A stretch of DNA of 64,000 nt, taken from Escherichia phage vB_Ec-G1. Shown here piece by piece: positions 1 through 64,000 of this stretch; position 1 is the stretch's first letter; the number at the start of each line of letters is the position of its first letter. The stretch is taken from the sequence record PQ433349.1; one strand, 5' to 3'. A program made the translations under genes and the position numbers. The notes beneath the pieces were generated by a model, which was given only the letters and a program-made list of their open reading frames with translations, was not told where the DNA came from and did not search any database.

Positions 1-447
1 GAATACGACGCTTAAAACCAACCAATTCTTTACCGATAGTAGTTGGATATAAACAACTTTCTACTACCATCTGATCCCCTTCCTGACGGTATTCATAACG
101 AACACCATAGAAAGATGAAACTTTTTCTTTAATGCCTCGATAACCACGTGGGTTGGTTGATGTTTCTTGAACAATTTTACGATGAATCTGTTTATTAAAT
201 TCCGAACCCACAATCTCCTCCTCTTCTTCTAAAACTTCACCATTTTCTCGTAACCATTCTACGCTAGGAATAGTGTATTCACACGCAAAGCACTTAGCAC
301 CTTTATGCTCTCCATTAGAATCTAATCCATAAACCATCAGGTTATTACGAGAGCGATCCTTGCCATTTTTCATGCAGCGCGGACAACCTGTATGCCCTTC
401 CTTGCTAAGATCAACATCAAATCCATATTTAGTTATAATGTGCGACA
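1..447 (-). CDS. DNA primase-like protein, N-terminal zinc-ribbon part (gene continues beyond window start)
   Basis: Minus-strand ORF running off the window edge; AGGAG RBS before a GTG start near 447; N-terminus has CPRC...CFAC zinc ribbon and an RGI motif resembling T7 gp4/DnaG-type primase zinc-binding domains. Confidence 0.5.
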
Positions 448-460
448 CTTTGTTCTCCTG

Positions 461-739
461 TTAAAATGGTTCGTTAGTCTCCATCATATATTCTGCTTCT
501 AGTTCTTCCATGTGCTTTCTAAATTGGAAAGCAATTTCTGCTACAGTTACATTTAAATCTTTTTCAAAAACTTCTGTAGAGCCTTCATAAAAACGAATAC
601 CGTCAATTAAAAGCCCTCCGTGGTAATCCCAATCACTTTCACGAGAAAGCGGGTTAGGCTCTTCATAATAGTAATCCACCTCCACGACTAAGGCTTTCCC
701 GTTACGAGTGGTGTATTCAAAATCAAAAGTGTTAATCAT
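461..739 (-). CDS. hypothetical protein (92 aa)
   Basis: Track ORF in operon orientation, tightly spaced with neighbours. Confidence 0.55.
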   Translation of the reverse strand: MINTFDFEYTTRNGKALVVEVDYYYEEPNPLSRESDWDYHGGLLIDGIRFYEGSTEVFEKDLNVTVAEIAFQFRKHMEELEAEYMMETNEPF

Positions 740-1683
740 TATAGCTCCTCAAATAAAAGTCTACGACGCTCATTCAACACATCAATGTGATAATGAGTCC
801 TGACATACTTAGCTAATGCTAATCCTTTCTCCATGCAAACATCGGGAGCACTTAATAAGTATTCCGTAATATCTTTCCACTCGGAAGGTGTTTCAGCAAA
901 GAATAACAGATCTTTAAACTCTTGTGTATGATAATTCTCACGAGGAGAACAGATCAAAGGTAAACCCTTAGCACCTGCCTCAAGAATTTTAAGATTGCTT
1001 TTTGCATTATTAAACACGTTATCAATCAATGGCGCAAGACTGATTTGATGACCATCGTAAGATTCCATGTAGTTGGCATATGGTCTTACACCTTCATAAA
1101 CACAAGTTGGTGCTACATTTTCCCTGATTACAGACCATTCACGACTACTTAAAACTTCAGAATCCCTACGAAAACCACATATTGTAAGATCTTTACCAAA
1201 ATCGGGCAAGATAGCCAAATCTTGTTTATGTGTTTCACTTCCAGCCCAGACTAATGGAGTTTTGGAGTAGCGATCACGGGTCAACACAAATTGACCTTCA
1301 TCGTAAGGAAGTCCATTAGGGATTATGTGCACATTATCATTGTATTGTGAAAGTTCAACTTGCAAGGCAGGTGTCGTAGTTGTAACAAGGTCACTGTGCT
1401 CTAAAAACCATTTTAAATGTTCACGAATACCTGATTCAAAAATACCTTCTAACATGTGTCCTTTTGGAATAACTAAAGAGTCATCCAAATCCATAACCAT
1501 TTTAAAGCCTAGGTTTTTAAGGGCTAAAAAGCCCTCTTTACCTTTTGTTGGCACCCCGTTAAAAACGAAAACGTTGTGTTTAGGTTGTGAAGAGAACTGC
1601 CTTGAGTAAGGCAGCACTACCCTATGGAAATCGCAGACACTATAATTGATTCCGTTACGATTGTCAAGAATTATTTGTCCCAT
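739..1683 (-). CDS. GT-B-fold glycosyltransferase-like protein, paralog 1
   Basis: 314 aa; C-terminal motif KSNLKILEAGAKGLPLICS resembles the GT-B (GT4-like) nucleotide-sugar binding region; paralog of the adjacent gene. Confidence 0.5.
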   Translation of the reverse strand: MGQIILDNRNGINYSVCDFHRVVLPYSRQFSSQPKHNVFVFNGVPTKGKEGFLALKNLGFKMVMDLDDSLVIPKGHMLEGIFESGIREHLKWFLEHSDLVTTTTPALQVELSQYNDNVHIIPNGLPYDEGQFVLTRDRYSKTPLVWAGSETHKQDLAILPDFGKDLTICGFRRDSEVLSSREWSVIRENVAPTCVYEGVRPYANYMESYDGHQISLAPLIDNVFNNAKSNLKILEAGAKGLPLICSPRENYHTQEFKDLLFFAETPSEWKDITEYLLSAPDVCMEKGLALAKYVRTHYHIDVLNERRRLLFEEL

Positions 1684-1690
1684 ACATCAC

Positions 1691-2638
1691 CTACAAACTT
1701 TCAATAACCTGGCGTCGCAATTCGTTTGCATCTGCCAGATTGTAGTGTGTTCGAACATGTTCAGCCAAGAACAAGCCACGATCTTCCCGATAGTTTGGAT
1801 TGCGAAGAAGCTTAACAATTTCGTAATGCCATTCTGCTTTATTCTCTGCGTAAGCAACAGCACGAGCATCTACAGGGTTAAAATAAGGTAACACCTTAGA
1901 ACAAACAATCGGAATACCTTTTGCCCCAGCTTCCAGGATTTTGAGATTACTTTTGCAATTATTAAAATCATTATCTACCAAAGGAGCTATAGCAATAGCA
2001 TGACTTTCGTAAACATTCATGTAATTATCTAAATCTTTTACAGCAGCTTTATATTTGGCATTTGGTAAATTTCTGCGAATCTTAATCCACTCTTGTCCCG
2101 TGATGCTCTGCGATGCTTCATATCCCGCAATAGTAAGAAGTTCATCATCGAAAGTATTAGAGACTAGTCGTAAATCGGGTTCGTGACTAGCACCGCCAGC
2201 CCATACAACAGGGGTACCGGATGAACGATCATTTGACAAAGTGAATTGTCCACTATCAAAAGGAAGTGCATTTCGGATCACAACAACATTCCTATTTAAG
2301 TGACGGATCTTATATGCCAAGTATTCCGTAGTCACAATAACCACATCAGCAAGCTTAACCATAGCCACAATAGCATGAGTGTTTGACTCGTATAAACTTG
2401 CCAAATAATGCTCTGGATTAAGTTGGTAAAAATCATCTAAGTCTACAACAATCTTAACACCTTGGCGTTTCAAAGATAAAACGTATTCTGCACCTTTAGA
2501 GTGGATACGGTTAAACACAACAACATCTTTCTTAGGTTGAATATTATTGTTGTTAAATGGTATAACAATACGATGATAGTCACAACCGCTGTGAGGTTTT
2601 GCATCAATTTTTAGTTTAGACCATTTTTTATTTGACAT
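1691..2638 (-). CDS. GT-B-fold glycosyltransferase-like protein, paralog 2
   Basis: 315 aa; shares CD(F/Y)HR, VDLDD and KSNLKILEAGAKG(L/I)P motifs with 739..1683 (tandem duplication). Confidence 0.5.
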   Translation of the reverse strand: MSNKKWSKLKIDAKPHSGCDYHRIVIPFNNNNIQPKKDVVVFNRIHSKGAEYVLSLKRQGVKIVVDLDDFYQLNPEHYLASLYESNTHAIVAMVKLADVVIVTTEYLAYKIRHLNRNVVVIRNALPFDSGQFTLSNDRSSGTPVVWAGGASHEPDLRLVSNTFDDELLTIAGYEASQSITGQEWIKIRRNLPNAKYKAAVKDLDNYMNVYESHAIAIAPLVDNDFNNCKSNLKILEAGAKGIPIVCSKVLPYFNPVDARAVAYAENKAEWHYEIVKLLRNPNYREDRGLFLAEHVRTHYNLADANELRRQVIESL

Positions 2639-3311
2639 GTGCTAGTGCCTCCTCATAAGAAAGTCGGATTTTCCCATTTTTAATATCCTCTAAAGATGCT
2701 TTGTATTCTTCCCAGTTAATACCAATAGCAGCTTCTTTCTCTTCTTTTGTCAGATTAGCAAAAGGCATAGGATTGTTTCCAAAAACATCGTCTGGGTGGA
2801 TATAAGCCATGATACGAAGTGGACAAGGTGTTGCCTGAATACCATGATTCAAACCAGCAGCTTTCAAACGGTGTCCCCATTCAGCATCTTCAAAACCATA
2901 ACCGTGAGTGTAAGGGCGGAAATAACCCATCTTCTCAACAACGGCACGAGAATACATTGCAAATTGACACATTGCAAGTTCCCAGAGAATAACTTCTCCT
3001 TTGCTTCCAACAACTTTATCTTTGAAATACTCCGGCATACCAAAGAAATCCCATCCTCCAGAAACAGCCTGATCTACAAAGTATGTTTCCCATCCTTCCA
3101 TGACTGGGTAGCAATCATCGTCAAAAATAAACCAATAATCATAACCTTCTTCATAAAACTGGTGCATAAGTTCATTCCTGGCATAAGCTACACCTTTACG
3201 ATCTGGATCGTTGAATACTCGAAAATCTGCACGTGGATCTGTTACAAGGTAGTCTTTAAGTGGACGGACGCCTACAGTGATAACACCCACTCCGATTTTA
3301 ATATTTTCCAT
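2628..3311 (-). CDS. putative GT-A-like glycosyltransferase (DxD-type)
   Basis: 227 aa; acidic FIFDDDCYP motif typical of DxD glycosyltransferases; sits in the glycosyltransferase cluster. Confidence 0.35.
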   Translation of the reverse strand: MENIKIGVGVITVGVRPLKDYLVTDPRADFRVFNDPDRKGVAYARNELMHQFYEEGYDYWFIFDDDCYPVMEGWETYFVDQAVSGGWDFFGMPEYFKDKVVGSKGEVILWELAMCQFAMYSRAVVEKMGYFRPYTHGYGFEDAEWGHRLKAAGLNHGIQATPCPLRIMAYIHPDDVFGNNPMPFANLTKEEKEAAIGINWEEYKASLEDIKNGKIRLSYEEALAHVK

Positions 3312-3319
3312 TATCTCTC

Positions 3320-3883
3320 CTAAATAGTTTTACTGTGATCGTGACAGTGTAATAAATGATGTATAGACCGTTGAGGATTTGTTTGACCTAATCTGTAAAT
3401 GTGAAACAGATACATTCCCCGCATCAATCCTAACCTCTTTCCTTTTTCATGTAAAGTGCGAGAGAAAATTAAGTCGAATTGGATAGATTTTTCTTCGAAA
3501 GGAATTTCATTCCACAACGATTTTCTAAAAAGCAAAAAGAAACCTGCCAGAGGTGTTCCGAAAGGAACTTCTTCAACACTCACTTTATGATATTCTCTTG
3601 CAATCTTAGCATATTCTATATGGTTTAGAATATCTGGATCATCGTTAATTTGGTTAGAGAAAAGCTGATAACCACTACCTAACCTGTTACAAGTTGCACC
3701 TATTACATCAAAAGGTGGGTTTGAAATAACAAGCTCTTCAAGCATAGATGGTTGATCAGGCAGGAGGAACATTGTATCGGTATCTCTTAAGCACACCCAA
3801 CTATCATCTGGAAGAACGGCAATAGCTTCATTGATAGCCTTGCCGATATTTCCTGTCAGATAGGGAGTAATATAATAAATCAT
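3320..3883 (-). CDS. putative GT-A-like glycosyltransferase
   Basis: 187 aa; N-terminal ITPY...AIAVLPDDSWVCLRDTDTMFL resembles the GT2 Rossmann region with DxD. Confidence 0.35.
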   Translation of the reverse strand: MIYYITPYLTGNIGKAINEAIAVLPDDSWVCLRDTDTMFLLPDQPSMLEELVISNPPFDVIGATCNRLGSGYQLFSNQINDDPDILNHIEYAKIAREYHKVSVEEVPFGTPLAGFFLLFRKSLWNEIPFEEKSIQFDLIFSRTLHEKGKRLGLMRGMYLFHIYRLGQTNPQRSIHHLLHCHDHSKTI

Positions 3884-3899
3884 TCTCCCCTCCGTTATA

Positions 3900-4091
3900 T
3901 TAACTGTCAGCTACAATCCCACGTTTAATCATTTCTTGTTGGATTTGGATGACACGATCTCGTGCTTCCATATATTCTTTAAAAGATTCTTGGAGATGGT
4001 CACGAGCTACATCCCGTAGTTTAATCAGTTTGTCGTTTGTCACTTCTTGAAGAGAGATCTCGCCAGTTTCATTGGTCCCAAGCGTTTTCAT
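3900..4091 (-). CDS. hypothetical protein (63 aa)
   Basis: Track ORF, operon orientation. Confidence 0.45.
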   Translation of the reverse strand: MKTLGTNETGEISLQEVTNDKLIKLRDVARDHLQESFKEYMEARDRVIQIQQEMIKRGIVADS

Positions 4092-4299
4092 TTACAACCT
4101 CCTTAATAGCTACTGCACAGTTCTTACAAATACATTGACCTTTGTTCTTAGAAATTTCAATGTAAGGTTCATTTTCGTTTTCTCCGCGTCGTGAATCGTA
4201 TATTACAGTATTGAAGCAGACAACGCAAATGTTTTTAATAACGACATATTTTTGCACTTTCTGTTTAGTGCGGAAATTGACTTCAATGACTTCTCCCAT
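4069..4299 (-). CDS. small Cys-rich zinc-finger-like protein
   Basis: Track ORF trimmed to internal ATG preceded by AGGGGAG RBS; CVVC...CICKNC cysteine pairs. Confidence 0.45.
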   Translation of the reverse strand: MGEVIEVNFRTKQKVQKYVVIKNICVVCFNTVIYDSRRGENENEPYIEISKNKGQCICKNCAVAIKEVVNENAWDQ

Positions 4300-4583
4300 C
4301 AGTGAATCTCCCCTAAAATGTTGTTTTGAGACATTACTGCGGAGCATTCTACAGCATCATGAGTCCTTGCAAAACGCTCCCACAGCACAGCATCTACTTT
4401 AAGAACCATACAAGGATAAATACTGTCGTTGATCATATCAATGCTATATTTATCTACATCCTTTTCATCTTCCATAAACAAAGTAGCGTATGCTTCCAAA
4501 TGTTTACGGGTGTAGTATACGTCCTCTTCGGTAAGACCGACAACCAGGTAACTTGCTACAACAACAGTATTATCTTCTTGCAT
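4299..4583 (-). CDS. hypothetical protein
   Basis: Track ORF trimmed to ATG preceded by AGGGGAG RBS; start overlaps stop of upstream gene. Confidence 0.5.
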   Translation of the reverse strand: MQEDNTVVVASYLVVGLTEEDVYYTRKHLEAYATLFMEDEKDVDKYSIDMINDSIYPCMVLKVDAVLWERFARTHDAVECSAVMSQNNILGEIH

Positions 4584-4584
4584 T

Positions 4585-5106
4585 TTAACTCCCCTTTGGT
4601 AGATAGAAACCATGCACTTTATCTCGATAAACAAGACGCATATCACGCTCCCAGTGTGTCCTTATATTCCGTTTCTTGAAGTATAGAGCACCTTTAGTAA
4701 CATCTAAAACAGACCGCAATTCAGGAAAATGTTTCTCTAAATAAAGTAAACGCTCCGCTATTGCTTTTGCTTCCTGCCACTTATCTTTCTCTGTTACGTT
4801 AAAAGTTTTCGCATATGAGAATTGCCCTTTCTGGAACAAGACTCCTCTGACTGTGTTAGGAAAGTAGGCATCATTTCTTCTATTGATTACCACATTCCCA
4901 ACGGCATTCATTCCTTTTTTACCCAGACCGCGACCTTCTGCGTAAATTGCACAAGCTAATAGAATTTTATCATTATATTGCTTTGTACATTTGTGAACTA
5001 CTTTAGCGGTTTTTACGTTTGCAGCTTCGGCTTTCGCCACAACAGGTGTAAATGTAAAAGCAGTTAAGGATAGTAACGCAACTGTTACAAAGTTTTTTAT
5101 CAGCAA
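4585..5106 (-). CDS. secreted cell-wall hydrolase (SleB/Hydrolase_2-like)
   Basis: 173 aa; N-terminal signal peptide; AIYAEGRG...GMNAVGNVVINRRN...GVLFQKGQFS resembles the cell wall hydrolase SleB family. Confidence 0.55.
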   Translation of the reverse strand: MLIKNFVTVALLSLTAFTFTPVVAKAEAANVKTAKVVHKCTKQYNDKILLACAIYAEGRGLGKKGMNAVGNVVINRRNDAYFPNTVRGVLFQKGQFSYAKTFNVTEKDKWQEAKAIAERLLYLEKHFPELRSVLDVTKGALYFKKRNIRTHWERDMRLVYRDKVHGFYLPKGS

Positions 5107-5167
5107 ATTTTGCCTCCTTTTTAAGTTAACGAATTTCTAGTATAACACGATAGAGGCTTTATTGCAA

Positions 5168-5187
5168 GAGGGGGATTTCTCCCCCTC
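5168..5187 (-). terminator. strong GC hairpin downstream of the TerD-like gene (possible terminator/attenuator)
   Basis: GAGGGGGA-ttt-TCCCCCTC perfect stem; flanking T-run is weak. Confidence 0.3.
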
Positions 5188-5205
5188 AAAATCATTTGTT
5201 AATTA

Positions 5206-5808
5206 TTATGGACATTCATACCATTCTTTTTTACCACCGAAGGCCATCACCACATCACAAATATCCAGACCAGCTTTGCCTACACCATATGCTTTCAGCT
5301 TCCATTCCCCATCTTCACGAACCAAGGAAGCCACGTGGCAGATTGTGTTGCCAGCTACTTCAGGAGCCAGGAAGTCAAAATCCAGAATTTCCACATTGCG
5401 CTCGGAGTCGAAGATTTTAAGCATACCTTCAGAAGCATGACCAAAACGTTTCAGACCTGTATCATCATCAATGGTCAGAACAAAGGCAATCTCTTGTGCA
5501 TCAGGGGAGATTTTAGCCAGAGTAATATCAATCTGCTCCATGCTGCCAGTTCCATCACGAACATCGTCACCAGCGAAGGTAGAACGTTCAGGATCAAACT
5601 TGTTAGCATAGCAAACCAGATGACGTGCAGACAGCATTTCAGGATTGCCAGCGGCATTGTGACGACAAACCAGTGCACTTACATCCAGATCCAGTTTAGA
5701 ATCAGATTTCCAAGAGAATTCCAGGCGCAGTTCTTTCAGAGCCGGAGCAACTTTCTTCAGGGAAATTTTTTCGCTAGAGCCTTTTTTCAGGGAAATTTTA
5801 TCAGTCAT
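5206..5808 (-). CDS. TerD-domain protein
   Basis: 200 aa; duplicated KISLKK N-terminal motif, DLD and GDDVRDGTGS motifs typical of TerD/TerZ family. Confidence 0.7.
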   Translation of the reverse strand: MTDKISLKKGSSEKISLKKVAPALKELRLEFSWKSDSKLDLDVSALVCRHNAAGNPEMLSARHLVCYANKFDPERSTFAGDDVRDGTGSMEQIDITLAKISPDAQEIAFVLTIDDDTGLKRFGHASEGMLKIFDSERNVEILDFDFLAPEVAGNTICHVASLVREDGEWKLKAYGVGKAGLDICDVVMAFGGKKEWYECP

Positions 5809-5823
5809 CTTTTGTCTCCTCTA

Positions 5824-6093
5824 TTATTTAAGTGTAATACCAGTTACAGTCAATTCTACTTCCAAAAGCTTAGATGTGTTTTGGATTGATACTAATTGTG
5901 CATGATGGTTTAGTTCTACAGCAGAATAATCATTTTCCCCATCGTCTACTTTTAAATAAACAATGATTTCACTAAGGTCTAAACCATTTTCGTCAAATGC
6001 ATTTTCATAGACGAAAGTATCTCCTACATCCAAATCTTTAATGGTAAGGCATCGTTTATTTACTTTTTGCTCATCAATTTCGAAGTTTAACAC
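5824..6093 (-). CDS. small hypothetical protein, paralog of 7115..7393
   Basis: 89 aa; shares DLDVG.TF and (L/V)TNITLK motifs with the ORF upstream of the vWA gene. Confidence 0.5.
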   Translation of the reverse strand: MLNFEIDEQKVNKRCLTIKDLDVGDTFVYENAFDENGLDLSEIIVYLKVDDGENDYSAVELNHHAQLVSIQNTSKLLEVELTVTGITLK

Positions 6094-6322
6094 TTCTTCC
6101 TCCTAATGTTATCTCCGGTTTGTATATACGAAGAATTATAGCGTTTTCATTTTCTTTGTCAACCCATTCTTCATAATCAGGCCATACATGAATCTCTACT
6201 CTACTTACAATATCTTCCATTCGCACAGTCCCAATGAAATACTCTTTGAGACTGCGCATAATGAAAGCTTCTCTCTCACGCCAATAATTTTCTATGACTT
6301 GAGAGGCAAGCTCGTCGATCAT
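6074..6322 (-). CDS. hypothetical protein (82 aa)
   Basis: Track ORF, operon orientation. Confidence 0.45.
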   Translation of the reverse strand: MIDELASQVIENYWREREAFIMRSLKEYFIGTVRMEDIVSRVEIHVWPDYEEWVDKENENAIILRIYKPEITLGGRSVKLRN

Positions 6323-7113
6323 TTTTTAGCACCTACTTTAACAACCCACTCTCCGAACTCTTCAGATAAGAGTTTGTCATAAAGCTCTGAATCTGTCAAG
6401 TCTAAATCTTTAATACCAATAAAACCAACATTATCATAAGCATTTGCCAGTTCTTTCAGGAAGCCAAACTTCTCATTACCAACGCCAACCATGAACCAAT
6501 AAATAGGTTTATTCTTATTCTCTTCGATAAGACGACGAACAGCACTAGGATCACCATTCTCACCATCCGTCTGGAAGAATACAACACCAGGGGTAACGTC
6601 AGCACCTGGTTCAGATACAGCTACAACTTTTTCACGCTCTACAGACACTGTTTCAGTTTTACCAAGCAGACGATTAAAGAAGCCTTTCTTTGGAGCCTCC
6701 TCTTGTACCACTTGTTTAGTGGTAATATATTTAGTAACAGTGCCAAAATACTCATCGTAGATATCCGCCATTACAGGGGCGTAATTTGTTCCACCTCCGA
6801 TACGAACATTACGCATACATTTACCAACATAGTCATCGTAAACATCTGCTGTTGCTGGAGTAAGCTCTTGGGAACTCGTATTGAAGGCCCACATATCAAT
6901 TTGTTGATTATCGTCGAACAGCATACCAAAAGGAAGCAGTTTACCTACAAAATCACTCACTACCCCACTAGAATATAGACCATGCATACTACCAGAAATA
7001 TCTAGAGCACATGCTACACGAAGAACAATCTTACCTTCATTCAGGTTCTTATTCTTTTTCAGAGAGAAAGCAAGGTTTTCTTGACGTTTTTTCAGGCTGA
7101 TTTTCTCGGACAT
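6319..7113 (-). CDS. von Willebrand factor A (vWA) domain protein, TerY-like
   Basis: 264 aa; MIDAS motif DISGSM plus downstream GGTNY and TDGENGD; N-terminus begins MSEKISLKK like the TerD gene. Confidence 0.6.
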   Translation of the reverse strand: MSEKISLKKRQENLAFSLKKNKNLNEGKIVLRVACALDISGSMHGLYSSGVVSDFVGKLLPFGMLFDDNQQIDMWAFNTSSQELTPATADVYDDYVGKCMRNVRIGGGTNYAPVMADIYDEYFGTVTKYITTKQVVQEEAPKKGFFNRLLGKTETVSVEREKVVAVSEPGADVTPGVVFFQTDGENGDPSAVRRLIEENKNKPIYWFMVGVGNEKFGFLKELANAYDNVGFIGIKDLDLTDSELYDKLLSEEFGEWVVKVGAKK

Positions 7114-7114
7114 A

Positions 7115-7393
7115 TTATTTCTCCTTCTTAAGTGTGATATTGGTAACTTCTAAATCTACTTCCACCATATTTGTATCTGGTGGGATGCAATGAGTATAGC
7201 CTCGTTGTGCTAGTGATCCATTAATACAGATCGCACTGTTTGTGGAATTTTTAATGAACACCAAGTTACGGTAGGTATCCAACCCTGCGTCTTCATAGGC
7301 ATCATAATACATGAATGTGGCCCCTACGTCAAGATCTTCGAAAGCAATAGGTAAATCCTGACTTTTTTCTTCTTGAATATTGAATCTAAACAC
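7115..7393 (-). CDS. small hypothetical protein, paralog of 5824..6093
   Basis: Track ORF trimmed to GTG preceded by GAGGAGG RBS; paralog alignment starts at this point. Confidence 0.45.
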   Translation of the reverse strand: MFRFNIQEEKSQDLPIAFEDLDVGATFMYYDAYEDAGLDTYRNLVFIKNSTNSAICINGSLAQRGYTHCIPPDTNMVEVDLEVTNITLKKEK

Positions 7394-7949
7394 GCATACC
7401 TCCTCTACCAATTTTGAAGCCCAAATCGTAAGCTTCCTTAGTGATCTTTTGTAACTCACTTATAGGAAGTGTTACAAGAGGATCATCTTCTTCAATTTCC
7501 ATCTTGTCATCTTCTGTTTCAATGAGAGTATTATGCACTTTGTGATAAGGGTTGTCAACACGTTTAAACTTATTCTTTTCTGTGCTGAAAAAACAGTCTG
7601 GATCTTCTTCACCATCACCCCAACCTTGGTTAGGATCTCCGTCAGATTGTTCTGTAGGGATTTCACCTGTAAAGTACTCTTCCAGCACCATAGCAATACC
7701 GTCCCTTGGATTTGAGGAATGCATTAAATCACAAACCTTACCCCAATCCATAGCCCATTCGAACCGTTCACGAATGCCATTTTCATCCTCCTTCCCAGAG
7801 AAAACACAACCATAACTATCATAGTTGCCATACATCTCTTCAATAACAACACCGTCCTTCAAAAGAAAGAGGTAGCAAGGTGATCCGTCGAAAGAAGTAG
7901 AAAGGGCAGCTTTGCCCGATTCTTTGCACAAAAAGCTAAAACAACCCAT
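7386..7949 (-). CDS. hypothetical acidic protein (187 aa)
   Basis: Track ORF, operon orientation. Confidence 0.5.
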   Translation of the reverse strand: MGCFSFLCKESGKAALSTSFDGSPCYLFLLKDGVVIEEMYGNYDSYGCVFSGKEDENGIRERFEWAMDWGKVCDLMHSSNPRDGIAMVLEEYFTGEIPTEQSDGDPNQGWGDGEEDPDCFFSTEKNKFKRVDNPYHKVHNTLIETEDDKMEIEEDDPLVTLPISELQKITKEAYDLGFKIGRGGMRV

Positions 7950-8347
7950 TACAAACCCTCCTTCAGATTATCAAGAGCTACAGTGGTTTCACAAAATTCT
8001 CCATAAGCTTTATGATGTTCCAGAAAAGCTTCGGGTCCACCCCAGTCATTATCTTGTGTATTCCAGCCATCAATAAAAGCATCTTCAATGATTGTGATCA
8101 GTTCCTGTCGAGTCAACGTAATGGTATCAGGTTTCTGCGTAGTTTCCACACGGAACCCTGGTTCTTCATAAAAACCTTTAGTTACAATGGATTCTAACTC
8201 TTCTGCATCACAGAGGAAGTAGCCACAAAGATAACACCAACCGTCATCATCTTTCATTACTTCATAAACTTCACCACTTGCTAACTTGGTGAAAAGAGTA
8301 GGGTCTGTTACTGTAAGTTTTAAAAGAATACCTGTTGGATTATACAT
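7949..8347 (-). CDS. hypothetical protein (132 aa)
   Basis: Track ORF, operon orientation. Confidence 0.5.
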   Translation of the reverse strand: MYNPTGILLKLTVTDPTLFTKLASGEVYEVMKDDDGWCYLCGYFLCDAEELESIVTKGFYEEPGFRVETTQKPDTITLTRQELITIIEDAFIDGWNTQDNDWGGPEAFLEHHKAYGEFCETTVALDNLKEGL

Positions 8348-8513
8348 CTTCTTCCTCCTCTAAAATATGGAACCCGTAATTACAATAATCCTGAAAGGTT
8401 TCGTGTGCAAGATCTTCTATATCCTCTTGAGACATATCATCTTCAATTTCGATATCCACAACCTCATTGCATCCACACCAAGCAGTTTCAATATTCACTC
8501 GTAATATTTTCAT
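8340..8513 (-). CDS. small acidic hypothetical protein (~57 aa)
   Basis: Below track cut-off; ATG overlaps upstream stop, GGAG RBS; fills an otherwise empty gap. Confidence 0.3.
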   Translation of the reverse strand: MKILRVNIETAWCGCNEVVDIEIEDDMSQEDIEDLAHETFQDYCNYGFHILEEEEDV

Positions 8514-8710
8514 TACTCCTCCTCCTCATTGAAGTCAATATCTGCAAGGAGTTCGAATTTACGGAAGTTACGACAACCTTCATAAATATAACAATCACGA
8601 CAAACTGCTAGAACACTTGGGGGATATATGCCTCCCATCGGTGCGAATCGTTTTTCGTCATCATAACGGACACCAATGTCTTCATCAATTATATAGATAC
8701 GGATTCTCAT
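8513..8710 (-). CDS. small hypothetical protein (65 aa)
   Basis: Track ORF, operon orientation. Confidence 0.4.
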   Translation of the reverse strand: MRIRIYIIDEDIGVRYDDEKRFAPMGGIYPPSVLAVCRDCYIYEGCRNFRKFELLADIDFNEEEE

Positions 8711-9819
8711 TTACCAAGCCCTCGTTTCACAGCAGCTACCATCCCGTCTTCCAGAGATTGAACTTCATTAATATAATCAACACGAGCAGCACGGGCTTCC
8801 GTATTGATGCGGTTAGTTTCTTCCAACATCTTAACCAAGTTTTCCTGATCGTGACGCAGAGTTTCAATATCCAACACTTGACGGTTAGCCAGTGCTGCTG
8901 CTTCGATCTGATTCTGTGTAGCAAGATCGCTACCCAGTTTAATTGCCAGGTTAAATTCATCAAGAACGTTATTCTGCGTCTCTGCTGCTTTCATTTGACG
9001 TAAGCTCTCGATATACATTGAGAAGTTAGCAGAGTAAGCAGGAATAACATTATTTACTATGTTACGCGCAGATCGCATTAAGCTTGCAGAAACTTTTTGC
9101 ATACCTTGTACACGCGGTCCCATTTGGACACACAGTAGGCGCAATGCTTTTAAATCTGCAATACGAATCTCCAGAAGATCCAAAGTATCTCGGATCACTT
9201 GTCGCTGTTCTACTGCATCTTCTGGAAGAGCAGCCAAAGCTTGTTCTTCTTTTTCATAGGTTGCTGTTAGAAGCTGCATATCTCGGTTCAAACTTGCAGC
9301 ATATTGTCCAATAGCTTGATGTAGCTTTTCAAGATATACCAAGGAATCTTCTTCTTTGCGAATATCCATTTGAAGGTTCTTTACCAACTCTTCAATACGG
9401 TTATTAACATTATCAAACTCCCCAAACAGGTCTTCTTTCATACCCATAACTTTTTTAATGAGTTTAGTAATACCCTTGCTTTGTTTAATAGAGTTTGGAT
9501 CAAGTTGTTTTGCCTGTTTAATCAAAGCTGTGAGTCGTTCACTCATCTGATCGCCTTGATTACTACGTTGATGTTTTAATACCTCGGCATTCAAGGAACG
9601 CAAGGTTGTTCCTGCCTCTGCCCCAATCTCTTCGATCTCTTGTCGGGTCATAGAAGGCAAAACTGGAACTTCTTGCGGTGCCGCTGGTGCATAAACAGGA
9701 CTGGCATCTAACACGCTTGGAGCGAATACAGATTTACTTGCATCTGTTGTTGCAGCAAATACGCTCATTTCAGGCTTCTTCTGACCACCAGTAACTGCTT
9801 TTAAAAATGGACTTGTCAT
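8707..9819 (-). CDS. TelA-like (toxic anion resistance / KlaB family) protein
   Basis: 370 aa, predominantly coiled-coil; length and periodicity resemble TelA family; adjacent to TerD, vWA and TerC genes. Confidence 0.5.
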   Translation of the reverse strand: MTSPFLKAVTGGQKKPEMSVFAATTDASKSVFAPSVLDASPVYAPAAPQEVPVLPSMTRQEIEEIGAEAGTTLRSLNAEVLKHQRSNQGDQMSERLTALIKQAKQLDPNSIKQSKGITKLIKKVMGMKEDLFGEFDNVNNRIEELVKNLQMDIRKEEDSLVYLEKLHQAIGQYAASLNRDMQLLTATYEKEEQALAALPEDAVEQRQVIRDTLDLLEIRIADLKALRLLCVQMGPRVQGMQKVSASLMRSARNIVNNVIPAYSANFSMYIESLRQMKAAETQNNVLDEFNLAIKLGSDLATQNQIEAAALANRQVLDIETLRHDQENLVKMLEETNRINTEARAARVDYINEVQSLEDGMVAAVKRGLGK

Positions 9820-10406
9820 TCTTCATTCTCCTCTTCTGCATCTCTTATATATGGTGAAACACCGTACTCTTTAGCTACTTTAACCCAATCGTCCCATTTA
9901 TACAACCATAATTTTCCTTCGGTCCCTTCTTTATCTGATTTCAACCACATATTAGGTTGCTTACCTGGGTACATGCGATTAGGTTTACGATTATAACCTC
10001 TAACACATCTTGTCGCAAACCTATCTACCAGAACAAGAACATATTTATATTCGTGGTTCAACGGCTCTTTGGAAGTGGCTTTAGGATTAGCCCCTAATTC
10101 TGCTGCCAGTTTTTGCCAATGAGCACCGTGCCTACTAAACTTACCCATACAACCATCAATAGCATGAGCAATTTCGTGCTTCATTGTATCCACGATCATA
10201 TCTCTTGTAGAGTTCTTATGCAAGTGCCAATTTACAACAACAATTTTATCTCGGTAGTTGCACCAACCGAAAGAGTTATTCACTTTGTTTCTAACACAAG
10301 CTTTATATCCTGCTTCACGTAACATGTTGTAGTAAACAGGAAAATCTTCTTTTATTTCCTGCATCACTTCCCACCACAAGAGTTGCAAGTCTCTCTCGGT
10401 ATACAT
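9816..10406 (-). CDS. SprT-like zinc metallopeptidase domain protein
   Basis: 196 aa; HEIAHAIDG (HExxH) motif with downstream His. Confidence 0.45.
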   Translation of the reverse strand: MYTERDLQLLWWEVMQEIKEDFPVYYNMLREAGYKACVRNKVNNSFGWCNYRDKIVVVNWHLHKNSTRDMIVDTMKHEIAHAIDGCMGKFSRHGAHWQKLAAELGANPKATSKEPLNHEYKYVLVLVDRFATRCVRGYNRKPNRMYPGKQPNMWLKSDKEGTEGKLWLYKWDDWVKVAKEYGVSPYIRDAEEENEE

Positions 10407-10409
10407 AAC

Positions 10410-11003
10410 TTACACCTTAAAAGTGAAATGCGTGGTCGTGGTTTCAAAATCAGGACCAGATAAACGTGCACTGAAATCTGAAATATTTGTAATTAAAAAG
10501 CTTTTATGCATACCTAACACAGCTACGCTTTCAATATCTTCTACTAACATTTCAATCATGTTAGAAACATGGCTGAACGTAGAGTTTTGTTTTTTGATGG
10601 TGTAGAAAGAAAGATTACCACCTGCTGTATAAGATACCTCTTCAAAATCTTTAATCGTATATTGTGTGCCATCAGTAAAGAAAATGGTAGCTTTATTAGT
10701 AGCACGTTTCTTGTTTTTTGGTCCTTTTTTACGTTTACTGCGAGTAGGCAAACCGTTTGGGAACACCATAGCTACAAATTCTTCAGCAGAAACCTCCTTA
10801 CCGAAATCATAACCATAAGAAACAGCGTCTATAAACTCGTCATCTTCATTTTTAAAATAATGGAAATAGGGCCAATTTGAGAGATTATCGAGCATCTTAT
10901 GCTCGTCCACAGCAGAGAATGTATCCCTCAAAGCGCGTGTGATTTGCAAAGCATTAGGCAACCTTTTAACACCTACGATGGAAGTACGAATAGAAATTGT
11001 CAT
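10410..11003 (-). CDS. hypothetical protein (197 aa)
   Basis: Track ORF, operon orientation. Confidence 0.5.
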   Translation of the reverse strand: MTISIRTSIVGVKRLPNALQITRALRDTFSAVDEHKMLDNLSNWPYFHYFKNEDDEFIDAVSYGYDFGKEVSAEEFVAMVFPNGLPTRSKRKKGPKNKKRATNKATIFFTDGTQYTIKDFEEVSYTAGGNLSFYTIKKQNSTFSHVSNMIEMLVEDIESVAVLGMHKSFLITNISDFSARLSGPDFETTTTHFTFKV

Positions 11004-11017
11004 TGTTTTTCTCCTTA

Positions 11018-11455
11018 TTAACGTCGCTTGCTACGAGATGAACTCTTTTTACTTAAAGGGCTATTGTAAGATTTACGAGTTGTATAGCTACTATTTGTTT
11101 TAAAAGTTTGTCTCGGCTTTTCATAAGTTTTTATCTCTTGTTTAGGCTTACCATAAAAATTAGTTTTCGGTTTAGGTGTATTATAATGCTTATTAATAAT
11201 CGTTCTGTTATCGTTATAATCCCCACTGTTACGATTACTACCACCACTCATCATATGCCCTAACAACATACCTGTAGCAAACTCACCAACACCGCTACTA
11301 CTAGAACCGCCACCATTGTTGATAATAGTTGTATCTCCGTCAGATCCTTGTTGAGCGTATTGTTGAGGAGGTTGTTGGTATTGTGCAGGATTTGTTTCAT
11401 CCTCACAAGCTGTTAAAAAGATACAACCAATTAAAATCAGGGCTAGTTTTTTCAT
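11018..11455 (-). CDS. putative lipoprotein with low-complexity Q/G/S-rich region
   Basis: Trimmed to MKKLALILIGCIFLTAC start with AGGAAAG RBS; lipobox-like LTAC after hydrophobic stretch. Confidence 0.5.
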   Translation of the reverse strand: MKKLALILIGCIFLTACEDETNPAQYQQPPQQYAQQGSDGDTTIINNGGGSSSSGVGEFATGMLLGHMMSGGSNRNSGDYNDNRTIINKHYNTPKPKTNFYGKPKQEIKTYEKPRQTFKTNSSYTTRKSYNSPLSKKSSSRSKRR

Positions 11456-11642
11456 ATTTGCTTTCCTCATTTTGACTATTAATACATCTGTGTTTGAAAT
11501 CTCCAGAGAAGCAATAAAGTTGCTCTCCATCTCGGTATAAACTCACTTTACTGCCGTTGATTACGCTTGTCAATACAAAAATTACAACAAACAACCCTAT
11601 TGCAAAACAAATATTTTCAAACACAATCAACAAGTATTTCAT
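11403..11642 (-). CDS. small membrane protein (79 aa)
   Basis: Hydrophobic N-terminus; ATGA start/stop coupling with upstream gene; overlaps lipoprotein start by about 50 nt. Confidence 0.35.
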   Translation of the reverse strand: MKYLLIVFENICFAIGLFVVIFVLTSVINGSKVSLYRDGEQLYCFSGDFKHRCINSQNEESKYEKTSPDFNWLYLFNSL

Positions 11643-11989
11643 TTTAAAAATACCTCATCATCAGTTTCATTATCCCAGAAGAACAAATCCCAACCATTCG
11701 GATCATTCCATTTGGCTGCTGGAGAAGTCCATATTTGTTCGATATCAATATTCAAAACTTCACCGTTTCGTTTTGAAACAGCTTTAGTTAATTCCCAACG
11801 AGATACAGGCTCTACTTCCCCTGAACCACTCCCACAACAAGCTACCACGTTAGGAGGCAAATTAATTGGATCTTTGGTCACGATCATAACGCTTACCCCA
11901 GGGTAAACTTTTGAAAGATAATCTAAAACGTAATCCACATCACCAGATAAATCCCAAACAAGTTCTTGAATTTCATCAAAATTATTCAT
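11639..11989 (-). CDS. hypothetical protein (116 aa)
   Basis: Track ORF; AGGAG RBS. Confidence 0.5.
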   Translation of the reverse strand: MNNFDEIQELVWDLSGDVDYVLDYLSKVYPGVSVMIVTKDPINLPPNVVACCGSGSGEVEPVSRWELTKAVSKRNGEVLNIDIEQIWTSPAAKWNDPNGWDLFFWDNETDDEVFLK

Positions 11990-12000
11990 AAGTCTCTCCT

Positions 12001-12024
12001 ATAAAATAGCCTCCCGAAGGAGGC
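12001..12024 (-). terminator. rho-independent terminator after TerC-like gene
   Basis: GCCTCC-cgaa-GGAGGC hairpin followed on the minus strand by a T-rich tract. Confidence 0.5.
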
Positions 12025-12031
12025 TCATCTA

Positions 12032-13006
12032 TTAAACAGCAGCTTCTTCTTTTTCAGGGAAGATAAAGCTTGCAATAACACCAAGAGCTAATGTGCCTAG
12101 AACAATCATCAGACTTACGTTAGGGGAAATATCATGCGGGAGGAATGACCACTTGGCATGAAGTGTTTCACCGAACGGGTGATACATAAGTTTAGCACCG
12201 ACAAATACCAGAACCACAGCAACAGCTTTCTCTAAGTGAACCAGATATTTCACAGCCACACTTAACACAAAGAAAAGTGCACGTAAACCAAGAACAGCCA
12301 TCAGCATTGCAGAATAAACTAGCAGAGGTTCTTGTGTCACACCGATCACAGCCGGAACTGAATCAAAAGAGAAGACAATATCTGTAAGCTCAATAACAAA
12401 CACACAAAGAAGAGCAGGAGTTGCATATTTAATACCATTCTTAATGGTGATGAACTTTTCACCATCCAGTGCATTGTGCACAGGCAGAACTTTACCTACT
12501 AAACGAACAGCCCAATGCTTAGAGTAATCAATATCCTCTTCTTCGTCACCACCTTTGATGATAGCCACGGCAGACCAAGCTACAATCAAACCGAACAACA
12601 CTTGGACCGACCAATGAAGGTTAAACAAAGCGGTCCCTGCTGCAACAAAAATACCTCGGAAGACAATGGCTCCTGCAATCCCCCAAAGTAAAATCTTATG
12701 TTGGAGATGTGTGCTCTTAATTCCAAAGCTTGCAAAAATTGCCATGAACACCATCAGGTTATCTACAGAAAGACTCTTTTCCAACACATAGCCACTTAGG
12801 AAAAGCGCGGCAAACTCTTTACCATGTTCTACCCAAATGAATGCGTAATATCCTAAAGCTAAAGCAATCCAAAAAACAGACCAAAGCAAAGCAGATTTAA
12901 TTCCAATTTCTTTATTCTCTTTATGACCAAAGAAATCAATACCAATAGACAATGCTAAAATACCAACTAAAACAACTACATCAATAATGGGGAAACCAAG
13001 TTGCAT
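12032..13006 (-). CDS. TerC-family integral membrane protein
   Basis: 324 aa; multiple hydrophobic helices; conserved LSVDNLMVF and acidic DGEK features typical of TerC family. Confidence 0.6.
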   Translation of the reverse strand: MQLGFPIIDVVVLVGILALSIGIDFFGHKENKEIGIKSALLWSVFWIALALGYYAFIWVEHGKEFAALFLSGYVLEKSLSVDNLMVFMAIFASFGIKSTHLQHKILLWGIAGAIVFRGIFVAAGTALFNLHWSVQVLFGLIVAWSAVAIIKGGDEEEDIDYSKHWAVRLVGKVLPVHNALDGEKFITIKNGIKYATPALLCVFVIELTDIVFSFDSVPAVIGVTQEPLLVYSAMLMAVLGLRALFFVLSVAVKYLVHLEKAVAVVLVFVGAKLMYHPFGETLHAKWSFLPHDISPNVSLMIVLGTLALGVIASFIFPEKEEAAV

Positions 13007-13087
13007 TATTTTCTCCTTTCTCTTTGCGGGGAACCACTCCCCGCCTCATGTGATACATCTTACTCTATTCTAAAACTTTGTCAACAC

Positions 13088-13309
13088 TTATTTTGAAGAA
13101 CTTGAGGAAAAGATCCCACGTAGTACAGCCATGATAAATGCCACACACACCACAGTCCAGAAGGTGACAGGAACAGTGATATCTGTGTGACCCATCATTT
13201 CAACAACGTAGTTATAAGCCAGCAGCAGAAGCCATGCTGGAATCATACTAATCAGAAAAGCAATAACAAACACAATAATCACTGCAAGAATACCTGCTAA
13301 AACGCCCAT
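13088..13309 (-). CDS. small membrane protein (73 aa)
   Basis: Two hydrophobic helices; operon orientation. Confidence 0.45.
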   Translation of the reverse strand: MGVLAGILAVIIVFVIAFLISMIPAWLLLLAYNYVVEMMGHTDITVPVTFWTVVCVAFIMAVLRGIFSSSSSK

Positions 13310-13322
13310 AATATTTCTCCTC

Positions 13323-13796
13323 TTAAAGTTTATAAATAGTCACATCGTGACCTGTTTTTACTAAAGTTTCTTCAATCATCACTTCAATGATAGCCCAATT
13401 ACCTCCTGCCAACCCTGCTCCAATCATAGGTAAGCCGATCTTACATTTTTGGTCACGGAGAAGCAAATCATTAGCCATAGCTATTAGTGCATCGTACAAG
13501 GCATCATAGTCCAACTGACGACCTTTAGCATTGTATCCGTAACGGTATTGCCCGTACAGATTATATACCAAAGGGTCTGATTGTTCGTCTGGCACCCCTA
13601 AACTAAAACAACCCAGTTTACTTTGATCACCAGCCATTGTGTCTAAGTCTGCTGCATATGCGTAAGGAAATGCTCGTTTGATTTGTGGGGCAATACCTGC
13701 CCCCATATTACACATACAGTTGCAACAATGAGCAATAACAGTTACTTCACCTGCTTTAGCGGCATCAATAAGATTACCTGTTTTCATTTTAAGCAT
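13323..13796 (-). CDS. Macro domain (ADP-ribose binding/processing) protein
   Basis: Track ORF 13323..13901 trimmed to internal ATG after upstream stop; VIAHCCNCMCNMGAGIA and IGLPMIGAGLAGG resemble Macro-domain glycine-rich motifs. Confidence 0.5.
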   Translation of the reverse strand: MLKMKTGNLIDAAKAGEVTVIAHCCNCMCNMGAGIAPQIKRAFPYAYAADLDTMAGDQSKLGCFSLGVPDEQSDPLVYNLYGQYRYGYNAKGRQLDYDALYDALIAMANDLLLRDQKCKIGLPMIGAGLAGGNWAIIEVMIEETLVKTGHDVTIYKL

Positions 13797-13809
13797 TTTT
13801 AGCCCCTTA

Positions 13810-14637
13810 TTACAGAATGTGCTGTTTTGTGTAACGATCCAAGAATTCAAAGTTTTCAGCATACTTTGAAATTCGGTTGTAACCTTCTCCCAAGCATCCA
13901 AAGAAAAGTTGCTCTACATAGTAGTGTGGCAATTGACTAAGAATGATTTTGAAGTCTTCATGATTTTGGCCCATAAGATATTTAATAGGACGAACAAGAC
14001 ACTGTGCATCACGTTCTTCATTAATCATTTTAACAAACGCTTCTGGTGTATTAATGTAGTTAAAATTCAGTTTAGCTTCGGTATCTGCTTGATTACCTTC
14101 ATATTTTGCAAAATACAGGAAGTAAACATCATTTTTAACTTGATTTTCATCAAGAATCTCAATCAGTTTGTCTTCATGCGTTCCAGTGATATTTACATCA
14201 TCAATGAATACAAGCTTCTTATCACCCCAGAATTCTTTGTTGCAGTAGAATGTATCCCCATCAATAAGTTTCTTACGACTAGCTTTATCCAAGAAACCAT
14301 AATCGTTGATATAGCTAACTTTACGATGAATAATGTCCAGTTCTGCTGAACGACCTTGATCATATTGTGATTGCAACATGTTAAAGTAATTAATAAAATG
14401 ATCTGTCATCATTGTTGCAGCATTATGCACATGGTTGTAAGGAGAAGGAATGATAACAAATTGTTCCCCAATATGTTTCATTGCCACTTGAGCAAAAAAC
14501 TGAAGTGCCAATTCTTTACCCATACGACGCGCGGCTTGGTTACTACCAAATTTCAATTTTGAATAATCTTGGATATCAAAAGTAGCAGTTTCCAGGTCAT
14601 CAAATTTATTTGCAAAAATTTGAGTTTGATTACGCAT
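13810..14637 (-). CDS. phosphoribosyltransferase (PRTase)-like protein
   Basis: 275 aa; LVFIDDVNITGTHE matches the PRTase PRPP-binding signature. Confidence 0.5.
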   Translation of the reverse strand: MRNQTQIFANKFDDLETATFDIQDYSKLKFGSNQAARRMGKELALQFFAQVAMKHIGEQFVIIPSPYNHVHNAATMMTDHFINYFNMLQSQYDQGRSAELDIIHRKVSYINDYGFLDKASRKKLIDGDTFYCNKEFWGDKKLVFIDDVNITGTHEDKLIEILDENQVKNDVYFLYFAKYEGNQADTEAKLNFNYINTPEAFVKMINEERDAQCLVRPIKYLMGQNHEDFKIILSQLPHYYVEQLFFGCLGEGYNRISKYAENFEFLDRYTKQHIL

Positions 14638-15286
14638 TTACAATTTCTCCTCTTTTAAGTTTCTCTAGTAAGTCGTTAGGGTTCTTAATATGACAGAAGT
14701 TAAATCCTAAGTCAACACATTTTCCATCATATTCTTCACTATCGCCTACGTGCAATACTTCGTGCCCTAACAGAGGGATCGGAGAATACGTGAGCGTGCG
14801 AGCAAAGAATCGCGGATCTGGTTTACAAAGTAAAGCTTCATCCGAGAAATGGGTGAACTCAAAACAATTCCAACTATCAAACTTACAAGCACGACGCAGG
14901 ATATCCCCTGATATAAAGTTGGTATTGCTCTTAATACTCAAATCATAACGTCCCGAAAGATACAGCAAGTACATCGGCAGATCCACGGCTACGTGTGGTG
15001 GAAACTTAAGGAACCACTGTTCACACTCGAAACGAAGCTTTGCAGACTTCCAAGGTGTTATCCCAAGTTCAGAACCAAGTCTTTCCCAGGCGTATGCTGC
15101 ACACTCGGCTTTGCCTTGAAGTGCTGCATTATCCAGTTCCTTTTTGATCTTCTTATAAGCTGCTCTTGCTTCCACTTCCGTAATATCTCCATATTTTGCG
15201 ATAGTCCAGGCTCGCATGTCTGCGTAATTGGAGTTTGCTGTGATCAGTGTGTTCCATACATCAAAAGAGATATGTTTAATAGTCAT
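14630..15286 (-). CDS. HAD-superfamily hydrolase-like protein
   Basis: 218 aa; N-terminal FDVWNTL (motif I-like) and HVGDSEEYD (motif IV-like). Confidence 0.5.
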   Translation of the reverse strand: MTIKHISFDVWNTLITANSNYADMRAWTIAKYGDITEVEARAAYKKIKKELDNAALQGKAECAAYAWERLGSELGITPWKSAKLRFECEQWFLKFPPHVAVDLPMYLLYLSGRYDLSIKSNTNFISGDILRRACKFDSWNCFEFTHFSDEALLCKPDPRFFARTLTYSPIPLLGHEVLHVGDSEEYDGKCVDLGFNFCHIKNPNDLLEKLKRGEIVNA

Positions 15287-15287
15287 A

Positions 15288-15893
15288 TTAAGCCCACCAT
15301 GCGTCTAAGTTAAGATTACTGTCCACTACCACTTGTTCTATGTGGTAGCCTTTTATCTGTATCCCACTGTTCAAGAGCATATCATACGCTTCATTGAAAC
15401 GCAACTTATCTTCTGCGGAATATAAGCGAGCATTATAAAATCGGTAATCAATTTCTTCAGCATTAGAAGAAATACGGAAGAAGTTTGTTTCTACTTCGGG
15501 ATCACTTGCTGAAGTCTTAATGTGAACTTCTCCATAATTTTCTTTACTTAGATCCATGAAAAGAACACAGGCAACATGTTTAAACATTCGTTCCAGTTTG
15601 TAACGAACAACATTGAAACCTGCATTCTCAAGTTTTTCTACACACTGCAACATTAAAGTAGTGTCGAGATCGCTTTGATACTTTGTTAACATACGATCAC
15701 GTTGAGACTTTGTATCCCGATGTAAATCAATTGTTGTGCATTTGGCACCAATAATCTTAGCTGCTTTCATCAACTCTTCAGAACTAACGTTAGATAAAGT
15801 AAGATGAAAATGGGCTTTCCACACTTTTTTAGCAGGGACACCAAAAGATTTATCCCCACTATTCGGCATGTTGACTACTACACTATGTTGCAT
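15288..15893 (-). CDS. 2H phosphoesterase (LigT-like) superfamily protein
   Basis: 201 aa; two H-x-T/S-x motifs (HFHLTLS and VHIKTSAS). Confidence 0.45.
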   Translation of the reverse strand: MQHSVVVNMPNSGDKSFGVPAKKVWKAHFHLTLSNVSSEELMKAAKIIGAKCTTIDLHRDTKSQRDRMLTKYQSDLDTTLMLQCVEKLENAGFNVVRYKLERMFKHVACVLFMDLSKENYGEVHIKTSASDPEVETNFFRISSNAEEIDYRFYNARLYSAEDKLRFNEAYDMLLNSGIQIKGYHIEQVVVDSNLNLDAWWA

Positions 15894-15908
15894 TACTTAT
15901 CTCCTCAC

Positions 15909-16133
15909 TTAAAATGGAAGTCTTTGAAGTTCATCTCCTCCGATATCAAGTAATTTAGCAACATCTCGATCAGAAAGCAACTCTTTTCTTTGTAAAATAT
16001 CCACAAGGGTTGCAAGAATGTCCTTAACGTCCCGATCACTGTTCTTCAAAAGTTCTCCTGCCGTCCCTACTCTATCTCCTACAGCAAAATATGTAACCAT
16101 GAAACCTCCTAAGTTAATCTGATTGCCAACCAC
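15909..16133 (-). CDS. small hypothetical protein (74 aa)
   Basis: Track ORF, overlaps NrdG stop. Confidence 0.35.
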   Translation of the reverse strand: MVGNQINLGGFMVTYFAVGDRVGTAGELLKNSDRDVKDILATLVDILQRKELLSDRDVAKLLDIGGDELQRLPF

Positions 16134-16584
16134 TTGCCGTTTTGGTCCATAATCTTTGATTATCTGACCCTCTGAAAGGTTTTGTAGTTGGATTGTTTAT
16201 TTCATACTTTCCGTCTACAATAATGTCAACAAGATTTTTAATATACAAAGGCACTTCCTCAAAAGTATATCCTGTATACACCATTATATCTTTGCTTGAC
16301 CCATAAACATCTCTAACCTTTTCTATAAGGTTTTTAACATTGTAAATATTCTGCGGATCTAATGGCTCTCCTCCTAAAATTGTTAAACCTTTTACAAACG
16401 GTCTTGACAAATCTTTTAAAACTTGCTCTACATTTTCGTGAGTAAACGGTTTCCCATAAGAATAAGACCAGGCTTTTTGGTTAAAACAGCCACGACAACC
16501 GTGGCTACAACCACTAACCCAGAGGGAGCACCTAACTCCCTCGCCATTAATAAGATCTACAGGTTCATATCCTGCAAAATTCAA
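16114..16584 (-). CDS. nrdG: anaerobic ribonucleotide reductase activating protein (radical SAM)
   Basis: 156 aa; CSHGCRGCFN radical-SAM cysteine cluster; immediately downstream of NrdD. Confidence 0.85.
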   Translation of the reverse strand: MNFAGYEPVDLINGEGVRCSLWVSGCSHGCRGCFNQKAWSYSYGKPFTHENVEQVLKDLSRPFVKGLTILGGEPLDPQNIYNVKNLIEKVRDVYGSSKDIMVYTGYTFEEVPLYIKNLVDIIVDGKYEINNPTTKPFRGSDNQRLWTKTASGWQSD

Positions 16585-18395
16585 AGATGTTTCTCCCTTT
16601 GCAAAACTTCCTGCATTTTACCTTTGTTGTAAGGGCGTGAATTAGGGGCAGAAAGATACCCTGACACACGTCTAACTACAGAAATAGTTTCTTCTTCATG
16701 GTTGCCACAATCAGGACACTCAAACCCTTTAGCCGTTGCCTTAAATTCTCCATGAAAACCACACTTAAAGCATTGATCCACGGGCTGATTAATACCAAAA
16801 TAGTGAATATGTTCATAAGCGTAGTCTACTAAAGTCTCCAAAGCTTCTAAGTTATTCTTTAAGTTTGGTGTTTCGACATAACTTATGTTACCACCATTAC
16901 TAATCTGTGCAAAACCTGCTTCATAATCCCATTTTTCAAAAGGATTTGTTACCAACCATACAGGTTGATGAAAAGAGTTAGTAAGATAATCTCTTTCTAC
17001 CAAACCTGGGTATTTTTCATTTAAAGCTGTTGCAAACTTATAGCACAAGGATTCTGCTGGAGTTCCATAGAGACTAAACGCCAGCTTAGATCGTTCTTTA
17101 AACACAGCACACACATCTTTCATATGTTGCAGAATGCTTTTACCAAGTTCCTTTTTATCTTTTTCTTCTGGATAAAGGATTTCCAAAGCTTCGGCAAGAC
17201 CTACATAACCAATACTAATAGAAGCATAACCACCTTCAAACAAAACACCAATTTCATCATTGGCATTTAAACGCGCTAAAGCCCCTTCCATGAAAAGAAT
17301 AGGGTTTTCAGATGCTTTGGTATGTCTGATACGGTTTACACGTAGCATGTGAGCATCGTAGGCTATCTCCATATGTTTATTAAGAAGATCGGTGAAAGAT
17401 TCTCCTTTACTTCTTGCTTCCGCAGCAATCAGAGGCAAGTTGATAGAAACTACTCCAAGGTTGAATCGTCCATCATATTTTTCTCCTTGTTCGGTGGCAT
17501 AGTACGACAAAAAGGAACGACAACCCATACTCGTAACGGTACCATCTGCTGATCCCGTAACTTCTTTGTTCAAAGGAACAGAAATAAAATCTGGATAAAT
17601 ACGATCAGCACAACATGCCAAAGCTTGTTGCTTAAGGTCGTAGTTAGGATCACTAGGTTTCATGTTAACACCTTCTTGTAAAAAGAAAATAACTTTAGGG
17701 AATACAGGCGTTACATGATCTTTGCCTAGACCGTTACTATGCACTTTAAGATAGTTAGCTGTGATCATTCTGCCAAAAACAGAGGTATCCAGACCCATAC
17801 TGATTGTAATAAAAGGAGATTGTCCATTAACACTCATTAAAGTGTTAACCTGATACAAAAGAGTTTGCATAGCGTCATATACATCTTGTTCGGTCATTTC
17901 TAGGGCTTCTTTCCTTGCATAACAACCGTAGCGACGTTTGGTTATCTCCATGTTTTTAAGGAAACTGGCTTCAACATAAGGACTAAGACCTTTATCAATG
18001 TGCGCACACGTTTGACCTCCATACTGACTGGAGGCAACAGCTTGGATGATTTGAGTTAGCACTGTAGTAGCCACCCCAATAGATTTTGGTTTTTCTATCT
18101 GTGCGGCTCCGATCTTAAAACCATTCTCTAACATATCTTGATAATTAACAAGACAACAGTTTGTAAGAGGAGAGAGTAGATAATCCAAGTCGTGAATATG
18201 TCCAAAACCTTCTGTATGCCATTCTGACAAGTTTTTTGGCAGTATCTGTGTCATTGCCATATGTTTGCTTAAAATCCCCGCCAAGAGATCCCTATGCGTG
18301 TTAACGAGGTGGGAAGGTTTGTTTGCATTCTCTCTAGTGTATGTTTCTGAAGTGCGATCTAAAAAAGAAAAAACATCTTGGTACAAATCTTTCAT
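16581..18395 (-). CDS. nrdD: anaerobic ribonucleoside-triphosphate reductase (class III)
   Basis: 604 aa; C-terminal CPDCG zinc site and glycyl-radical motif RVSGYL; overall NrdD-like. Confidence 0.9.
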   Translation of the reverse strand: MKDLYQDVFSFLDRTSETYTRENANKPSHLVNTHRDLLAGILSKHMAMTQILPKNLSEWHTEGFGHIHDLDYLLSPLTNCCLVNYQDMLENGFKIGAAQIEKPKSIGVATTVLTQIIQAVASSQYGGQTCAHIDKGLSPYVEASFLKNMEITKRRYGCYARKEALEMTEQDVYDAMQTLLYQVNTLMSVNGQSPFITISMGLDTSVFGRMITANYLKVHSNGLGKDHVTPVFPKVIFFLQEGVNMKPSDPNYDLKQQALACCADRIYPDFISVPLNKEVTGSADGTVTSMGCRSFLSYYATEQGEKYDGRFNLGVVSINLPLIAAEARSKGESFTDLLNKHMEIAYDAHMLRVNRIRHTKASENPILFMEGALARLNANDEIGVLFEGGYASISIGYVGLAEALEILYPEEKDKKELGKSILQHMKDVCAVFKERSKLAFSLYGTPAESLCYKFATALNEKYPGLVERDYLTNSFHQPVWLVTNPFEKWDYEAGFAQISNGGNISYVETPNLKNNLEALETLVDYAYEHIHYFGINQPVDQCFKCGFHGEFKATAKGFECPDCGNHEEETISVVRRVSGYLSAPNSRPYNKGKMQEVLQREKHL

Positions 18396-18461
18396 TATTA
18401 ATCCTTATTTTGTGAGTAGAACTATTATTCTACCTCTTCCAACCGAAAAAAGCTTTGAGGG

Positions 18462-18490
18462 AAATCAAAAAAGGCGCAAAGTGCGCCTTT
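18462..18490 (-). terminator. rho-independent terminator
   Basis: AAAGGCGCA-ctt-TGCGCCTTT hairpin followed on minus strand by TTTTTTGATTT. Confidence 0.55.
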
Positions 18491-18498
18491 AAGTTTTA

Positions 18499-19845
18499 TC
18501 ATTTGGAGAGGAATTGTCTTCCCATGATCTTACCGTTCTTCACAGCGGTCCCATCGTGTCCATTGTAATCCCAGGTTCCATCGATATTACGCAAGAAGCT
18601 ATCACGAACAGTATAGGCTTTACCGTTCTCTACTTTACTTTCTTCCACAATGATTGCCATAACAAGCTTATTTTCAATTTCGGTAGTAACCGATTCTTTG
18701 ATACCCTCTGTAACTTCACGATCATATTGGATATAAACTCGCTCCTCGGTTACTTGCACGTCTACCACATTTTTAAATGTATAGGTCTGTTGTGTAGTGT
18801 AGAGGACACGAACGACACTCTTCTTACCTACTGGCGGCTTCTGACGACGCTTGCGGTAACGTGGAGACGGGTTAAGTTTAATATAACCTACAATATCTGA
18901 TCCATCTCCAGAGTGGCTCCAATACAACGTCTCTGCCAACAAACCTTTTCCTTGGTCCCCATTTCGAAAAAGAACATTAACAGGACCATCACAAGGGCGT
19001 CTACCTCCGATGTGGGCTTGGTATTTTGCTGTTCTTGGGAGAACAAAATATTCTTCAATCTGCCATTCACTATCGTATTTCTCCCATTCAAAGTGGTTGG
19101 CTTTACATACTTCTAAAACACCATTTTTGTAACGGACTTGAACAAAGTCTTCACAAGGTTGAATACCTGTATTAGGAATATAGGTAGGCTCTGTGTCTTC
19201 TGGTTCAAAAGTCTCTTTTTGTTGTTCCACATCTTCCACTTTTCTTACATGCTTAGTATAAAACATATCTTTAAACTCCTGTGCTTCAACCTCAACTGCA
19301 AATTCATGTTCTCTGACAACCGGAGGCACAAGGCTTCCACACTCAAGATGTAGAGCATCCAGACCTGCCATTTTATCGTAAAAGATAACTTTTCGATACT
19401 TCTTACCGTCTTCTGGAATAGCAGGGTCTACTCGTTTAAGACGGGAAGCATCGCTTTTAGTCCAAAAACTCTTCCCTGTTGTATTATTGAAAGTAGTAAT
19501 CATTTCTTCAATTTCTTCTTCGGAAAGGTTACTAGTGTCTGTGTAAACATCTTCAATTTTTAGCATTTTAGTTTTCTTAAGAATTAAATCTAGCATTGCA
19601 TCTCCTGTAAAACGCAGTTCATTATCTCCTACTGTCGGATCTCCAGTAAATTCATTGGTCCCGACTGTGTGACAGATGTATGGAAAATTTGTGCAACCGT
19701 GTAAAAGAGCATATTTTCCTGTAAGTTTAGGATCTGTCTCTTTGGTCCAACCATATGCAATCTCAATAGCTTTGCAAAGCCTGTCGAACAAGCCCCGATT
19801 GTTTGCCGCTGTTACCAAATCTTGCTTATGTGCATATACATTCAT
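18499..19845 (-). CDS. hypothetical protein (448 aa), possible RNase III-like signature at N-terminus
   Basis: Long ORF; NELRFTGDAMLDLIL weakly resembles the RNase III ERLEFLGDA signature. Confidence 0.5.
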   Translation of the reverse strand: MNVYAHKQDLVTAANNRGLFDRLCKAIEIAYGWTKETDPKLTGKYALLHGCTNFPYICHTVGTNEFTGDPTVGDNELRFTGDAMLDLILKKTKMLKIEDVYTDTSNLSEEEIEEMITTFNNTTGKSFWTKSDASRLKRVDPAIPEDGKKYRKVIFYDKMAGLDALHLECGSLVPPVVREHEFAVEVEAQEFKDMFYTKHVRKVEDVEQQKETFEPEDTEPTYIPNTGIQPCEDFVQVRYKNGVLEVCKANHFEWEKYDSEWQIEEYFVLPRTAKYQAHIGGRRPCDGPVNVLFRNGDQGKGLLAETLYWSHSGDGSDIVGYIKLNPSPRYRKRRQKPPVGKKSVVRVLYTTQQTYTFKNVVDVQVTEERVYIQYDREVTEGIKESVTTEIENKLVMAIIVEESKVENGKAYTVRDSFLRNIDGTWDYNGHDGTAVKNGKIMGRQFLSK

Positions 19846-20396
19846 AATAATCCTCCTCGTTTTATTGCAATAGATGCCCTAGGCTCTGCGATACCAGTGG
19901 CGTATAAATACGGATGACCTTGTGGAGAAGTTCTCATCCCAAACGAACCTAATTCTAACCCATACGTATCTTCCACGTCAAGACCAATATCTGTCTCTAT
20001 GATTTGAGTTTGAACTTTGTAATACGTCCAAAAGAAATAGCGCATAGTTTCGGCATACTCTTTGATGGACGCTCCTGGATAAAACTCAATAATTTCCAAC
20101 TTCAAGAAAATGTTAAAATGAACATCATCTAACTCTTCCTCTGTTCGGTAGCAAGGTGTTAGAGCCATATAAGGATGATCTGTTGAAAATTCAAAACCAT
20201 CTTTCTCCATCTGGAGGAAAGACTGCTCTGCACTGGCTACGTAGAACTTACCATTAGGATGCCCCAAGGGGCGATCCTCTTTACCTTCTGGTAATGTATA
20301 TGCAAGGATATCCGCATCTACAAGATAAGGGACTTCCAACATCTCCGCAAATCGTCCGTAGTAATCAATAGCTTGAGCAATAACAGCTACGTTCAT
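19842..20396 (-). CDS. hypothetical protein (184 aa)
   Basis: Track ORF, operon orientation. Confidence 0.5.
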   Translation of the reverse strand: MNVAVIAQAIDYYGRFAEMLEVPYLVDADILAYTLPEGKEDRPLGHPNGKFYVASAEQSFLQMEKDGFEFSTDHPYMALTPCYRTEEELDDVHFNIFLKLEIIEFYPGASIKEYAETMRYFFWTYYKVQTQIIETDIGLDVEDTYGLELGSFGMRTSPQGHPYLYATGIAEPRASIAIKRGGLL

Positions 20397-20644
20397 GATC
20401 TTCCTCCTGTGCGGAAAGCGCGTTTAGTAATGTTTGACATAATGATCAAATCTTGTAAAGTCATATCTGGGAACTGTTGTTCTAAAACTCCCTCTACAGC
20501 ACCTATAATATCTGATAATTCAACAAGTTGCATTATTTTGCAATCCTGTTCAACAGCATCAAAAAGTTCTTCTACTTCCTCTTTAATCTTTTCTATACTG
20601 CCATAAGGTTGCTTCTTAATATTTGTTATGTGATACCCTGCCAT
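20393..20644 (-). CDS. small protein, possibly MazG-like nucleotide pyrophosphohydrolase
   Basis: 83 aa; EKIKEEVEELFDAVE...LVELSDIIGAVEGV resembles the EExxE/D helix pattern of MazG-like domains. Confidence 0.3.
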   Translation of the reverse strand: MAGYHITNIKKQPYGSIEKIKEEVEELFDAVEQDCKIMQLVELSDIIGAVEGVLEQQFPDMTLQDLIIMSNITKRAFRTGGRS

Positions 20645-22237
20645 TTAACGATCCTCTCTGATTTGATTAATCTTACGAGCAAGGGCAGCTATGAGCTTAT
20701 CTTCTTCGGATACAGGAGCCGTGCTCTTACCTAAACGATGCATGTCTAAAATCTCTTGAACAGTCCGGTTCCATTGCAGACATTTAATACAACGTGTATG
20801 TGCAACATACAGAAGATTTCGTTCTGATTCTTCAAGACCTACCCACTCACCCTTCTTATCATAATTGGAAGGGAAGTCATTTGCAACAATAACCTGATCC
20901 CACTCCAAACCTTTTGATTTATGGGCTGTAGTTAAAGTAACTTTAGCCGTTGGAGAGTTACGGTGCATACGTAGAGTGTATGCAATATTATTAGCTTTAC
21001 CAGAAACAACAATGTTTAAAAGTCGTTTTGCATCAGGATCTGATTCTGCACACTCTACAAATTCTTCCCAGGAAGTATAAGGTAGAACTGTCTCATGCTT
21101 AACTTTGTCCAAATCACCTCTACGTAAAGCATTAACACTATCAACCATAGAAATGAAATCTTTGGTATCTACGTTAATAATAATTTCTTCTCCGTTAGCG
21201 ATTCGGTCCATAGCTTCGAGCAACAGAGTCAAATTCTTACGGAAAATAATAGTGTAAGGTTTACTATAATCTACCACATCAGAATGAAAACTTCCAGTGA
21301 CAGTATCATAACCTTTGCCTACCAGCGGATGCTTCAGAGGTGAGCGATCAGAAAGGATCGCATTAGCAATGTCCGCAACTTTAGGACCAAAACGAAAACA
21401 AGCTGTCAGAGGCAACTCAACTCCATATGTAGCTGTTTGCTTCATCATATTCTGGCTTCCACGGAACTGATAAATACTCTGAAATTCATCACCCACAACA
21501 ACAATACGTTTAGCCGATTTAGCATTACGAAGGATAGACAGGAATGCAGGGTTAACATCCTGGAACTCATCTCCGAAAATAATATCATACCCTAAATCTT
21601 CTTTACTCAATTCAAAGAGTTTCACATAAGTGTCATGAGTCATAATGGTTTCTGACTTAGGATCAATACGCTCACGCCAAAGTTGCTTCGCATATTTAAC
21701 AACTTCGTTAATAAGTTTTTGTTCGTTGATGTTTTTACGTTTAAGATCTGACATATGCACTTTAGGAAAATGTTTATGTCCAATATGTTCATCGTCAGAA
21801 AACTCATATTTAGCTAAAGTTTGTTTTACCATTAATCCAATCATTGCACGAGTCAGTAGCACTTTACCATTCTTATCAATCAAGTTCTGAATCTTGAATT
21901 TTTTGGCAATCTCACTACCAGTTCCAGCTACGTTAACATATTGACCTTCTGGACGAGATAATTTGTGTCGAAGGTTTTGTGGAAGACGCTGGTAACAGAT
22001 AGAATGTAGCGTTCGGCACATAACATTAGGTGGCATTTTACGTCGAGCTTCCTCTGCCATACTTTTGTTAAATGCCAAGTATAGAATACTATCATTTGTG
22101 CCATTAGCCAACATATATAGTGTTGACGTTTTACCTGATCCAGATTTAGCTTGAATTGTAACGAAACGATTTTCTTTATACCCACTTTCAATAGCATATT
22201 GTTCATCGGTAGGTGTAAAACTCAATTGTGTAGACAC
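20645..22237 (-). CDS. UvrD/Rep-type superfamily 1 DNA helicase
   Basis: 530 aa; Walker A GSGKTST, Walker B region VVVGDEFQSIYQFRGS, C-terminal helicase motifs. Confidence 0.65.
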   Translation of the reverse strand: MSTQLSFTPTDEQYAIESGYKENRFVTIQAKSGSGKTSTLYMLANGTNDSILYLAFNKSMAEEARRKMPPNVMCRTLHSICYQRLPQNLRHKLSRPEGQYVNVAGTGSEIAKKFKIQNLIDKNGKVLLTRAMIGLMVKQTLAKYEFSDDEHIGHKHFPKVHMSDLKRKNINEQKLINEVVKYAKQLWRERIDPKSETIMTHDTYVKLFELSKEDLGYDIIFGDEFQDVNPAFLSILRNAKSAKRIVVVGDEFQSIYQFRGSQNMMKQTATYGVELPLTACFRFGPKVADIANAILSDRSPLKHPLVGKGYDTVTGSFHSDVVDYSKPYTIIFRKNLTLLLEAMDRIANGEEIIINVDTKDFISMVDSVNALRRGDLDKVKHETVLPYTSWEEFVECAESDPDAKRLLNIVVSGKANNIAYTLRMHRNSPTAKVTLTTAHKSKGLEWDQVIVANDFPSNYDKKGEWVGLEESERNLLYVAHTRCIKCLQWNRTVQEILDMHRLGKSTAPVSEEDKLIAALARKINQIREDR

Positions 22238-22251
22238 GTATTTCTCCTCTC

Positions 22252-22761
22252 TTAATAAAAACTCTTGACAATCCTCATCATTTCCTTAGCTCTGCTGGCG
22301 TAAGGTTCTTTTAGATTAGGTGGCAAATGTGCATTAATGTATCCCATTTGTTTTTCCCATGTCCACTTATCTTTAAATCTTGGCATGGTATCTCCTGCTA
22401 AACTGTTTTCTTTTCGTGTTTGAATAATCCAATTACATGGAAAATGCACACCACCTTTACGGAAGGGAATATAATGTCCCAATGTGAATGCCTTATTGTT
22501 CTTTAAACGTCCAGCTAAATTAAGATTAACAATAAGACTACGAAACACATAGTATTGATAAAGATTGTCAACAGTATATACAGAGTAGTATGCTCTAAGT
22601 GCATTATCTCTACTAAGATTACCAACATCCAAACTGCACCAGTTTAAATTACTTGGATCATAGTTGTGATTATCAATCCATTCTTCTCTTTCCTCAAATT
22701 CTGCATTAACAGCAGATTGCCCTGCTGTAGATACAAAAAGAGAATTTGCATCAAAGAACAT
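22252..22761 (-). CDS. hypothetical protein (169 aa)
   Basis: Track ORF, operon orientation. Confidence 0.5.
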   Translation of the reverse strand: MFFDANSLFVSTAGQSAVNAEFEEREEWIDNHNYDPSNLNWCSLDVGNLSRDNALRAYYSVYTVDNLYQYYVFRSLIVNLNLAGRLKNNKAFTLGHYIPFRKGGVHFPCNWIIQTRKENSLAGDTMPRFKDKWTWEKQMGYINAHLPPNLKEPYASRAKEMMRIVKSFY

Positions 22762-22771
22762 ACTCCCTCCT

Positions 22772-23125
22772 TTAGTTTACATCGTTTAGAGCATTACCAA
22801 TCTTTAAGATAATAACATCGTTAAGGGCTTCTTCTCCATTAAGGCCAGAGAAAGCAGGAGTAACGAAAGTTACCATATAATAATGGTCTTCTTGTAGGAT
22901 TGCGATAACGCCGTCTAGTTTAACATCTCCTGTGAAACGAAAAACTTTCAACTTTTGTTCTAAAGGAAGATCTCCTTCAACATTTAAAACCATATCTCCA
23001 ACACCAAACTTTTCTGCCCCGATGTAGATGTAAGCTTGGTCCTCTTTTTTATGATAATATAGTGTTGCTTGTTTGTCTTGTAGTGTTGTGATACCAAACA
23101 CATCTACATCAATAATATTTTTCAA
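22772..23125 (-). CDS. hypothetical protein
   Basis: Track ORF trimmed to TTG preceded by GGAGGAG RBS, overlapping upstream stop. Confidence 0.4.
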   Translation of the reverse strand: MKNIIDVDVFGITTLQDKQATLYYHKKEDQAYIYIGAEKFGVGDMVLNVEGDLPLEQKLKVFRFTGDVKLDGVIAILQEDHYYMVTFVTPAFSGLNGEEALNDVIILKIGNALNDVN

Positions 23126-23490
23126 AAATTCTCCTCCCAAATCCAATAATTGTCTACATAAGTAGGATGCCTTTTGTCCCACTCTTTTCTAGCCCAAGCC
23201 ACGGCTGCTACCAATACATCTCCATGACAAGGTTGAGGGGAGCAGAAGCAAACTAAATCTTTCCCTTCTAGCTCTAATAAATCTTCAAGAGTGATCTTAC
23301 CACAACGAATTTGCTCCCACAACCACTCTTTATACCTTTGTATAGTTGATCCTCGTGGTTCATCATCTTTTAACTTAAAAGGGTTTGCAAACTTGGAGGC
23401 TTTTAGTCCCATATGTGGCATTGCTCTACCAATATAAACAGCACCCTCTGGGATTGTTTTGCCTAAATGGTAAAAGTTTAATACCTTCAT
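23122..23490 (-). CDS. DUF4326-like protein
   Basis: 122 aa; GRAMP...SKFANPF...Y..WL...GKDLVCFCSPQPCHGDVL matches my recollection of the DUF4326 pattern. Confidence 0.4.
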   Translation of the reverse strand: MKVLNFYHLGKTIPEGAVYIGRAMPHMGLKASKFANPFKLKDDEPRGSTIQRYKEWLWEQIRCGKITLEDLLELEGKDLVCFCSPQPCHGDVLVAAVAWARKEWDKRHPTYVDNYWIWEENF

Positions 23491-23491
23491 A

Positions 23492-23854
23492 TTAACCTAA
23501 ACACATACGTGCGATCAGACCTTGAATTAGTTTATCTGCTTCTTCACGATCATAGTCGGTATCTTCTATACCACCATCTTCGTCACGATAAACTTTACCT
23601 TCCAGGTACCCAGCATCGATCAAACCAATAATCAAATCGAACTGCCAACAAGAATTACCGAAAGGACGTTTTCCACTGAAACTGTCTTCTTCTTCCCAAA
23701 GTGTAGAGAGCAGTCGTCTGAAATATTCACGCACAGTAACAGTTCCAAGATCATCGTCTTCAAAAACAACATCTAAAGCGTCTGGTTCAGCTTTCTCTAC
23801 AACAGGCACATAACGTTGACCATTAATAACAACATCTACAATCGTTTCTCTCAT
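23492..23854 (-). CDS. hypothetical acidic protein (120 aa)
   Basis: Track ORF, operon orientation. Confidence 0.5.
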   Translation of the reverse strand: MRETIVDVVINGQRYVPVVEKAEPDALDVVFEDDDLGTVTVREYFRRLLSTLWEEEDSFSGKRPFGNSCWQFDLIIGLIDAGYLEGKVYRDEDGGIEDTDYDREEADKLIQGLIARMCLG

Positions 23855-24213
23855 TTTTCCTCCTTCTTGTATTCTAAGAACATGTCAACTTCATAAGCTG
23901 TCCGTTCATTAAATTTACTAGGGTCTACTAAAATAAAAAGTTGTTTATTTATATCTTGAAACTCTTTTACTACAATGTAAAGGTGTTTCTTACAAGAGAA
24001 GCCTGTTGCTTGATAAGCATCGCCCCAATCATCCACACCTTTTAATGTTTCTACATACTTACATTTTATTTTATCTTTACCGTCTTGGTAAAGTGCTTCA
24101 CCTCCGAACCATGTGAAGAATTTAGTGCGATCTGCCCCAACCTTAAAGCCGTCACGAGCAAAAACACCAGCAGAGGCTAATAACAGCAAGGCAAACAGCA
24201 CTTTTCTCATCAC
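23851..24213 (-). CDS. secreted hypothetical protein
   Basis: 120 aa; signal peptide MMRKVLFALLLLASAGVFA. Confidence 0.5.
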   Translation of the reverse strand: MMRKVLFALLLLASAGVFARDGFKVGADRTKFFTWFGGEALYQDGKDKIKCKYVETLKGVDDWGDAYQATGFSCKKHLYIVVKEFQDINKQLFILVDPSKFNERTAYEVDMFLEYKKEEK

Positions 24214-24521
24214 ATCTCCTCGTCGGACTTCAAGGCTTTAGAGAATACTACATTAAACATTTCACCGCAACCATTATTAACATAATACATGATGTAATTA
24301 TCATCTTCGTCTACAGGCGCACGATACTCCAATTCATAACTATACAGATTAGAATTACTTGTGCAACCTTGTGGATACCAAAAGTAAAGTTCACCACAAG
24401 ATTCTACCCATTTAAGACCAGTCCGATCTTCAAACACCAATGTAGAAGGGTTTTCTGAATCTTTCACAGCTTCTTCATATTGTTGATGTACCATAACTGC
24501 TAATGATAATGTACTCATCAC
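24210..24521 (-). CDS. hypothetical protein (103 aa)
   Basis: Track ORF, start/stop overlap with neighbour. Confidence 0.5.
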   Translation of the reverse strand: MMSTLSLAVMVHQQYEEAVKDSENPSTLVFEDRTGLKWVESCGELYFWYPQGCTSNSNLYSYELEYRAPVDEDDNYIMYYVNNGCGEMFNVVFSKALKSDEEM

Positions 24522-24734
24522 GCCTCCAAATAGTGTTTACAAATGACAAAACGCCATGTTTGTTTATAATAGTCTCTTTTTTCAAGAGCCTCTTTGTAAG
24601 AGGGTATACGTTGCGACAGAAGCATCCATTCACAATCTGCACCCATTCTTCCATAAAGCGCGTAACGGATGTTACTTTGTTTATCTCCCATAAATGCCTC
24701 CTTAATCTTGTTTACAAGTATACCCTCTAATTAG

Positions 24735-24932
24735 TTACACTTTTTCCCAAGTACCAAAAGCACAGGAAGGGTAGATTCCAACTTGAGGGTTTCCGTTATC
24801 ATCTTTGAAAGTAAAACTGTTGTTGTCTTTATCAAGAACTGTAGAATAAATCTTACCAACAGTAACGCAGTTGGAAGCTTGACCCAGTTCAGTAAGAGTA
24901 AGACATTTCATTTTCTGTTTCTTTGTAGCCAT
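24735..24932 (-). CDS. small hypothetical protein (65 aa)
   Basis: Track ORF. Confidence 0.4.
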   Translation of the reverse strand: MATKKQKMKCLTLTELGQASNCVTVGKIYSTVLDKDNNSFTFKDDNGNPQVGIYPSCAFGTWEKV

Positions 24933-25014
24933 TTATAAAATCTCCTTAGTAAGTGAATCTTTATTCTACACAAAGAGCTTTGCACATGTCAAGTAACTCT
25001 TTGTCAGATTAGTC

Positions 25015-25284
25015 TTAATGATTGGTGATGTTGATGACAATCTTAGTTTCAACCTTAGCCCAACAGGAATCTGCTTCATTAAAACGACTATTCACAATGT
25101 ATTCTCCTGCACGAGAGCCTGTTAAGCACACTGCACCTGTATCTGTAGCCAAATAGTATTCCCGTTCTTGTTCATCTACTTCTGCAATGTAGTAGTAGAA
25201 AACAGACATAGGTTCAATTTCAGCTAAACGGTATAATTTTGGAACAGGGGATTTCTCGATAAACTCAACAGAAGTTTTACTCAT
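25015..25284 (-). CDS. hypothetical protein (89 aa)
   Basis: Track ORF downstream of the promoter-like element A. Confidence 0.45.
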   Translation of the reverse strand: MSKTSVEFIEKSPVPKLYRLAEIEPMSVFYYYIAEVDEQEREYYLATDTGAVCLTGSRAGEYIVNSRFNEADSCWAKVETKIVINITNH

Positions 25285-25462
25285 TTGTTTTCTCCTAGAT
25301 CTAAACTAATTAAGAAGTCACGAAGGATGATCATTTGTTCTGTAGACAATGATAACACACTCTCCTATTATTGTTCTTGATCTTACGATCATCTACCGAT
25401 AAGAACAAGTACTTAAATCTCTGTTCTTCGAACATCTAACGATAGAGATTAATCTATTACAT

Positions 25463-25526
25463 AATCTATACTCGCTATCGCTCGACCCTTCGGGGTTAGG
25501 GTAGCATATTTTTTGAAAAAAGTCAA
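25463..25526 (-). promoter_or_regulatory. conserved promoter-like element A (TTGACT-N17-TACCCT) with adjacent palindrome
   Basis: Minus-strand -35 TTGACT and -10 TACCCT spaced 17 bp, followed by ACCCCGAAGGGT palindrome and conserved arm CGAGCGATAGCGAGT; near-identical copy near 59324-59388. Confidence 0.45.
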
Positions 25527-25846
25527 CATTTATTTTTGGTAAGCAGATAAATCAACTGTTCACCTGCTTCTGGTGCATATAGTGATTTAGTATCGAAGTC
25601 AAAGAAGTGAGTGACTCCTGTTACTTTGGATGCCTGAATAGATAATCGTGCAAGCTTAAGCAGATTATCCATTTCCGCAATCTTTGCACGAAATACTGCA
25701 CGTGTAGCGTCAAAAGCTGCATGTGGCATGTATTTACGATTTAGACTACTACGTTTAAATTTACGATAATCTGCAATGATCTTGTTACGTTCTTTGTTCA
25801 AGTGCTTTACCAGTGCAGTGTATACATGTGGTTCTTTGTTAGCCAT
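25523..25846 (-). CDS. hypothetical protein
   Basis: Track ORF trimmed to ATG (MANKEPH) preceded by GAGGAG RBS. Confidence 0.5.
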   Translation of the reverse strand: MANKEPHVYTALVKHLNKERNKIIADYRKFKRSSLNRKYMPHAAFDATRAVFRAKIAEMDNLLKLARLSIQASKVTGVTHFFDFDTKSLYAPEAGEQLIYLLTKNKC

Positions 25847-26051
25847 TGTTAATCTCCTCTTCATATGTTGGTAGTGCATGGTATGCGATCACAGGTGCCA
25901 AGTCAAAATAAAAATGACCATTGATAACAGCTATCGTGCCATTGCGTGTTTTGTTAACTTCACAGAATCCCTTCTTGCCGTTTGCCATGATTACAAGCCA
26001 CTCTCCGATAGGAACATCCTCGGTACCAGATACTTTAATCCATCCACTCAC
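25839..26051 (-). CDS. small hypothetical protein (70 aa)
   Basis: Track ORF. Confidence 0.45.
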   Translation of the reverse strand: MSGWIKVSGTEDVPIGEWLVIMANGKKGFCEVNKTRNGTIAVINGHFYFDLAPVIAYHALPTYEEEINNG

Positions 26052-26305
26052 TTTACTTCCCCTTTGTAATCGGACACTATACCAGGCCTTACTTTTGCCT
26101 TAAGATGTTTCAACTCTACCATAGGAGTTGCCACTTGTATAGGGCTAACTTCAACCTTGTAGATAGTATATTCATAAGTCGCATATTTACCTATGGAATG
26201 CAAATACTTAATTGCGTGTTCAGGGGAATCTGCTTCAACATACCCTAAATCTTTCGTAGTACGACCTTCGGTATCGCCTTCAGTGGTTACGTGATAAAGT
26301 GTCAT
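26048..26305 (-). CDS. hypothetical protein (85 aa)
   Basis: Track ORF. Confidence 0.5.
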   Translation of the reverse strand: MTLYHVTTEGDTEGRTTKDLGYVEADSPEHAIKYLHSIGKYATYEYTIYKVEVSPIQVATPMVELKHLKAKVRPGIVSDYKGEVK

Positions 26306-26625
26306 AAAACCTCCTTCTGGTTGGCTGCTTCAATCATAACGTTAAGAGTCTCCATACCGCTTTCAACTGCTTGAGCAATCTCTTGGAACACTGTTTTCTT
26401 AAAGATGTATAAAGATCCTGCCTGTAAGCGTTGCACACAGCATAAGAGGGTTTGGTGATCCATAACAAAGTCTCCATAAGCACAATCAATTTTCCCTGTG
26501 ATTGGGTTGTCTCGTGAGCGAGGATCGTATTCTAATGTGATATGCGTTACACCAGGTAAAGTAACAAACTGACAACGGATGTTGACACGTGGTGCAATTG
26601 ACACGCTAAACAAACTGTTTGACAT
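26302..26625 (-). CDS. hypothetical protein (107 aa)
   Basis: Track ORF. Confidence 0.5.
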   Translation of the reverse strand: MSNSLFSVSIAPRVNIRCQFVTLPGVTHITLEYDPRSRDNPITGKIDCAYGDFVMDHQTLLCCVQRLQAGSLYIFKKTVFQEIAQAVESGMETLNVMIEAANQKEVL

Positions 26626-26772
26626 TTAAACCTCCTCGTAGTAAGGCAAAGCTTTGATCAGCTGTTCTGAAGTGCCATTCTCTGTCCATGTAACCCCGTT
26701 GTCAAGAGAAACATACCCTTTCTTATCGATAAATTTACGGAGACAACCAGTGAACTTGTTTTTGTAGATCAT
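26626..26772 (-). CDS. small hypothetical protein (~48 aa)
   Basis: Below track cut-off; ATGA-type start/stop overlap with upstream gene and abuts downstream start. Confidence 0.3.
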   Translation of the reverse strand: MIYKNKFTGCLRKFIDKKGYVSLDNGVTWTENGTSEQLIKALPYYEEV

Positions 26773-27212
26773 TTCTTCTTTCCTTTCTTTAATTTGTTGT
26801 GACCTTTACCCTTATAAAGCTTGTGATTACGAGCAGATGGGTTATTTTGGTTCTCCAGTCGGCTAACAGGTGTATTCCAAAGATTTCCTGCTACAAAAGA
26901 TGCTGCCACAAGTTCTTCCAGGTATACAAAATCCAAAGCAGGTATCTTTGTTTCCCTCATCTTGCGTTCTACATTAGACAACACGCCTTCTTCCTTACTG
27001 TCTTCTTTTTCAATTACAGACCAACCCTCTTCCTGCCAAGCTTCCCCTCTGAACCAAGTTTCCATGTTATAACCTTGTTCGTCGAGAATAACACCATCTC
27101 GCATCTCAAACCATTCGCCACCACAAAAATGGCGGTGCTCAACACGTCTACCTTCCTTCATTGCTTCTTTAGCTTCGGGCCAAGTCAGTTTGATGTTTTG
27201 GATGTTTTGCAT
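26769..27212 (-). CDS. hypothetical protein (147 aa), first gene of the minus-strand block
   Basis: Track ORF; basic C-terminus. Confidence 0.5.
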   Translation of the reverse strand: MQNIQNIKLTWPEAKEAMKEGRRVEHRHFCGGEWFEMRDGVILDEQGYNMETWFRGEAWQEEGWSVIEKEDSKEEGVLSNVERKMRETKIPALDFVYLEELVAASFVAGNLWNTPVSRLENQNNPSARNHKLYKGKGHNKLKKGKKK

Positions 27213-27273
27213 TTGTTTTCTCCTTTTGTTTGGTAGGAGTTGATCTTAACAAGATTAAAAAGTATGTCAATAC

Positions 27274-27301
27274 TTGATCTGAAATTATTTTCAGGTATCA
27301 T
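27274..27301 (+). promoter_or_regulatory. sigma70-like promoter at the divergent switch region
   Basis: TTGATC -35 and TATCAT -10 about 16 bp apart, upstream of first plus-strand gene. Confidence 0.35.
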
Positions 27302-27326
27302 GTATGAACATTAACAAGAGAGGTAG

Positions 27327-27620
27327 ATGATGAACATTACTTTAGCAACTAAGAATATTTCTGAAACAATTAACGGTTTTGGTGTGATTGTAGCCTTGCA
27401 CGGTAACAATGAGAAATGGTTGGCTTCTTTTGAAGAGGATCGTCAACACAACATTATTTTAGATGCCCCTATAAAAGTTATGCATATCGTTGGTGAAAGC
27501 AAAGTGCTCACTTCCTCCCGTTCAAAAGAACAAATTACAAATGAATTAGTAAAACTGCTTGACAATGTTCTTAACATGTTTGATAATGCACCCATCGATA
27601 CAAAACGTGTCTTAATGTGA
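27327..27620 (+). CDS. hypothetical protein (97 aa)
   Basis: Track ORF, first plus-strand gene. Confidence 0.5.
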   Translation: MMNITLATKNISETINGFGVIVALHGNNEKWLASFEEDRQHNIILDAPIKVMHIVGESKVLTSSRSKEQITNELVKLLDNVLNMFDNAPIDTKRVLM

Positions 27621-27632
27621 GAGGAGAACAAA

Positions 27633-27920
27633 ATGTACTATTCACAAGACGAAGCAGCAAACATTAAACTGGCAGTTGGCGATCTTATTGTGTCACCTAA
27701 CTACCATTGGGATAACACAGATTTGGTTGAAGTAGTAACTCATGTTGGGTTTGAGGGTGTTGTGCTCTACACACTGGGTGGAGGTGTTGTTGGGGAAATG
27801 GAACGTTATACAACAACGAAGAAACTGGTAAGCTCTTATCGCATGTTTTTACACCAAGGTTCGGAAGAGTATACAGCTTTCTTGTTGAAATTAGATGCAG
27901 ATCGGGAGAAGGCACGATGA
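27633..27920 (+). CDS. hypothetical protein (95 aa)
   Basis: Track ORF with GAGGAG RBS. Confidence 0.5.
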   Translation: MYYSQDEAANIKLAVGDLIVSPNYHWDNTDLVEVVTHVGFEGVVLYTLGGGVVGEMERYTTTKKLVSSYRMFLHQGSEEYTAFLLKLDADREKAR

Positions 27921-28273
27921 AAATTGTACACGATGAAATTCAAATAGAAGAAAGTGACCTGATGGATTTGGATGCAGTTTTGGGGAAGGTAATCTATGCA
28001 GGAATTAAAGCCTTCCGTGAGAAGGCAAACAATAGCACGTTTGTCATGATCCCCACTAAACTGATGCGTGTTTTGTATCCAAATAGAAGTGCGTCGTATA
28101 CAGATGAAGAAGAGGAGACAGGTAGAAGAGAGTGGTTAAATATTTTAGAAAAGATGGAGAATGCTTTTATTGATAGTGGTAATCCAGAAATCGTGTATGC
28201 TGAAGATCAAAGGAAGGCACGGTTAGAGGGCCGTCTTTTATTCGCTAGTTATTTTGATAATCTTTGGAGCTAA
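27917..28273 (+). CDS. hypothetical protein (118 aa)
   Basis: Track ORF. Confidence 0.5.
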   Translation: MKIVHDEIQIEESDLMDLDAVLGKVIYAGIKAFREKANNSTFVMIPTKLMRVLYPNRSASYTDEEEETGRREWLNILEKMENAFIDSGNPEIVYAEDQRKARLEGRLLFASYFDNLWS

Positions 28274-28275
28274 AT

Positions 28276-28452
28276 ATGTCTGAATTCTTCATAATGGCTT
28301 TCTTAGGGATCTATCTGATTATTAGTGCTGTTGGCTTAATCATGTCTCTAATAGAGGAAATGGGAATTAAGTGGAATTGTGCATTCGGTATAGCTCTTAT
28401 GCTCACTCCAGTTTGGATCTACATTTGCAAATCGGTTGAACTAATTGGTTAA
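28276..28452 (+). CDS. small membrane protein
   Basis: Trimmed to ATG after GGAG RBS; two hydrophobic helices. Confidence 0.4.
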   Translation: MSEFFIMAFLGIYLIISAVGLIMSLIEEMGIKWNCAFGIALMLTPVWIYICKSVELIG

Positions 28453-28462
28453 TGGAGGTAAT

Positions 28463-28801
28463 ATGTTTAGTAAAGAAATGAGAGAGGTGATCGCTACTCT
28501 GGTAGTTGATCATGGTGTTGAAGTTGAGCGTCACGTTTGGAAAGACGAGCCTCCTTTCTTTGATTTGGCATCACGGGCTAAAAGTCACATGTATCTCCTT
28601 GAAGATGATAAGGATTTTATTCTGCGTATGCGTTATGATCGAGAGTTTAGAATTCCTCTTGACACAGATCCTGATGATGTAGTATTGTGGTTGGCAGAGC
28701 ATTTCGCATTTAACGCTCTACATGGAAGAAGTTTTGGTAATGAACGTTGGGATACCATTTGTCGTAAACATAATATTGAACCAGAATACGGGAGTATGTA
28801 G
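28463..28801 (+). CDS. hypothetical protein
   Basis: Trimmed to ATG after GGAGGT RBS. Confidence 0.5.
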   Translation: MFSKEMREVIATLVVDHGVEVERHVWKDEPPFFDLASRAKSHMYLLEDDKDFILRMRYDREFRIPLDTDPDDVVLWLAEHFAFNALHGRSFGNERWDTICRKHNIEPEYGSM

Positions 28802-29052
28802 TGTTAAGTATCAAACCTAAAATGATTACTGAAGATCAAAAAGATTACATTTATAAATGTGGTCGGGTGTGGAAAGAATACACTAAAGGTAATGAAGTTA
28901 TTGTAGTTACGGAACATGCTATTTCTTTATCAGATCTTTTTGGTGATTATTTGCAAGTCATTAAAATTGGTATTGACAGAGGTTTGGTGCAGGTGTTAAC
29001 ATTATCCCAAGTTGAAGCAGAACACTTAGACAAAATCATTGTCGAGTTCTAA
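28801..29052 (+). CDS. hypothetical protein (83 aa)
   Basis: Track ORF (GTG start). Confidence 0.4.
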   Translation: MLSIKPKMITEDQKDYIYKCGRVWKEYTKGNEVIVVTEHAISLSDLFGDYLQVIKIGIDRGLVQVLTLSQVEAEHLDKIIVEF

Positions 29053-29065
29053 AAGGAGAAAGAAT

Positions 29066-29230
29066 ATGATCTCTTTAGAATCAATAGCTTTTAAGAAAGG
29101 GTATACCGCAGGGTTCAAGTTTGGTATGTTTAATAAAGTAAATCCATATTGTCTAATGACACACAAAAAGGAATTCGAAGAATGGGAAGATGGATTTTCT
29201 AAAGGCTATCAGGCAAAGGGTTGGTTGTAA
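29066..29230 (+). CDS. small hypothetical protein
   Basis: Trimmed to ATG after AAGGAGA RBS. Confidence 0.4.
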   Translation: MISLESIAFKKGYTAGFKFGMFNKVNPYCLMTHKKEFEEWEDGFSKGYQAKGWL

Positions 29231-29239
29231 GGAGAGAAT

Positions 29240-29404
29240 ATGATTTTAAACTTCATCATCAACTTGTGTTTGACATTGGGACTACTTTGTGCAATAGTAT
29301 CCCCTTTGGTTGGTGAATATTGTTCTGAATTGGCGATGTTTATAGTTCTTGGTGCGGCTATTGCTAATATGTTTGTCGCTGCGATTTGTATGTTGTGGGA
29401 ATAG
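29240..29404 (+). CDS. small hydrophobic membrane peptide (~54 aa)
   Basis: Below track cut-off; GGAGAG RBS; almost entirely hydrophobic. Confidence 0.3.
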   Translation: MILNFIINLCLTLGLLCAIVSPLVGEYCSELAMFIVLGAAIANMFVAAICMLWE

Positions 29405-29415
29405 GAGGGAAGTTT

Positions 29416-29772
29416 ATGAAAAAATTAATCTTAGCCACATTGCTGGCTACCGTAAGCTTCACCACTTACGCTCAAAAATTTGTAGCAGTTAAAACGGATA
29501 TTGGTAAAGATGTTGTGATCACAGGCAACAAGTTTTACTATACACCTGGGAATGGTGTTCTAGAAGAGTGCAAAGATGTTGAGGCATATACAGGAAAAGA
29601 AGATAACACGGAACGTCCTTTTTATTCGATTATAGCTACTTGCAAAAATGAAATAGTAGCTATTAAACAATACAAAGATGCCCCTGGAGGAGAGTACTTA
29701 TTAATCAAGAATATTAAGAGTGAAAAAACTGCAAAGTTTACAGTAATTATTTTAAAAGGAGAAACGTTCTAA
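29416..29772 (+). CDS. secreted hypothetical protein
   Basis: Trimmed to MKKLILATLLATVSFTTYA signal peptide start after AGGAGGG RBS. Confidence 0.5.
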   Translation: MKKLILATLLATVSFTTYAQKFVAVKTDIGKDVVITGNKFYYTPGNGVLEECKDVEAYTGKEDNTERPFYSIIATCKNEIVAIKQYKDAPGGEYLLIKNIKSEKTAKFTVIILKGETF

Positions 29773-30911
29773 TGAAATACACTATTTTTGGAGATGTAGC
29801 TGTTGTAAATAAGGAATATGGCGTTGAAGCTAATAAACTTCCTGCTGGAGTTTGGGTTGTCAACTGCGATCCGCACGGTAACTACTCTTTAGTGCGTGGC
29901 GAAAGTTTCTCTCTTCCGAACACTCTTTATGGGGAAACTAAAGACCGCGCCGCACATGTTATTAAAACATTTGCTCGTCGTAGTAAAGAAGGTAAAAATA
30001 CTGGGGTGTTACTGACAGGGACAAAGGGCAGTGGTAAGACGATGTTAGCTAAACTGATTAGCATGTCCCTAATGTCCACAGAAGGTTTAGGTATTCCAAC
30101 CATTTTGGTGACACAGCCTTACACAGATGCTGGATTCTTAGAATTTATGAGTAAAATTACAGATCGTGCTGTTGTTTTATTTGACGAGTTTGATAAAGTG
30201 TACGCTAAGAAAGAAGATCAGGAAGCACTGTTGACCTTGTTGGATGGAACAGGAAGTGGAAATAAACTTTACATCCTCACTAAAAATAGTGGCTATATCT
30301 CGGAATATTTTGTAAACCGTCCTAGTCGTATCTACTACAGTTTCAATTACGATAAACTGTCTAGTGAAACTATGTTAGATTACTTGGATAAGAACTTGGT
30401 AAATAAAAAGCACGTAGATAACTTCCAACGTTTATGGGATGTTAGCACAGAGTTGTCTTTCGATGTTATTCAAGGCATTGTAGAAGAATTGAATTTCTAT
30501 CCAAAAATGACTTTTAAAGAATGTCTTGAAATGATGGGTATTTCTTTAGGGAACGATGCTAAATGGAATGTGGCTTCTATCGTAGCTAATGGCAAAACCT
30601 TGAAGGTGAATTGGATCAATAACTGGCACGACTTCACCCCTACTAAGTTTTTGTCGGGTGCTTGTTCCCTGAACATCTATCTACAAAGTTTGAAAGATGA
30701 TGAAGTGGAAGCAATGGAAACCAACAGTTATGTTATCCTGGATGAAGATGGTGATCCACATATTGATCTATGTGCAACGGCTGATGGTCTAACTTGTGAT
30801 CTGATTGAAGGTGGTAAGATTCTGGTTATGAGCACTACACCAGGAAACACTCTGCGAGTGGTGCTGGAGCCTGTAACACAACGTTCCACTACTTTGGGTA
30901 GCGTATTCTAA
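29772..30911 (+). CDS. AAA+ family ATPase
   Basis: 379 aa; Walker A GTKGSGKT and Walker B VVLFDEFD. Confidence 0.6.
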   Translation: MKYTIFGDVAVVNKEYGVEANKLPAGVWVVNCDPHGNYSLVRGESFSLPNTLYGETKDRAAHVIKTFARRSKEGKNTGVLLTGTKGSGKTMLAKLISMSLMSTEGLGIPTILVTQPYTDAGFLEFMSKITDRAVVLFDEFDKVYAKKEDQEALLTLLDGTGSGNKLYILTKNSGYISEYFVNRPSRIYYSFNYDKLSSETMLDYLDKNLVNKKHVDNFQRLWDVSTELSFDVIQGIVEELNFYPKMTFKECLEMMGISLGNDAKWNVASIVANGKTLKVNWINNWHDFTPTKFLSGACSLNIYLQSLKDDEVEAMETNSYVILDEDGDPHIDLCATADGLTCDLIEGGKILVMSTTPGNTLRVVLEPVTQRSTTLGSVF

Positions 30912-30927
30912 TAAGGCTCCCTTATTA

Positions 30928-30952
30928 AACCCGCTTCGGCGGGTTTTGTTAT
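30928..30952 (+). terminator. rho-independent terminator
   Basis: AAACCCGC-ttcg-GCGGGTTT hairpin followed by TTGTT; identical hairpin recurs near 62387. Confidence 0.7.
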
Positions 30953-30988
30953 ATTGATTTCAGTTTAATAGGAAGAGAATTGTTAGAT

Positions 30989-31981
30989 ATGCCAGTAAAG
31001 AAGAGTATTGAAACATATATGGAAGAATGTAAGCCGATAGCTGAGGCTAAAGGGATTACCATTCTCGGCACGTATGGAGAAGATAAAGGTGTGCATACGA
31101 AGATGATCAATCGTTGTGAACATGGTCATGAATGGAACACTACAACCTTTAATAAATTTAAGTCTGGTCGTGGTTGCCCTGTTTGTAGGTATGAGAGAGC
31201 AGGACAAGCTAAAACTATTCCAGATGATCAGCACATACAAGATTTTATGAATACAGGCAAGTTTAAACCTGGGACTATCTTCACTAATACAGGAAAACGA
31301 GCTAAAGGAGGGCGCAATATTTTATGGTGTGTAGAGTGTCCTGTTTGTAGTGTTGATGAATATGTTCAAGCGGGTGTCTGCAATGGTAAATTTTACTCTA
31401 CAGGGAGTAGCCTTAAAAAAGGGCAAACCCCTTGCCGTTGTGCAACTAACTATCACCACACAGAAGAACAGATCACCTACAGAACAAAGAAGGAAGTAGA
31501 GAGTAAAGGATACATTTGGATAGGATGGATCGGGAAACCTTTTGCACATGGTAAGTTTAAATATGGATGTAAGGAGCACGGAGAGCAGATAGGACGTGCA
31601 AGGGATTTATTACACCAGGGTAGTGGTTGTCCTGGTTGCGCTGGCAAGAATCAACAACAGGCATACATTAACAACGTCTATGATGAACAAGGTGTTCTTT
31701 GTGCATTGAAGTTTGGCATTGCCAATAATAGCGATCAGCGTATTAAGATCCAGAACTACAACAATGTGTTTACGATGAAACAAACCCAAGTGTGGCGCTT
31801 CCCTACTGTGAAGCAATGCAAAGATGCAGAGAAGCGTTGTAAGCGTGTCCTTCACACGGAAGCAGTGAGCAAATATTCTATGCCAGATGGCTACACAGAG
31901 ACAGTGGAGTTATCTTGCATGGCATCAATACAAAATATTTATAAACTTTATGGTGGAACATTACAGGAGGAAACATGTTAG
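30989..31981 (+). CDS. Cys-rich protein with repeated zinc-ribbon motifs and a C-terminal T5orf172/GIY-YIG-like region
   Basis: Repeated C..H..W...G.GCP.C units; C-terminal LCALKFGIANNSDQRIKIQ resembles T5orf172-type domains. Confidence 0.4.
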   Translation: MPVKKSIETYMEECKPIAEAKGITILGTYGEDKGVHTKMINRCEHGHEWNTTTFNKFKSGRGCPVCRYERAGQAKTIPDDQHIQDFMNTGKFKPGTIFTNTGKRAKGGRNILWCVECPVCSVDEYVQAGVCNGKFYSTGSSLKKGQTPCRCATNYHHTEEQITYRTKKEVESKGYIWIGWIGKPFAHGKFKYGCKEHGEQIGRARDLLHQGSGCPGCAGKNQQQAYINNVYDEQGVLCALKFGIANNSDQRIKIQNYNNVFTMKQTQVWRFPTVKQCKDAEKRCKRVLHTEAVSKYSMPDGYTETVELSCMASIQNIYKLYGGTLQEETC

Positions 31982-32340
31982 TTGACGTTCAAATTATGCG
32001 CAACGAAAGAATGGACTTCTTTGAAGCAGTAGAGAAACATCTGATCCGATGGGACTATGAATTTGTTCCTGCTGGATGTGGACCAGTAGAGCATTTAGCG
32101 GAAGACGACGATGTATACATGATCATTCGTCAAGTGTACCAGACAGACCAGTGTGAAGAAACTCCCGAACTGATTTTGTTTGAGTGTAAAGATCTTGCAA
32201 AATATTTTGACTATGGCGGAAAAGAGGGTCATAATCTCTCCAGATACAATAAACGTCTACTTATCTTAGACTACATGCGGAACAACAAACACAAACTCAT
32301 CGACGCAGACGCAGTTTATGGCTACTGGTGGATGGACTAA
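31975..32340 (+). CDS. hypothetical protein (121 aa)
   Basis: Track ORF. Confidence 0.5.
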   Translation: MLVDVQIMRNERMDFFEAVEKHLIRWDYEFVPAGCGPVEHLAEDDDVYMIIRQVYQTDQCEETPELILFECKDLAKYFDYGGKEGHNLSRYNKRLLILDYMRNNKHKLIDADAVYGYWWMD

Positions 32341-32353
32341 CAAAGGAGAAACT

Positions 32354-32533
32354 ATGGCACGTTTAGCAGATCATGAAATCTTTAAACCTATTCTGAACCA
32401 CTATGATGAACTTAAAGCAGTGTTGGATTGTTATAGAGAGGATGAAGAACGTTTGGAAGTCAATCTTAAGATAGTTCTGATGAAAGCTTTTCAAGACGGG
32501 CAAGCTAAAGTTTTAGAAGGCATGAAAAAATGA
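32354..32533 (+). CDS. small hypothetical protein
   Basis: Trimmed to ATG after AAAGGAGA RBS. Confidence 0.45.
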   Translation: MARLADHEIFKPILNHYDELKAVLDCYREDEERLEVNLKIVLMKAFQDGQAKVLEGMKK

Positions 32534-33072
32534 GAATAACTGATGAATATGTATTCTTCTTTTCACATAAAGATGTGTTTAGTAATTGGTATATTGCACC
32601 CTTTACAGAAACTGAACCAGGTTACAATGAGACTTTCTGTTGTGTTGAGCAATATATGATGTGGCGTAAGGCTTTGCTGTTCAAGGATCATGCGATTGCA
32701 GCAGCTATCCTTGATCACTCAACTATACGTGACAACGAGAGGAAACAAGCATACTACAAACGTATGGGTCGAGCGGTATCTGGTTTTAATAATGATATGT
32801 GGGAAGAGAACCGTGAGCGTATTGTTATGCGAGGCTTATGCTTGAAATATGTACAGAATCCAGATTTGTATGCAGACTTACACCTTTACCAATACAAAAC
32901 GTTTGTTGAAGCAAGCCCCTACGATAAGGTTTACGGAATTGGAATGGGGATGTATGAACCAGGGGTGCTAAACCCTGCTACCTGGAAAGGGCAGAATCTT
33001 TTAGGCAAATATCATAATAAACTGATCGAAATACTTTTCCCAGACAAAATACCGCAAAGACGATATTTGTGA
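32530..33072 (+). CDS. NADAR (YbiA-like, DUF1768) domain protein
   Basis: 180 aa; F.F...SNWY..PF...F..VEQYMMWRKALLF...MGRAV..F...W...R...M...KY.QNP.L...L.....FVEASPYD..YGIG pattern matches NADAR. Confidence 0.6.
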   Translation: MRITDEYVFFFSHKDVFSNWYIAPFTETEPGYNETFCCVEQYMMWRKALLFKDHAIAAAILDHSTIRDNERKQAYYKRMGRAVSGFNNDMWEENRERIVMRGLCLKYVQNPDLYADLHLYQYKTFVEASPYDKVYGIGMGMYEPGVLNPATWKGQNLLGKYHNKLIEILFPDKIPQRRYL

Positions 33073-33127
33073 TATTTTAACTTTTTTCATTTTTAGAACA
33101 AAGGTGTCACTTTGTAGCACAGAAATA

Positions 33128-33163
33128 AGGCTCCTACAGCACCGTAGAGAGCCTGTTATTTTG
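33128..33163 (+). terminator. rho-independent terminator after NADAR gene
   Basis: GGCTCCTAC-agcacc-GTAGAGAGCC hairpin followed by TGTTATTTTGT. Confidence 0.55.
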
Positions 33164-33169
33164 TCCTAT

Positions 33170-33520
33170 ACAAACCCTTATCTTTTTCAGTTTGCATCAC
33201 TAGGATTCGATCTAAGTGGGTTCCTGAAGGTCTGCCAATAAGATTAAAGGTTATCTCAAATTCCCACTACCTATTATCTCAAAAATCCCTCAAATTATTT
33301 AAACTTTTTAAGAATTTACAAAAGTGAAAGTTGAAAACCAAAATTTAAAGTTTAGGAAAATTATCTTAAAATGTTAGATACAAAACAAAACTCAAAAATC
33401 AAGGAAAATTTTAAAAATTTTGCGCGCCCACAGTATTTAAAGTTTTTTTGCTTTTACAAAAATGAAAGTACAAAAGCAAAATTTAAAGTTTACAAAAATT
33501 TATGCAGATGGGAATGAGAA
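33170..33520. repeat. AT-rich intergenic region with short direct repeats
   Basis: Repeated TTATCTCAAA, AAATTTAAAGTTTA and TTTACAAAARTGAAAGT units; no ORF. Confidence 0.45.
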
Positions 33521-33620
33521 GAGTTCTCATATGGAAATGCAAATGATAATGATTCGCATTTAGGTTTATAAATGAGATTGATTCTTATTCAATAAGGTAA
33601 ATGATAATCATTCTCATTTA
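33512..33620. promoter_or_regulatory. three tandem palindromic operator-like sites (Fur-box-like)
   Basis: ATGAGAAgagTTCTCAT, AAATGATAATgATTCGCATTT and AAATGATAATcATTCTCATTT; resemble the TGATAATnATTATCA Fur-box core. Confidence 0.45.
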
Positions 33621-33878
33621 AAGAATGACGCGCAGGGGCGGTGTTTGTCTCGCGCTCCCGTGTCCCCTCGCCATGTAATAAGAATAACAGATCCAGCCAG
33701 GAAAGCAAGCGATTATTTTATCTTTACATTTCTTTACAAATATATAGCGCCCAGCCTACCGGCGATCAACCTTCCAACCAGTGCCCCCTGGTATGTTAGC
33801 CCCGCCTTTACGCCGTGGGGTGGCGCTTCCTCTTCTGTATGTAAAACAGTATAAGCCCGATCCCTGGGCTTGTCAAGA

Positions 33879-34145
33879 TTATTTTTTGTTTTCTTGCCAG
33901 GATAGGACACCTAACCAAAAATATATATCGCCCCGCGCCCCTGGTGGTATCTTGCTTTCCCCGCCGCCACTGCAAGCCCATAGATAACCATTTGCGAACG
34001 TATCAAAATGATCTATCTCTTCCACCTTATGATCGCCCAGGTTGAGAACGGTTTCAACCTTTAAGCCCGTTGCGCTTGCTACCTGGTGCACCGTGCCGCC
34101 TTGCCAGCCCAATGAGTGCATAAGGTGTAATGTAGTATTTGTCAT
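33879..34145 (-). CDS. hypothetical protein (88 aa) on opposite strand in a GC-rich island
   Basis: Only minus-strand ORF inside the plus block; GC-rich codons; plausible RBS; function unknown. Confidence 0.3.
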   Translation of the reverse strand: MTNTTLHLMHSLGWQGGTVHQVASATGLKVETVLNLGDHKVEEIDHFDTFANGYLWACSGGGESKIPPGARGDIYFWLGVLSWQENKK

Positions 34146-34254
34146 GGTATCGCCCTTTCTTTGATGTGCGCCCTGGTTGGCGCGGTAGAAAGATGATAGC
34201 CCTTTCTTTTATATATAGCAAGCAAAAAGAAAATAAAAAAGATTGAAAAAGTGA

Positions 34255-34313
34255 TTGACGTTCGCCAGGTGGCGGCATAATATTTACCACGTAGGGCGGC
34301 AATGGTGCCGCTC
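34255..34313 (+). promoter_or_regulatory. cassette 1: promoter + stem-loop
   Basis: TTGACG-N17-TAATAT then GGGCGGCaatggtGCCGCTC. Confidence 0.55.
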
Positions 34314-34332
34314 ATTATTTGGAGTTAAAATC

Positions 34333-34530
34333 ATGGCAACATTGCACATTGTGGCGAAAGCTGGACAAATAAACGTGGTAGTAAACGGTTTTACTGAGTT
34401 CAGTCATCCCCAGGATGATCATGAAACGGTTTTATCTTTCATTGATTCACTGTTAGAAATGGGAGTAATTACAGAAGACCAGCACGCTACAAAATGCAAG
34501 CGCGTTAATCAAATTGCAGGGATAGAATAA
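34333..34530 (+). CDS. small hypothetical protein
   Basis: Track ORF 34255..34530 trimmed to ATG downstream of cassette 1 hairpin with GGAG RBS. Confidence 0.5.
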   Translation: MATLHIVAKAGQINVVVNGFTEFSHPQDDHETVLSFIDSLLEMGVITEDQHATKCKRVNQIAGIE

Positions 34531-34536
34531 AAAGTA

Positions 34537-34599
34537 TTGACAACAAACAACAACCTGATAAGATGTATCACATAGGGCGGCGGAATGGTCCAGCCGCTC
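34537..34599 (+). promoter_or_regulatory. cassette 2: promoter + stem-loop
   Basis: TTGACA-N16-TAAGAT then GGGCGGCGGaatggtCCAGCCGCTC. Confidence 0.55.
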
Positions 34600-34622
34600 A
34601 CAACAGAAGAGAGATTATAATC

Positions 34623-34895
34623 ATGGCATCATATAGCGCAACAATGATCGTAGCTGGCACCACTGGTAAACCTATGCGCGGTGGCGGATCTTTCGCTAAT
34701 ATCAATATTGACGGGCGTTTATCCCTGGACGCAGCGATCACCGTGGCGCGGGAAACATTTAAGAAAGAATGTAAATTCAATAAACAAGATTATCTCGGTT
34801 TCGCTATTGAAAAAACCGCGCGTTTTGTTGATTATAAAAGCCCAAAAATGGTTGATACTACACTAAAAGCGCAAGATGTAGCGTTTTTGCTTTAA
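34623..34895 (+). CDS. hypothetical protein
   Basis: Track ORF 34563..34895 trimmed to ATG after cassette 2 leader. Confidence 0.5.
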   Translation: MASYSATMIVAGTTGKPMRGGGSFANINIDGRLSLDAAITVARETFKKECKFNKQDYLGFAIEKTARFVDYKSPKMVDTTLKAQDVAFLL

Positions 34896-34898
34896 GGC

Positions 34899-34954
34899 TT
34901 GACATTAACGAATAATTTGTTAATATGTTACATAAAGCGGGAATAGTTCCCGCT
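34899..34954 (+). promoter_or_regulatory. cassette 3: promoter + stem-loop
   Basis: TTGACA then GCGGGAAtagTTCCCGC hairpin. Confidence 0.5.
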
Positions 34955-34971
34955 ATTTGTAAGGTGGTAGA

Positions 34972-35229
34972 ATGTTTTACATCAAATTAAAAGGTCACGT
35001 GATCGCGTTCAAAGATAACGCTTTTTACAGATTAGCAAAATATGCGTTAATACATCCCCACTATGTTTATATAAGGGGGCGTGATGAAATAAATATCTTT
35101 GATCAAACAACATGCGAGAACATCGAGATCCGCAAGGTTGGCGTACGTGATTATCGTACATCTTTCTACCCTTGCAAGGATTCAGCAAGTCTTTTTAAAG
35201 TATGCCAATTGTTGAAAAAAGGTGGTTAA
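34972..35229 (+). CDS. hypothetical protein (85 aa)
   Basis: Track ORF after cassette 3. Confidence 0.5.
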   Translation: MFYIKLKGHVIAFKDNAFYRLAKYALIHPHYVYIRGRDEINIFDQTTCENIEIRKVGVRDYRTSFYPCKDSASLFKVCQLLKKGG

Positions 35230-35230
35230 T

Positions 35231-35788
35231 ATGGGCCGCGAATATGTGATCCAGTCTTGGGTAAAACATGAAGCAGATGATCCGCGCATCATTCCCGATC
35301 ATCTTATCGATGAATCCACGGGATATAGCGGTGAGCAAATAGGTAACAGATTAGCACGTAGTAACGGCAACGTAAAAGCGCGTTATGTGCGCCCTGGTTG
35401 GCTGGCAAATGGTAACGCTGATTTATCCAGTGCGGAAGATGCGAGCGACGGCGCGAAAGATAATCCTTTGTACAAAGTTGATCCGGCTTTTCGTGTCCTG
35501 GATGAATACCCCAGCAAGATAGCGGCGCTCGATCAGGCCCTGGAAAGTAAGCGCATCACCTGGACCGCTTACAACATGGCAAAAAACGTACTTGATGGTA
35601 AATTGATTCAAGCTGAAAGAAAATTAGCCAAAATTGCAGCCATAGCCCAGGAGGAAGACGAGGAGACAACGGAAGAGGAAGAGTACGAAGAGATCCCGCC
35701 GTTGTTGTGTGTTGATGCTTTTCCTGATTATCAGCCGACAGAGGAAGAAAAAAGGATCGCACTAGAAAACTTTGAAAATAGTCTTTGA
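35231..35788 (+). CDS. hypothetical protein with acidic C-terminus
   Basis: Track ORF trimmed to ATG after AAGGTGG RBS. Confidence 0.5.
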   Translation: MGREYVIQSWVKHEADDPRIIPDHLIDESTGYSGEQIGNRLARSNGNVKARYVRPGWLANGNADLSSAEDASDGAKDNPLYKVDPAFRVLDEYPSKIAALDQALESKRITWTAYNMAKNVLDGKLIQAERKLAKIAAIAQEEDEETTEEEEYEEIPPLLCVDAFPDYQPTEEEKRIALENFENSL

Positions 35789-35843
35789 CATATCGCCGCC
35801 ACTGGCATAATATTTACCACGTAGGGCGGCAATGGTGCCGCTC
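35785..35843 (+). promoter_or_regulatory. cassette 5: promoter + stem-loop
   Basis: TTGACA-N17-TAATAT then GGGCGGCaatggtGCCGCTC (near-identical to cassette 1). Confidence 0.55.
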
Positions 35844-35870
35844 ATAGTGAAATTATGCAAGAGGCTTACA

Positions 35871-35966
35871 ATGATTAATAAAGAAAATAGCTTGACGGTT
35901 GGAACGATTAACGCTATCATTCTAGCCGTTCCATTTTGGATTGTAGTAGCGGCTATTATTTTCTAA
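35871..35966 (+). CDS. small hydrophobic peptide (~31 aa)
   Basis: Below track cut-off; single predicted transmembrane helix; downstream of cassette 5. Confidence 0.3.
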   Translation: MINKENSLTVGTINAIILAVPFWIVVAAIIF

Positions 35967-35974
35967 AAATATTC

Positions 35975-36036
35975 TTGACAACGTTTTTTAATCTGATAAG
36001 ATGTATCACATAGGGCGGCGGAATACTTCCCCGCCA
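35975..36036 (+). promoter_or_regulatory. cassette 6: promoter + stem-loop
   Basis: TTGACA-N16-TAAGAT then GGCGGCGGAAtacTTCCCCGCC hairpin. Confidence 0.5.
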
Positions 36037-36056
36037 AAACAAAAAAGGGTAACACA

Positions 36057-36419
36057 ATGAGCAAGCAAATCAATACTATCATGTTTAATCTGGTATCTTT
36101 CCGCGATGATATGAAAAATTTACCACGTGAAACGGTTGATATTCATGTTTCAGCTTATCGCGCCCTTATTGACATGTTACCGCTAAAACGTGATCAACAT
36201 GCCGCTAATATGATGCTTAATGCTATGCTTAAAAAGATGATTCAAACGGATCTTACTCTGGCGTATGAGTATCAAGGGCGCTTATATGCGACTTACAACA
36301 AAGCGGTACCTGGTCTGGGAAGTACCGAAGAGTTGCACGGCTTAAACCTGGATCAAAACACTTGGGATAGTATGCGCCGCGTTATGGTATGGGCCGAAAG
36401 CGGTAAAATTTACGAATAA
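36057..36419 (+). CDS. hypothetical protein (120 aa)
   Basis: Track ORF after cassette 6. Confidence 0.55.
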   Translation: MSKQINTIMFNLVSFRDDMKNLPRETVDIHVSAYRALIDMLPLKRDQHAANMMLNAMLKKMIQTDLTLAYEYQGRLYATYNKAVPGLGSTEELHGLNLDQNTWDSMRRVMVWAESGKIYE

Positions 36420-36425
36420 AAACGG

Positions 36426-36482
36426 TTGACACTGTTTAAACTTCTGGTATAGTTTATCACGTAGGGCGGCAATGGTGCCGCC
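36426..36482 (+). promoter_or_regulatory. cassette 7: promoter + stem-loop
   Basis: TTGACA-N17-TATAGT then GGGCGGCaatggtGCCGCC. Confidence 0.55.
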
Positions 36483-36502
36483 AACAATAAAAGGTTAACA
36501 TC

Positions 36503-36682
36503 ATGGCTATCATTGCAAAAACTGAGATTATAGGTTTAGATTCGATCCTCCTGGCTTATGAGGAAACTTTAAAAATGTATGTAGTGACCTATGGTGATTA
36601 TGTGCGTGAATACGAATACATTGATCTTGCTTTCGAATGTTACATTCGCCAGGTCAATAAAGCCTATAATGATTATCGTTAA
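36503..36682 (+). CDS. small hypothetical protein (~59 aa)
   Basis: Below track cut-off; follows cassette 7 with RBS. Confidence 0.4.
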   Translation: MAIIAKTEIIGLDSILLAYEETLKMYVVTYGDYVREYEYIDLAFECYIRQVNKAYNDYR

Positions 36683-36701
36683 AAGTTTTAGTCTTATACT
36701 A

Positions 36702-36753
36702 TTGACAATGAGTGATAGTATAAGCATAATAACTTTTATCGGGAATACTTCCC
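36702..36753 (+). promoter_or_regulatory. cassette 8: promoter flanked by palindrome, short stem-loop
   Basis: CTTATACTAtTGACAATGAGTGATAGTATAAG inverted repeat spanning -35; CATAAT -10; GGGAAtacTTCCC hairpin. Confidence 0.45.
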
Positions 36754-36779
36754 ACTAACCAAAAAGAGAGAGTGACACC

Positions 36780-37145
36780 ATGGCTATTAATATCAATGTT
36801 TCCGCTTATGCTACCCTGGCTAACACGGCTAAAATTGAATTATCCAGCATTGAGGCGGTGCATATTAGCGCCCGTCGCTGGTTTCAACGGTCCTACGGTA
36901 ATACATATTTTTCTTTAATGGTTGACGTTGAGATCGGCGGTAAACTGATCGAGGTGGTTAACGTTCCGTTTCAATATGGCTATGGTGATCATTTTGATAC
37001 CGTCGCCCTGGAAGAATTTAGCAAGGTTATTAATATGGAAGGTAAAGAGTTTTCACGTGGCGCGTATCTTTCCCGTTTTTGCCGTGATAATGGGATCACT
37101 GTATACAGTCATGCAAGCGATGTAAAACGTAAAAAAGATTTATAA
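36780..37145 (+). CDS. hypothetical protein (121 aa)
   Basis: Track ORF after cassette 8. Confidence 0.55.
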   Translation: MAININVSAYATLANTAKIELSSIEAVHISARRWFQRSYGNTYFSLMVDVEIGGKLIEVVNVPFQYGYGDHFDTVALEEFSKVINMEGKEFSRGAYLSRFCRDNGITVYSHASDVKRKKDL

Positions 37146-37151
37146 AAAGCA

Positions 37152-37210
37152 TTGACAGCACGAATAAAAAGAGTAAACTGTATTACATAGAGAGCGGGAA
37201 TAGTTCCCGC
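37152..37210 (+). promoter_or_regulatory. cassette 9: promoter + stem-loop
   Basis: TTGACA then GCGGGAAtagTTCCCGC. Confidence 0.5.
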
Positions 37211-37234
37211 CTCACTGAAAAAGAGAGAAAAATC

Positions 37235-37474
37235 ATGGCTAAATCTAAAATGTACAACGGTCACAAAAACAAAACTCATTGGAATGTAAGCCTGTGGATT
37301 AATAACGATGAGGGATTGTATCGGTTTGCATTGGGATTGATCAATGAGTGCGGTAATAAAGATCAGGCGGCTGATTTAATGTGCTACCGTTTGAAACAGG
37401 ATGGAATCACTACAACGCCAGACGGCTTTAAGTATAGTAAAACTGCAATCCGCGCCGCTATGGTTGGAATGTAA
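37235..37474 (+). CDS. hypothetical protein (79 aa)
   Basis: Track ORF after cassette 9. Confidence 0.5.
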   Translation: MAKSKMYNGHKNKTHWNVSLWINNDEGLYRFALGLINECGNKDQAADLMCYRLKQDGITTTPDGFKYSKTAIRAAMVGM

Positions 37475-37483
37475 TAAAAACAG

Positions 37484-37544
37484 TTGACAACGTTTAAAAT
37501 TAGTGTAAGATGTATCACATAGGGCGGGAAATGGTTTCCCGCTC
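37484..37544 (+). promoter_or_regulatory. cassette 10: promoter + stem-loop
   Basis: TTGACA-N16-TAAGAT then GGGCGGGAAatggtTTCCCGCTC. Confidence 0.55.
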
Positions 37545-37568
37545 ACAACAGAAGAGAGATTAAAGATT

Positions 37569-37796
37569 ATGGCTATCAATATTGTTCGCGTATCCGGTAC
37601 CGTTGGTAACTCCCAGGTTGTAGCAGTTATCACAGAGAAGAAAGGGGATGATCTTCACTCTTCCTTGAATAGCTGGGCGGTCGCTAACTTCGGGCAATGG
37701 TCGAGCGTTGAGTACATCGAATCCTACCAGGTGCCGACGATTAGCCTAACCGATCTCAACGTTGATCGCTTGTTGTGCCTGGATGAATTAATCTGA
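37569..37796 (+). CDS. hypothetical protein (75 aa)
   Basis: Track ORF after cassette 10. Confidence 0.5.
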   Translation: MAINIVRVSGTVGNSQVVAVITEKKGDDLHSSLNSWAVANFGQWSSVEYIESYQVPTISLTDLNVDRLLCLDELI

Positions 37797-37806
37797 AAAA
37801 AGATTA

Positions 37807-37868
37807 TTGACACCGGAAAGAAAAAGAGTAGAATATATTACATAGGGCGGCGGAATGGTCCACCGCTC
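37807..37868 (+). promoter_or_regulatory. cassette 11: promoter + stem-loop
   Basis: TTGACA then GGGCGGCGGaatggtCCACCGCTC. Confidence 0.55.
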
Positions 37869-37891
37869 ACAACAGAAGAGAGATTATCACG

Positions 37892-38107
37892 ATGGCTAAT
37901 ATCCGCACTTTACTGAAAAATGCAAGTCAAGTTTTATTTTCAGATGACGAGTATTTCAATAAAGACATTACAGGCGTGAAAAATTTAAAAGACGTGAAGG
38001 ATGTTATCGGTATCCGTGGATCTTTACGTAAGGGCGATTACTACGGTAACAAGGTGCAATATAAACTGTCAAAGGATTACAATTTTACTTTGACAATTAT
38101 TTCATAA
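37892..38107 (+). CDS. hypothetical protein (71 aa)
   Basis: Track ORF after cassette 11. Confidence 0.5.
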   Translation: MANIRTLLKNASQVLFSDDEYFNKDITGVKNLKDVKDVIGIRGSLRKGDYYGNKVQYKLSKDYNFTLTIIS

Positions 38108-38113
38108 AACCGC

Positions 38114-38173
38114 TTGCAATACTGCAAAAATAAAGTAAACTATATTCATCAAGGCGGGGAATGGTCCGCCGCC
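38114..38173 (+). promoter_or_regulatory. cassette 12: promoter + stem-loop
   Basis: TTGCAA-like -35 then GGCGGGGaatggtCCGCCGCC hairpin. Confidence 0.45.
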
Positions 38174-38197
38174 TAACAAAGAGAAGAGGAAAACATC

Positions 38198-38365
38198 ATG
38201 ATCACTTTCGCTACCCGTGAAGCCGCTCGCAACGTTGCACGTAAAGTTAACGCCGCCAACCTGGGCGCTACGCTTAAAGCCCCGGTGAAAGATGAATCAG
38301 GCAAATGGATCTTCCCTGGTCTGCGTCATGCTGACAAGTTAGGTACTTTAAGCCTTAAAAAATAA
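38198..38365 (+). CDS. small basic protein (~55 aa) starting MITFA
   Basis: Below track cut-off; shares MITFA N-terminus with next ORF. Confidence 0.4.
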   Translation: MITFATREAARNVARKVNAANLGATLKAPVKDESGKWIFPGLRHADKLGTLSLKK

Positions 38366-38368
38366 TCG

Positions 38369-38403
38369 TTGACTTTTCGTTATAGCGCCTTACAATGGGC
38401 GCT
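38369..38403 (+). promoter_or_regulatory. cassette 13 variant: promoter with palindrome overlapping -10
   Basis: TTGACT-N16-TACAAT; TATAGCGCC...GGCGCTATA inverted repeat spans the -10. Confidence 0.45.
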
Positions 38404-38439
38404 ATAGAGAAGAGAAACCACTGCTAACAAGGAAACATC

Positions 38440-38661
38440 ATGATCACTTTCGCTATTGTCGCCGTTGTCGCTGGTCAGGTTTACGTAAACGATACATTCA
38501 CCACAGAAGACAAGGCCGCAGGAGACATAACCGCCGTTTACAATGAGTGCAAGGCAGTAGAAAGGATGTTAGCGCCTTGTATGCTAATGAGTGAACGCCA
38601 GGACGGGATAACAGTATTTACTAACATTGAAACAGGGTACCAAATGGTAGTAACAAAATAA
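38440..38661 (+). CDS. hypothetical protein (73 aa) starting MITFA
   Basis: Track ORF. Confidence 0.5.
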   Translation: MITFAIVAVVAGQVYVNDTFTTEDKAAGDITAVYNECKAVERMLAPCMLMSERQDGITVFTNIETGYQMVVTK

Positions 38662-38664
38662 AGC

Positions 38665-38723
38665 TTGACACGGATTTAATTTTTAGTAAACTGTTACACG
38701 TAGGGCGGGAATAGTTCCCGCTC
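38665..38723 (+). promoter_or_regulatory. cassette 14: promoter + stem-loop
   Basis: TTGACA then GGGCGGGAAtagTTCCCGCTC. Confidence 0.55.
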
Positions 38724-38740
38724 AAAAAGAGAGAAAGACC

Positions 38741-39094
38741 ATGAAAGCACAAAATGCAATTAAAGAGTACATCCTTGCCGCTATCGATTTTAATGATTAC
38801 GGTATTACAACCGAAAAAGAGAAGATCGCGGAATTGATGCGCCGTTTTAATTCCGAGTACTGGTACCCTGATAACCAATCACGTTTTAATTATAGTATTG
38901 TTAAAGCACTTGCATCATGGTTACAAGGCTTGCCATCAGATATCAATATCGCTTTCGAATATTGGGAAATTGATCGCCTGTTAACATCCTGGGGATACAT
39001 TAAAGAGAATAGCAGCGATGATAAAATCCAACGAGAAAGGGAAAATTATTGGCTTTATATTGCAGGCGTGATCCTTGCTTGCTCTTATGAATGA
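38741..39094 (+). CDS. hypothetical protein (117 aa)
   Basis: Track ORF after cassette 14. Confidence 0.55.
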   Translation: MKAQNAIKEYILAAIDFNDYGITTEKEKIAELMRRFNSEYWYPDNQSRFNYSIVKALASWLQGLPSDINIAFEYWEIDRLLTSWGYIKENSSDDKIQRERENYWLYIAGVILACSYE

Positions 39095-39100
39095 TAAACC

Positions 39101-39154
39101 TTGACAATTTTACAAAACAGTTTAAATTAACAATATAGCGGCAATGGTGCCGCT
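39101..39154 (+). promoter_or_regulatory. cassette 15: promoter + stem-loop
   Basis: TTGACA then AGCGGCaatggtGCCGCT. Confidence 0.5.
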
Positions 39155-39173
39155 CATATGAAGAGGAAACAAA

Positions 39174-39320
39174 ATGAATACATCTAATCGCGCAGAAAAA
39201 ATTCAATCTTCCAAGATCCGCAAGGCCTGGAACGAGGAAGTGATCCGCAAAGGCGACAAGCGCAATAAAACAAAGCGCGGGAAGAGTGACAAATATAATT
39301 GGATGGATTTAGAGGATTAA
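39174..39320 (+). CDS. small basic protein (~48 aa)
   Basis: Below track cut-off; RBS AGAGGAAA; followed by terminator. Confidence 0.4.
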   Translation: MNTSNRAEKIQSSKIRKAWNEEVIRKGDKRNKTKRGKSDKYNWMDLED

Positions 39321-39327
39321 CATAACA

Positions 39328-39355
39328 AGGGCGCACCAAGCGCCCTTTCTTTTTA
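39328..39355 (+). terminator. rho-independent terminator
   Basis: AGGGCGC-acca-AGCGCCCT hairpin followed by TTCTTTTTAT. Confidence 0.65.
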
Positions 39356-39375
39356 TATACAGAGGATAAACAAAG

Positions 39376-39561
39376 ATGACTTTAAACGAGCTTAAAACAG
39401 CCTACAACGCAACATTAAAAATAGCCGTGCGTTACCGTGATGCGTATGGTTTTATCGCGCAGGGCGTGATCCTGGGCTTTTCTGACGATGGTTTGATCTA
39501 TGTTGATGCACATCACAACAAGGTTAAACCTGAAAACGTCATTAACATAAAATATCTTTAA
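39376..39561 (+). CDS. small hypothetical protein (61 aa)
   Basis: Track ORF. Confidence 0.45.
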   Translation: MTLNELKTAYNATLKIAVRYRDAYGFIAQGVILGFSDDGLIYVDAHHNKVKPENVINIKYL

Positions 39562-39567
39562 AAACGG

Positions 39568-39627
39568 TTGACACCATAACCGGACCTGTTAAACTGTATT
39601 ACATCAGGCGGGGGAATAGTTCCCCAC
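39568..39627 (+). promoter_or_regulatory. cassette 16: promoter + stem-loop
   Basis: TTGACA then GGCGGGGGAAtagTTCCCC. Confidence 0.5.
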
Positions 39628-39647
39628 CATACAAAAAGGTAAATATT

Positions 39648-39854
39648 ATGATCACCGCAAAACAAGAAAAAATTATTATCGACGTTGCAGCCGTTGCCGC
39701 TATTGCTATTATTGGATCTTATTATGATACCCGTTTCCCGTCGGCTATGCATGAGATCGCCGCCGTTGCATCAGTTGGCGTGCTGTTTTACGTTGGTAAA
39801 CGCTATTTATCACCAATGATTAACAAGCTAACACCGTGGAAAAATAAAGGTTGA
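39648..39854 (+). CDS. small membrane protein (68 aa)
   Basis: Track ORF; hydrophobic segments. Confidence 0.5.
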   Translation: MITAKQEKIIIDVAAVAAIAIIGSYYDTRFPSAMHEIAAVASVGVLFYVGKRYLSPMINKLTPWKNKG

Positions 39855-39905
39855 TCCTGCTTTATATTGTGTTATAGTTATCGTGTAGGGCGGCAATGGT
39901 GCCGC
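39851..39905 (+). promoter_or_regulatory. cassette 17: promoter + stem-loop
   Basis: TTGATC -35 then GCGGCAatggTGCCGC hairpin. Confidence 0.45.
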
Positions 39906-39926
39906 GCCCCCTTTGAGGATGAAATC

Positions 39927-40211
39927 ATGAGTAAAGCTAACACCGTGCTAATGTTTTCCTTGGTTAATGATGCCGCTTACTTGTCCAACATGACGCAGGA
40001 GGGTAACACATTAACGGCAACATTCACCAATAAGCTTAATCGAGTGATCATCATCTCACTGAAAACAATTAGTAAAGGCGTTTACTCGTTAGCTTATCAT
40101 TGGATCACTGATACCAACGAGACAAGCCAGGACTATAGCGCCCCTTTCCCTGAATCAATGGCACGGGAGATCATCGCCGCCGTTGTAAATGATGGTTTGT
40201 TTACTGCATAA
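39927..40211 (+). CDS. hypothetical protein
   Basis: Track ORF 39867..40211 trimmed to ATG after hairpin/RBS. Confidence 0.5.
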   Translation: MSKANTVLMFSLVNDAAYLSNMTQEGNTLTATFTNKLNRVIIISLKTISKGVYSLAYHWITDTNETSQDYSAPFPESMAREIIAAVVNDGLFTA

Positions 40212-40229
40212 AATAATTTAGAAAAAGGC

Positions 40230-40286
40230 TTGCAATCATTTTGAGATAGTGTATATTTAATTCATAGGGCGGCGGGAATAGTTCCC
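40230..40286 (+). promoter_or_regulatory. cassette 18: promoter + stem-loop
   Basis: TTGCAA-like -35 then GGCGGGAAtagTTCCC. Confidence 0.45.
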
Positions 40287-40309
40287 AAGGCAAACGAGAG
40301 GATTACACG

Positions 40310-40429
40310 ATGAGCAAGTACACAGTAGAATACACGGTACAAAATCCGGCAGTATCCGAAGGTAAAAAGATGACATTTGCCATCAGTATAATCGCTTTCG
40401 TTGTCACTATCTTATTAATCATCTTATAA
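40310..40429 (+). CDS. small hydrophobic peptide (~39 aa)
   Basis: Below track cut-off; C-terminal transmembrane helix; RBS GAGAGGA. Confidence 0.3.
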   Translation: MSKYTVEYTVQNPAVSEGKKMTFAISIIAFVVTILLIIL

Positions 40430-40439
40430 GGTGCGTACC

Positions 40440-40601
40440 ATGAAAACAACAGACATTATCAAAGAGATCGCCCTTGCCGCTGACGTTGAGATCGAGGAAG
40501 TGATCGCGCTCAATCTTACAGAAGAAGACTTGCGCAATTATGAAGCGGAAAGCGTGAAAGCAAGCGGCGCGGTCCTGGCATATAATCCGGCTAACAAGTA
40601 A
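40440..40601 (+). CDS. small acidic protein (~53 aa)
   Basis: Below track cut-off; same direction, short spacing. Confidence 0.3.
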   Translation: MKTTDIIKEIALAADVEIEEVIALNLTEEDLRNYEAESVKASGAVLAYNPANK

Positions 40602-40610
40602 GGGGATAAC

Positions 40611-40760
40611 ATGAATCCGAAAGATATGCAAGCATGGAAAGGGTACGACGATCTAAGCGCCTTGCGCAATAAGTCAAGCCGTAACCTTAGACGGTTAGAA
40701 GCAAAGAAAAAGAAAAACAGTTTGACAAGTCCGCTTAATCTGGTAAAGTGTATCTCGTAG
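40611..40760 (+). CDS. small basic protein (~49 aa)
   Basis: Below track cut-off; GGGGA RBS; 3' end overlaps next cassette. Confidence 0.25.
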   Translation: MNPKDMQAWKGYDDLSALRNKSSRNLRRLEAKKKKNSLTSPLNLVKCIS

Positions 40761-40778
40761 GGCGGCAATGATGCCGCT
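40722..40778 (+). promoter_or_regulatory. cassette 19: promoter + stem-loop
   Basis: TTGACA then GGGCGGCaatgatGCCGCTC. Confidence 0.55.
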
Positions 40779-40798
40779 CACAAGAAGAGAGAAAAATC

Positions 40799-41083
40799 AT
40801 GAAGATCACAAAAAGCCTAACTAATTATGCAGCACGTCGCGGATTATGCTTAACCGTTGAAAACTTAGGGAAAGAAGATTTTTTGTGTTTTTGGGAGCTT
40901 GAAAATGATTGCGAGTGGATGTTTTCTTATTCTATCTGCGAAGATCAAAACGGTTGTTTGTTAACCTGGCGCGGTAATATCTATTTACCGCAAGAAATTA
41001 AAGAGGAATTACCAGGTACGATCATGACAGAGAGACAGCTTAAGGAAGTGATCAATTTTGTAGGGCAAAACATTAAAAAATAA
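40799..41083 (+). CDS. hypothetical protein (94 aa)
   Basis: Track ORF after cassette 19. Confidence 0.55.
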   Translation: MKITKSLTNYAARRGLCLTVENLGKEDFLCFWELENDCEWMFSYSICEDQNGCLLTWRGNIYLPQEIKEELPGTIMTERQLKEVINFVGQNIKK

Positions 41084-41084
41084 T

Positions 41085-41146
41085 TTGACAGCAGGCAAAC
41101 AACGTAGTAAAGTTTATCACATAGGGCGGGAAATGGTTTCCCGCTC
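41085..41146 (+). promoter_or_regulatory. cassette 20: promoter + stem-loop
   Basis: TTGACA then GGGCGGGAAatggtTTCCCGCTC. Confidence 0.55.
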
Positions 41147-41167
41147 ACAGCAGAAGAGAGACACATC

Positions 41168-41338
41168 ATGATCCCGACTATGTTTTATGTATCGCGCAAA
41201 GGTCACAATATTTTTTGGTCTGAAGATTTAAATGAAGCTATGACGTTTGCCCGTGATCGTGTTGCTATCGGTGGCGTTAATATCACCGTAACCGATGAAA
41301 ACGGCATTGAATACTATAACGGCGACGATGAAGAGTAA
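41168..41338 (+). CDS. small hypothetical protein (~56 aa)
   Basis: Below track cut-off; follows cassette 20; followed by AAGCTGTATT...AATACAGCTT hairpin. Confidence 0.4.
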   Translation: MIPTMFYVSRKGHNIFWSEDLNEAMTFARDRVAIGGVNITVTDENGIEYYNGDDEE

Positions 41339-41397
41339 TTAACAACCTGGAAGCTGTATTTTTACAATACAGCTTAAAAGGTGTAGTAAAATAATTC

Positions 41398-41467
41398 TTG
41401 ACAATAGTTTGTTACTTGATAGAATGTATCACGTAGGGCGGGGCAATAAGGCAACGCCCATTAATGA
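41398..41467 (+). promoter_or_regulatory. cassette 21: promoter + stem-loop
   Basis: TTGACA then GGGCG...CGCCC hairpin with larger loop. Confidence 0.45.
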
Positions 41468-41477
41468 GGGTAGAATC

Positions 41478-41582
41478 ATGTTAGAGAAAATTTTCACGGT
41501 TGTAATAGTAGGCCTGGCGTTATCGGTTGGAGTGGTTGCAACTATGGCTAACATGATCCTATCTTCCCACGGTATCGATTAA
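41478..41582 (+). CDS. small hydrophobic peptide (~34 aa)
   Basis: Below track cut-off; single transmembrane helix. Confidence 0.3.
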   Translation: MLEKIFTVVIVGLALSVGVVATMANMILSSHGID

Positions 41583-41592
41583 GGTGAAACAG

Positions 41593-41808
41593 ATGATCAC
41601 GAACAAAACAGGCAAAACAGAATTTTTACGCGGCTTACAAGTCGGTAAGCCTGAGATCTGGCATTGCAGCAAGTCGGCGCATAACGAAATGAAAGACTTT
41701 ACCGCTACTTTACAACGTGTTAAAATATCTATCACACAGAAAAAAGCCTTGTTAGTAGTAGAAAACGAGATCCCGCAAACTATTATTATTGTCGAGCGTA
41801 CAGCATGA
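41593..41808 (+). CDS. hypothetical protein
   Basis: Track ORF 41584..41808 trimmed to ATG after AAGGTG RBS. Confidence 0.5.
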   Translation: MITNKTGKTEFLRGLQVGKPEIWHCSKSAHNEMKDFTATLQRVKISITQKKALLVVENEIPQTIIIVERTA

Positions 41809-42191
41809 AAACAGAAATCATTATTGAAATCATCAACGGTTATAAAGAAGCCTTTATTTTTGCTGAATCAGCCAGGGATCACGAAGGTAATTTTATTGAT
41901 AACTTAGACGATTATGATTTTTCAGATCAAGCCCATCAGCGGATCGCCCAGGATGTAACAGCCTTTATTAATGCTAATCTTGCCGCTATCTCTGAGGCAA
42001 TGAGCGACGGCGCAACAGCCAACCAGATCGGGAATGATTTACATTTTACCCGTAACGGTCACGGCGTAGGATTTTGGGATCGCCCTGAAATATACACCAC
42101 TAACACGGCGAACCGCCTAACCAATGCAGCTAAGTTTATGCCGAATGTGTCGGCTTACATTGGTGAAGATAATTTGATTTATATTGAATAA
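41805..42191 (+). CDS. hypothetical acidic protein (128 aa)
   Basis: Track ORF, overlapping start/stop with upstream gene. Confidence 0.55.
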   Translation: MKTEIIIEIINGYKEAFIFAESARDHEGNFIDNLDDYDFSDQAHQRIAQDVTAFINANLAAISEAMSDGATANQIGNDLHFTRNGHGVGFWDRPEIYTTNTANRLTNAAKFMPNVSAYIGEDNLIYIE

Positions 42192-42197
42192 AAAGTA

Positions 42198-42254
42198 TTG
42201 ACACAGATCGCCAGTGTGCTAATATTTACCACGTAGGGCGGCAATGGTGCCGCC
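42198..42254 (+). promoter_or_regulatory. cassette 23: promoter + stem-loop
   Basis: TTGACA-N17-TAATAT then GGGCGGCaatggtGCCGCC. Confidence 0.55.
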
Positions 42255-42272
42255 GATAACGAGGAAAGTAAA

Positions 42273-42572
42273 ATGGAAACTATCGCTATTGTTACCGTAG
42301 AAAAACTGGTTGTTGGTGATGTATTCGCGTTAATGGTGCCTAACAGCAGCAAGCTGGGCGCTTATGAAGTGATGGACCATAAAAATGAATCATTTGGCGA
42401 CGGTTGCACAATGGCGGTAAGATCCTTAAAGGATGGAATCATCCGCCAGGCTAACTGGCACAAAGGGAATCAAGTCGGTTTAATATCAGCTAATTTCTTG
42501 CCAGAAGAGCAAACATTAGACCAACTATCAGGCGGTAAGACGTTAGCCGAACTACTGGAAACAGCGATCTAA
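42273..42572 (+). CDS. hypothetical protein (99 aa)
   Basis: Track ORF after cassette 23; followed by GGGGCGgcaaCGCCCC hairpin. Confidence 0.55.
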   Translation: METIAIVTVEKLVVGDVFALMVPNSSKLGAYEVMDHKNESFGDGCTMAVRSLKDGIIRQANWHKGNQVGLISANFLPEEQTLDQLSGGKTLAELLETAI

Positions 42573-42625
42573 TCAACAAAGGGGCGGCAACGCCCCATTA
42601 AACGCAATAGGAAGAGGATAGACAC

Positions 42626-42916
42626 ATGAAAAAGATGATCGCAGTAGTTGCCCTGGTTGTTGGTATTAACGCGCCTGTACTGGCTAATGAGTTGCCAGAA
42701 TCCATCACGCTAACCGATATCCACGCAATAAACCGGATCGGCGTTAATTATCGCCTATGCCTTGCCGCTAAAACTTTTAAGGACGGCGAAACAGAATATC
42801 ACGGATTCGAGGGCATCCGCTGCGGTGAGCTTGCACGCGACCTTAAGGAAGATCCAGACCTTGAGGCCATACCGATGACCGTAAACGGTAAAGCCTACGT
42901 AAGCCGCCAACAATGA
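42626..42916 (+). CDS. secreted hypothetical protein
   Basis: 96 aa; signal peptide MKKMIAVVALVVGINAPVLA. Confidence 0.55.
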   Translation: MKKMIAVVALVVGINAPVLANELPESITLTDIHAINRIGVNYRLCLAAKTFKDGETEYHGFEGIRCGELARDLKEDPDLEAIPMTVNGKAYVSRQQ

Positions 42917-43047
42917 GAAAGGTAATCATCACAATGGGGATCATAGTAGCGACGCTGGCGCTTATCCCCTTTATAGTTGAATATGTGCTGATAAGTGTTG
43001 TCCTGGTAGTCAGTGACCTATTGGAAACGGTTGGCAACTGGTTTTAA
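42913..43047 (+). CDS. small hydrophobic peptide (~44 aa)
   Basis: Below track cut-off; ATGA overlap with upstream stop; hydrophobic throughout. Confidence 0.3.
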   Translation: MRKVIITMGIIVATLALIPFIVEYVLISVVLVVSDLLETVGNWF

Positions 43048-43225
43048 AAATAAGAAAAACAGGACTTGTTTTTGTTCTGTTTTTTGTTATACTTATTGAA
43101 CGGGCGGCACCTGGAAGCAGGGGGAAGATAATCACCGGAAGACCCCGCTATATATTGATAACTAACGCCTATCAAACAACAAAACATCAAAGGAATAAAC
43201 TATCAAATCTTTACAATTCTACCTA

Positions 43226-43286
43226 TTGACACCGGATCACGCTTACATTATTATTTATCACGTAGGGCGAGCAATACAGCAAGCCC
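43226..43286 (+). promoter_or_regulatory. cassette 24: promoter + stem-loop
   Basis: TTGACA then GGGC...GCCC hairpin. Confidence 0.45.
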
Positions 43287-43304
43287 ACAAAGAGGAAAAT
43301 AAAA

Positions 43305-43672
43305 TGAGCAAATCAGCAATTAAAGCACTTGAAAAAGCACAAGAAGTGATCGCAACGTCAACCACTGGCGCAAAGGTTAATCTTGTTGGTTATCTGACAG
43401 ATGAAACTATCCGTAAAAATTGGCGTAATGCTGATTTACTGGCTTGCTTATTGATTAATAGTGTCGCTAATGCTTTCCAGTGTGAAACAGTCGAGAGCCT
43501 GGAAGAAAACTTGTTCGACAATATGGATCAAGCCATTGAAATATATATTCAATCCAACTTAGATAGCTGGAACAGTAAAACATGGCCTGACAGCTTACGC
43601 AATACAACTGATCAACTGATCCGCCTTGCGGTGATGGTTGAACGCGATAACGTTTACAACAGCACAAAGTAA
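43305..43672 (+). CDS. hypothetical protein
   Basis: Track ORF 43226..43672 trimmed to ATG after RBS GAGGAAA. Confidence 0.55.
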
Positions 43673-43692
43673 GATTATACAAGGGGCGCACT

Positions 43693-43720
43693 AAGCGCCC
43701 TTTATTTTTGCCCGAACAAT
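43693..43720 (+). terminator. rho-independent terminator closing the cassette array
   Basis: AGGGGCGC-acta-AGCGCCCT hairpin followed by TTATTTTTG. Confidence 0.65.
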
Positions 43721-44688
43721 GTTGATAGCTTAAACCTATGAAAAACCGACACAGAACAAAATTGCATAATTTGCGCTATCGAGCTAATCAACCATTAAAC
43801 GAATAACCATACATCCCAGGGAAACAGGTTGTTAGAGAGCTATTTAGAGCGGTTAAAATCGATCTACAACCAACAACAAACCATCAAAAACACCCTTTTA
43901 CCTCCTTTCTAGTGCAATGATAACCATTATCATCTACCTATGATTATCTATTCAATATAAGTGCATAACTATAATGTTGATAATAGTTCGCAACAACTAA
44001 CCCACCAACAACCTAAAACAATAAGCAAACTAATCATAATCAAAGGAATAATAGCAAGATGATTGATAACGACAAACAATCAAACCATGATGAATATTAA
44101 GCAAGATAACGATAACACGACAAAACAACCAACTAACGAACAATAACAAACGAAACCATTAAAAGATCAACTATTAGCAAAATAGTGCCTATTGCCATAA
44201 TAGTGACTTAATGAAATCATTACAAAATGAATCATTCCAAGGATCATCATTAGCACGCTACGCCGGACACGTAGCGAGCTAATAATAAGCCAACTACACC
44301 CCAACAATCATAACCATCGGTGACGGTTATTTCTTGTTACTGCGTAGCTTGCAATAATTGCAAGCGTAATGACGCTTACACTTATTGCGCTGGCTTATTA
44401 TTAGCATTATATGTAATTACCAAGATCATAACATTAGCGCAATAACAATAATCATTGTGGTAATTACAAGATGAAATCATTAGCAAGATGAATAATTGCA
44501 CGTAGCAACATGAGCGAATAGCGACAGGTTGCATAGTGTGCACATAGTGTATAAACATACAAGAAAATAAAGGCTAATCTTTTGGGGGCGAATACTATCG
44601 CGTAGCGATATGTTGAGCACCTTCTCTTAAACGTAAATAAAATCAGAAAATTCTTGATTTATTTTAGTTTTTATGTTAATAAACGTTT

Positions 44689-44709
44689 AAATAATAATCA
44701 TTCTCATAT
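44689..44709. promoter_or_regulatory. Fur-box-like operator site
   Basis: AAATAATAATCATTCTCATAT resembles the sites at 33541-33620. Confidence 0.35.
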
Positions 44710-44867
44710 AAATAATAGTCTGCTTGTCATGAGCGGGATTAGTTGACATTGTTCCGTCATATGATGAAGTTGCCAAACCATTGATAAATAAGTGTTTGTG
44801 TGATTTATAATCAAGTGGCCCACCTTGTCGCTATGTTGGCATGAGCCTTGCATAAGTCATTGAATAC

Positions 44868-44888
44868 GAATGATAATTATTCTCATTC
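44868..44888. promoter_or_regulatory. Fur-box-like near-perfect palindrome
   Basis: GAATGATAAT-T-ATTCTCATTC, 10-1-10 inverted repeat with one mismatch. Confidence 0.45.
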
Positions 44889-45228
44889 GCATGATATTTG
44901 GGAATTGTCGCTGCGTGGACCTGACGGCCCGAAAATTCGCGTTAAGCACTTCTTACGTATGCGCCATGATTTTTGCCATATGATATTGATTCTATTAGAT
45001 ATTCTTGCCATGATTGCCATGAAACAGGGTGTCCCGAAATAATCTCTCCCCGTAGATATTTTGGGTTACTTTTTATACAAGAGTGGGGTGTCAAAAATAA
45101 TCGGTATATATGGGATAATTGATAGGAATCCCCTATGATAATTCGATTGTAATTCCCTAAGATTGATCGTATGATGTTGGTGATTGATGATTGCCATGAA
45201 AGATGGCTAACGATGAGAGGAGATTGTC

Positions 45229-45603
45229 ATGCAAGAGAGTAAAAATGTTCCGTTGAGTAGTGCAACATTGCTTCGCTTCTATAAAGCATGGATTGCCAAC
45301 TATCCTGCAATGAATCGCACAACGAGTGGCTTATGTGGTTGTCTGGTAGATTATGTAAATGATTTTGTTGGTGAGACAACCAGAGAAGAAGATAGAAGAT
45401 GGCGGGATAGTTTGTTGGACCGTTTGAAATATGAAATGAGGAAACAATTTACATGTGCAGGGCTGGACTATAATCTTCCGTTCAATGCAGATTGCATGGA
45501 TTACCTTTCAGAGTGTATAAACTTGGCGTGTCATACCAACACGTTACGTCTTCAGTGGGTGAAAGACAGAATTGAAGATGCAAATAATGCTTGCATTGAA
45601 TAA
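45229..45603 (+). CDS. hypothetical protein, member of 5-copy paralog family
   Basis: 124 aa; shares FY..W...GLC, LPF and R..WVKDR pattern with four other ORFs. Confidence 0.55.
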   Translation: MQESKNVPLSSATLLRFYKAWIANYPAMNRTTSGLCGCLVDYVNDFVGETTREEDRRWRDSLLDRLKYEMRKQFTCAGLDYNLPFNADCMDYLSECINLACHTNTLRLQWVKDRIEDANNACIE

Positions 45604-45652
45604 AGATGTTTGTATAATGGATGACATAACAGATAGCCAATGAGGAGATGAA

Positions 45653-45862
45653 ATGAAGAATTTGAAAACTGTCACAATGTTCTTGACTGATCCTACACGT
45701 GTGCAAGCACTGGCTAAAGCCAGCCGTGTAGCTGTAGAATTCCAAAACTTTAAGCCGTCCGTTGTGACAGGCAGTGAAACGTGTGTTATCGATTTCATTA
45801 ACGAATACTTCCGAGGGAATCCGGTTGGTCGTTACTTCATTAAGGGTCTAAAGGATGCATAA
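45653..45862 (+). CDS. hypothetical protein (69 aa)
   Basis: Track ORF with GAGGAG RBS. Confidence 0.5.
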   Translation: MKNLKTVTMFLTDPTRVQALAKASRVAVEFQNFKPSVVTGSETCVIDFINEYFRGNPVGRYFIKGLKDA

Positions 45863-45863
45863 C

Positions 45864-46085
45864 ATGAAACGCATGAAAATTCGTATTGAGAATGATGGTG
45901 GTTATAAAGGATTGGCACATGCAAAATTTCCACTTGTGCTGGAAGCTACGGTGGAATACAGTGGGCTTGCTCATGTGCGATTCTCGAAGATGATGGAAGT
46001 GCAGGAATGGTTTTGGGACGAGATAGATGCACGAGAAGGGGAAGATTATGTTTTCCTTCCTCACGAATATGAAATTGTTTATTAA
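45864..46085 (+). CDS. hypothetical protein, paralog of 50474..50695
   Basis: Track ORF trimmed to ATG; shares MKIR..., EWF(W/E), EG.DYVF motifs. Confidence 0.5.
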   Translation: MKRMKIRIENDGGYKGLAHAKFPLVLEATVEYSGLAHVRFSKMMEVQEWFWDEIDAREGEDYVFLPHEYEIVY

Positions 46086-46097
46086 AGGTTGTGTGCA

Positions 46098-46337
46098 ATG
46101 ATCACACCACAACAGAATGAAGCAGCAATGGATCTTCTTGATAGTTTGTATTTCGATAATTGGTACTCTGAATGTGAATGGATGAATATGCAAACTCTGA
46201 AAGAGAAGACAAAAGCGTTGATTACAGTAGATCAATTTCTTGCAGAGACGGAAAGAATGAATTATGATATGGTATCTCGCGCACGACGCGTTTCCATTTT
46301 CAATAAAATGTTAGCATTATGGGGAGGTAGAAAATGA
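46098..46337 (+). CDS. hypothetical protein
   Basis: Track ORF 46089..46337 trimmed to first ATG. Confidence 0.5.
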   Translation: MITPQQNEAAMDLLDSLYFDNWYSECEWMNMQTLKEKTKALITVDQFLAETERMNYDMVSRARRVSIFNKMLALWGGRK

Positions 46338-46795
46338 GACAACCATCTATACTGGAAGCGCATGTGCAATGTGTTGTAGATTATGTCAAAGAACACTCAA
46401 GTTTGTTGAATGTAACCTGTGCAGTGCAAAACGATGTAGGTATTGTCTGTGTGCAACATATCTTATCTGAAACTCGTTATGAAGTATTTCGTGCCACGTT
46501 GTTTGGATGTGATCGAGTGCATGTAAACTTCCTGGACTCCAATTATCGTTATGCTTTAGAAAATATTGATGATTATCTTCCTTGCTCTCCGACAGGATAT
46601 GTAATGGTAACAGCAAACGAAGTAACACCGAGCAACAGTGAACAGGAAGCTTTGTTACGGAAGAAAATACGCCAACTGCAAGTGTTGAATGAACTGAAAG
46701 AAGAGATTGAAAAAGAACTAAAAGAAGATTTTGGTATGCTTCCAAAAGACGCTTTGAAATGGTATGATGAGTTAGGAGGAGAGAACAATGTTTAA
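46334..46795 (+). CDS. hypothetical protein (153 aa)
   Basis: Track ORF. Confidence 0.55.
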   Translation: MRQPSILEAHVQCVVDYVKEHSSLLNVTCAVQNDVGIVCVQHILSETRYEVFRATLFGCDRVHVNFLDSNYRYALENIDDYLPCSPTGYVMVTANEVTPSNSEQEALLRKKIRQLQVLNELKEEIEKELKEDFGMLPKDALKWYDELGGENNV

Positions 46796-47246
46796 AGAAG
46801 GTCATGTCTACCGTTTCCAGGATGAGGATTATATGCGATTATATTCTACCTTTGATAACAGTATTGCTGCTATCATTGGAGAGAATTTTTTCGAGGTGTT
46901 GAGCACTGATGCAAATGGTAATATCTTGTCAATGGTTGTGATAGGTATGAGAGATGGTATTATCACTGCTAGTGATGGGGATCGTTACATAATCAATTCT
47001 GCTCATATAGATTATTTTGTTGACGGCGGTGTTCGTGGTGGTCGTGGAAAACCACAAGAAGAACCTATTGATAAAACAAAAGAAGAGTGGTATGTTGTAA
47101 TGACTGGTGACACGTGTATTTCTGGATCTCAAAGTTATGAAGAAGCTTTGAAAGAGGCAGCAGAGCATAAAATGTCTAATCCTACCGAAGAGGTTGAAGT
47201 TTATAAACGTTTGGTTGTTGCTACCATCGGCGTATCTTTTGTTTAA
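46788..47246 (+). CDS. hypothetical protein, tandem MFK-family paralog 1
   Basis: 152 aa; N-terminal MFKEGHVYRF and C-terminal EEALKEA...VEVYKRLVVATIG shared with next gene. Confidence 0.55.
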   Translation: MFKEGHVYRFQDEDYMRLYSTFDNSIAAIIGENFFEVLSTDANGNILSMVVIGMRDGIITASDGDRYIINSAHIDYFVDGGVRGGRGKPQEEPIDKTKEEWYVVMTGDTCISGSQSYEEALKEAAEHKMSNPTEEVEVYKRLVVATIGVSFV

Positions 47247-47258
47247 AAGGGGAATGTT

Positions 47259-48044
47259 ATGTTTAAAGTAGGTTTTGTTTATAATTTCAAATCGGAAGAT
47301 ACCAAAAATAATTTTGGTAAAGCTAGTATTCGTAACGCTTTCTTTGTAGGTTGCATTCAAGACAGTAAATTTAAAGTTTTGGATGTTGATTTTCTTGGTT
47401 CTGTGTCCAAGGTGAAGGTATTAGACACAAATAAAATCATCGAAGGTGGTTCTGGGCTTTTCCCTGAAGGTTATAAGCTTGTAAGTTGTATGGATTATGC
47501 TCGTTTTGAAGAACATACCCCTGAAGATTATGAAGATTCTCCTACAGGGGGCTGTGTCTTTGTAGAAGGTGGTGTCTATAAGTTTGCAAGTGAACAAGAT
47601 CGTAAGCTTTTCGCCAATTATATTGACGGCGGACAAACGACAAACAATGTAAACCGAAAAATTTCCGATCTTATTGGCGATGATCCTTTCGTGATCACAA
47701 AGATGGTTGGACAAGATGTAACAGCAATCCGTAGGCTTGTATGTAATACAAATCATGTAGCAGGTGAAGGCTGGTTCAAGGAAGCTTGTGCACTGCTAAT
47801 CAAAAGTGATAACCCTTATTTTAAAAATATTAAAGATGCTGTTGAGCCTAAACAAGAGGAACCCGCAGCGAATTTTAAACACTATGCTATTGTTAAAGGT
47901 ATGAATGTCCAACTGGTGTCACATTCTTACGAAGAGATCGCCACAGAAGCAAAAAAGATGAAGGAAGAATACCCAATTTCTACTGTTGAGATCTATGAGC
48001 GTATTGGTGTTGTTACTATTGAGCCTACTGCGGTAATAAAATAA
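47259..48044 (+). CDS. hypothetical protein, tandem MFK-family paralog 2
   Basis: 261 aa; MFKVGFVYNF start and YEEIATEA...VEIYERIGVVTIEP C-terminus. Confidence 0.55.
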   Translation: MFKVGFVYNFKSEDTKNNFGKASIRNAFFVGCIQDSKFKVLDVDFLGSVSKVKVLDTNKIIEGGSGLFPEGYKLVSCMDYARFEEHTPEDYEDSPTGGCVFVEGGVYKFASEQDRKLFANYIDGGQTTNNVNRKISDLIGDDPFVITKMVGQDVTAIRRLVCNTNHVAGEGWFKEACALLIKSDNPYFKNIKDAVEPKQEEPAANFKHYAIVKGMNVQLVSHSYEEIATEAKKMKEEYPISTVEIYERIGVVTIEPTAVIK

Positions 48045-48053
48045 GGAGTTATT

Positions 48054-48491
48054 ATGTTCAAAGTTAATGCTGTTTACTGTTTCAAAAGTAAAGCTGCCTG
48101 TGAAGCTTTCTCTATGATCTCTGATGAAAATTTCAAAATGGCAGCTTTGATTGAAGGGTCTTGTTTCCGCGTCGAGGATGTTAGTGAATCAGGGTCTGTT
48201 TGCTCATTGACTTTATTGGACAGCGGGGATATTATTGAAGCTGGACAGTATCCGTTCAGAAGTTGGGAGATATTGTTAGCTCGCGGAGAGCGTAACTTTT
48301 TTATGTGCGTGTCTGCGGGGGAAGTTGTGAAAGAAACTAAGGATGTTTCTGTTTACAATTCTGAATTTATAAGTTATAGTGAGTATCAACATCTGGAAGG
48401 CATTGTTGGTCACTTGTTATCTCTGATTGACATTGAATGTGACCTGCCTGAATCATTGAAAGAAGAGTTGAAAGCATTAGATCTGTTATAA
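48054..48491 (+). CDS. hypothetical protein, tandem MFK-family paralog 3
   Basis: 145 aa; MFKVNAVYCF start. Confidence 0.55.
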   Translation: MFKVNAVYCFKSKAACEAFSMISDENFKMAALIEGSCFRVEDVSESGSVCSLTLLDSGDIIEAGQYPFRSWEILLARGERNFFMCVSAGEVVKETKDVSVYNSEFISYSEYQHLEGIVGHLLSLIDIECDLPESLKEELKALDLL

Positions 48492-48518
48492 TGTTTCGCA
48501 CAACGAAAGGAGAATAAG

Positions 48519-48818
48519 ATGAATCTGACCGAACAGTTACGCCGTATTGCAAAAGAAGCTTCCTTCAACTTCCCTGTTGAAGAAGTGATTGAGACATGTT
48601 TTGCTGAAGCACGAGCGGGAAACTCTTCAAGAAATTTCACGCCATCTGATTTTGGTCTGGATAATTCCCCTACCCACCCAGGGGAGATCTACAATCAGGT
48701 GAAGTGGATGGATGAAGCAGTAGCAATTCTTCGTGAGCGTGGGCTTATTGTTTATAAAGAAATGGATCTGAACGGGGCATACGAGTGGATCACTATTGAT
48801 TGGTCGGAGGTGAAATAA
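48519..48818 (+). CDS. hypothetical protein (99 aa)
   Basis: Track ORF with AAGGAGA RBS. Confidence 0.55.
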   Translation: MNLTEQLRRIAKEASFNFPVEEVIETCFAEARAGNSSRNFTPSDFGLDNSPTHPGEIYNQVKWMDEAVAILRERGLIVYKEMDLNGAYEWITIDWSEVK

Positions 48819-49027
48819 TGGTTACTATCACGTTGACAGTTACACAAGAGCAAGCAGAAGAATTACGTGATGCACTGGCATATATGGGACGCTGTTATTA
48901 TATGCCTCACAAATCTCAAGATGTTTTTGCTACAGCCGTTGAGAAAGCTTTAAACAAATACCGAGAAACTCATGCCGTTCCTAAAGTATCAGCAGAAGAG
49001 TTTGGCACTTGGCACGAAGTTCACTGA
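48818..49027 (+). CDS. hypothetical protein
   Basis: Track ORF 48800..49027 trimmed to ATG after GGAGGTG RBS. Confidence 0.5.
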   Translation: MVTITLTVTQEQAEELRDALAYMGRCYYMPHKSQDVFATAVEKALNKYRETHAVPKVSAEEFGTWHEVH

Positions 49028-49037
49028 GGAGGTTTCG

Positions 49038-49271
49038 ATGAAAGGTAACAAGATGAAAGTTAATCAAGTGCCGAGCGCATACACTTTGTGGCTTGCGCGA
49101 GCGTTACACCAGACGATCAAAGACCCTAAGAAGCCAATGAAGAGTGGGAAGAAGTTTATGTCTAAGGGCAAAACAACCTTTGGCTTCACTCGTATGTCTG
49201 TTAAGATGAAAAGGCTGGGGTATAAGCCAAACTACGCTCGTTACCCTTCCGAATACAACTGGTTTGATTAA
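49038..49271 (+). CDS. basic hypothetical protein
   Basis: Track ORF 48972..49271 trimmed to ATG after GAGGAGG RBS. Confidence 0.5.
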   Translation: MKGNKMKVNQVPSAYTLWLARALHQTIKDPKKPMKSGKKFMSKGKTTFGFTRMSVKMKRLGYKPNYARYPSEYNWFD

Positions 49272-49286
49272 AGAGGAGAACAAAAC

Positions 49287-49571
49287 ATGAAAACATCTAT
49301 TCGCGTAAAACATGATCCAAACAGCAGTTACCCATATGTGTATGTTGAACGTCATGAAGGGGACTATTACACCATAAAACGTAAAGTCCCAACTGATACA
49401 GGGTTTAACTTTGATGTTATTGCACTGGATGATCAAGGTGTTGATAATCTGGTAAATGCATTACTCGCATTGAAGGAAGTACGACATGAAAATCAGACTA
49501 AAGGTAAAGTGGCTTTCGATTCTTGTGATCGTTTAGCCGAAGAGATTGCCGAATGGCGTGATACTCACTAA
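49287..49571 (+). CDS. hypothetical protein (94 aa)
   Basis: Track ORF with AGAGGAGA RBS. Confidence 0.55.
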   Translation: MKTSIRVKHDPNSSYPYVYVERHEGDYYTIKRKVPTDTGFNFDVIALDDQGVDNLVNALLALKEVRHENQTKGKVAFDSCDRLAEEIAEWRDTH

Positions 49572-49586
49572 AACAGGAGAAAGATT

Positions 49587-49763
49587 ATGGCTACTTTTCA
49601 ACAACTGAAAGATGTTTCACGTTTAGTAAGAAAAATCCGAGAAGCAGACGCTGCTGTGCGGAATGCATTAACGCCAGCAGAGCGTGAAGATCTTGAAGAG
49701 GAGGTGAAAACAGCCGAGAATGCTTTTGCTGCGTATCTTTCAACACTGTATACAGGAGGTTAA
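49587..49763 (+). CDS. small hypothetical protein (~58 aa)
   Basis: Below track cut-off; CAGGAGA RBS; fills gap. Confidence 0.4.
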   Translation: MATFQQLKDVSRLVRKIREADAAVRNALTPAEREDLEEEVKTAENAFAAYLSTLYTGG

Positions 49764-50078
49764 ATGTCAGAAGAACTTAAAGAATTTTATCAGGCATATC
49801 ATAACTGGCTGTTAGCTGGTGCTCCAGATAATAATCCTTTCTGGCATGATAAAGGATTATGTAGTTGCCTCTACCTTTGGACTGGAGGTTATGATGATCT
49901 AAATTATGAAATGCAAATGCAATTCCGTGAGGCAGGATTGTCTGAAGAATACCCGTTTGATGACGGAGACTGGTTTAAATATGATTTTGCACAAAGAAAC
50001 GGGCTGCTACATTTAAATGCTGCCCGTATAAAATGGGTAAAAGATCATGCTACACAGGAGGATGTGCAATGCCTATAG
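49764..50078 (+). CDS. hypothetical protein, member of 5-copy paralog family
   Basis: 104 aa; FYQAYHNWL...GLCSCL...R..WVKD pattern. Confidence 0.55.
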   Translation: MSEELKEFYQAYHNWLLAGAPDNNPFWHDKGLCSCLYLWTGGYDDLNYEMQMQFREAGLSEEYPFDDGDWFKYDFAQRNGLLHLNAARIKWVKDHATQEDVQCL

Positions 50079-50269
50079 TGTTTGTTTTCTTGGCAATTGT
50101 TATGGTTGTTCTTTTCGCCGCATGGCTTTGGGATTTTGACCCAGGAGCCGCGCAGCAAAGAGCTACAGACTTGAAAGAACAATGTATTGTGCTCAAACAT
50201 GAACGAAATGCGGAGAAATTTCTTGACCTGGAGTGTGATCGCCTTGTAAGATACAAGCAAGATAAATAA
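50069..50269 (+). CDS. small membrane protein
   Basis: Track ORF 50033..50269 trimmed to ATG after AGGAGGA RBS; N-terminal transmembrane helix. Confidence 0.5.
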   Translation: MPIVFVFLAIVMVVLFAAWLWDFDPGAAQQRATDLKEQCIVLKHERNAEKFLDLECDRLVRYKQDK

Positions 50270-50283
50270 CTTTGAGGTGCAAA

Positions 50284-50472
50284 ATGGTAATTGAGATTAA
50301 ACTTGAATATGCTGGGGCTGTTGCCTTGATCGCACAAATGCTTGGAGCAAAGATTGAAGAAGTGTATATCAACGCCTGGAGCGTAGAGATTGATGTTCCT
50401 ATGGACAACATTGCTAATCGCTTGCTGGTGGCAGAGTGTGAACGCACCAACATAATCTACAAAGGAGCATAA
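50284..50472 (+). CDS. small hypothetical protein
   Basis: Track ORF 50272..50472 trimmed to ATG after GAGGTG RBS. Confidence 0.45.
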   Translation: MVIEIKLEYAGAVALIAQMLGAKIEEVYINAWSVEIDVPMDNIANRLLVAECERTNIIYKGA

Positions 50473-50473
50473 T

Positions 50474-50695
50474 ATGAAAATTAGAGTTTGTGATGTATTG
50501 GGTTATGTTGGTTTTGAGAATGTTCAGATTCCTTTTGTTGTTGAAGCACATCTTGTTAGTGAGGATATGACAACATTCTTTGTTACGATAGAAGAAATGT
50601 CTAAAGTTGAGGGATGGGAGTGGTTTGAAGAAGATGTTTGGGAAGGTTGTGATTACGTATTTTTCTCTGACGAAGTGAATGTTCTTGCGGAGTAG
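50474..50695 (+). CDS. hypothetical protein, paralog of 45864..46085
   Basis: Track ORF; shared motifs. Confidence 0.5.
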   Translation: MKIRVCDVLGYVGFENVQIPFVVEAHLVSEDMTTFFVTIEEMSKVEGWEWFEEDVWEGCDYVFFSDEVNVLAE

Positions 50696-50697
50696 GT

Positions 50698-50904
50698 ATG
50701 TCTTGTTTTACAAAAGCAGTGTCCATATGTAAGAAACAGTATGAAAGTGATTACGGAATATTTAATATTCCAGTAGATCATACAGTGTATTGTTCATGTG
50801 GTGGCAGAATGAAGAAAACAGTGATTTATGCGGATAATGGAGATGAACTTGTTCCAGTTATGGTTTGCAAAGCTTGTCATTCTGTTAAAACATTAAAAGC
50901 GTAA
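50698..50904 (+). CDS. small zinc-ribbon-like protein
   Basis: 68 aa; CSCGG...CKACH cysteine pairs. Confidence 0.45.
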   Translation: MSCFTKAVSICKKQYESDYGIFNIPVDHTVYCSCGGRMKKTVIYADNGDELVPVMVCKACHSVKTLKA

Positions 50905-51000
50905 GGAGTCGGGACACCCGACGATTGGAGCTAAAAATTTTGCGTACAACCCTTTCCGCCCAACAGGGGGCGCATCGGGTAAACAAAGAGGAGAGTTTAT

Positions 51001-51399
51001 ATGAAAAAGATTATCGTAGGTTTATTGTTACTCATTGCATCTCTTGGAACAGCGAATGCATCTCAAGTTTATGAGTGTGTATCAGACGTAGTTGTTAAAA
51101 ATCTGAAAGGTGAAGTGATTTCTGGTCCTAAGAAAATGGCTTCTGTTGTCATTAATAAAGACAACTCCTTTATCCTTAAAAATTCGGGTGGTGCTTTGAT
51201 GAGCGGTATTCTTCAAAACACAGGAGGAAAGAGTAAAGATGGAAGTTCTATGTACGGTTCACAGCAGTTTATTGGCACTACCGAAGTTGTGATGATGCGC
51301 ACAGAGTATCGAGATACTTTAGCTTGGTTTGCATTTCTAAAAAATGATAAAACAATAACGAATGTTCTTACTCTAGAAGCTGATTGTACGCAACGATAA
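51001..51399 (+). CDS. secreted hypothetical protein
   Basis: 132 aa; signal peptide MKKIIVGLLLLIASLGTANA. Confidence 0.55.
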   Translation: MKKIIVGLLLLIASLGTANASQVYECVSDVVVKNLKGEVISGPKKMASVVINKDNSFILKNSGGALMSGILQNTGGKSKDGSSMYGSQQFIGTTEVVMMRTEYRDTLAWFAFLKNDKTITNVLTLEADCTQR

Positions 51400-51409
51400 G
51401 GGGGGATTT

Positions 51410-51856
51410 ATGACTAAAGTGAGGCATTACGCTGTAAACTGCAACGATGCTTGGCGTTTGTGTCCTGATGATCCGACAGAAGGCACATTTGTAAGATATG
51501 AGGATTATAAAGAGTTATCGGATGCTGTGATCGCATTGTTAACTGATATCCGTTCACGTTATCCAGGACAAGATTTCACTTGCCCTCACATCAAACTTCT
51601 TGCTTGTCTGGTAGAAGGTGAGAAAGAAGTGGAAGATGGCTTCAAGTGTGTAGAGTATCAAGGTGAAACTTTAGATGTTCCTGAATTTGTTAATTATATT
51701 GCAACAGATTCGAGTGGCGAGCGTTATGGCTACAGCCATAAGCCAGAGATTCCTGATTGGATTCCCGCTTGGAGATATTCCGTTAGTACCGGAGACTATA
51801 TCTTCCTTGGTGTAGGTAGTAGTAAGGATTGGCGTTTCTCTTTGACAGAGGTTTAA
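51410..51856 (+). CDS. hypothetical protein (148 aa)
   Basis: Track ORF. Confidence 0.55.
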   Translation: MTKVRHYAVNCNDAWRLCPDDPTEGTFVRYEDYKELSDAVIALLTDIRSRYPGQDFTCPHIKLLACLVEGEKEVEDGFKCVEYQGETLDVPEFVNYIATDSSGERYGYSHKPEIPDWIPAWRYSVSTGDYIFLGVGSSKDWRFSLTEV

Positions 51857-51860
51857 TAAT

Positions 51861-52124
51861 ATGGAAGAAACATTACCAGCAGCATATCGTTTGAATGATG
51901 AGCGTATTTGGGAGTGGACCGACGTTTCTTGTTTTTACCCTGAAATAGTTCAGTATTGGCGAGCGAAAGGGTGTGTTGTAGTTATCAACCCTTGTGGACC
52001 AGTGGATGAAGATTGCTTGTATCTCGATGGAAAGTGGCACAGTTATTGTCGCTGGCCTTTTGAGTGGATGTGTAAAGAAGATCTCCCAGAGGGTTGGGAG
52101 TATCCAAAAGCAAATAGGAGATAA
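51861..52124 (+). CDS. hypothetical protein (87 aa)
   Basis: Track ORF. Confidence 0.5.
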   Translation: MEETLPAAYRLNDERIWEWTDVSCFYPEIVQYWRAKGCVVVINPCGPVDEDCLYLDGKWHSYCRWPFEWMCKEDLPEGWEYPKANRR

Positions 52125-52125
52125 T

Positions 52126-52488
52126 ATGTCTAAAGATTTTGTTGAAGTGTTTGTCAAAGATGAAGAAACTGGTTTAGGCACGGGTTTCATTTGTGAAGAA
52201 ACTTTTAAACGTGAACAAGAAAAAGCTATCCTTATGCGAAACTATGATCATGCATTAGAACAATGGAAAAATGCAGAACAAAAATGCAAAAACCTTTATG
52301 CAGAAAATAGAAAACTACAAGATCAAATGGAGTTGTTAGCTATCAGTTTACGATCTCTCATTTTGGCTGTAGAAGATGGTTTTAAAAATCCAGATGGTTT
52401 TCCTGTGAGCGATATTGAACATGATTTGTATCTTGCTCGTGGTGCTTACTTTTATGTTAAACAGAAGTCTGTAGAAGGAGAGAAGTGA
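52126..52488 (+). CDS. hypothetical coiled-coil protein
   Basis: Track ORF 51994..52488 trimmed to ATG after AGGAGA RBS, avoiding overlap with upstream gene. Confidence 0.5.
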   Translation: MSKDFVEVFVKDEETGLGTGFICEETFKREQEKAILMRNYDHALEQWKNAEQKCKNLYAENRKLQDQMELLAISLRSLILAVEDGFKNPDGFPVSDIEHDLYLARGAYFYVKQKSVEGEK

Positions 52489-52685
52489 TGGAAGAAAAAC
52501 TGGAACGTATTATCGAGTTAGCCATGTCTATTGGCTACGACGATTGTTTTCTCCAAACTATCGGAGAAACACAGAACGATTACGACTCTTGGGTGAAAGA
52601 GTTGGAAGAACTCAAAACTTCCTTGATTGCTGACTTTGCTGAAGCAGAGGATAAAGCGGATCGTTACAACTATCTGTGTCGATAA
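52485..52685 (+). CDS. small hypothetical protein (66 aa)
   Basis: Track ORF. Confidence 0.5.
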   Translation: MMEEKLERIIELAMSIGYDDCFLQTIGETQNDYDSWVKELEELKTSLIADFAEAEDKADRYNYLCR

Positions 52686-52687
52686 AC

Positions 52688-52715
52688 CTTGACATTTCTT
52701 TTATGTATGGTATAC
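52688..52715 (+). promoter_or_regulatory. sigma70-like promoter
   Basis: TTGACA with TATACA about 16 bp downstream, upstream of 52747 gene. Confidence 0.4.
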
Positions 52716-52746
52716 ATACATTATCAACACAGATAAGGAGAGAAAA

Positions 52747-53091
52747 ATGATTAAACTTTTATGTGCAGAGTCTTCTGTCGAGTTCCTTAAGGAGGGTAAG
52801 CAGTATCTAGCTTCCCAAGTTATAGATAATCCAGGCTTGTTTTATATTACAGACGAAGAAGGGGATACCCTGTGTATCTCTTTGATTATGGATTGTGGTC
52901 GGTTCCATGTAATTGAGGATGACACTATTCGTCTCTTTGAGGTTTCCTATACAAAAGACAATGGTCCTGTCCGTAAATATCAAATTCCTGCAAAATCCGC
53001 CTTTAATGCATGTGTACGATTAGGTCAAATCTACGGGGACGATAAAGATTGTCGTGAAGACGTGTTTATCAATGTGATCGAGGTGGTGTAA
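52747..53091 (+). CDS. hypothetical protein (114 aa)
   Basis: Track ORF with AAGGAGAGA RBS. Confidence 0.55.
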   Translation: MIKLLCAESSVEFLKEGKQYLASQVIDNPGLFYITDEEGDTLCISLIMDCGRFHVIEDDTIRLFEVSYTKDNGPVRKYQIPAKSAFNACVRLGQIYGDDKDCREDVFINVIEVV

Positions 53092-53092
53092 C

Positions 53093-53365
53093 ATGAATAA
53101 AGATCGGTTTCTTTCTTTAGTCGCGGAAGCGCCTTTTGATGTTCTTGGGGTGAGATTATGGAAAGACAGAAACTATGGGTTAGATGTTCAAACATATTCT
53201 CTTTGGTTGGTTGGGGAGCACAGCTTAGATGAAAGCTTGTGCATGGGTAGGGATTCTCGTTCCCTCTGTTTAAAATTTAGAAGCTTAGAACGCGCAAACA
53301 AAGAGCAAGAAAAACTAACGAGGTGGCTAAATGAAAACAAGCGCAGGGTTGATGGAGTTTTATAA
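53093..53365 (+). CDS. hypothetical protein (90 aa)
   Basis: Track ORF. Confidence 0.5.
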   Translation: MNKDRFLSLVAEAPFDVLGVRLWKDRNYGLDVQTYSLWLVGEHSLDESLCMGRDSRSLCLKFRSLERANKEQEKLTRWLNENKRRVDGVL

Positions 53366-53657
53366 AATTTATCTAGCATGGATTGATGTTGGTGCTCCTG
53401 ATGGTAAACCTTTTCGGCGGGATTGTGGTTTGTGTGCCAACTTGTTCGATTATGTGCACAGAGGTAATTACAACCCCATTATAACAACCTTGTCAGATGA
53501 AATGCACGCACAGTTTTACCACAAAGGGTTGAGTCAAGGACTCCCTTTCAATGAGAACTACGATGCATATGTCTTAGAATCAGATGCAGAGGTATGTCAC
53601 CTGAACGTGGACAGGATTAATTGGGTAAGAGATCGTATTGCAGAGGAGGATGAATAA
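53331..53657 (+). CDS. hypothetical protein, member of 5-copy paralog family
   Basis: 108 aa; FYKIYLAWI...GLCANL...LPF...R..WVRDR pattern. Confidence 0.55.
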   Translation: MKTSAGLMEFYKIYLAWIDVGAPDGKPFRRDCGLCANLFDYVHRGNYNPIITTLSDEMHAQFYHKGLSQGLPFNENYDAYVLESDAEVCHLNVDRINWVRDRIAEEDE

Positions 53658-53884
53658 TGTCGGATTATAACTGGTATGAACTTGAGGCTGTTTGTCAGTT
53701 TTATGACTCAATAGTTCTGCGTGATCCAATCTGTCAAGAATTGAGTCGCCGTGCAAGTGCATTGGCAATCCGTGTTAAAATAAACGGTTGGAACGCAGAT
53801 TTGGAAAAAGAGTTGGAATTTCTCTTAGAAACAACACGTGTCTTCCACAAAGTGTTCCCTGAATGGTTCGAGATGGAAGAATGA
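53657..53884 (+). CDS. hypothetical protein (75 aa)
   Basis: Track ORF. Confidence 0.5.
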   Translation: MSDYNWYELEAVCQFYDSIVLRDPICQELSRRASALAIRVKINGWNADLEKELEFLLETTRVFHKVFPEWFEMEE

Positions 53885-54102
53885 TCATGTGGATTGTACG
53901 TCTTAAATATGATGGCCCTGATTCTTGGGTGCATAACGTTTGCGGTTGTGATTCCGAAGAAGCAGCACATAAAGCAGGAAGAGCAGTAAGTGCCTTCTAT
54001 AATGACAAACCTCTTTGTTTAGAAATGGCAGGTGTGGTTTGTATGAGCATGTTCGAATACTACTCTTACGAGATCAAAGAACATCAAGGCGAGTGGAAAT
54101 AA
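53881..54102 (+). CDS. hypothetical protein
   Basis: Track ORF 53863..54102 trimmed to ATG overlapping upstream stop. Confidence 0.45.
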   Translation: MIMWIVRLKYDGPDSWVHNVCGCDSEEAAHKAGRAVSAFYNDKPLCLEMAGVVCMSMFEYYSYEIKEHQGEWK

Positions 54103-54106
54103 ATCG

Positions 54107-54135
54107 TTGACAGAAGGATCTGTCTTTGTCATACT
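54107..54135 (+). promoter_or_regulatory. sigma70-like promoter
   Basis: TTGACA-N17-CATACT upstream of 54165 gene. Confidence 0.4.
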
Positions 54136-54164
54136 CATCTCATCAAAACAAAGAGGAGAAAATC

Positions 54165-54578
54165 ATGAAAAAGTTTATCTGCACCCGTTCTACTAACAGT
54201 GATATCCTTGTAGGCAAGGTTATCAAAGGAGAACTCTTCCACGCAAACGGTAAGAAATATATCTTGTTGAAAGATTCTTTCAACGGGGAGTATCCGCGCT
54301 GCACTTTCTTCAATTACAACACTCCATTTGCTTTAGAAGGAGATGCTTGGGAATGGGCTGAACTCAATCCTTGTTGTGAGGAAGAAGAATCTATGTTCTT
54401 AGGTTTAAACGTTTACCGTGTAGATTACACGATGTGTGGAGCGGAACATTCTATTCGCGTAGAAGCCGAGTCCAAACTACAAGCACCTTTCAAGGCAGGA
54501 TTGACTTTGGGTCATTGTTTGGCAAACATTGAAGATGTTGTGATCCAAAGAGTTGTTTTAGAGAAAGAGGCTATTTGA
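54165..54578 (+). CDS. hypothetical protein
   Basis: Track ORF 54126..54578 trimmed to ATG after AAGAGGAGAA RBS. Confidence 0.55.
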   Translation: MKKFICTRSTNSDILVGKVIKGELFHANGKKYILLKDSFNGEYPRCTFFNYNTPFALEGDAWEWAELNPCCEEEESMFLGLNVYRVDYTMCGAEHSIRVEAESKLQAPFKAGLTLGHCLANIEDVVIQRVVLEKEAI

Positions 54579-54631
54579 TAGAAGACGGTACAATATTTAA
54601 AATATAAAGATTAACCACAAAGGAGATAGAT

Positions 54632-54931
54632 ATGCAAGTTGAAGACCTGATCAAAATTTTGAATGAAGCCAAAGAGAAAGGTGCTATCAAGGACTGGAAA
54701 CGTGAAACAAGTGAAGACCTATCTCACTGTTGCCGAGAATTTTACATCGAAGGTATTGCTGACGATCACTATATTATCGAATGGTATATCAACTTAATGA
54801 CTCTTAAGCACGGTTCGTTTGAGGTTTGGTTTGATGACATTGATGTAAATGGTTTTCATCCTGGCTATAAAATTGCTATGCAGTTATCTTATCGTAGAGA
54901 AGTTGTAGCACATTTGGGTTTACATAACTAA
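54632..54931 (+). CDS. hypothetical protein (99 aa)
   Basis: Track ORF with AAGGAGA RBS. Confidence 0.55.
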   Translation: MQVEDLIKILNEAKEKGAIKDWKRETSEDLSHCCREFYIEGIADDHYIIEWYINLMTLKHGSFEVWFDDIDVNGFHPGYKIAMQLSYRREVVAHLGLHN

Positions 54932-54941
54932 GGAGAAAAGA

Positions 54942-55265
54942 ATGCAAGCAGTTGTTAACGAAGCTATTATGAACTTATCTTTCTTGTTAGCTGGTTTAGG
55001 AGGTGTTCTCATAGGTTTGGCTCTTATCTGGTGTATTCGTCGATTAATCGGGTACCGACAAAAAGGTGTTTCATGTTTTGTATCTTACAATTTTACAACT
55101 GCTTACAGCAATGAGGTTGGATCTGGTAATGCTCAAGCATTTTTACCAACATATCCTCCTACAGTAGAAGATATTCGAAACTTGGAAGTAGAACTTATGG
55201 GACTAAGTGATAACTATACATCTCTAGTTATTCAAAATATTTTTCGACTAAAACAGGAGGCGTGA
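54942..55265 (+). CDS. membrane-anchored hypothetical protein
   Basis: 107 aa; N-terminal transmembrane helix. Confidence 0.55.
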   Translation: MQAVVNEAIMNLSFLLAGLGGVLIGLALIWCIRRLIGYRQKGVSCFVSYNFTTAYSNEVGSGNAQAFLPTYPPTVEDIRNLEVELMGLSDNYTSLVIQNIFRLKQEA

Positions 55266-55478
55266 ATGAAGGTACATTATCCTCATCCCTTTGATCCTAA
55301 AAACAAAGCCGTAATTCTTCGTCAATGGCAACGGGTTTGTCGTACTAAATGTCCAATCAATAGCCCACACAATGTAGACAAGGACTATCTTGGCACATTT
55401 GTTGAATACACCTACATAGATAAAAACAAGCGTAAACAACATGTCGAGGAATACTGCTTAAAAGTAGAATGGCTGTAA
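55266..55478 (+). CDS. small basic protein (70 aa)
   Basis: Track ORF. Confidence 0.5.
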   Translation: MKVHYPHPFDPKNKAVILRQWQRVCRTKCPINSPHNVDKDYLGTFVEYTYIDKNKRKQHVEEYCLKVEWL

Positions 55479-55490
55479 ATAATAAATACC

Positions 55491-55519
55491 TTGACAAGTG
55501 TTTATTCGTTTTGTAAAGT
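55491..55519 (+). promoter_or_regulatory. sigma70-like promoter upstream of recombinase gene
   Basis: TTGACA-N17-TAAAGT. Confidence 0.45.
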
Positions 55520-55548
55520 GAGAATACAGCAATGGTTTAGGAGTGGTT

Positions 55549-56220
55549 ATGAAAAAGTTTGTTGTTTACAGTCGTCTTTCTAAACAGAAAAAAGGTGAGG
55601 CACAATATGGTATGGAGAGCCAAGAGAACGATATCCGTTACTTCTTAGACTCTGTGCCTGATGCTGAAGTTATTGGTCAATTTTCTGAATACTATTCGGG
55701 TAAGGGCGATTGGAAGCAACGTAAGGAACTGGTTAAAGCGGTTGAAATGTGTAAAGCTACCGGAGCAACTTTATTGGTAGCTAAAGTTGACCGCTTGGGT
55801 CGTAACAACGCCTCCGTAGCAACTCTTCTAGAAATGATCGATGTTAAGATAGCCATCATGCCAGACGCAGATAAAATGGTTATACAGCTTCTGTCTGTTC
55901 TGGCTGAACAAGAAGTTAGAGGTATTGCTGATCGTATTAAAAAGGGTCTTGCTGTAGCAAAAAGCAAAGGTGTTTTATTAGGCAGTGCTAATCCTAAAAC
56001 TGCTGCTGCACGTAGAAAAGGAAAAATGGAATACAATTCTGTTAAAGCAGACGCTTTTGCAGAGACATTCCGTGAACGCTTAGAAATCCTTAGAGATTTA
56101 AATACACCTTACAAAACTATTGCTGAAAAATTCAATAGTAAGAAAATCGCAACAGCACGTGGTGGTAAGTGGGATGCTAAAACTGTTTCTCGCTTGTGTG
56201 CTAGATTGAACATTAAATAG
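55549..56220 (+). CDS. serine recombinase (resolvase/invertase family)
   Basis: Y-S-R-L-S-K-Q catalytic serine motif, LLVAKVDRLGRN and ADRIKKGLAVAKSKG resolvase motifs, C-terminal DNA-binding-like region; ATG after AGGAG RBS. Confidence 0.7.
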   Translation: MKKFVVYSRLSKQKKGEAQYGMESQENDIRYFLDSVPDAEVIGQFSEYYSGKGDWKQRKELVKAVEMCKATGATLLVAKVDRLGRNNASVATLLEMIDVKIAIMPDADKMVIQLLSVLAEQEVRGIADRIKKGLAVAKSKGVLLGSANPKTAAARRKGKMEYNSVKADAFAETFRERLEILRDLNTPYKTIAEKFNSKKIATARGGKWDAKTVSRLCARLNIK

Positions 56221-56228
56221 GAGAGGAT

Positions 56229-56639
56229 ATGAAACAAGAAAATGAATCTGTAGATCACTTAATCATGCTGTCAGCCCTTTTTGCCGGATGGGACGTATTT
56301 TTTGAAAATTTGTTCAATTCTGCTACAGATGGTTCCGATTTTATGCGGCAGTTTAAACGACGAACTGTTGAGGACTATGCTTTCTATTCAGGTCGGATTG
56401 AAAAAGGTTACGAAGATACAAATACAACACTCACCATTAAAGTTTTAGATGTGATGTTTAGTGTTATAGATGCTATCGACGAAAGTCTTCCGATCCTGGA
56501 CAATTGTAATACGAAAGCCTATGTTTACAAAATAGCTCGTGCTTATGTGTCTGCAAACAGTTGTCTTCTTTCCACGCAGATTGCCGTGAACAATCTTGCC
56601 AACTTGTTCGACGAAGGAGAAACTTTTTATGACAATTGA
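56229..56639 (+). CDS. hypothetical protein (136 aa)
   Basis: Track ORF with GGAGAGGA RBS. Confidence 0.55.
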   Translation: MKQENESVDHLIMLSALFAGWDVFFENLFNSATDGSDFMRQFKRRTVEDYAFYSGRIEKGYEDTNTTLTIKVLDVMFSVIDAIDESLPILDNCNTKAYVYKIARAYVSANSCLLSTQIAVNNLANLFDEGETFYDN

Positions 56640-56994
56640 TTTGAAGTGTAAAAGGATTCTTTTAGATTTCTATAATAATTGGTTAGAACACCTCCGTCTC
56701 TTTCCAAGAGAAAGTGGTTACGCTGATGTTGGCTTATGCCGAGGTCTACGTATGTATATAAGTGATGAATTTCGGGCCGAGCATTCTTTAGCATATTCTG
56801 TTTATGGTATGCAATTAGCCAGTTTTGAAAACGCTGGCTTAGATACAACTTTCCCATTTAACACAGCAAAATCTTTTGAGCAAGAGTGTAAGGAAAAACG
56901 TTGCATGTTTAATGAAAAACGTGTACAGTGGGTTAAGGATCGAGTTAAACAACTGGAACAAGAGTTGGATTTCTTCTATGATGAGGCAGAATAA
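56629..56994 (+). CDS. hypothetical protein, member of 5-copy paralog family
   Basis: Track ORF 56596..56994 trimmed to ATG after AAGGAGA RBS; FYNNWL...GLCRGL...FPF...R..WVKDR pattern. Confidence 0.55.
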   Translation: MTIDLKCKRILLDFYNNWLEHLRLFPRESGYADVGLCRGLRMYISDEFRAEHSLAYSVYGMQLASFENAGLDTTFPFNTAKSFEQECKEKRCMFNEKRVQWVKDRVKQLEQELDFFYDEAE

Positions 56995-57266
56995 TGGATA
57001 GACAAACCTTAAAAACAATGGCAGATGCCACTAATTCCCCGTACTTTGAAAAAGTAAGTAAATTGGTAGCTCAAGCCGCAGAGGAAGGATATTATAACAT
57101 AAACATCCACAACCCAAGTCTTATACTAGAAATGCCAAGTGATAAGAAGATACAAGAAAGTATCTGTGAAGGTATTGTTAGTTACTGGCGCGAGCGTGGG
57201 TGTGGTGCAAACATGGCTTTAGACAGTGCAAACATTGTAAGATATATAAATATTTCTTGGGGGTGA
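56994..57266 (+). CDS. hypothetical protein (90 aa)
   Basis: Track ORF. Confidence 0.5.
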   Translation: MDRQTLKTMADATNSPYFEKVSKLVAQAAEEGYYNINIHNPSLILEMPSDKKIQESICEGIVSYWRERGCGANMALDSANIVRYINISWG

Positions 57267-57270
57267 TTTT

Positions 57271-57882
57271 ATGATTCAATGCACTCATATCCAAATTACT
57301 TGGAGAGATGAACTTTACCATTTGGGACAATTTACTGTAGGGGAAACATACCCTATCATTAAACATAATCCTAACATCGCAAACTTTGACAGGATGGTTC
57401 TTGTTGAGGACGATCTAGGTCAAACTTATTCTTTAGATCTAAAATATCCGTTTTCTTACGGCTACGATTGGATCGTTACTTTTGAAGACGTGGAGGAAAA
57501 TAAAACAATGAACGAAAAAAATTCTTGGTATTATCGTTGTGAACTGCCGCCAGTAGGTGAAAAGGTTATCTTTGTTCCTGATTTGGAAAGATATTCTTGG
57601 GACAGTTCTTATTCTGTTCCTAAAGAAGGCACCGAAGTTGAAGTTATTGCACATCGCACAACTTCACATGGTAACGATGTAGCAGTTGTTTTCTGGGATG
57701 ATGAAGGCGCTGCTTGTGCAGGTGGCTTTGTTGCAGGTAATTTTGAACCCCTGCCAGATCCTTTGAAGGAGGCAATTTTAGGCGTAGCTTCTTTTGGACT
57801 CTCTTACACATCTGCACAGGAGATCGTAGAAGGTATTTTAAACGGTACCGTTCCAAACGAAATTTTCAAACAGATTAAATAA
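57271..57882 (+). CDS. hypothetical protein (203 aa)
   Basis: Track ORF. Confidence 0.55.
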   Translation: MIQCTHIQITWRDELYHLGQFTVGETYPIIKHNPNIANFDRMVLVEDDLGQTYSLDLKYPFSYGYDWIVTFEDVEENKTMNEKNSWYYRCELPPVGEKVIFVPDLERYSWDSSYSVPKEGTEVEVIAHRTTSHGNDVAVVFWDDEGAACAGGFVAGNFEPLPDPLKEAILGVASFGLSYTSAQEIVEGILNGTVPNEIFKQIK

Positions 57883-57887
57883 CAGTT

Positions 57888-57915
57888 GCACCCCGTTCTT
57901 CGGGGTGTTATTGTA
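57888..57915 (+). terminator. rho-independent terminator (partial read-through likely)
   Basis: GCACCCCG-ttct-TCGGGGTG hairpin followed by TTATTGTAT. Confidence 0.55.
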
Positions 57916-57933
57916 TACGTAAAGGAGGAGATA

Positions 57934-58272
57934 ATGTATTACACTGAAGACTACATACTGTATAACTTTTTTAAAGGCTGGTTGAAATGGGCTGAACAAG
58001 CTCCTGTCGGAGATTGTGTTTTTCCTTGGGATTCTCGTCAAGGTTTGTGTCGTTGTTTGGAAGATTGGCTTATAACCACAAACTACAACTCAGAAACTAA
58101 GAAATCTACATCACAGAGACTAAAAATGTTATTTGAAGAAGATGGTTTAGATCCGATTTATCCTTTCGGTGAGGAAAGTTTCCACAATGGTCTTTTCCTT
58201 GGCACTCAACATTATGATAAAGATCGTGTAGATTGGGTAAAAGAAAAGGTAGCACAGTATGAATGGGGTTAA
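57934..58272 (+). CDS. hypothetical protein, member of 5-copy paralog family
   Basis: Track ORF 57886..58272 trimmed to ATG after AAGGAGGAGA RBS; NFFKGWL...GLCRCL...YPF...R..WVKEK pattern. Confidence 0.55.
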   Translation: MYYTEDYILYNFFKGWLKWAEQAPVGDCVFPWDSRQGLCRCLEDWLITTNYNSETKKSTSQRLKMLFEEDGLDPIYPFGEESFHNGLFLGTQHYDKDRVDWVKEKVAQYEWG

Positions 58273-58462
58273 GAATTATCACCGCTGGTTAGAAAGCTAT
58301 CTTAAGAAATGTGAACTTGGTGTTCCAGGTTATACTTACGACACGGACGAGATTCTTGATGAAATGGAAGTTTGGTTTAAAGAGCCTCGTGAACTATTGG
58401 CAAACATTCTAATGTCTTGGGACGGTACGGCACAAAGCATTGAAGGAGGTAGTAATGAGTAA
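58259..58462 (+). CDS. hypothetical protein (67 aa)
   Basis: Track ORF. Confidence 0.5.
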   Translation: MNGVKNYHRWLESYLKKCELGVPGYTYDTDEILDEMEVWFKEPRELLANILMSWDGTAQSIEGGSNE

Positions 58463-58589
58463 GAAGTTGTTTAATATTCGTGAGAATCGTGATGGATCGT
58501 TCTCTGTAGTCAATGAGTTTAATGTTTCTGTTGGAACTTTTATTACTAAACGTCAAGCAGAACAAGTAAGAGATACTTTAAACAAGTAA
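58455..58589 (+). CDS. small hypothetical protein (~44 aa)
   Basis: Below track cut-off; GGAGGT RBS. Confidence 0.3.
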   Translation: MSKKLFNIRENRDGSFSVVNEFNVSVGTFITKRQAEQVRDTLNK

Positions 58590-58606
58590 GTTTTTAAGGG
58601 GGACTT

Positions 58607-59026
58607 ATGTTAGGTAAGATCAAAGCTTTTTTCAAACGTATTATTGAAGGAAGTCCAACAGAAGGTGCATTAGGAAGATCTCTAACAGGAGAACCACTTT
58701 CCATAATTTCTATCAGTCGGTATGGTGGATATTCAATTCGACAAACACCTTTAGGTATAGAAGGTAGTATGCTTTCTTGGACAATATCTCAAGTGGGTGA
58801 TAACAGACTTGCAGCTATAGCGTTACTTCGTGGGGAGTATGACTATTGTTTATCAGCATCTTGTAAAAAGCACCTCATAGAGCACATTAGAGACAGAGTA
58901 GAAAGAGAAGGCGGATACTTCTTCGAAACTAAGAGAAACGAACAAGGAACTCTTGACTTCACTAAGGTTTACTGGGACAATCATACTCGTCAAACTGTTG
59001 AACAACTTCTGGAGGAAAGATGTTAA
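58607..59026 (+). CDS. hypothetical protein (139 aa)
   Basis: Track ORF with AAGGGGGA RBS. Confidence 0.55.
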   Translation: MLGKIKAFFKRIIEGSPTEGALGRSLTGEPLSIISISRYGGYSIRQTPLGIEGSMLSWTISQVGDNRLAAIALLRGEYDYCLSASCKKHLIEHIRDRVEREGGYFFETKRNEQGTLDFTKVYWDNHTRQTVEQLLEERC

Positions 59027-59229
59027 AAGCTTTTGCTGTATACTCTACTGTAGGATTCTTTTATTGGATTATAGTTATTGTCGGATGTTGGTTGGGTTCT
59101 TCTGTTGTGATGGGAGAATGGTTAACATACAATGTATTTGAATGGGATGTAGTTTGTAGATCATTACTTGTTATATGGACTGCTATTGTTTGTTGGATAA
59201 CTGTTAGTCTAACATTAGATCTATATTGA
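59020..59229 (+). CDS. small membrane protein (69 aa)
   Basis: Two hydrophobic helices. Confidence 0.5.
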   Translation: MLKAFAVYSTVGFFYWIIVIVGCWLGSSVVMGEWLTYNVFEWDVVCRSLLVIWTAIVCWITVSLTLDLY

Positions 59230-59323
59230 TTAATAGATGGTAGATAGATGATCATAGTTTATCTACCTTCACTTACGTTTCATACCTCACTATCGTGAGT
59301 AACATGAAACATTATTATATAGA

Positions 59324-59388
59324 AATCTACTACTCGCTATCGCTCGTAAACATATGTTTAGGGTACCATATTTTTTTGAAAAAGTCAA
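59324..59388 (-). promoter_or_regulatory. conserved promoter-like element B (TTGACT-N17-TACCCT) with adjacent palindrome, antisense to plus block
   Basis: Same conserved arms as element A; central palindrome is AAACATATGTTT instead of ACCCTTCGGGGT. Confidence 0.45.
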
Positions 59389-59522
59389 TGCTGACTCACC
59401 TATCAATTATCTGTTTAAGATAAGTCTTACCTATCAATCTAACTCTTAACTAGTATTGCACCTATAGTAAGACTATTCCTATAGTTATTAACCCTCTTCT
59501 TCTGTAGAATGTAATTAGATCC

Positions 59523-59552
59523 TTGACAAACTCACAAAGCTTGTGTTACATT
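59523..59552 (+). promoter_or_regulatory. sigma70-like promoter
   Basis: TTGACA with TACATT about 18 bp downstream, upstream of 59590 gene. Confidence 0.4.
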
Positions 59553-59589
59553 GTGTCTCACAGGTGAATAATACCGAACAGGAGGAAGA

Positions 59590-59805
59590 ATGAGTTCCAA
59601 TTTTCTATACAAAGCAAAAGATTCACGAGATGGAGAGAACCATTGGTGGTTGATCACAGAAGATGGTGTTATCATCCTACCGTGGGACGGAGAGACGAAA
59701 GTTCAAATACTAGAGAAAGTAAAAGGTGTTAGTTTTAATGTTAGTCATGACATAACAACTTTCAAAGCTTTTGCTATGAATCCTAGTCTTGTTGCTGAAT
59801 GGTAA
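59590..59805 (+). CDS. hypothetical protein (71 aa)
   Basis: Track ORF with AGGAGGAAGA RBS. Confidence 0.55.
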   Translation: MSSNFLYKAKDSRDGENHWWLITEDGVIILPWDGETKVQILEKVKGVSFNVSHDITTFKAFAMNPSLVAEW

Positions 59806-59818
59806 TCCAGGAGAAAAT

Positions 59819-60037
59819 ATGACTAAAATGTATGCAGCCGTTGATAAGCTGGATGGGTCTGATTCTGTTTTTATTTTGAATAAAATGGGCGTCTTAGTTT
59901 ATGCCCGAACTTCTCAAAACATAGAACACCAAGTGGAAGCAGCACAAATTTTAGAGCAAATAACCCCTCCATATCTATACTCAAATGTTGAGCGTTTTAA
60001 CGATGCACTTGGTTTGACGTTAATAGCGGAATGGTAG
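59819..60037 (+). CDS. hypothetical protein
   Basis: Track ORF 59789..60037 trimmed to ATG after CAGGAGAAAA RBS. Confidence 0.5.
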   Translation: MTKMYAAVDKLDGSDSVFILNKMGVLVYARTSQNIEHQVEAAQILEQITPPYLYSNVERFNDALGLTLIAEW

Positions 60038-60039
60038 TA

Positions 60040-60237
60040 ATGGCGAAAATGTTGGAAATTGATAATGTCGTAACAATCACTACGTCCATACCTTGTCCTC
60101 CTATGCCTTGCCCCTATTGTGGTGGTGCAGGATATGTTATGGCGGACGTAGGTCAAATTTACGAGTGTAACCCGTGCAAAACCACAGGTTATATCCAAAT
60201 AGAATCAGAGGAGAAACACTATGAGCCAAAACGCTAA
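60040..60237 (+). CDS. small zinc-ribbon protein
   Basis: Trimmed track ORF; CPYCGG...CNPCK cysteine pairs. Confidence 0.5.
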   Translation: MAKMLEIDNVVTITTSIPCPPMPCPYCGGAGYVMADVGQIYECNPCKTTGYIQIESEEKHYEPKR

Positions 60238-60670
60238 AGAAAAAGAAGTAATCACGGTAATCCGTCAGATGGAAGGTGCCGAAAACAATGCTTTTGTTAC
60301 TAAGATTCTTCTTAATATTTTTGAAGATGTTATTTTAAACAACCCTGGTCATAAAGATTATCAGTATGATGTTATGATGGGTGCTTTGCTTGAGATTAAC
60401 AAAAACACTTTTGCTGAATATGAGCAACACATGCTTTTACCAGAGGAAGATCAGGATTATTTGTTATCTGGTGCTTTAAGTGCACAAGAAAATTTCTACC
60501 ACGTTCTTAATATGGCTTATGCAGATGAACTTGCTGTTTCCCTTGAAGAGCGTATTCAAATGGTTCGAGATGTGATGAATGAACAAATCCAAGAAGTTGA
60601 AGACTTGGTAGCAGAACCTTTAGCAGAAATTCGTGCAGCTATTGAAAAACAAAAAGGAACTCAATCATGA
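60221..60670 (+). CDS. hypothetical acidic protein (149 aa)
   Basis: Track ORF. Confidence 0.55.
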   Translation: MSQNAKEKEVITVIRQMEGAENNAFVTKILLNIFEDVILNNPGHKDYQYDVMMGALLEINKNTFAEYEQHMLLPEEDQDYLLSGALSAQENFYHVLNMAYADELAVSLEERIQMVRDVMNEQIQEVEDLVAEPLAEIRAAIEKQKGTQS

Positions 60671-60834
60671 TGCAAGTAGGTGATGTGGTTTGCCTTAAAG
60701 GTGCAAACAAACAAATGACAGTAATAGAAAGTTATGGTGAATCTTGTAAAGTAACTTGGTTCGATGAAAACGGGGAATTGCAACACGCCATATTCGATCA
60801 AAAAGCTTTGAGGAAGGTTGAAGAAAAAGAATGA
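60667..60834 (+). CDS. small protein, DUF2158-like (~55 aa)
   Basis: Below track cut-off; VGDVVCLKGANKQMTV resembles the DUF2158 GD.V.LKSGGP.MTV signature. Confidence 0.4.
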   Translation: MMQVGDVVCLKGANKQMTVIESYGESCKVTWFDENGELQHAIFDQKALRKVEEKE

Positions 60835-61094
60835 GCCATCCGTCAATATTTTTCTGTTTTGTAGATCTTGAAAACGAGTCTTTAATCGTTGATAGTGAGG
60901 GTTACTTCACTTATTGGGAATCCGAGCACGAAACTATAAGTGTAGTGAAAGAAATTATGCAAACCAATCCAAGCCTACCAGCGCATAAGTACGGTATTGC
61001 AAAAGTGTTTGTTACTAAAACAGAGTACACAAAAGAGCGAAGCACTTTGTACCATAATATTGAAGTGATTCACTATTTCAAAGATGTTATTTAG
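60831..61094 (+). CDS. hypothetical protein (87 aa)
   Basis: Track ORF. Confidence 0.5.
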   Translation: MSHPSIFFCFVDLENESLIVDSEGYFTYWESEHETISVVKEIMQTNPSLPAHKYGIAKVFVTKTEYTKERSTLYHNIEVIHYFKDVI

Positions 61095-61102
61095 GAGGTT
61101 AT

Positions 61103-61711
61103 ATGGAAGAGAAGATTTGGGATGGTAAAGATCCTTTAGAAGTTGGACACGTAGCGCGTGTCAAAAAATCTACTACGGGTCCTGGTTTTTCTGGTTTGTA
61201 TCATATACCAGAAGAAGGTCAGCACGTTACAATTTTGGCTCGTGACAAACAAAACGGAGCAACGCCTGTGTGGATTGTTCGTTGGTATGACAAAGATCTT
61301 AACATTTGCTTGTCACCTATTATGGCTCATTTGCTGGAAGCCCCTTGCTCTGAAGAAGCTCTAATTTTTGTTTCGGCTTTTCAGAAAGCCACAGGTTTAA
61401 CATTAGATGCAAAAGATGTGCAAAAAGCATTTGACATTATTCAGGAAGACAACGATACTACATCTAACGACGAACTGGTTGAAGTTACAATCTTATCTTC
61501 AGCAGATATTCGAGAGATTGATAATTGTGATTTTCCAATCACGTTTAAAATGTCACAGAAAGACGTGCAGTCATCTGGAAGTTGTTTTGGTATACCTCGT
61601 TGGTTTTTTGATTCTATCAAAAATTCTACTACAGAGGGATCAGATTATGATCAAGATGACATGCTTTGGTTCTTAAAAAACCGAGAGATTGTTCTCTCAC
61701 CACTTAAGTAA
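61103..61711 (+). CDS. hypothetical protein (202 aa)
   Basis: Track ORF with AGGAGG RBS. Confidence 0.55.
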   Translation: MEEKIWDGKDPLEVGHVARVKKSTTGPGFSGLYHIPEEGQHVTILARDKQNGATPVWIVRWYDKDLNICLSPIMAHLLEAPCSEEALIFVSAFQKATGLTLDAKDVQKAFDIIQEDNDTTSNDELVEVTILSSADIREIDNCDFPITFKMSQKDVQSSGSCFGIPRWFFDSIKNSTTEGSDYDQDDMLWFLKNREIVLSPLK

Positions 61712-61720
61712 GGAGAAATA

Positions 61721-61813
61721 ATGGTTTCATTTATCGTAGGCGTAGTTGTAGGCTATCTTATTAACAAATATCAAGACGTTATCACGGCAAAAGTAAAAGA
61801 CATTTTAGACTAA
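61721..61813 (+). CDS. small hydrophobic peptide (~30 aa)
   Basis: Below track cut-off; AAGGAGAAA RBS; single transmembrane helix. Confidence 0.3.
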   Translation: MVSFIVGVVVGYLINKYQDVITAKVKDILD

Positions 61814-61874
61814 TCTAAATAATCTATCAAAGCTGCATCTTCAATAGGTGCAGTCTTTTAAAAGGAGATACGAC

Positions 61875-62048
61875 ATGACTAAACGCACTGATTTTAAATG
61901 TATGCATTGTGGGAAATCTTTTGGGGATCATCAAGCTCGCACATTCAATTGTCCACGTAAAGGTCGTGGAAATTTTAAAGGTTTTAATCCTGCACATGTT
62001 TATTCTCCAGATTACGATAAGCCAGAAGAAGAAAAATTTGTTATTTAA
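61875..62048 (+). CDS. small zinc-ribbon-like protein
   Basis: Track ORF 61848..62048 trimmed to ATG after AAAGGAGA RBS; CMHCG...CPRKGRG. Confidence 0.5.
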   Translation: MTKRTDFKCMHCGKSFGDHQARTFNCPRKGRGNFKGFNPAHVYSPDYDKPEEEKFVI

Positions 62049-62060
62049 TAAGGAGGTCGT

Positions 62061-62342
62061 ATGGAACTCGTTCAAGAATTGTATAACGCTTTAGGAGCAA
62101 AAGGAAAGGATTGGCCCGAACATGCGCTTATCGCTATAAGAGACTCCGATGGTGAGATTAAGTTCTCTAGTGTAAGTAAAGAACACATCGTAGAAACAAA
62201 GTTTGGTATTTACATGCGTGGAACTTATTGCTTATTCAACACCAGAATGGTAGAAGCCCCTGTTATTGAGTGTGGAACAAAAGGTTGCCCCACAATCGTA
62301 ACAAAATCTGAATATGAGAAGTTTTTCTACGCTAAAGCTTGA
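62061..62342 (+). CDS. hypothetical protein (93 aa)
   Basis: Track ORF with AAGGAGG RBS. Confidence 0.55.
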   Translation: MELVQELYNALGAKGKDWPEHALIAIRDSDGEIKFSSVSKEHIVETKFGIYMRGTYCLFNTRMVEAPVIECGTKGCPTIVTKSEYEKFFYAKA

Positions 62343-62385
62343 CACAGAAACAATACTGTAGGATAGTGATCCTATCGTAGCAATA

Positions 62386-62409
62386 GAACCCGCTTCGGCG
62401 GGTTTTTTC
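62386..62409 (+). terminator. rho-independent terminator
   Basis: AACCCGC-ttcg-GCGGGTT hairpin followed by TTTTTC; same hairpin as at 30928. Confidence 0.7.
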
Positions 62410-62433
62410 ATATCTGTAGCAATAGGAGGTCGT

Positions 62434-62664
62434 GTGTTAAATAAAATCGAAGAAGGTTGTATGGCATTTTTGGTAGATAACCCGTTTCCGTTTATGGTTA
62501 AGATTCATGTAGGAGAGTATTTAGGTAATGACGAATGGGATTGTAGTATCAATAGTGAAATGCACCACTACCAACCAACAATCCTTAAGACGGATCAAAT
62601 GGCGCGTATTACAGTAGAGGATGAATTGATTATTGAGTTATACGAGAGAACACTACACAAGTAA
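62434..62664 (+). CDS. hypothetical protein (76 aa)
   Basis: Track ORF, last plus-strand gene. Confidence 0.45.
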   Translation: MLNKIEEGCMAFLVDNPFPFMVKIHVGEYLGNDEWDCSINSEMHHYQPTILKTDQMARITVEDELIIELYERTLHK

Positions 62665-62706
62665 GCTAGAACCCACCTAAATCAAACAGAGACGCTCTAA
62701 AATAGA

Positions 62707-62730
62707 AAAGGCACCCACTTGGGTGCCTTT
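62707..62730. terminator. bidirectional rho-independent terminator between convergent genes
   Basis: AAAGGCACCCA-ctt-GGGTGCCTTT hairpin with T-runs on both strands. Confidence 0.65.
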
Positions 62731-62733
62731 ATT

Positions 62734-63006
62734 TTATTCTTCGTTAGATTGCGTTTCAGACGCGTTAAATTCGGTTTCAGTACAACTTGCTAGGTAACTT
62801 ATGTTTTGCATCACTACAACTACAGGTGTTTGAAGTTTATCTTCTAGCCCAGCAGCCACTTGAGCCAAGGCATTATCAATATTTGATTTCCTAACACCTG
62901 TTCCATGCCCTGTTGCCAAGTAAAGATTACCTTCCCCTTTTTGTGTAGCATTAGCAAAGTAGTAAACGTAATGTGCAAGGTAGTAATCACGGATTTCTTC
63001 AGTCAT
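62734..63006 (-). CDS. hypothetical protein (90 aa)
   Basis: Track ORF with AGGAGAA RBS. Confidence 0.5.
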   Translation of the reverse strand: MTEEIRDYYLAHYVYYFANATQKGEGNLYLATGHGTGVRKSNIDNALAQVAAGLEDKLQTPVVVVMQNISYLASCTETEFNASETQSNEE

Positions 63007-63021
63007 TTTATTCTCCTAATA

Positions 63022-63045
63022 AGAAAGGGGCCGAAGCCCCTTGAG
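63022..63045 (-). terminator. hairpin terminator/attenuator downstream of Sir2-like gene
   Basis: AGGGGCC-gaag-CCCCT stem with T-rich tail on minus strand. Confidence 0.4.
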
Positions 63046-63049
63046 TGGT

Positions 63050-63850
63050 TTATTTGTTTAAATGGTCTTCAACCATTTTGATAAAGCCTTCATCACTGAA
63101 GACTGTTCCTGCTTTCTCTCGGTAGACAAGCACTCCACGTTCTTCGTAGAGAGTTTGTTCTACAAAATTCAAACCTGGGTTAACTACAACCATCTTAACC
63201 CCAATATTCAGGGCAGGGAAGAGTTCCCAGTTGAAGTTGATTACTTGGTTAGAGCAGCCTACAACGATAACCATATCTTGTGATGTTAGTTGATCCAGTT
63301 TGTGATACATGTCTGTGTAGAGTGGTGCATTCTCACCAAAAAACACCACATTAGGCTTCACATATTTGTAATCGTCTACATCAATAGCTGCGTAACCCAC
63401 ATCTTTGATAATTTTGTTATCAACAACAACTTCTGGCAAGAAACCATGAACGTGCAATATTTCTTCTCTATCGATTCCAGCGCGTTCTAATAGATCGTCA
63501 ACGTTAGTAGTGATGTTAATAATCCTTTCTGCACCGTATTTTTCGAACCATTCTCCAATCTGAAGATGTGCTGGATTCGGGTCAACTTTCTCTAATTCCA
63601 CGCGACGTTTATTGTAGAAGTCGTGAGTTTTACGGTAGAGGTTATATCCTTCCACATCTAAGCCACCCATAGCATCAGGAATACCCTGTTCTTGCTGATA
63701 ACCGTCACGGAAGTTGAAAATGTCACAGACTTCTGTTAAATCATATTCATCCCATAATGCCTTTCCAGAATCTGTTTCTGTGCGAAATGTTTGGATTCCG
63801 CTGTCAGCACTTAGTCCCGCACCACTAATAAAATATACACGTCTTGGCAT
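63050..63850 (-). CDS. Sir2-family (sirtuin-like) NAD-dependent protein
   Basis: 266 aa; GAGLSADSGIQTFR (sirtuin GAGISxxSGIPxFR), HVHG, VVFFGE and VIVVGCSNQV motifs; no obvious CxxC zinc site. Confidence 0.6.
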   Translation of the reverse strand: MPRRVYFISGAGLSADSGIQTFRTETDSGKALWDEYDLTEVCDIFNFRDGYQQEQGIPDAMGGLDVEGYNLYRKTHDFYNKRRVELEKVDPNPAHLQIGEWFEKYGAERIINITTNVDDLLERAGIDREEILHVHGFLPEVVVDNKIIKDVGYAAIDVDDYKYVKPNVVFFGENAPLYTDMYHKLDQLTSQDMVIVVGCSNQVINFNWELFPALNIGVKMVVVNPGLNFVEQTLYEERGVLVYREKAGTVFSDEGFIKMVEDHLNK

Positions 63851-63962
63851 TATTCGTCCTCCTCAAATGGATCATAAGAATCATATTCGTAAGTATCATC
63901 TTCTGAAAATTCTACTTCGAAATAAATATCAAACTCTGCAAATAGACGGAGGATGTTAGACA
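63850..63962 (-). CDS. small acidic protein (~37 aa), start uncertain
   Basis: Short ORF whose stop overlaps the Sir2 start; may extend from a longer upstream frame. Confidence 0.2.
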
Positions 63963-64000
63963 TGCTATAATAATTATCGTAGGCAGATTCAGCTTCATAA

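Follow-up and report, generated by a model that had tools for sequence, protein, structure and literature searches.

The primary origin of phage T7 consists of the promoters phi1.1A and phi1.1B followed by an AT-rich region, and the T4 origins oriF and oriG combine a promoter with a downstream unwinding element. Direct repeats are the basis of the iteron origins, and repeat 3 of the Vibrio PLE satellite, which lies in non-coding DNA, has been shown experimentally to be an iteron. Phage T5 has a non-coding repeat region, Repeat Region 3, that is the injection stop signal; Davison (bioRxiv 10.1101/866236) treats DnaA boxes as the key feature of this site and describes its palindromes without mention of Fur or LexA.

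Few coliphages and Salmonella phages have a broader host range than the phAPEC8-, phi92-, rV5- and PVP-SE1-like phages, which are widely isolated for use in therapy and biocontrol. The replication origin of these groups has never been located. The rV5-like replisome comprises a T7-type primase-helicase and Pol A (rV5 paper; Bas54 annotation), and the rV5 paper states that the origin could not be located, skew analysis having given only changes in transcription direction. Our search of the literature returned no description of the module reported below, and nothing relevant on an rV5-group origin or on Fur boxes in virulent phages.

Here we analyse a stretch of 64,000 nucleotides from Escherichia phage vB_Ec-G1 (PQ433349.1), referred to as the window, which carries a tract of AT-rich direct repeats. 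We find that the repeats are genuine, that they are non-coding and strongly conserved, and that they are at present the leading candidate for the replication origin of this phage group.

Repeats at the centre of a non-coding module

The window belongs to a Phapecoctavirus, a phAPEC8-like E. coli myophage. A 2-kb query around the repeats matched 143 phage records, all of them Phapecoctavirus (Stephanstirmvirinae), with Escherichia phages UP17, ukendt and ESCO13 the closest at 99% identity. Minus-strand genes extend to 27.2 kb, and from 27.3 kb onwards the genes are on the plus strand. The repeats sit within a gap of ~800 bp that lacks conserved ORFs; its left neighbour is a NADAR-domain gene, its right neighbour an 88-aa minus-strand ORF (Table 1). 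Read along the plus strand of the window, the gap forms a module with a definite order: GATATTT motifs, a terminator hairpin, TATCTCAAA motifs, three direct repeats, one to six Fur-box-like palindromes and a GC-rich block. The repeats occupy the centre of this module. The initial annotation had placed an AT-rich tract with direct repeats at this locus, which the repeat search, self-BLAST, shuffles and a GC content of 0.215 bear out, and had named the NADAR terminator and Fur-box-like sites as its flanks, which are upheld by the Pfam match, the hairpin and the palindromes. Absent from it were the larger shared module, the GC-rich promoter block and the genome ends ~11 kb away.

Table 1. Positions of the module features and of the early-gene cassettes in the window
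Feature	Position	Strand	Details
NADAR-domain gene	32530–33072	+	Pfam E=3e-35
GATATTT motif pair (GATATTTGTGATATTTT)	33062–33080	+	overlaps NADAR stop codon; left edge of module
GC-rich hairpin	33128–33164	both	U-rich run on both strands; by folding; annotated terminator in ASO2A and phAPEC8
TTATCTCAAA motif pair	33251–33283	+	23 bp apart; starts 33251 and 33274
Direct-repeat unit 1	33291–33362	+	head TTATTTAAACTTTTT, tail AAAACCAAAATTTAAAGTTTA
Decayed middle unit	33363–33428	+	ATTATCTTAAAATGTT ... GGAAAATTTTAAAAATTTTGCGCGCC; intact counterpart in other genera
Direct-repeat unit 3	33429–33500	+	head GTATTTAAAGTTTTT, tail AAAAGCAAAATTTAAAGTTTA
Four Fur-box-like palindromes	33513–33620		by repeat search; between repeats and GC block
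GC-rich non-coding block	33621–33878	−	two tandem predicted sigma70-type promoters
Promoter P2 (predicted)	−35 33708–33703, −10 33686–33681	−	predicted start near 33675
Promoter P1 (predicted)	−35 33876–33871, −10 33853–33848	−	TTGACA-17-TATACT; 11/12 positions match
88-aa ORF	33879–34145	−	no Pfam or PDB match
Early-gene cassette copies	34225–34330, 34530–34620, 35750–35860, 36425–36530, 39845–39950, 42170–42275

The core of the array is a 72-nt direct repeat, the two copies of which (units 1 and 3) are 82% identical at a spacing of 138 bp. Self-BLAST of the window recovers the pair as a match of 67 nt at 83.6% (E=3.5e-14). The best ungapped self-diagonal within 33170–33520 scores 39.5, against 10.6 ± 1.3 (maximum 17) in 300 dinucleotide-preserving shuffles of that segment, none of which (0/300) reaches the observed score. 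Two sub-motifs, TTTACAAAARTGAAAGT (33315 and 33453) and CAAAATTTAAAGTTTA (33339 and 33477), lie inside the repeat unit. The duplicated strings of 15–40 bp quoted in the initial annotation are such sub-motifs of a genuine repeat, the unit of which is about 64–72 bp long, and the array holds three units, the middle one decayed.

Shorter motifs accompany the array. TRF reports the TTATCTCAAA motifs as period 24 with 2.1 copies, and the decayed middle unit begins with a third, degenerate copy (TATCTTAAA, 33362). Seven TATCTYAAA sites occur on the two strands of the 64 kb, three of them within 110 bp at the repeats. The TATCTCAAA motif is also found two to three times upstream of the repeats in phiWec179 and in six PVP-SE1-like and Klebsiella-phage-like loci. 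GATATTT, which starts at 33062 and 33071 in the window, likewise marks the left border of the homologous module, with two to four copies, in phiWec179, Citrobacter phage Tr1, CR9, PVP-SE1-like loci and Bas54.

GC content is 0.215 across 33300–33499, and by nearest-neighbour free energy no 200-bp stretch of the 64 kb is less stable than 33292–33491 (z=3.4); at the 200–250-bp scale the minimum of the window is the repeat tract. Phased A-tract curvature is not indicated, as there is no 10–11-bp AA/TT periodicity in the tract and the peak, at 12.75 bp, is reached by 14% of shuffles. Folding gave no RNA structure in the units (z=−0.4 and +1.2 versus shuffles), which fits a role at the DNA level. 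The segment 33040–33640 contains no DnaA box (TTWTNCACA) and no IHF site (WATCAANNNNTTR), with one two-mismatch site against 2.9 expected per 600 bp, and the oriC 13-mer GATCTnTTnTTTT is absent at the module, where GATC occurs once.

The unit head TTATTTAAAGTTTTT, with at most one mismatch, has no site in the 64 kb outside this locus. We considered and rejected several simpler identities for the tract. A general phage promoter motif is not supported, since TTATTTAAAGTTTTT at up to three mismatches occurs at chance level (17 sites against 13 expected) and the units hold no conserved sigma70 −35/−10 pair. A link between the head motif and the terminal repeat was dismissed as well, there being a single three-mismatch match at 44680 and none in the BME3 terminal repeat. 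As for a small protein gene, the sole ORF in the tract (33371–33517, 48 aa) is of low complexity and has a stop at codon 15 in ECO340P2, and the ORFs annotated here in some records lack conservation. A tRNA or other known RNA gene was likewise rejected: ARAGORN found no tRNA gene in the 64-kb window (10–13 are reported for this phage group), and Rfam gave no credible match at E up to 10 in 32000–35500.

To the left of the array, the hairpin folds at −25.5 kcal/mol (z=−4.5) on the plus strand, followed by UGUUAUUUUGU, and at −24.5 kcal/mol (z=−2.45) on the minus strand, followed by UUAUUUCUGU. It is predicted to be the terminator of the NADAR operon on the plus strand. Because it folds on both strands and is U-rich on both sides, leftward (minus-strand) transcripts from the GC block probably end near 33130 as well.

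To the right, the Fur-like cluster includes TGATAATCATTCTCA at 33602, one mismatch from the 7-1-7 Fur motif. The copy number of these palindromes varies among relatives, and their sequence is the same across hosts and lineages. The best Fur-box-like matches in the 64 kb are confined to the module and to the terminal non-coding region or terminal repeat, where sites at 43918, 44692 and 44871 (43916–43932, 44688–44710 and 44868–44890) have one or two mismatches to TGATAATnATTATCA; two such sites (50–85 and 250–275) are present in the BME3 terminal repeat of 342 bp as well. By these matches, Fur-like sites mark both large non-coding regions of these genomes.

The GC block is non-coding, as indicated by frame-breaking indels in relatives. 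Both of its predicted promoters point towards the Fur-like sites and the AT-rich repeats, and the P2 hexamers are invariant, with a variable spacer, across 14 lineages. The AT tract begins ~165 nt past the predicted P2 start, with the Fur-like cluster (~110 bp) in between. A leader hairpin after P2 has two covarying pairs; RNA covariation in the GC block is weak (four pairs, covariation term −1.8 kcal/mol). Two relatives depart from this arrangement. The ETEC-TG record lacks 381 bp equivalent to window 33787–34167. Gone with them are P1, the 88-aa ORF and the core of the GC block, its most conserved part; P2, the repeats and the Fur-like sites are retained. Provided that the assembly is right, the absent part, P1 included, would be dispensable. 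In the IMG/VR locus IMGVR_UViG_2974574029_000001, the GC block is split by a minus-strand gene of ~0.7 kb, ~1 kb upstream of the pattern match at 7087, and the right half of the block is present upstream in a second, diverged copy. By its arrangement, this insertion looks like a homing-type element that has invaded a conserved target.

Proteins encoded around the module are NADAR, an HNH/CapR endonuclease, an AAA ATPase (PHROG label 'ATPase'), the 88-aa protein and small proteins without assignment; Pfam, PHROGs and PDB searches of these neighbours revealed no initiator-like gene. A homologue (MTNTEYLMKALGWQ...) of the 88-aa protein (MTNTTLHLMHSLGWQGGT...) adjoins the module in a CR9-like contig, on the opposite strand. 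Farther away, genes at 6319–13006 and 16581–18395 of the window encode TerC, TelA and vWA-TerF-like proteins, a tellurite-resistance-type set, together with the anaerobic ribonucleotide reductase NrdD.

The terminal repeat of the close relative Schickermooser is reported to be 328 bp long (Korf et al.), and that of BME3 is 342 bp. The Schickermooser repeat maps to window 44616–44944 (329 bp), and the module thus lies 11.1–11.8 kb inside the right genome end, bordering the inner side of a block of small early genes. The distance from module to end is similar in BME3 and Bas54. From 34.3 to 44.6 kb the window contains small genes, several of which have a sigma70 promoter cassette (six aligned). 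This cassette, at least six copies of which are present in the 34–43-kb block, has a sigma70 promoter (TTGACA-17-TAATAT) and, after it, an invariant leader hairpin, GTAGGGCGGCAATGGTGCCGC, directly ahead of the ribosome-binding site. The least stable 100 bp of the window, 44621–44720, falls inside the terminal-repeat region. Within it is an inverted repeat (TTAAACGTAAA / AAACGTTTAAA), whose core, AAACGTTT, is PurR-like and lies next to a Fur-like site.

Conservation of the array and tolerance to insertion

We compared the repeat units with those in the homologous gaps of phiWec179, Tr1 and two Justusliebigvirus genomes. A gapless alignment of all units gives the consensus TTATTTAAA.TTTTT.....TTT....A....AA..T..AAAA..AAAA..T.AA.TTT, and unit 1 of the window aligns without gaps to units of phiWec179, Tr1 and AMO3598. 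Units are 64–72 bp long, ~65–75 bp in the module at large, with a spacing of 63–78 bp. Three are present in Tr1 (spacing 67+76 bp), AMO3598 (67+75 bp), CR9 (78+63 bp) and Bas54 (65+74 bp). The window and phiWec179 have two units, 138–139 bp apart, with a remnant of the middle unit between them, and unit 3 of the window matches repeat R3 of Bas54 in position. Across all lineages examined, the first and third units are 138–143 bp apart. Orthologous units are more similar (0.83 and 0.79) than paralogous ones (0.77), which indicates that the array is ancestral and has been maintained, and rules out recent duplication or gene conversion.

The whole gap recurs as one module in CR9-, PVP-SE1-, phiTE- and rV5-like phages (Vequintavirinae type) and is common to two phage subfamilies, phAPEC8-like and rV5-like coliphages included. 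When the GC block was used as an anchor, 231 phage records of the Stephanstirmvirinae and Vequintavirinae type were matched, and the GC-block pattern was used to fetch 13 IMG/VR loci; the most conserved core of the block is 33721–33845. The unit sequence varies by lineage, the Vequintavirinae-type repeats reading GGKTCTCGATCG..TTTTC..ATCGTATT. A comparison with related phages, proposed in the initial annotation as a check, thus finds the array, its spacing and the module conserved across lineages.

Divergence was measured from the window to eight close Phapecoctavirus genomes and, separately, to phiWec179. Units 1 and 3 are unchanged in the eight close relatives (0.000) and differ by 0.19 and 0.15 from phiWec179. 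The corresponding values, for the close relatives and for phiWec179 respectively, are 0.027 and 0.36 for the decayed middle unit, about 0.03–0.05 (tabulated at 0.047–0.049) and 0.52 for the interleaved spacers and 0.073 and 0.34 for the Fur-like cluster. The NADAR gene diverges by 0.082 in the close relatives (0.16 at third codon positions) and by 0.29 at third positions from phiWec179. The units are under tighter constraint than adjacent coding DNA. For the GC block the values are 0.022 and 0.027, the latter being a divergence of 2.7% from phiWec179 against 29% at third codon positions.

Transposon sequencing (HIDEN-SEQ) with per-gene results is available for the rV5-like phage Bas54 (MaxBurger, MZ501093; bioRxiv 10.1101/2025.11.20.689424), which belongs to another subfamily than the window phage. 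By our reading of the MZ501093 sequence, the small 'ORFs' bas54_0100, 0101 and 0102 make up the module: bas54_0100 spans repeats R1 and R2, 0101 spans R3 and the AT-rich tail, and 0102 spans the last Fur-like site and the GC block. One of three TA sites was hit in bas54_0100 (mean 5 reads/site, call NA), none of 11 in 0101 (mean 0 reads/site, Essential) and 5 of 15 in 0102 (mean 13 reads/site, Strong fitness defect). On the two sides, bas54_0096 to 0099 had 86–100% of TA sites hit (Non-essential; mean 220 reads/site in 0099), bas54_0103 had 12 of 14 (mean 152 reads/site, Intermediate) and 0104 to 0107 had 100% (Non-essential) (bioRxiv 10.1101/2025.11.20.689424). The Bas54 module is thus nearly free of insertions, while the flanking genes 0099 and 0103 tolerate them. 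No promoter is stated for the selectable anti-CRISPR marker of the transposon itself, and the dearth of insertions in non-coding DNA might therefore be due to weak expression of the marker instead of essentiality. The module accounts for the tiny 'essential ORFs' of this screen, and annotation pipelines have put spurious small ORFs on it in several records.

A '~2 kb intergenic region without insertions' in Bas54 is not the homologous locus, as it lies 11.5 kb downstream of the module. This region of ~2.5 kb (MZ501093 92,786–95,297; L033 32787–35298) has its positional match at window 43.7–45.2 kb. Since that is the relative position of the window's terminal region, it is probably the genome terminus or packaging region.

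A candidate origin and alternative functions

We tentatively propose that the AT-rich repeats are the core of a cis-acting, transcription-activated phage replication origin. We give this proposal somewhat less than an even chance. The predicted early promoters P1 and P2 would send host RNA polymerase leftwards through the Fur-like sites into the repeats, and the two-way terminator at about 33130 would halt it. As at the T7 primary origin or T4 oriF/oriG, leftward transcription would either melt the AT-rich tract or provide the primer used by a T7-type replisome of primase-helicase and Pol A, enzymes with which a transcription-primed origin would fit. Initiation would occur at the repeats, the array doubling as the unwinding tract. 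The ~70-bp units may be docking sites for a phage-encoded protein that co-evolves with them, and such a protein would account for the different units of rV5-like and phAPEC8-like phages of the same host. The Fur-like palindromes, being constant across hosts and lineages, are probably read by a host protein. As far as sequence comparison goes, the contrast between lineage-specific repeats and constant palindromes suggests that a phage factor reads the former and a host factor the latter.

Several observations argue for an origin: (i) the repeat is far beyond chance and coincides with the least stable 200–250 bp of the 64 kb; (ii) units 1 and 3 are without change in eight relatives in which the NADAR gene differs by 8%; (iii) the array is ancestral and its span is fixed at 138–143 bp; (iv) the predicted promoters P1 and P2 are conserved, their hexamers being invariant and their spacers variable; and (v) the homologous module of Bas54 is almost free of transposon insertions. 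Against this, no initiator-like gene lies nearby and DnaA box, IHF site and oriC 13-mer are absent, the units are three to four times longer than classical iterons, the AT tract starts ~165 nt past the predicted P2 start and not directly after it, and the absence of P1 and of part of the GC block from ETEC-TG would make at least P1 dispensable. The suggestion in the initial annotation of an origin or heavily regulated control region is partly supported, in that the evidence favours a functional, constrained cis-acting element with origin-like anatomy. Such an element is indicated by the unstable DNA, the fixed spacing, the predicted promoters reading in, the zero divergence and the scarcity of Bas54 insertions; the case for an origin in particular is weakened by the missing initiator gene, binding sites and oriC-type 13-mer and by units far longer than iterons.

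Other roles for the array have to be weighed against the same data. The repeats could bind a phage or host protein that controls transcription and has no part in replication, for instance by silencing or timing the leftward P1/P2 unit, by insulating the NADAR operon from the early region or, together with the Fur-like sites, by soaking up a host factor. A position between terminator and promoters, at a transcription-unit boundary, is what such a role would lead one to expect, conserved spacing with lineage-specific sequence would suit any cognate protein–DNA array, and the adjacent Fur-like sites are operator-like and recur in the terminal region. We nevertheless find regulation of this kind unlikely, given that no protein-coding gene lies downstream of P1/P2, that the confinement of the head motif (at most one mismatch) to this locus within the 64 kb does not fit a general promoter or operator, and that a decoy or insulator is not expected to be intolerant of insertions, as the Bas54 counterpart is (subject to the marker caveat). 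The product of P2 could itself be functional, the region being the template of a ~540-nt AU-rich non-coding RNA (antisense, sponge or regulatory transcript) that ends at the terminator at about 33130. A predicted minus-strand promoter and a terminator do bracket the region, and the leader hairpin after P2 has its two covarying pairs; yet the units fold no better than shuffles (z=−0.4 and +1.2) and match nothing in Rfam at E up to 10, a fixed span with lineage-specific heads typifies DNA–protein arrays and not RNAs, and the sole ORF (33371–33517) is broken by a stop in ECO340P2. An RNA function is, in our judgement, very doubtful.

The location of the module invites two further explanations. 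Like the T5 injection stop, it could be a boundary for DNA entry that separates the terminal block of small early genes, with repeats and palindromes binding proteins that stall transfer, or tether and organise the incoming DNA. The distance of 11.1–11.8 kb from the right end, similar in BME3 and Bas54, and the small genes at 34.3–44.6 kb, several with the sigma70 cassette, are compatible with this, as are the direct repeats and palindromes of the T5 stop region and BLAST matches between the Fur-like cluster and T5-like phages at about 9.7–10 kb, in the untranslated repeat region of the transfer stop. However, these contractile-tail phages are not known to transfer their DNA in two steps, the module is not within a long terminal repeat (the repeat here is only 329 bp) and lacks DnaA boxes, the direct repeats have no T5 counterpart, and the similarity is limited to the Fur-like palindromes, which could be convergent use of one host protein. 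A stop of the T5 type is accordingly quite improbable here. A packaging or terminus signal was prompted by public records that begin in or beside the module (ETEC-TG position 1 is window 33244) and by the ECGD1 gene numbering, which wraps across it. The ETEC-TG record is circular and its start is thus arbitrary, the terminal repeat of a close relative maps 11 kb off, at 44616–44944, and that of BME3 is also far from its module; we rejected the locus as a genome terminus or packaging site on the mapping of the terminal repeat, and a signal of this type is extremely unlikely. A broader synthesis would make the module a host-factor-gated organising centre, partly shared with T5-like phages. Fur, recruited by the palindromes at the module and at the genome ends, would gate transcription into the repeats (iron-responsive initiation) or, as in T5, hold the 11-kb early block apart, and the 138–143-bp span would be the footprint of a wrapped nucleoprotein complex. 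This scheme is speculative, and we regard it as unlikely.

Taken as an origin candidate, the module is precise and testable, with about 230 bp of repeats, a fixed 140-bp span and defined predicted promoters. If the Fur-like sites are functional, the module would connect the host iron regulator with a central step in lytic development and with the T5 repeat region, which is still unexplained. The feature is real, conserved and probably essential in cis. In kind it is ordinary, an origin-like repeat tract; its construction is unusual in combining long units, a promoter block and a Fur-like array with a span fixed at 140 bp.

Comparison with known origins and repeat regions

Among known systems, structured RNA families offer no parallel, there being no Rfam match at E up to 10 and units that fold like shuffles. 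With the unwinding element of E. coli oriC (the 13-mers), the tract shares AT-richness, repetition and the lowest stability of the surrounding DNA, but it differs in having neither the GATCTnTTnTTTT 13-mer nor DnaA boxes and only one GATC.

T5 Repeat Region 3 is closer in layout, with ~1 kb of non-coding direct repeats and palindromes ~10 kb from the end and beside small early genes, and its palindromes match the Fur-like sites of the module by BLAST. Untranslated repeats and palindromes lie about 8% (about 10 kb) from the end in T5 and at 11.1–11.8 kb here. The T5 region, however, sits in a 10-kb terminal repeat and has paired DnaA boxes, and the module has neither; the Schickermooser repeat is 329 bp and lies 11 kb away. 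In the T5-like phage HASG4, five Fur-box-like palindromes lie in the injection-stop repeat region (1030–1560 of the HASG4 locus), together with two DnaA boxes (TGTGGATAA) and a near-perfect LexA box (TACTGTATATTTATACAGTA). The module has no LexA-box-like site, and T5 has no TTATTTAAAGTTTTT-type units.

Iteron origins (lambda ori, plasmid oriV and Vibrio PLE repeat 3) resemble the module in having direct repeats next to or within AT-rich DNA, and its lineage-specific repeat sequence is as expected for a cognate binding protein. Such origins have at least three tandem direct repeats, to which the initiator binds, and an adjacent AT-rich unwinding region. Here there are two intact units and one decayed unit in the window, with three clean units in Tr1, AMO3598, CR9 and Bas54, and the unwinding region would correspond to 33292–33491. 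Classical iterons are about 17–22 bp long with about two helical turns between them, whereas these units measure 64–72 bp at a spacing of 63–78 bp; the flanking ORFs include no Rep/O-type initiator gene, and DnaA and IHF sites are absent from 33040–33640.

The T7 primary origin and T4 oriF/oriG differ from the module in three respects: its promoters are of the host sigma70 type, the AT tract is separated from them by ~110 bp of Fur-like palindromes, and the tract consists of three long conserved direct repeats, which the T7 and T4 origins are not known to have. The likeness is in the basic design. The module is without an evident separate initiator gene, and the phage group has a T7-type primase-helicase and Pol A. 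As at the T7 and T4 origins, tandem promoters, in our case the predicted P1 and P2, read into an AT-rich, easily melted tract, which is the arrangement expected of a transcription-primed origin with promoters directed into its unwinding element.

Follow-up and report, generated by a model that had tools for sequence, protein, structure and literature searches.

The window (the whole stretch of 64,000 nucleotides analysed here) belongs, judged by its sequence relationships, to a Phapecoctavirus, i.e. a phAPEC8-like E. coli myophage of the Stephanstirmvirinae. It contains a GC-rich island whose left end abuts an array of palindromes at 33513..33618, and whose right-hand boundary is the promoter of the first rightward cassette. 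Two elements lie within the island, both assigned to the minus strand: a gene for a protein of 88 amino acids (ORF88) and, in the half free of ORFs, a predicted structured RNA with its own promoters (Table 1). A 2-kb query around the island is 97-99% identical to Phapecoctavirus genomes (e.g. ukendt, ESCO13 and ASO2A), and 65 records cover at least 80% of this query. In ASO2A the surrounding 8 kb consists of small plus-strand genes in series, each with a sigma-70-like promoter and a hairpin; the counterpart of ORF88 is the sole minus-strand gene annotated in this block, in agreement with an earlier note on this DNA that had described a lone opposite-strand ORF.

Table 1. Positions of the features in and around the island, in the coordinates of the window. 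Promoters, RNA elements and the reading of the palindromes as Fur boxes are predictions.
Feature	Position	Strand	Details
AT-rich stretch directly left of island	33073-33619		28.7% GC
Four 19-nt candidate Fur-box palindromes	33513-33531, 33542-33560, 33571-33589, 33600-33618		29-nt spacing
ORF-free half of island	33620-33878		51.0% GC, richest part
Module 1, irregular hairpin	33625..33676	minus	loop GAGACAAACACC (33640-33651) then AUUCU; conserved
Promoter P1(-)	33681..33708	minus	-35 TTGCTT 33708-33703, 16-nt spacer, -10 TATTCT 33686-33681
A/T-rich direct repeat TCTTTACAnnTTCTTTACAAA	33721..33740		just upstream of promoter P1(-); nearly invariant in alignments
Structured RNA (module 2)	33740..33843	minus	covariance model R1, 100.4 bits
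Invariant motif GGAAGGUUGAUCGCCGGUAG	33775-33756	minus
Helix P1	33815-33811 with 33764-33760	minus	CGGCG with CGCCG
Embedded irregular hairpin P2	33795-33788 with 33781-33775	minus
Pseudoknot stem	33819-33817 with 33802-33800	minus	CCC with GGG
Promoter P2(-)	33848..33876	minus	TTGACA-17-TATACT, 11/12 consensus matches; promoter scan
ORF88	33879..34145	minus	88 aa, all-alpha protein, phrog_19316; 47.9% GC
ORF88 leader and promoter	34146..34221	minus	promoter scan and conservation
First rightward cassette promoter	34255..34283	plus	TTGACG-17-TAATAT; promoter scan; right-hand island boundary

The island is clearly distinguished by its composition, as the earlier note had proposed. In a sliding-window analysis 33620-34250 has 47.5% GC compared with 39.0% for the whole window (z = 3.5, within the top 0.3% of 631-nt windows), and composition is therefore not uniform. 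The two G/C runs quoted in that note were both located: GCGCAGGGGCGG lies at 33630-33641 and CCCCGCGCCCCTGG at ~33932-33945. The GC maximum of the entire 64 kb falls at ~33751, and this highest peak is due to the G+C-rich helices of the structured RNA. The excess as a whole arises mostly from these helices, together with an ORF that has high third-position GC. The cassette block that follows (34250-43700) is also richer in GC than the phage backbone, at 41.6% compared with 38.5-38.8% in its flanks, so the excess noted there is genuine and modest. The first cassette promoter is divergent from that of ORF88, and similar promoters are annotated at the cassettes of ASO2A further downstream. An insertion of ~1 kb that seemed to be present in some relatives was an artefact of joining repeated matches to the cassette promoter.

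ORF88 begins with ATG, and what had been offered as a plausible ORF proves to be a conserved gene with a promoter of its own. Its product matches phrog_19316 from end to end (6.7e-59). Homologues are encoded in 151 phage records (55 cluster representatives in an exhaustive profile-free search), and down to 41% identity they keep a near-constant length of 86-93 amino acids. They share an invariant N-terminal block, LM.sLgWqGGTvHQVa.aTGLkV (LMHSLGWQGGTVHQVAsATGLkV in ORF88 itself), and a C-terminal FW.G; an HTH-like segment in the ORF88 product is seen by eye only. The promoter scan placed TTGCTA-17-TATCAT at 34221-34193, and the leader contains a hairpin GCGCC-AACCA-GGGCGC and the ribosome binding site AAAGAAAGGG. 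The hexamers, a T-rich upstream tract and the ribosome binding site are all kept in Av-05 despite an unrelated spacer. On this comparison ORF88 is a genuine gene, predicted to be expressed independently. We note that a hairpin is located after its stop codon, and that an 18-nt near-repeat is shared by the 3′ end of ORF88 and the tail of the RNA. A large duplication linking ORF88 and the RNA was ruled out, the similarity being confined to the 18-nt patch.

ORF88 is atypical in composition, with a third-position GC of 0.49 compared with 0.33 ± 0.07 in the long ORFs of the window (z 2.2). The gene is missing from CR3, GEC_vB_MG, KNP2 and pEp_SNUABM_01, in which the rest of the locus is kept. The island is carried by every Phapecoctavirus and Justusliebigvirus locus examined, with ORF88 missing only from distant genera. 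No bacterial homologue of ORF88 and no host-benefit function was found. Morons are independently transcribed accessory cassettes, a concept defined for temperate phages and lysogenic conversion. ORF88 resembles them in its own promoter, post-stop hairpin, opposite orientation, atypical third-position GC and patchy distribution, but differs in that it belongs to a virulent phage. Thus the proposal of a horizontally acquired moron survives in part. The promoter, third-position GC and patchy distribution of ORF88 are in its favour, but the island is not recent foreign DNA: the ORF is found in 151 and the core of the RNA in 226 phage records, at the same locus in all the relatives examined. ORF88 is an accessory, moron-like cassette that is nevertheless old, and fixed in the subfamily.

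The other half of the island is more widely conserved. In sensitive BLAST searches 33600-33845 is the sole stretch of 33500-34330 that is conserved in the Vequintavirinae (70-77% nucleotide identity), and its flanks are not; the matches lie in Certrevirus CR3 and phiTE, and in Seunavirus, Mydovirus, Henunavirus and Avunavirus. By contrast, identity in a neighbouring protein of 448 aa already falls to 58% within the genus. The 226 records were found by BLAST with a 107-nt core, at one site each. The covariance model also finds one copy per genome, in the Stephanstirmvirinae, most Vequintavirinae and the Aeromonas Plateaulakevirus phages, with scores of 80-111 bits for the enteric relatives and 35-50 bits for the Aeromonas phages. 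Neither alignment nor the covariance model found the RNA in Vequintavirus proper (Murica). A metagenome scan with an 18-nt degenerate pattern gave matches at chance level only, and the other IMG/VR contigs carrying the 18-nt motif, including 13 extra loci, were rejected as chance matches in coding regions.

Two predicted promoters direct transcription leftward through this region. The start of P2(-) is predicted at ~33841, and its spacer is a GC-rich hairpin AAGCCC...GGGCTT. Its hexamers are kept (9-12 of 12 positions) in 29 of 31 relatives at a spacing of 17-18 nt, in the variants TTGACA, TTGACG or TTGCAA with TATACT, TATATT, CATAAT or TACAAT, while the spacers are unrelated, freely varying and mostly hairpin-forming. 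The same is seen for P1(-), with a start predicted near 33674: its hexamers are kept in ~28 relatives (TTGCAA, TTGATC or TTGACC with TATATT, TATTAT or GATAAT) and its spacers are unrelated. The repeat TCTTTACAnnTTCTTTACAAA upstream of P1(-) may serve as an UP element or bind a factor. Because the hexamers of both promoters are conserved around free spacers, the RNA is assigned to the minus strand. The helices of the model described below contain 8 G.U and 3 A.C pairs on this strand, a weak preference in the same direction; Watson-Crick pairing is nearly equal on both strands (85-86% each).

In the alignments of 30 distinct sequences invariant blocks alternate with patches that vary in both sequence and length. 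The comparative model suggests an H-type pseudoknot: helix P1 encloses a region that contains the irregular hairpin P2 and a GGG(G), and the latter is paired to a CCC(C) located 5′. The invariant 18-nt block AAGGUGRAUCGCCGGUAG is made up of the junction (GAAGGUGRAU) and the second, 3′ strand of helix P1. In a structure-blind MAFFT alignment of these sequences 86.9% of the cells are paired, compared with 15-46% when the partner is slid, and the covariation is 0.174 compared with a shuffled mean of 0.071 (0/500); on addition of the Aeromonas sequences the corresponding values are 86.1%, 16-44%, 0.234 and 0.082 (0/500). The sequences are related by descent, and these shuffle controls are therefore not probabilities. 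Between six and nine base pairs are changed on both sides, nine in the alignment that includes Aeromonas. The pseudoknot CCC(C)/GGG(G) becomes CCAA/UUGG in 6-8 sequences, CCAG/CUGG in one and CCAU/AUGG in Aeromonas. All seven pairs of hairpin P2 exhibit changes on both sides, and in two phages the hairpin has been swapped for an unrelated sequence that is nevertheless hairpin-forming. Helix P1 exhibits conservation and G.U-compatible changes only, with no pair changed on both sides, and it is imperfect in 2L372D (3/5 pairs).

The single-sequence folding energy is unremarkable (z = -1.65 for the minus strand and -1.12 for the plus strand). The minimum-energy fold of the single sequence was set aside in favour of the comparative model, since its GGCGG/UCGCC pairing is not conserved in the L008 group. 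An AGACG/CGUCU helix that would close the RNA by pairing its two ends was also rejected, as just 2-3 of its pairs hold. Among near-identical phages the length of the P2 loop (33782-33787) varies by 1, 2 and 4 nt. Such insertions and deletions shift the frame of every ORF that spans the loop, so that none of these can be conserved. The locus thus exhibits general features of structured non-coding RNA, i.e. compensatory base pairs and a promoter with no conserved reading frame, with a canonical terminator in the Aeromonas phages only. Comparison of the sequences establishes the RNA gene, its strand, its predicted fold and its distribution.

The conserved stretch could alternatively be a site in double-stranded DNA, e.g. 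for packaging (pac) or for protein binding. As DNA the 18-nt block, in which GATC and CCGG occur, shows no variation, and circularly permuted genomes of the phiTE type must carry a pac site somewhere (PMC3475682). Yet the compensatory changes in three helices, loops of variable length and replacement of a whole hairpin are not expected of a duplex site, and there are consensus promoters immediately upstream. Since the helices covary, we regard a duplex DNA site as extremely improbable.

These data also bear on the possibility that the whole island is an acquired moron, with ORF88 as its sole functional content and the rest a remnant or untranslated region. The raised GC, the atypical third-position GC of ORF88 with its own promoter and patchy distribution, and the 18-nt near-repeat mentioned above would all be consistent with this. 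But it is the ORF-free part that is the more widely conserved; it persists without ORF88, and it has its own conserved promoter and compensatory changes. Nor was a bacterial source found in E. coli, the genomes of which contain no match to the island. This reading is highly improbable, and is largely refuted by the comparative data. For about half of the island the moron of the earlier note therefore gives way to a conserved structured-RNA gene; its compositional island and its gene were correctly recognized, while the RNA gene and the three tandem minus-strand promoters were missed.

In the Aeromonas phages 2L372D and 4L372D (Plateaulakevirus) the homologue of the RNA sits between oppositely oriented protein genes. 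In 2L372D a promoter TTGCTT-17-TATAAT lies upstream of it, and downstream there is a terminator hairpin GCCAGC...GCUGGC with a U-rich tail. The Aeromonas RNA begins with a structured domain, from which an A/U-rich linker of ~25 nt leads to the terminator hairpin and the U-rich tail. In the enteric phages the promoter and terminator scan found no canonical intrinsic terminator after the RNA. None of the proteins encoded next to the RNA in phiTE, Av-05 and 2L372D has a recognized function.

Module 1 lies on the leftward side of the RNA. It is kept in the Stephanstirmvirinae and Vequintavirinae, Vequintavirus included, with second copies ~7 kb away in relatives and two in tandem in Murica. Its outer helix is retained with many minus-strand G.U pairs; the consensus fold is weak, and one pair covaries. 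Module 1 may form the 3′ hairpin of the minus-strand RNAs or terminate them weakly.

What the earlier note had called operators, the four palindromes to the left of module 1, are candidate Fur boxes. The sequence at 33597-33615 matches the Fur consensus GATAATGATAATCATTATC at 16 of 19 positions, and on the minus strand 33600-33618 shares 18 of its 19 positions with the Fur box in the ryhB promoter of E. coli (alignment score 33; shuffles gave a mean of 19.4, SD 2.3). In E. coli the phage operator is matched best in the yhhX-yhhY intergenic region, directly upstream of ryhB, and this holds for 5415 of 5426 complete genomes. Allowing up to 3 mismatches, the ryhB-box 19-mer occurs at 6 sites in the window, in two clusters, compared with 0.03 expected. 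The boxes are kept in phages of Escherichia, Klebsiella, Pectobacterium and Aeromonas. Since they are conserved across phages of four host genera, we infer that they are recognized by host Fur rather than by a phage-encoded repressor. It is a matter of speculation whether Fur would set the ends of the leftward transcripts or control a convergent plus-strand transcript.

On another reading the functional transcript would be on the plus strand, started beside the Fur boxes and thereby regulated by iron, and would cross the island rightward, acting as a RyhB-like RNA or as an antisense silencer of the minus-strand unit. In relatives the Fur box overlaps a possible promoter TTGAAT-18-CAGAAT, and the Fur-box module has the same orientation towards the downstream genes in the Aeromonas phages and in the second copies. 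The Watson-Crick covariation, as noted, fits both strands almost equally, and the plus strand has pyrimidine-rich tracts that resemble the anti-Shine-Dalgarno sequence. However, in several phages the putative -10 element (CTGAAT, GCGAAC) is without the critical A2 or T6, while the minus-strand promoters are far better conserved. The promoter and terminator of the Aeromonas RNA correspond to the minus strand, with no Fur box nearby, and the G.U pairs favour the minus strand, strongly so in module 1. A functional plus-strand transcript is thus quite unlikely.

The position of the RNA next to AT-rich repeats raises the question of replication. The RNA II of ColE1 and the R-loops of T4 oriF and oriG are transcripts that prime or activate replication, and a G-rich transcript of the island could do so at the adjacent repeats as part of an origin. 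The minus-strand promoters all face a 450-bp AT-rich region with direct repeats spaced by 138 nt, iteron-like GGGTCTCGATC repeats are found at the same place in phiTE, and the RNA strand is rich in purines and in G. Against this, the Aeromonas RNA is free-standing between protein genes, with its terminator and no AT-rich repeats, so that priming at an origin is unlikely as the general function. Moreover, shifts of GC skew in the window track gene orientation and leave the site unmarked, and no replication initiator gene was recognized adjoining the RNA. We therefore find a role in an origin very doubtful.

The main alternative for the RNA itself is a base-pairing small RNA of the Hfq type, in which the invariant motif would be single-stranded and serve as the seed for a host or phage mRNA. 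DicF and AgvB are Hfq-dependent small RNAs encoded by prophages or phages, and host-targeting phage RNAs include that of lambda, for which a preprint (bioRxiv 10.1101/2024.10.31.621285) reportedly describes a phage-encoded small RNA with a host target. The island RNA is like these in being short and having its own sigma-70 promoter, and the Aeromonas version has the classic architecture, with terminator and U-rich tail; an 18-nt invariant motif could also be a seed. On the other hand the enteric versions have no canonical terminator, and the CGCCG of the motif is predicted to be paired in helix P1. For neither the invariant motif nor the loop of module 1 was a complementary site found above shuffled expectation in the 64-kb window, and any target in the host would have to keep its 18-nt site in Aeromonas and Escherichia alike. 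The conserved tertiary fold is also far more elaborate than those of the Hfq-dependent phage RNAs, and it occurs in several virulent lineages rather than prophages. A base-pairing RNA is therefore unlikely.

Comparison with other known RNAs gave no close relative. There is no match at the gathering thresholds of Rfam 15 over the whole window; at E ≤ 10 there are four chance-level matches in 33000-34700, none of which lies within 33625-33876. ARAGORN found no tRNA or tmRNA genes in the window. Likenesses seen by eye to the 16S anti-Shine-Dalgarno sequence, RyhB, GcvB, a sigma-54 promoter and SRP RNA extend over no more than 6-7 nt or are lost among the relatives. Full-text literature searches on the motif and on RNA work in these phages gave nothing matching, and no RNA-seq paper on Phapecoctavirus was found. 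Apparently the RNA represents an undescribed and widely conserved family, of a known kind, i.e. phage-encoded structured non-coding RNAs.

Four comparisons are instructive, the first of which is the Hfq-dependent RNAs discussed above. Secondly, RyhB is similar in that its locus adjoins Fur sites, but the sequence similarity ends at the Fur box and Rfam gives no RyhB match. Furthermore, the promoter of the island RNA is ~230 nt from the Fur boxes and not overlapped by them, and the Aeromonas version has no adjacent Fur box. Thirdly, the preQ1-II and SAM-II riboswitches fold as H-type pseudoknots with an embedded hairpin. They resemble the island RNA in the pairing of a 5′ strand inside a second helix, the inserted hairpin and the size of ~65-100 nt, but the latter has different conserved nucleotides, no Rfam match and no ORF or expression platform downstream on the same strand. 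The ORF list contains no minus-strand ORF downstream of the RNA, and a cis-acting leader or riboswitch is therefore unlikely. Finally, Pectobacterium phage phiTE encodes pseudo-ToxI, a non-coding RNA that mimics the antitoxin of the type III ToxIN system (PMC3475682). Pseudo-ToxI is the sole RNA listed in the phiTE paper, and was rejected as the counterpart of the island RNA since it lies at a different locus (PMC3475682). Unlike ToxI and pseudo-ToxI the island RNA contains no repeats, is present in a single copy and does not resemble ToxI; no tandem repeat of the ~36-nt kind found in ToxI, CptI and TenpI occurs in 33625-33876.

We therefore favour, with a probability of about 0.6, a reading in which the island is a conserved leftward early unit, with three tandem sigma-70 promoters, that encodes ORF88 and a trans-acting non-coding RNA. 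Host RNA polymerase would read the three minus-strand promoters against the flow of the flanking early genes. The promoter of ORF88 would give rise to the small all-alpha accessory protein, and P2(-) to an RNA domain of ~100 nt in which the H-type pseudoknot and embedded hairpin display the invariant 18-nt motif. P1(-) would produce the short hairpin of module 1, or a transcript extending into it, ending against the Fur-box array. The RNA would then act in trans as a compact scaffold that offers its invariant motif to a conserved partner of host or phage, which might be bound as by a decoy or sponge, or regulated. A role as a trans-acting decoy or regulator is our best guess, drawn from the anatomy and distribution of the RNA alone. 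A protein-binding decoy or regulator would fit the pseudoknot with its invariant motif, the single copy, the early accessory placement and the occurrence in at least three phage lineages.

A more ambitious version of this, which is unlikely, is that the RNA constitutes a new class of phage effectors, which by their pseudoknot scaffold and invariant motif would neutralize or reprogram a conserved factor of the gamma-proteobacteria. In the enteric phages it would be wired to host iron status through the Fur boxes, as a counterpart of Fur and RyhB in strictly virulent phages. The factor would be, for example, a defence nuclease, an RNA-binding protein or the translation apparatus. Fur bound at the four sites would set the ends of the leftward transcripts and decide whether the plus strand is transcribed in antisense, and once the phage had reached a high copy number its sites would titrate Fur.

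To our knowledge almost no work has been done on structured non-coding RNAs in virulent phages, and the few that have been characterized (e.g. pseudo-ToxI and the RNA anti-CRISPRs) are tools of counter-defence. The RNA described here is compact and strongly conserved; its pseudoknot model can be tested, its promoter is defined and it carries an invariant motif. The adjoining ryhB-like Fur boxes make a link between early transcription of the phage and the iron status of the host directly testable. A GC-rich island in an AT-rich phage genome need not be imported DNA but can be the sign of an RNA gene. The RNA is found in more than 200 sequenced phages, comprising coliphages that are therapeutic candidates and phages of Klebsiella, Salmonella, Cronobacter, Pectobacterium and Aeromonas. 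In those records the locus is either unannotated or lies under spurious "hypothetical protein" calls.

The window contains two clusters of Fur-box palindromes with about 11 kb between them (see the table), and the best of these palindromes is identical to the Fur box of the E. coli ryhB promoter at 18 of 19 positions. At high phage copy number the Fur boxes could titrate the Fur protein of the host; alternatively, they could make phage transcription responsive to iron. The genes upstream include those for a CapR-domain/HNH-like endonuclease, a NADAR-domain protein and the anaerobic ribonucleotide reductase NrdD. NrdD requires an iron-sulfur activase, a need that may bear on the iron-linked regulation that the Fur boxes suggest.

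Coordinates of features in the window; L-numbers are aligned phage or contig loci related to its RNA locus
Feature	Sequence	Window position	Equivalent loci
Fur-box palindromes, cluster 1		33513-33618	
Fur-box palindromes, cluster 2		43916-43934, 44690-44708, 44863-44887	
Endonuclease, NADAR-domain protein and NrdD genes		30980-31981, 32530-33072, 16581-18395	
Cassette leader hairpin, example	GGGCGGCAATGGTGCCGCTC	34294-34313	
Near-repeat copy, 3′ end of ORF88	GCGGGGCGATATATATTT	33919-33936	
Near-repeat copy, RNA tail	GCTGGGCGCTATATATTT	33738-33755	
P2(-) spacer		33854-33870	L003, L006, L026, L149, L157, L159, L162

Two AT-rich stretches were noted. The first (33073-33510; 28.7% GC) comes after a bidirectional terminator at about 33128-33165, and contains a 72-nt direct repeat (33291-33362 and 33429-33500) whose copies are 82% identical, lie 138 nt apart and each carry plus-strand sigma-70-like promoters. 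The equivalent place in Pectobacterium phage phiTE has iteron-like GGGTCTCGATC repeats. This stretch may be an origin or a cluster of promoters. The second (43700-45230) is 1.5 kb of DNA devoid of ORFs with a GC content of 0.34-0.37, where the GC skew is locally reversed and short repeats, ATGAAATCATTAGCAAGAT and TGCCATGA among them, are abundant. It has three Fur-box-like sites, and at 44864-44930 there is a weak copy of the upstream part of module 1, the conserved minus-strand hairpin.

The spacer of P2(-), the minus-strand promoter of the pseudoknot RNA, is 17-18 nt in length, and in most relatives it forms a G+C-rich hairpin of unrelated sequence, so that a conserved stem-loop sits between the -35 and -10 elements. 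The stem-loop may serve to terminate transcription that is convergent or comes from upstream. An 18-nt near-repeat (16/18 identical) links the 88-aa minus-strand gene ORF88 to the tail of the pseudoknot RNA. The patch in the RNA tail is confined to the sub-lineage of the window, and gives rise to a 6-bp complement to the 5′ AGCGCC of the RNA. Each rightward cassette in 34255-37700 comprises a near-consensus sigma-70 promoter, a G+C-rich 5′-leader hairpin, a ribosome binding site and a small ORF; the leader hairpins are annotated as terminators in the close relative ASO2A.

In several records that name a Campylobacter or Acinetobacter phage, among them MG065650, MG065656 and OP562383, the RNA locus is ~95-100% identical to that of E. 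coli Phapecoctavirus or Justusliebigvirus; these host labels are probably wrong. The pseudoknot RNA is absent from Vequintavirus proper (L004, Escherichia phage Murica, 1480-1835), where a unit made up of a Fur box and a module 1 hairpin stands in its place twice in tandem, behind a minus-strand promoter of the same type. An IMG/VR contig of 145,759 nt (L024) carries the full RNA locus twice (6134-6493 and 6878-7229), ~750 nt apart; in one of the copies the sequence of the P2 hairpin, the stem-loop embedded in the pseudoknot, is wholly different (ATAGC...GCTAT).

Follow-up and report, generated by a model that had tools for sequence, protein, structure and literature searches.

The array and its genes

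The window, the 64-kb stretch of DNA that was analysed, belongs to a Phapecoctavirus, a myovirus of E. coli with a genome of about 150 kb. Its plus strand carries an array (34255-43712) of 30 small genes (31-185 aa), 22 of which are preceded by a promoter-hairpin cassette of their own, and the array closes with a strong intrinsic terminator (43681-43712) that is also a recurrent indel junction. Reading of the sequence, a scan for promoters plus hairpins and an nhmmer profile together located 21 canonical units and one variant (38369) between 34255 and 43306, in line with the original prediction of about 22 recurring units. A strict pattern (TTGACN, N15-19, TANNNT, N5-12, TAGGGCGG) had 12 matches, all on the plus strand within 34255-42241, at a chance expectation of 0.01. 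The units follow each other at 190-492 bp, with the exception of three gaps of 800, 886 and 1028 bp in which one unit serves two or three genes. The sole cassette outside the array lies on the minus strand at 13004-13084 (TTGACA, 16 nt, TAAGAT, hairpin GGCGGGGAGTGGTTCCCCGC), where it would drive a TerC-family gene (12032-13006); no further units were found in the 64-kb window. Similarly, 22 of the 23 cassettes in the complete genome of a relative fall within this single array. The sequence comparison shows the cassette to be restricted to a lineage, its architecture being kept across two subfamilies, the Stephanstirmvirinae and some Vequintavirinae.

A unit spans about 85 bp and consists of TTGACA, 16-17 nt (mostly 16), TAnnnT, 9-11 nt, a G+C-rich hairpin with a stem of 8-11 bp, and a leader of 17-23 nt, unstructured and rich in purines, that runs to the ATG. 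In the following, the coordinates of each cassette (all plus strand) begin at its -35 hexamer. Cassette 1 (34255-34335; -35 TTGACG, -10 TAATAT at 34278-83) has its hairpin at 34294-34313 (GGGCGGCAATGGTGCCGCTC), the only one with a T-rich tail, and leads to g1 (ATG 34333; 65 aa). Cassette 2 (34537-34625; -10 TAAGAT at 34559-64) combines a hairpin of 10 bp plus an A bulge (34575-34599) with the leader CACAACAGAAGAGAGATTA and precedes g2 (ATG 34623; 90 aa), and cassette 3 (34899-34974; -10 TAATAT; hairpin around 34936-34954, AGCGGGAATAGTTCCCGCT) precedes g3 (ATG 34972), downstream of which g4 (35231) lacks a cassette. Cassette 4 (35785-35873; hairpin 35824-35843) leads to g5 (ATG 35871), cassette 5 (35975-36059; hairpin around 36014-36035, GGCGGCGGAATACTTCCCCGCC) to g6 (ATG 36057), and cassette 6 (36426-36505; TG-extended -10 TATAGT; hairpin around 36465-36482) to g7 (ATG 36503). 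The hairpin of cassette 7 (36702-36782) is short and weak (36741-36753, GGGAATACTTCCC, -5.5 kcal/mol) and is followed by g8 (ATG 36780); cassette 8 (37152-37237; hairpin around 37190-37213, GAGAGCGGGAATAGTTCCCGCCTC) precedes g9 (ATG 37235). Cassettes 9 (37484-37571; 10-bp hairpin at 37522-37544, GGGCGGGAAATGGTTTCCCGCTC) and 10 (37807-37894; hairpin 37845-37868) both have the canonical leader and belong to g10 (ATG 37569) and g11 (ATG 37892), respectively, and cassette 11 (38114-38200; -35 TTGCAA; hairpin around 38152-38174) belongs to g12 (ATG 38198).

The variant, cassette 12 (38369-38442; TTGACT, 16 nt, TACAAT), has a different hairpin (38382-38405) that overlaps the -10 hexamer and holds it within its loop; it precedes g13 (ATG 38440). 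Cassettes 13 (38665-38743; hairpin 38703-38723) and 14 (39101-39176; hairpin 39137-39154) lead to g14 (ATG 38741) and g15 (ATG 39174), the latter being followed by an internal intrinsic terminator (39327-39355; AAGGGCGCACCAAGCGCCCTT, then a T-run). Next are cassette 15 (39568-39650; hairpin around 39607-39628) with g17 (ATG 39648; 68 aa, hydrophobic) and cassette 16 (39851-39929; -35 TTGATC; hairpin around 39888-39909) with g18 (ATG 39927). Cassette 17 (40230-40312; -35 TTGCAA) has a degenerate hairpin around 40267-40291, with a decayed 3' arm and about -8 kcal/mol, and precedes g19 (ATG 40310), behind which g20 and g21 follow without cassettes. Cassettes 18 (40722-40801; hairpin 40760-40779) and 19 (41085-41170; hairpin 41124-41146) lead to g22 (ATG 40799) and g23 (ATG 41168). 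The hairpin of cassette 20 (41398-41480; 41436-41459) contains an internal loop (GGGCG-GG-GC-AATAAG-GC-AA-CGCCC) and lies before g24 (ATG 41478), with g25 and g26 downstream and without cassettes. Cassette 21 (42198-42275; hairpin around 42237-42254) precedes g27 (ATG 42273), after which a GC hairpin outside any cassette (42581-42596, GGGGCGGCAACGCCCC) forms a recurrent indel junction with a 16-bp overlap. Cassette 22 (43226-43306; hairpin around 43265-43286, of the internal-loop class) leads to g30 (ATG 43304; 122 aa).

The genes behind the units are unrelated, as had been claimed: 29 of the 30 fall into as many different PHROG families of unknown function and one has no match. Pfam matches were obtained for two ORFs only, namely g15, a homologue of the T7 early gene 1.1, and g9 (DUF7249). 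Four products are indeed tiny and hydrophobic (g5, 31 aa; g19, a membrane peptide of 39 aa; g24, 34 aa; g29, 44 aa).

Anatomy and pairing of the hairpin

In an independent promoter scan the cassette promoters were the region's top plus-strand sigma70 matches, with agreement at 9-11 of 12 positions and an often TG-extended -10 hexamer. In 73 of 99 distinct cassettes the hairpin begins 9-11 nt past this hexamer. Its folding energy in the window is -11 to -17 kcal/mol, the hairpins at 36741 and 40267 being weaker. Transcription is predicted to start at the purine of CAC[R]TAG, about 3 nt before the hairpin, a placement at the transcript's 5' end that assumes the usual distance between -10 and start. 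The leader is predicted to fold into three unpaired nucleotides, the hairpin and an open SD/AUG region (z-scores -2.6 to -4.4). As the distance between hairpin and ATG is constrained as well (17-23 nt), the spacing fits a promoter-linked and a translation-linked role alike. The leader carries a Shine-Dalgarno sequence, and the context of the ATG is often ATCATGGC. The conserved leader of the original prediction, CACAACAGAAGAGAGATTA, is exact in three units (34537, 37484, 37807) and near-exact in two (40722, 41085), whereas the other leaders are merely purine-rich. Likewise, a loop of AATGGT or ATAGT was too narrow a description, since ATGG, TAG, TGG, TAC, ATGA, AATAAG and AATACA all occur. Across the predicted start, the 5' flank and the base of the stem, CACRTAGGGCGG is nearly invariant, a conservation beyond the needs of pairing that could reflect a sequence-specific factor.

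The pairing of the hairpin is conserved, and covariation supports it. In alignments that were fitted to the structure model, 95.3% of the pair cells were paired for the units of the window alone, with 5 of 10 pairs varying on both sides (matched by 0-1 of 500 shuffles), and 94% after the addition of nine relatives, with 6 of 10 pairs varying on both sides (0 of 500 shuffles). Sliding the partners by 1-3 columns reduced the pairing to 40-71%. At pair 7, for instance, 44 sequences have GC and 25 have CG, and pairing is maintained through paired insertions and deletions too. These figures uphold the earlier reading of a conserved RNA structure as opposed to a drifting duplication, although the independent events are few, because most of the variation comes from a small number of hairpin classes spread by duplication and conversion. 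The stems contain many G-U combinations, as at pair 2 (GU in 37 sequences). Of 41 distinct hairpins, 26 gave the better fold for the sense strand and 11 for the antisense strand (p = 0.02). This fits an RNA read from the plus strand. Some relatives have unrelated hairpins at the same position (e.g. GGGGCGACAAGCGCCCC), and the cassettes with a weak or decayed hairpin (36702, 40230) still persist in relatives.

Recombination between cassettes

Indel and replacement junctions were scored against nine relatives. The cassettes, which make up 19.8% of the array, contained 34 of the 60 endpoints (p = 3e-10), about three times the chance level, and for 21 of the 30 events one or both endpoints lay in a cassette (p = 1e-4). 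The remaining endpoints, about 40%, lie outside cassettes, several of them at other hairpins, terminators or gene boundaries. On the two sides of a junction, the aligned pieces share 12-77 bp of cassette sequence. In phage nieznany, the nucleotide sequence shows a hybrid to which cassette 10 contributes the 5' half and cassette 11 the 3' half; g11 is absent, and a 1.4-kb deletion extends from cassette 18 to cassette 21. The latter is also an insertion site in phage SKA64, where a deletion has joined cassette 6 straight to g8, with the crossover at CATGGCTAT. Moreover, orthologous cassettes of relatives differ in hairpin class with both arms switched together, which indicates gene conversion. 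The comparison thus shows that related phages have gained and lost genes by recombination between cassettes, and the suggestion of a gene-shuffling platform is borne out by these junctions and hybrids. Tandem copies of about 85 bp in the same orientation are substrates for homologous recombination and gene conversion, through which the gene between two cassettes is deleted, inserted or swapped while an intact hybrid cassette is always left before the next gene. In this way the array is a platform for expression and for gene shuffling at the same time.

Function of the cassette

We consider it fairly probable that the unit is a modular immediate-early expression cassette, in which stabilisation and insulation of the mRNA are the probable tasks of the 5'-terminal hairpin and the repeats serve as recombination substrates. 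The region would then be the immediate-early, hyperplastic gene array of Phapecoctavirus, with a self-contained cassette for nearly each small gene and a strong promoter served by the sigma70 RNA polymerase of the host, no phage factor being required. E. coli mRNAs are reportedly stabilised by 5'-terminal stem-loops. A stem-loop preceded by at most about four unpaired nucleotides would block the 5'-end-dependent attack by RppH and RNase E, so that very short early mRNAs would live longer. RppH of E. coli has a requirement for unpaired 5' nucleotides similar to that of the B. subtilis enzyme. The latter needs at least two (review PMC3997798). Three unpaired nucleotides are at the edge of the usable range, and protection may therefore be just partial. 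As there are few terminators between the units, each hairpin would also occur inside read-through transcripts from upstream promoters, where it may act as a barrier to 3'-exonucleases and as a structural insulator that holds the next ribosome-binding site open. The searchable literature holds no transcript-start, timing or half-life data for this phage group; the start, the early timing and the role of the hairpin are inferred.

The hairpin could also be a tag in the RNA, bound by a dedicated phage or host protein that controls the whole early regulon together, be it by timed translational repression or decay (compare RegA/RegB of T4), by antitermination (compare lambda N and boxB) or by exempting phage mRNAs from a phage-induced degradation of host mRNA. 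Srd of T4 stimulates RNase E. A probable Srd homologue in related phages was described in the rV5 paper, and this activity would demand a mark that separates phage from host mRNAs. All early transcripts are predicted to have the hairpin in the same place, its loop and closing region show partial conservation (G[G/C]AAT[G/A]GT[T/G]C) and the flank and stem base CACRTAGGGCGG hardly vary. However, at least eight loop variants, three stem architectures and stems of 8-11 bp coexist and entirely different hairpins are found in its place, which speaks more for a generic structural role than for a specific protein site. Neither an RNA-binding protein encoded in the window nor an Rfam family matching the hairpin, even at E <= 1, was found, and we regard such a tag as unlikely, if worth keeping in mind. 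Read as double-stranded DNA, the inverted repeat at about +3 to +25 might instead be an operator, bound by a dimeric phage or host repressor that shuts all early promoters; repressors that obstruct the polymerase typically bind just past the start, and there is conservation of the outer half-sites, GGGCGG and CCGC(T/C)C. Yet their separation ranges from 8 to 13 nt, the symmetry of the DNA is interrupted by bulges and G-U (G-T) positions, folding favours the sense strand over the antisense strand, the inner arms show compensatory change in place of conservation, and unrelated palindromes stand in for the repeat, all of which makes an operator very improbable. That the repeats are the residue of a tandem duplication of one promoter region, with a functionless hairpin, hardly deserves credence: the copies are clearly homologous and the evident gene conversion could hold them alike without selection, but the genes between them are unrelated, pairing survives two-sided changes and paired insertions and deletions, and the architecture spans Stephanstirmvirinae and some Vequintavirinae.

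There is little reason, although slightly more than for an operator, to see the stem-loop mainly as a terminator or attenuator that limits upstream read-through, so that each gene is expressed from its own promoter alone. This is the manner proposed for the promoter-early-stem-loops (PeSLs) of T4-like phages, and the stem-loop of a PeSL of phage phi1 lowered lacZ expression to about the same extent as rrnB T1. The present hairpins are G+C-rich and intergenic, and that of cassette 1 has a T-rich tail; the other 21 of 22 run into A/C-rich sequence without a T-run and are thus not intrinsic terminators. An efficient terminator downstream of its own promoter would, moreover, abort the transcript of its own unit, and true T-run terminators are found at 39327 and 43681 only, where they would serve as needed. 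A stabilising and insulating hairpin remains our preferred reading, and the resemblance to PeSLs noted originally is sound as an analogy but does not extend to membership, since the two differ in phage family, in hairpin position and in terminator features. In PeSLs the position of the stem-loop is variable, mostly within the promoter, and it acts as a terminator, whereas the hairpin of the present cassettes comes after the predicted start. The exception is cassette 12, which with the -10 hexamer in its hairpin loop has a PeSL-like layout.

The cassette, its genes and its phage lineage

Direct reading of window positions 34000-44000 revealed a recurrent unit (cassette) in which TTGACA, a spacer of 16-17 nt, TAnnnT, some 10 nt, a G+C-rich hairpin, an A/G-rich leader and an ATG follow one another. 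The array (34255..43712, + strand) holds 22 such units, and TTGACA and TAnnnT at 16-17 nt spacing are present in 20 of them. The -35 hexamer is preceded by A-rich sequence (TAAAAA...), and a Shine-Dalgarno (SD) sequence and the start codon lie downstream. The segment between the -10 hexamer and the hairpin typically reads tatCAC[A/G]TA, and the commonest hairpin consists of GGGCGG...CCGC[T/C]C enclosing AATGG, AATAG or AAATGG. A strict pattern yielded 12 copies in the window, all on the + strand, versus 0.01 expected by chance; a looser promoter-plus-hairpin scan together with an nhmmer profile gave 21 canonical units and one variant. In this variant (38369-38442) the -10 hexamer TACAAT is found inside the loop of the palindrome (38382-38405, ATAGCGCC..GGCGCTAT). 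An independent consensus scan ranked the array units as the top sigma70-type promoters of the region. The recurring promoter-hairpin-leader-ORF unit of the original prediction is real and non-random, and was found where it had been placed.

Gene calling and inspection of SD sequences resolved the array into 30 genes of 31-185 aa, of which 22 have their own cassette and eight are translationally coupled to, or follow shortly after, a cassette-bearing gene. The ORFs had been described as mutually unrelated and as including several tiny hydrophobic peptides. Indeed, 29 of the 30 proteins matched a PHROG, every one a different one, and four are tiny hydrophobic peptides; in addition, one gene product has two hydrophobic segments and another a signal-peptide-like N-terminus. 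The functions of these PHROGs are all unknown, except for a 39-aa 'membrane protein'. Matches to Pfam were limited to DUF7249 (ninth gene, g9) and Phage_1_1 (fifteenth gene, g15). The latter gene (39174-39320) encodes a basic protein of 48 aa that matches the T7 early gene 1.1 protein (E = 5e-13), which places a T7 early gene family within a myovirus early array.

Over 98-99% of its length the region shares 94-95% identity with genomes of Phapecoctavirus, among them vB_EcoM-P3322, Mt1B1_P17, tuntematon, ESCO13 and further phAPEC8-like phages, which are Stephanstirmvirinae myoviruses with genomes of some 150 kb. A blastn query with a single cassette returned 140 phage records. Nearly all their organism names refer to Escherichia, Phapecoctavirus or Justusliebigvirus, and the matches listed all measure 136-156 kb; the records cover Phapecoctavirus, the phi92 group (Justusliebigvirus) and a few members of Vequintavirus, such as FV3 and slur12. 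A strict pattern occurred in only five IMG/VR contigs (97-153 kb), and 5,426 complete E. coli genomes contained no copy of the cassette; these results mark the element as lineage-restricted, not as a repeat of the host or of its prophages. Moreover, it is confined to a single region, since 22 of the 23 cassettes in the complete tuntematon genome lie in the homologous array and the remaining one at TerC; the other small-gene regions of that genome show ordinary operon packing. Within the 64 kb of the window the sole copy beyond the array is likewise the promoter (13084, - strand) of the TerC-family gene (12032-13006, - strand), which is of the tellurite-resistance type, as is the TelA gene (8707-9819, - strand). 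An out-of-array cassette drives TerC in tuntematon too.

Several database records that carry the name 'Campylobacter phage' (17 in the region search and nine in the cassette search, among them B15, A145 and A142, with C. jejuni as the stated host) are near-identical to E. coli Phapecoctavirus genomes, and the same holds for one 'Acinetobacter phage' and one 'Pseudomonas phage' record. This near-identity suggests mis-assigned hosts or contaminating coliphages.

Pairing, position and possible role of the hairpin

A plain MAFFT alignment of the 22 units was unusable for counting pairs, since the arms of hairpins of unequal length fell in inconsistent columns. A covariance model was built from the class of 10-bp hairpins, and the remaining hairpins were aligned to it. 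For the 110 cassettes (75 distinct) of the window and nine relatives, standard pairs filled 94.0% of the pair cells (shuffled mean 86.4%) and both sides had changed at six of the ten pairs (41 cells), values that none of 500 shuffles reached, the alignments being fitted to the model and the sequences being paralogues and orthologues that are not independent of one another. When the partners were slid by 1-3 columns, pairing dropped to 40-71%. The 18 cassettes of the window alone were 95.3% paired, with both-side changes at five of the ten pairs; here, the observed values of four of the five measures were reached by 0-1 of 500 shuffles and that of the fifth, further pair types, by 76 of 500. 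Compensatory change was found mainly at pair 7, which is GC in 44 sequences and CG in 25, and at pair 8, which is AU in 59 and GC in 11.

The stems measure 8, 9, 10 or 11 bp through paired insertions, the hairpins at 41436 and 43265 have a second architecture with an internal loop, and unrelated hairpins (GGGGCGACAAGCGCCCC, GGGGCAACGCCCC) occupy the same cassette position in relatives. Most of the covariation signal traces back to a small number of hairpin classes that duplication and conversion have multiplied, so that the independent compensatory events are few. In orthologous cassettes substitutions amounted to 5.4% in stems and 9% in spacer and loop, most stem differences were whole-class switches, and these substitution rates gave no clean signal of purifying selection on the stems. 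The claim that the structure is conserved through compensatory stem changes, at a frequency above chance, was borne out on all measures but the further pair types of the window-only set.

In 73 of 99 distinct cassettes the first paired base lies 9-11 nt past the -10 hexamer, outlying distances being parsing artefacts or weak hairpins, and 21 of the 22 array hairpins start at this distance; the only hairpin that lies over the -10 hexamer is that of unit 38369. E. coli RNA polymerase usually starts 6-9 nt past the -10 hexamer, with a preference for a purine after a pyrimidine. The variable purine of CAC[A/G]TAG matches this rule, and the predicted transcripts begin with R-U-A, after which the stem follows. 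More specifically, a start at this purine would leave 3 nt before a hairpin of -11 to -17 kcal/mol, and eight predicted leaders folded into three free nucleotides, the hairpin and a wholly unpaired segment with SD and AUG (z -2.6 to -4.4). RNase III processing of the hairpins was set aside, the stems of 8-11 bp being too short for this enzyme.

The array thus consists of self-contained units of promoter, hairpin and ribosome site, placed before unrelated small genes and with conserved pairing. The unmodified host polymerase would transcribe the array immediately after infection, to judge from the sigma70 promoters of consensus type, the homologue of T7 1.1 among the genes and the parallel with T4 early regions. 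The 5' hairpin would protect and insulate the mRNA, given that 5'-terminal stem-loops with few unpaired nucleotides stabilise E. coli mRNA against the RppH/RNase E pathway. Real + strand terminators are found at 39327 and 43681, and because terminators are rare in the array the hairpins should also occur inside read-through transcripts, where they could halt 3' exonucleases and hold the next ribosome site open.

Other roles of the hairpin have to be weighed against such protection. It is doubtful that the hairpin is a tag for a specific binding protein, and we consider it unlikely that it is a common 'self' tag of all immediate-early phage mRNAs, read by a factor and going beyond passive stabilisation. 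Such a factor might exempt phage mRNAs from a phage-triggered, RNase E-dependent purge of host mRNA by a Srd-like route or, alternatively, might bring about a joint shut-off of the early regulon at the early-to-middle transition; the tag would also be a homology patch, by which a newly captured gene joins the regulon in one recombination step. No Srd-like or RNA-binding protein was found among the proteins scanned around the array.

An attenuator, as in the promoter-early stem-loops (PeSLs) of T4-like phages, is an improbable reading. In the consensus scan a T-rich tail (terminator-like flag) was encountered at one of the 22 hairpins only (34294), the others being followed by ACAAC, AAAAC or ATA, so that the combination of hairpin and T-run that defines an intrinsic (rho-independent) terminator was absent from all but this one; moreover, as the hairpin lies 3' of its own promoter, efficient termination would be self-defeating. 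The idea that the inverted repeat is a DNA operator is even less plausible. G-U pairs are frequent (at pair 2, 37 sequences have GU, 33 have GC and 4 have AU) and the sense strand folds better in 26 of the 41 distinct hairpins, the antisense strand in 11 (Wilcoxon p = 0.02); both observations favour a + strand RNA over a symmetric DNA site. That the repeats are a functionless relic of duplication is hardly credible; the maintenance of pairing through change is well supported.

Gene exchange at the cassettes and the regions around the array

The array was compared by chained blastn with that of tuntematon, ESCO13, SKA64, Mt1B1_P17, nieznany, VEcB, muut, WPEC4 and ZYD, which revealed about 30 distinct indel or replacement events. 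The cassettes make up 19.8% of the array and contain 34 of the 60 endpoints (binomial p = 3e-10), with at least one cassette endpoint in 21 of the 30 events (p = 1e-4), although blast endpoints are somewhat biased toward cassettes in the more distant comparisons since these are the most conserved segments. Seven further endpoints are located in three other hairpins or terminators (42581, 43681). Overlaps and hybrid cassettes are free of this bias. At many junctions the alignments on the two sides share 12-77 bp of cassette sequence, the mark that crossover between repeats leaves. Two of the junctions were resolved at single-base level. In nieznany, a hybrid cassette has the upstream region, -35 hexamer and spacer of cassette 10 (-35 start at 37807) and, from the -10 hexamer onward, cassette 11 (38114) with its gene g12, and g11 is absent. 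In SKA64, the promoter and leader of cassette 6 (36426) are fused to g8, with the switch within CATGGCTAT at the start codon, and both g7 and cassette 7 (36702) are absent. In addition, the same gene in different phages often has orthologous cassettes of different hairpin class; the joint change of both arms in these switches points to gene conversion among cassettes. Junctions and hybrid cassettes are located in the units, in line with the gene-shuffling platform that had been proposed.

A gene for a CapR-domain/HNH-type endonuclease (30980-31981) lies upstream of the array and measures 999 bp in tuntematon versus 1461 bp in ESCO13, nieznany and WPEC4. This variation in length is consistent with a mobile homing-endonuclease locus adjoining the array. 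A 72-nt direct repeat is found at 33291-33362 and 33429-33500, and three to four tandem copies of about 29 nt (33513-33620, cores AATGATAATGATTCGCATT and AATGATAATCATTCTCATT) are found in an ORF-free stretch (33072-33880); a 'repeat_region' is annotated at the place of the latter in the tuntematon record. Their cores resemble the E. coli Fur box (GATAATGATAATCATTATC), and candidate roles of the repeats are those of a site regulated by iron or titrating Fur, or of origin iterons.

The non-coding segment that separates g29 from cassette 22 (43054-43230) is 90% identical to Justusliebigvirus phage VEcB, which is above the identity of the flanking genes. It starts with a T-rich terminator-like hairpin (43054-43085), and its conserved part 43096-43225 folded no better than shuffled sequence (z = +0.18) and had no Rfam match. 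Directly past the array terminator follows an AT-rich, ORF-free region of 1.5 kb (43720-45229) in which small tandem and inverted repeats occur at 44171-44240, 45114-45163 and, as an inverted pair, 44278/44391. The region is kept in relatives, and the Mt1B1_P17 record starts inside it, at about window position 44943. It may represent a genome terminus, a packaging site or a replication origin.

Significance and comparison with known systems

The computationally testable parts of the original interpretation are supported. The general idea of such cassettes is established, and a concept so far confined to T4-like phages is broadened here: modular regulatory cassettes for the expression and shuffling of genes would reach unrelated large coliphages. 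With their occurrence in a group unrelated to the T4-likes, a general design of hyperplastic early regions would seem to have evolved convergently. The array marks some 30 small genes as candidate early effectors, predicted to be immediate-early, individually and strongly expressed and often exchanged. This profile is the one expected of host-takeover or anti-defence factors, and the genes thus form a short list for functional screens. Phapecoctavirus and Justusliebigvirus are coliphages often isolated for therapy, and much of the variation in gene content among otherwise 95%-identical therapeutic phages would be due to the cassette repeats. Furthermore, with its strong promoter, 5' hairpin and open ribosome-binding site the cassette would be a compact natural expression module, and the more than 40 natural hairpin variants are candidate mRNA-stability parts.

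No Rfam 15 family matched at gathering score in the whole window, or at E <= 1 in 33000-45400, and a search for tRNA and tmRNA found nothing. The element is undescribed in the literature covered on phAPEC8, phi92, rV5 and the Stephanstirmvirinae, an earlier mention being possible in the PVP-SE1 and phi92 genome papers, which lie outside this coverage; the rV5 paper gives 33 promoters and does not mention the hairpin.

Emory, Bouvet and Belasco reportedly found in 1992 that 5'-terminal stem-loops stabilise E. coli mRNAs (papers cited in PMC3997798), and hp1 of the ompA 5' UTR, papA and the stem-loop of the T7 phi10 leader are examples of such stabilisers. If transcribed from its predicted start, the cassette would likewise have a stable stem-loop a few nucleotides from the 5' end and an open ribosome-binding region thereafter, a geometry that hinders 5'-end-dependent decay by RNase E and RppH. 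However, these are single elements on individual mRNAs, whereas the array element occurs in more than 20 copies within a recombining promoter cassette. The nut boxB of lambda, with its N protein, and the put sites of HK022 are likewise small hairpins transcribed shortly after early promoters, but boxB has a strictly conserved, GNRA-like loop of 5 nt and occurs twice per genome, whereas loops and stems vary among the roughly 22 copies of the array; neither an N-like protein nor downstream terminators to override were identified.

The attC arrays of integrons also consist of tandem, small, unrelated and variable genes, each bounded by an imperfect palindrome, and also differ in gene content between close relatives. 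An attC site lies downstream of an ORF that has no promoter, and the adjacent IntI integrase recombines these sites in their folded, single-stranded form. In contrast, the array units lie upstream of the ORFs, each with its own promoter, and their hybrid junctions resemble ordinary homologous crossovers. No integrase was present among the 50 proteins scanned, a part of the window ORFs, and the array does not classify as an integron.

The closest described system is formed by the PeSLs of T4-like phages. These combine sigma70 early promoters with stem-loops, are clustered before ORFans in hyperplastic regions and mediate modular shuffling, and neighbouring motifs recombine to give encapsidated mini-circles (Arbiol et al. 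2010, PMC2839356; Comeau et al. 2014, PMC4122927). In line with the resemblance suggested at the outset, the cassette is a short, repeated, intergenic element with a near-consensus sigma70 promoter, AT-rich upstream sequence, a G+C-rich stem-loop and SD/ATG, is concentrated before small ORFans in a hyperplastic region and contains indel junctions between close relatives. PeSLs are claimed for T4-likes (Tevenvirinae-type) only (PMC2839356, PMC4122927), whereas the array belongs to the Stephanstirmvirinae, and no sequence similarity to PeSLs was found, the blastn matches being by name almost all Escherichia, Phapecoctavirus and Justusliebigvirus. Moreover, PeSL stem-loops occupy five positions (subclasses), mostly between or over the promoter hexamers, and have been shown to terminate transcription (PMC2839356, PMC4122927). 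The array hairpin keeps to a single place within the transcribed leader, and only variant unit 38369 shares the layout of the commonest PeSL subclass; the absence of a T-run from all but one of the array hairpins argues against intrinsic termination by them. Thus, in the shuffling and expression of genes the cassette functions much as a PeSL does, yet with its lineage, its lack of sequence similarity and its fixed hairpin position it falls outside that class, and the units are best regarded as modular early-gene cassettes of a PeSL-like type in which the 5' hairpin is transcribed.
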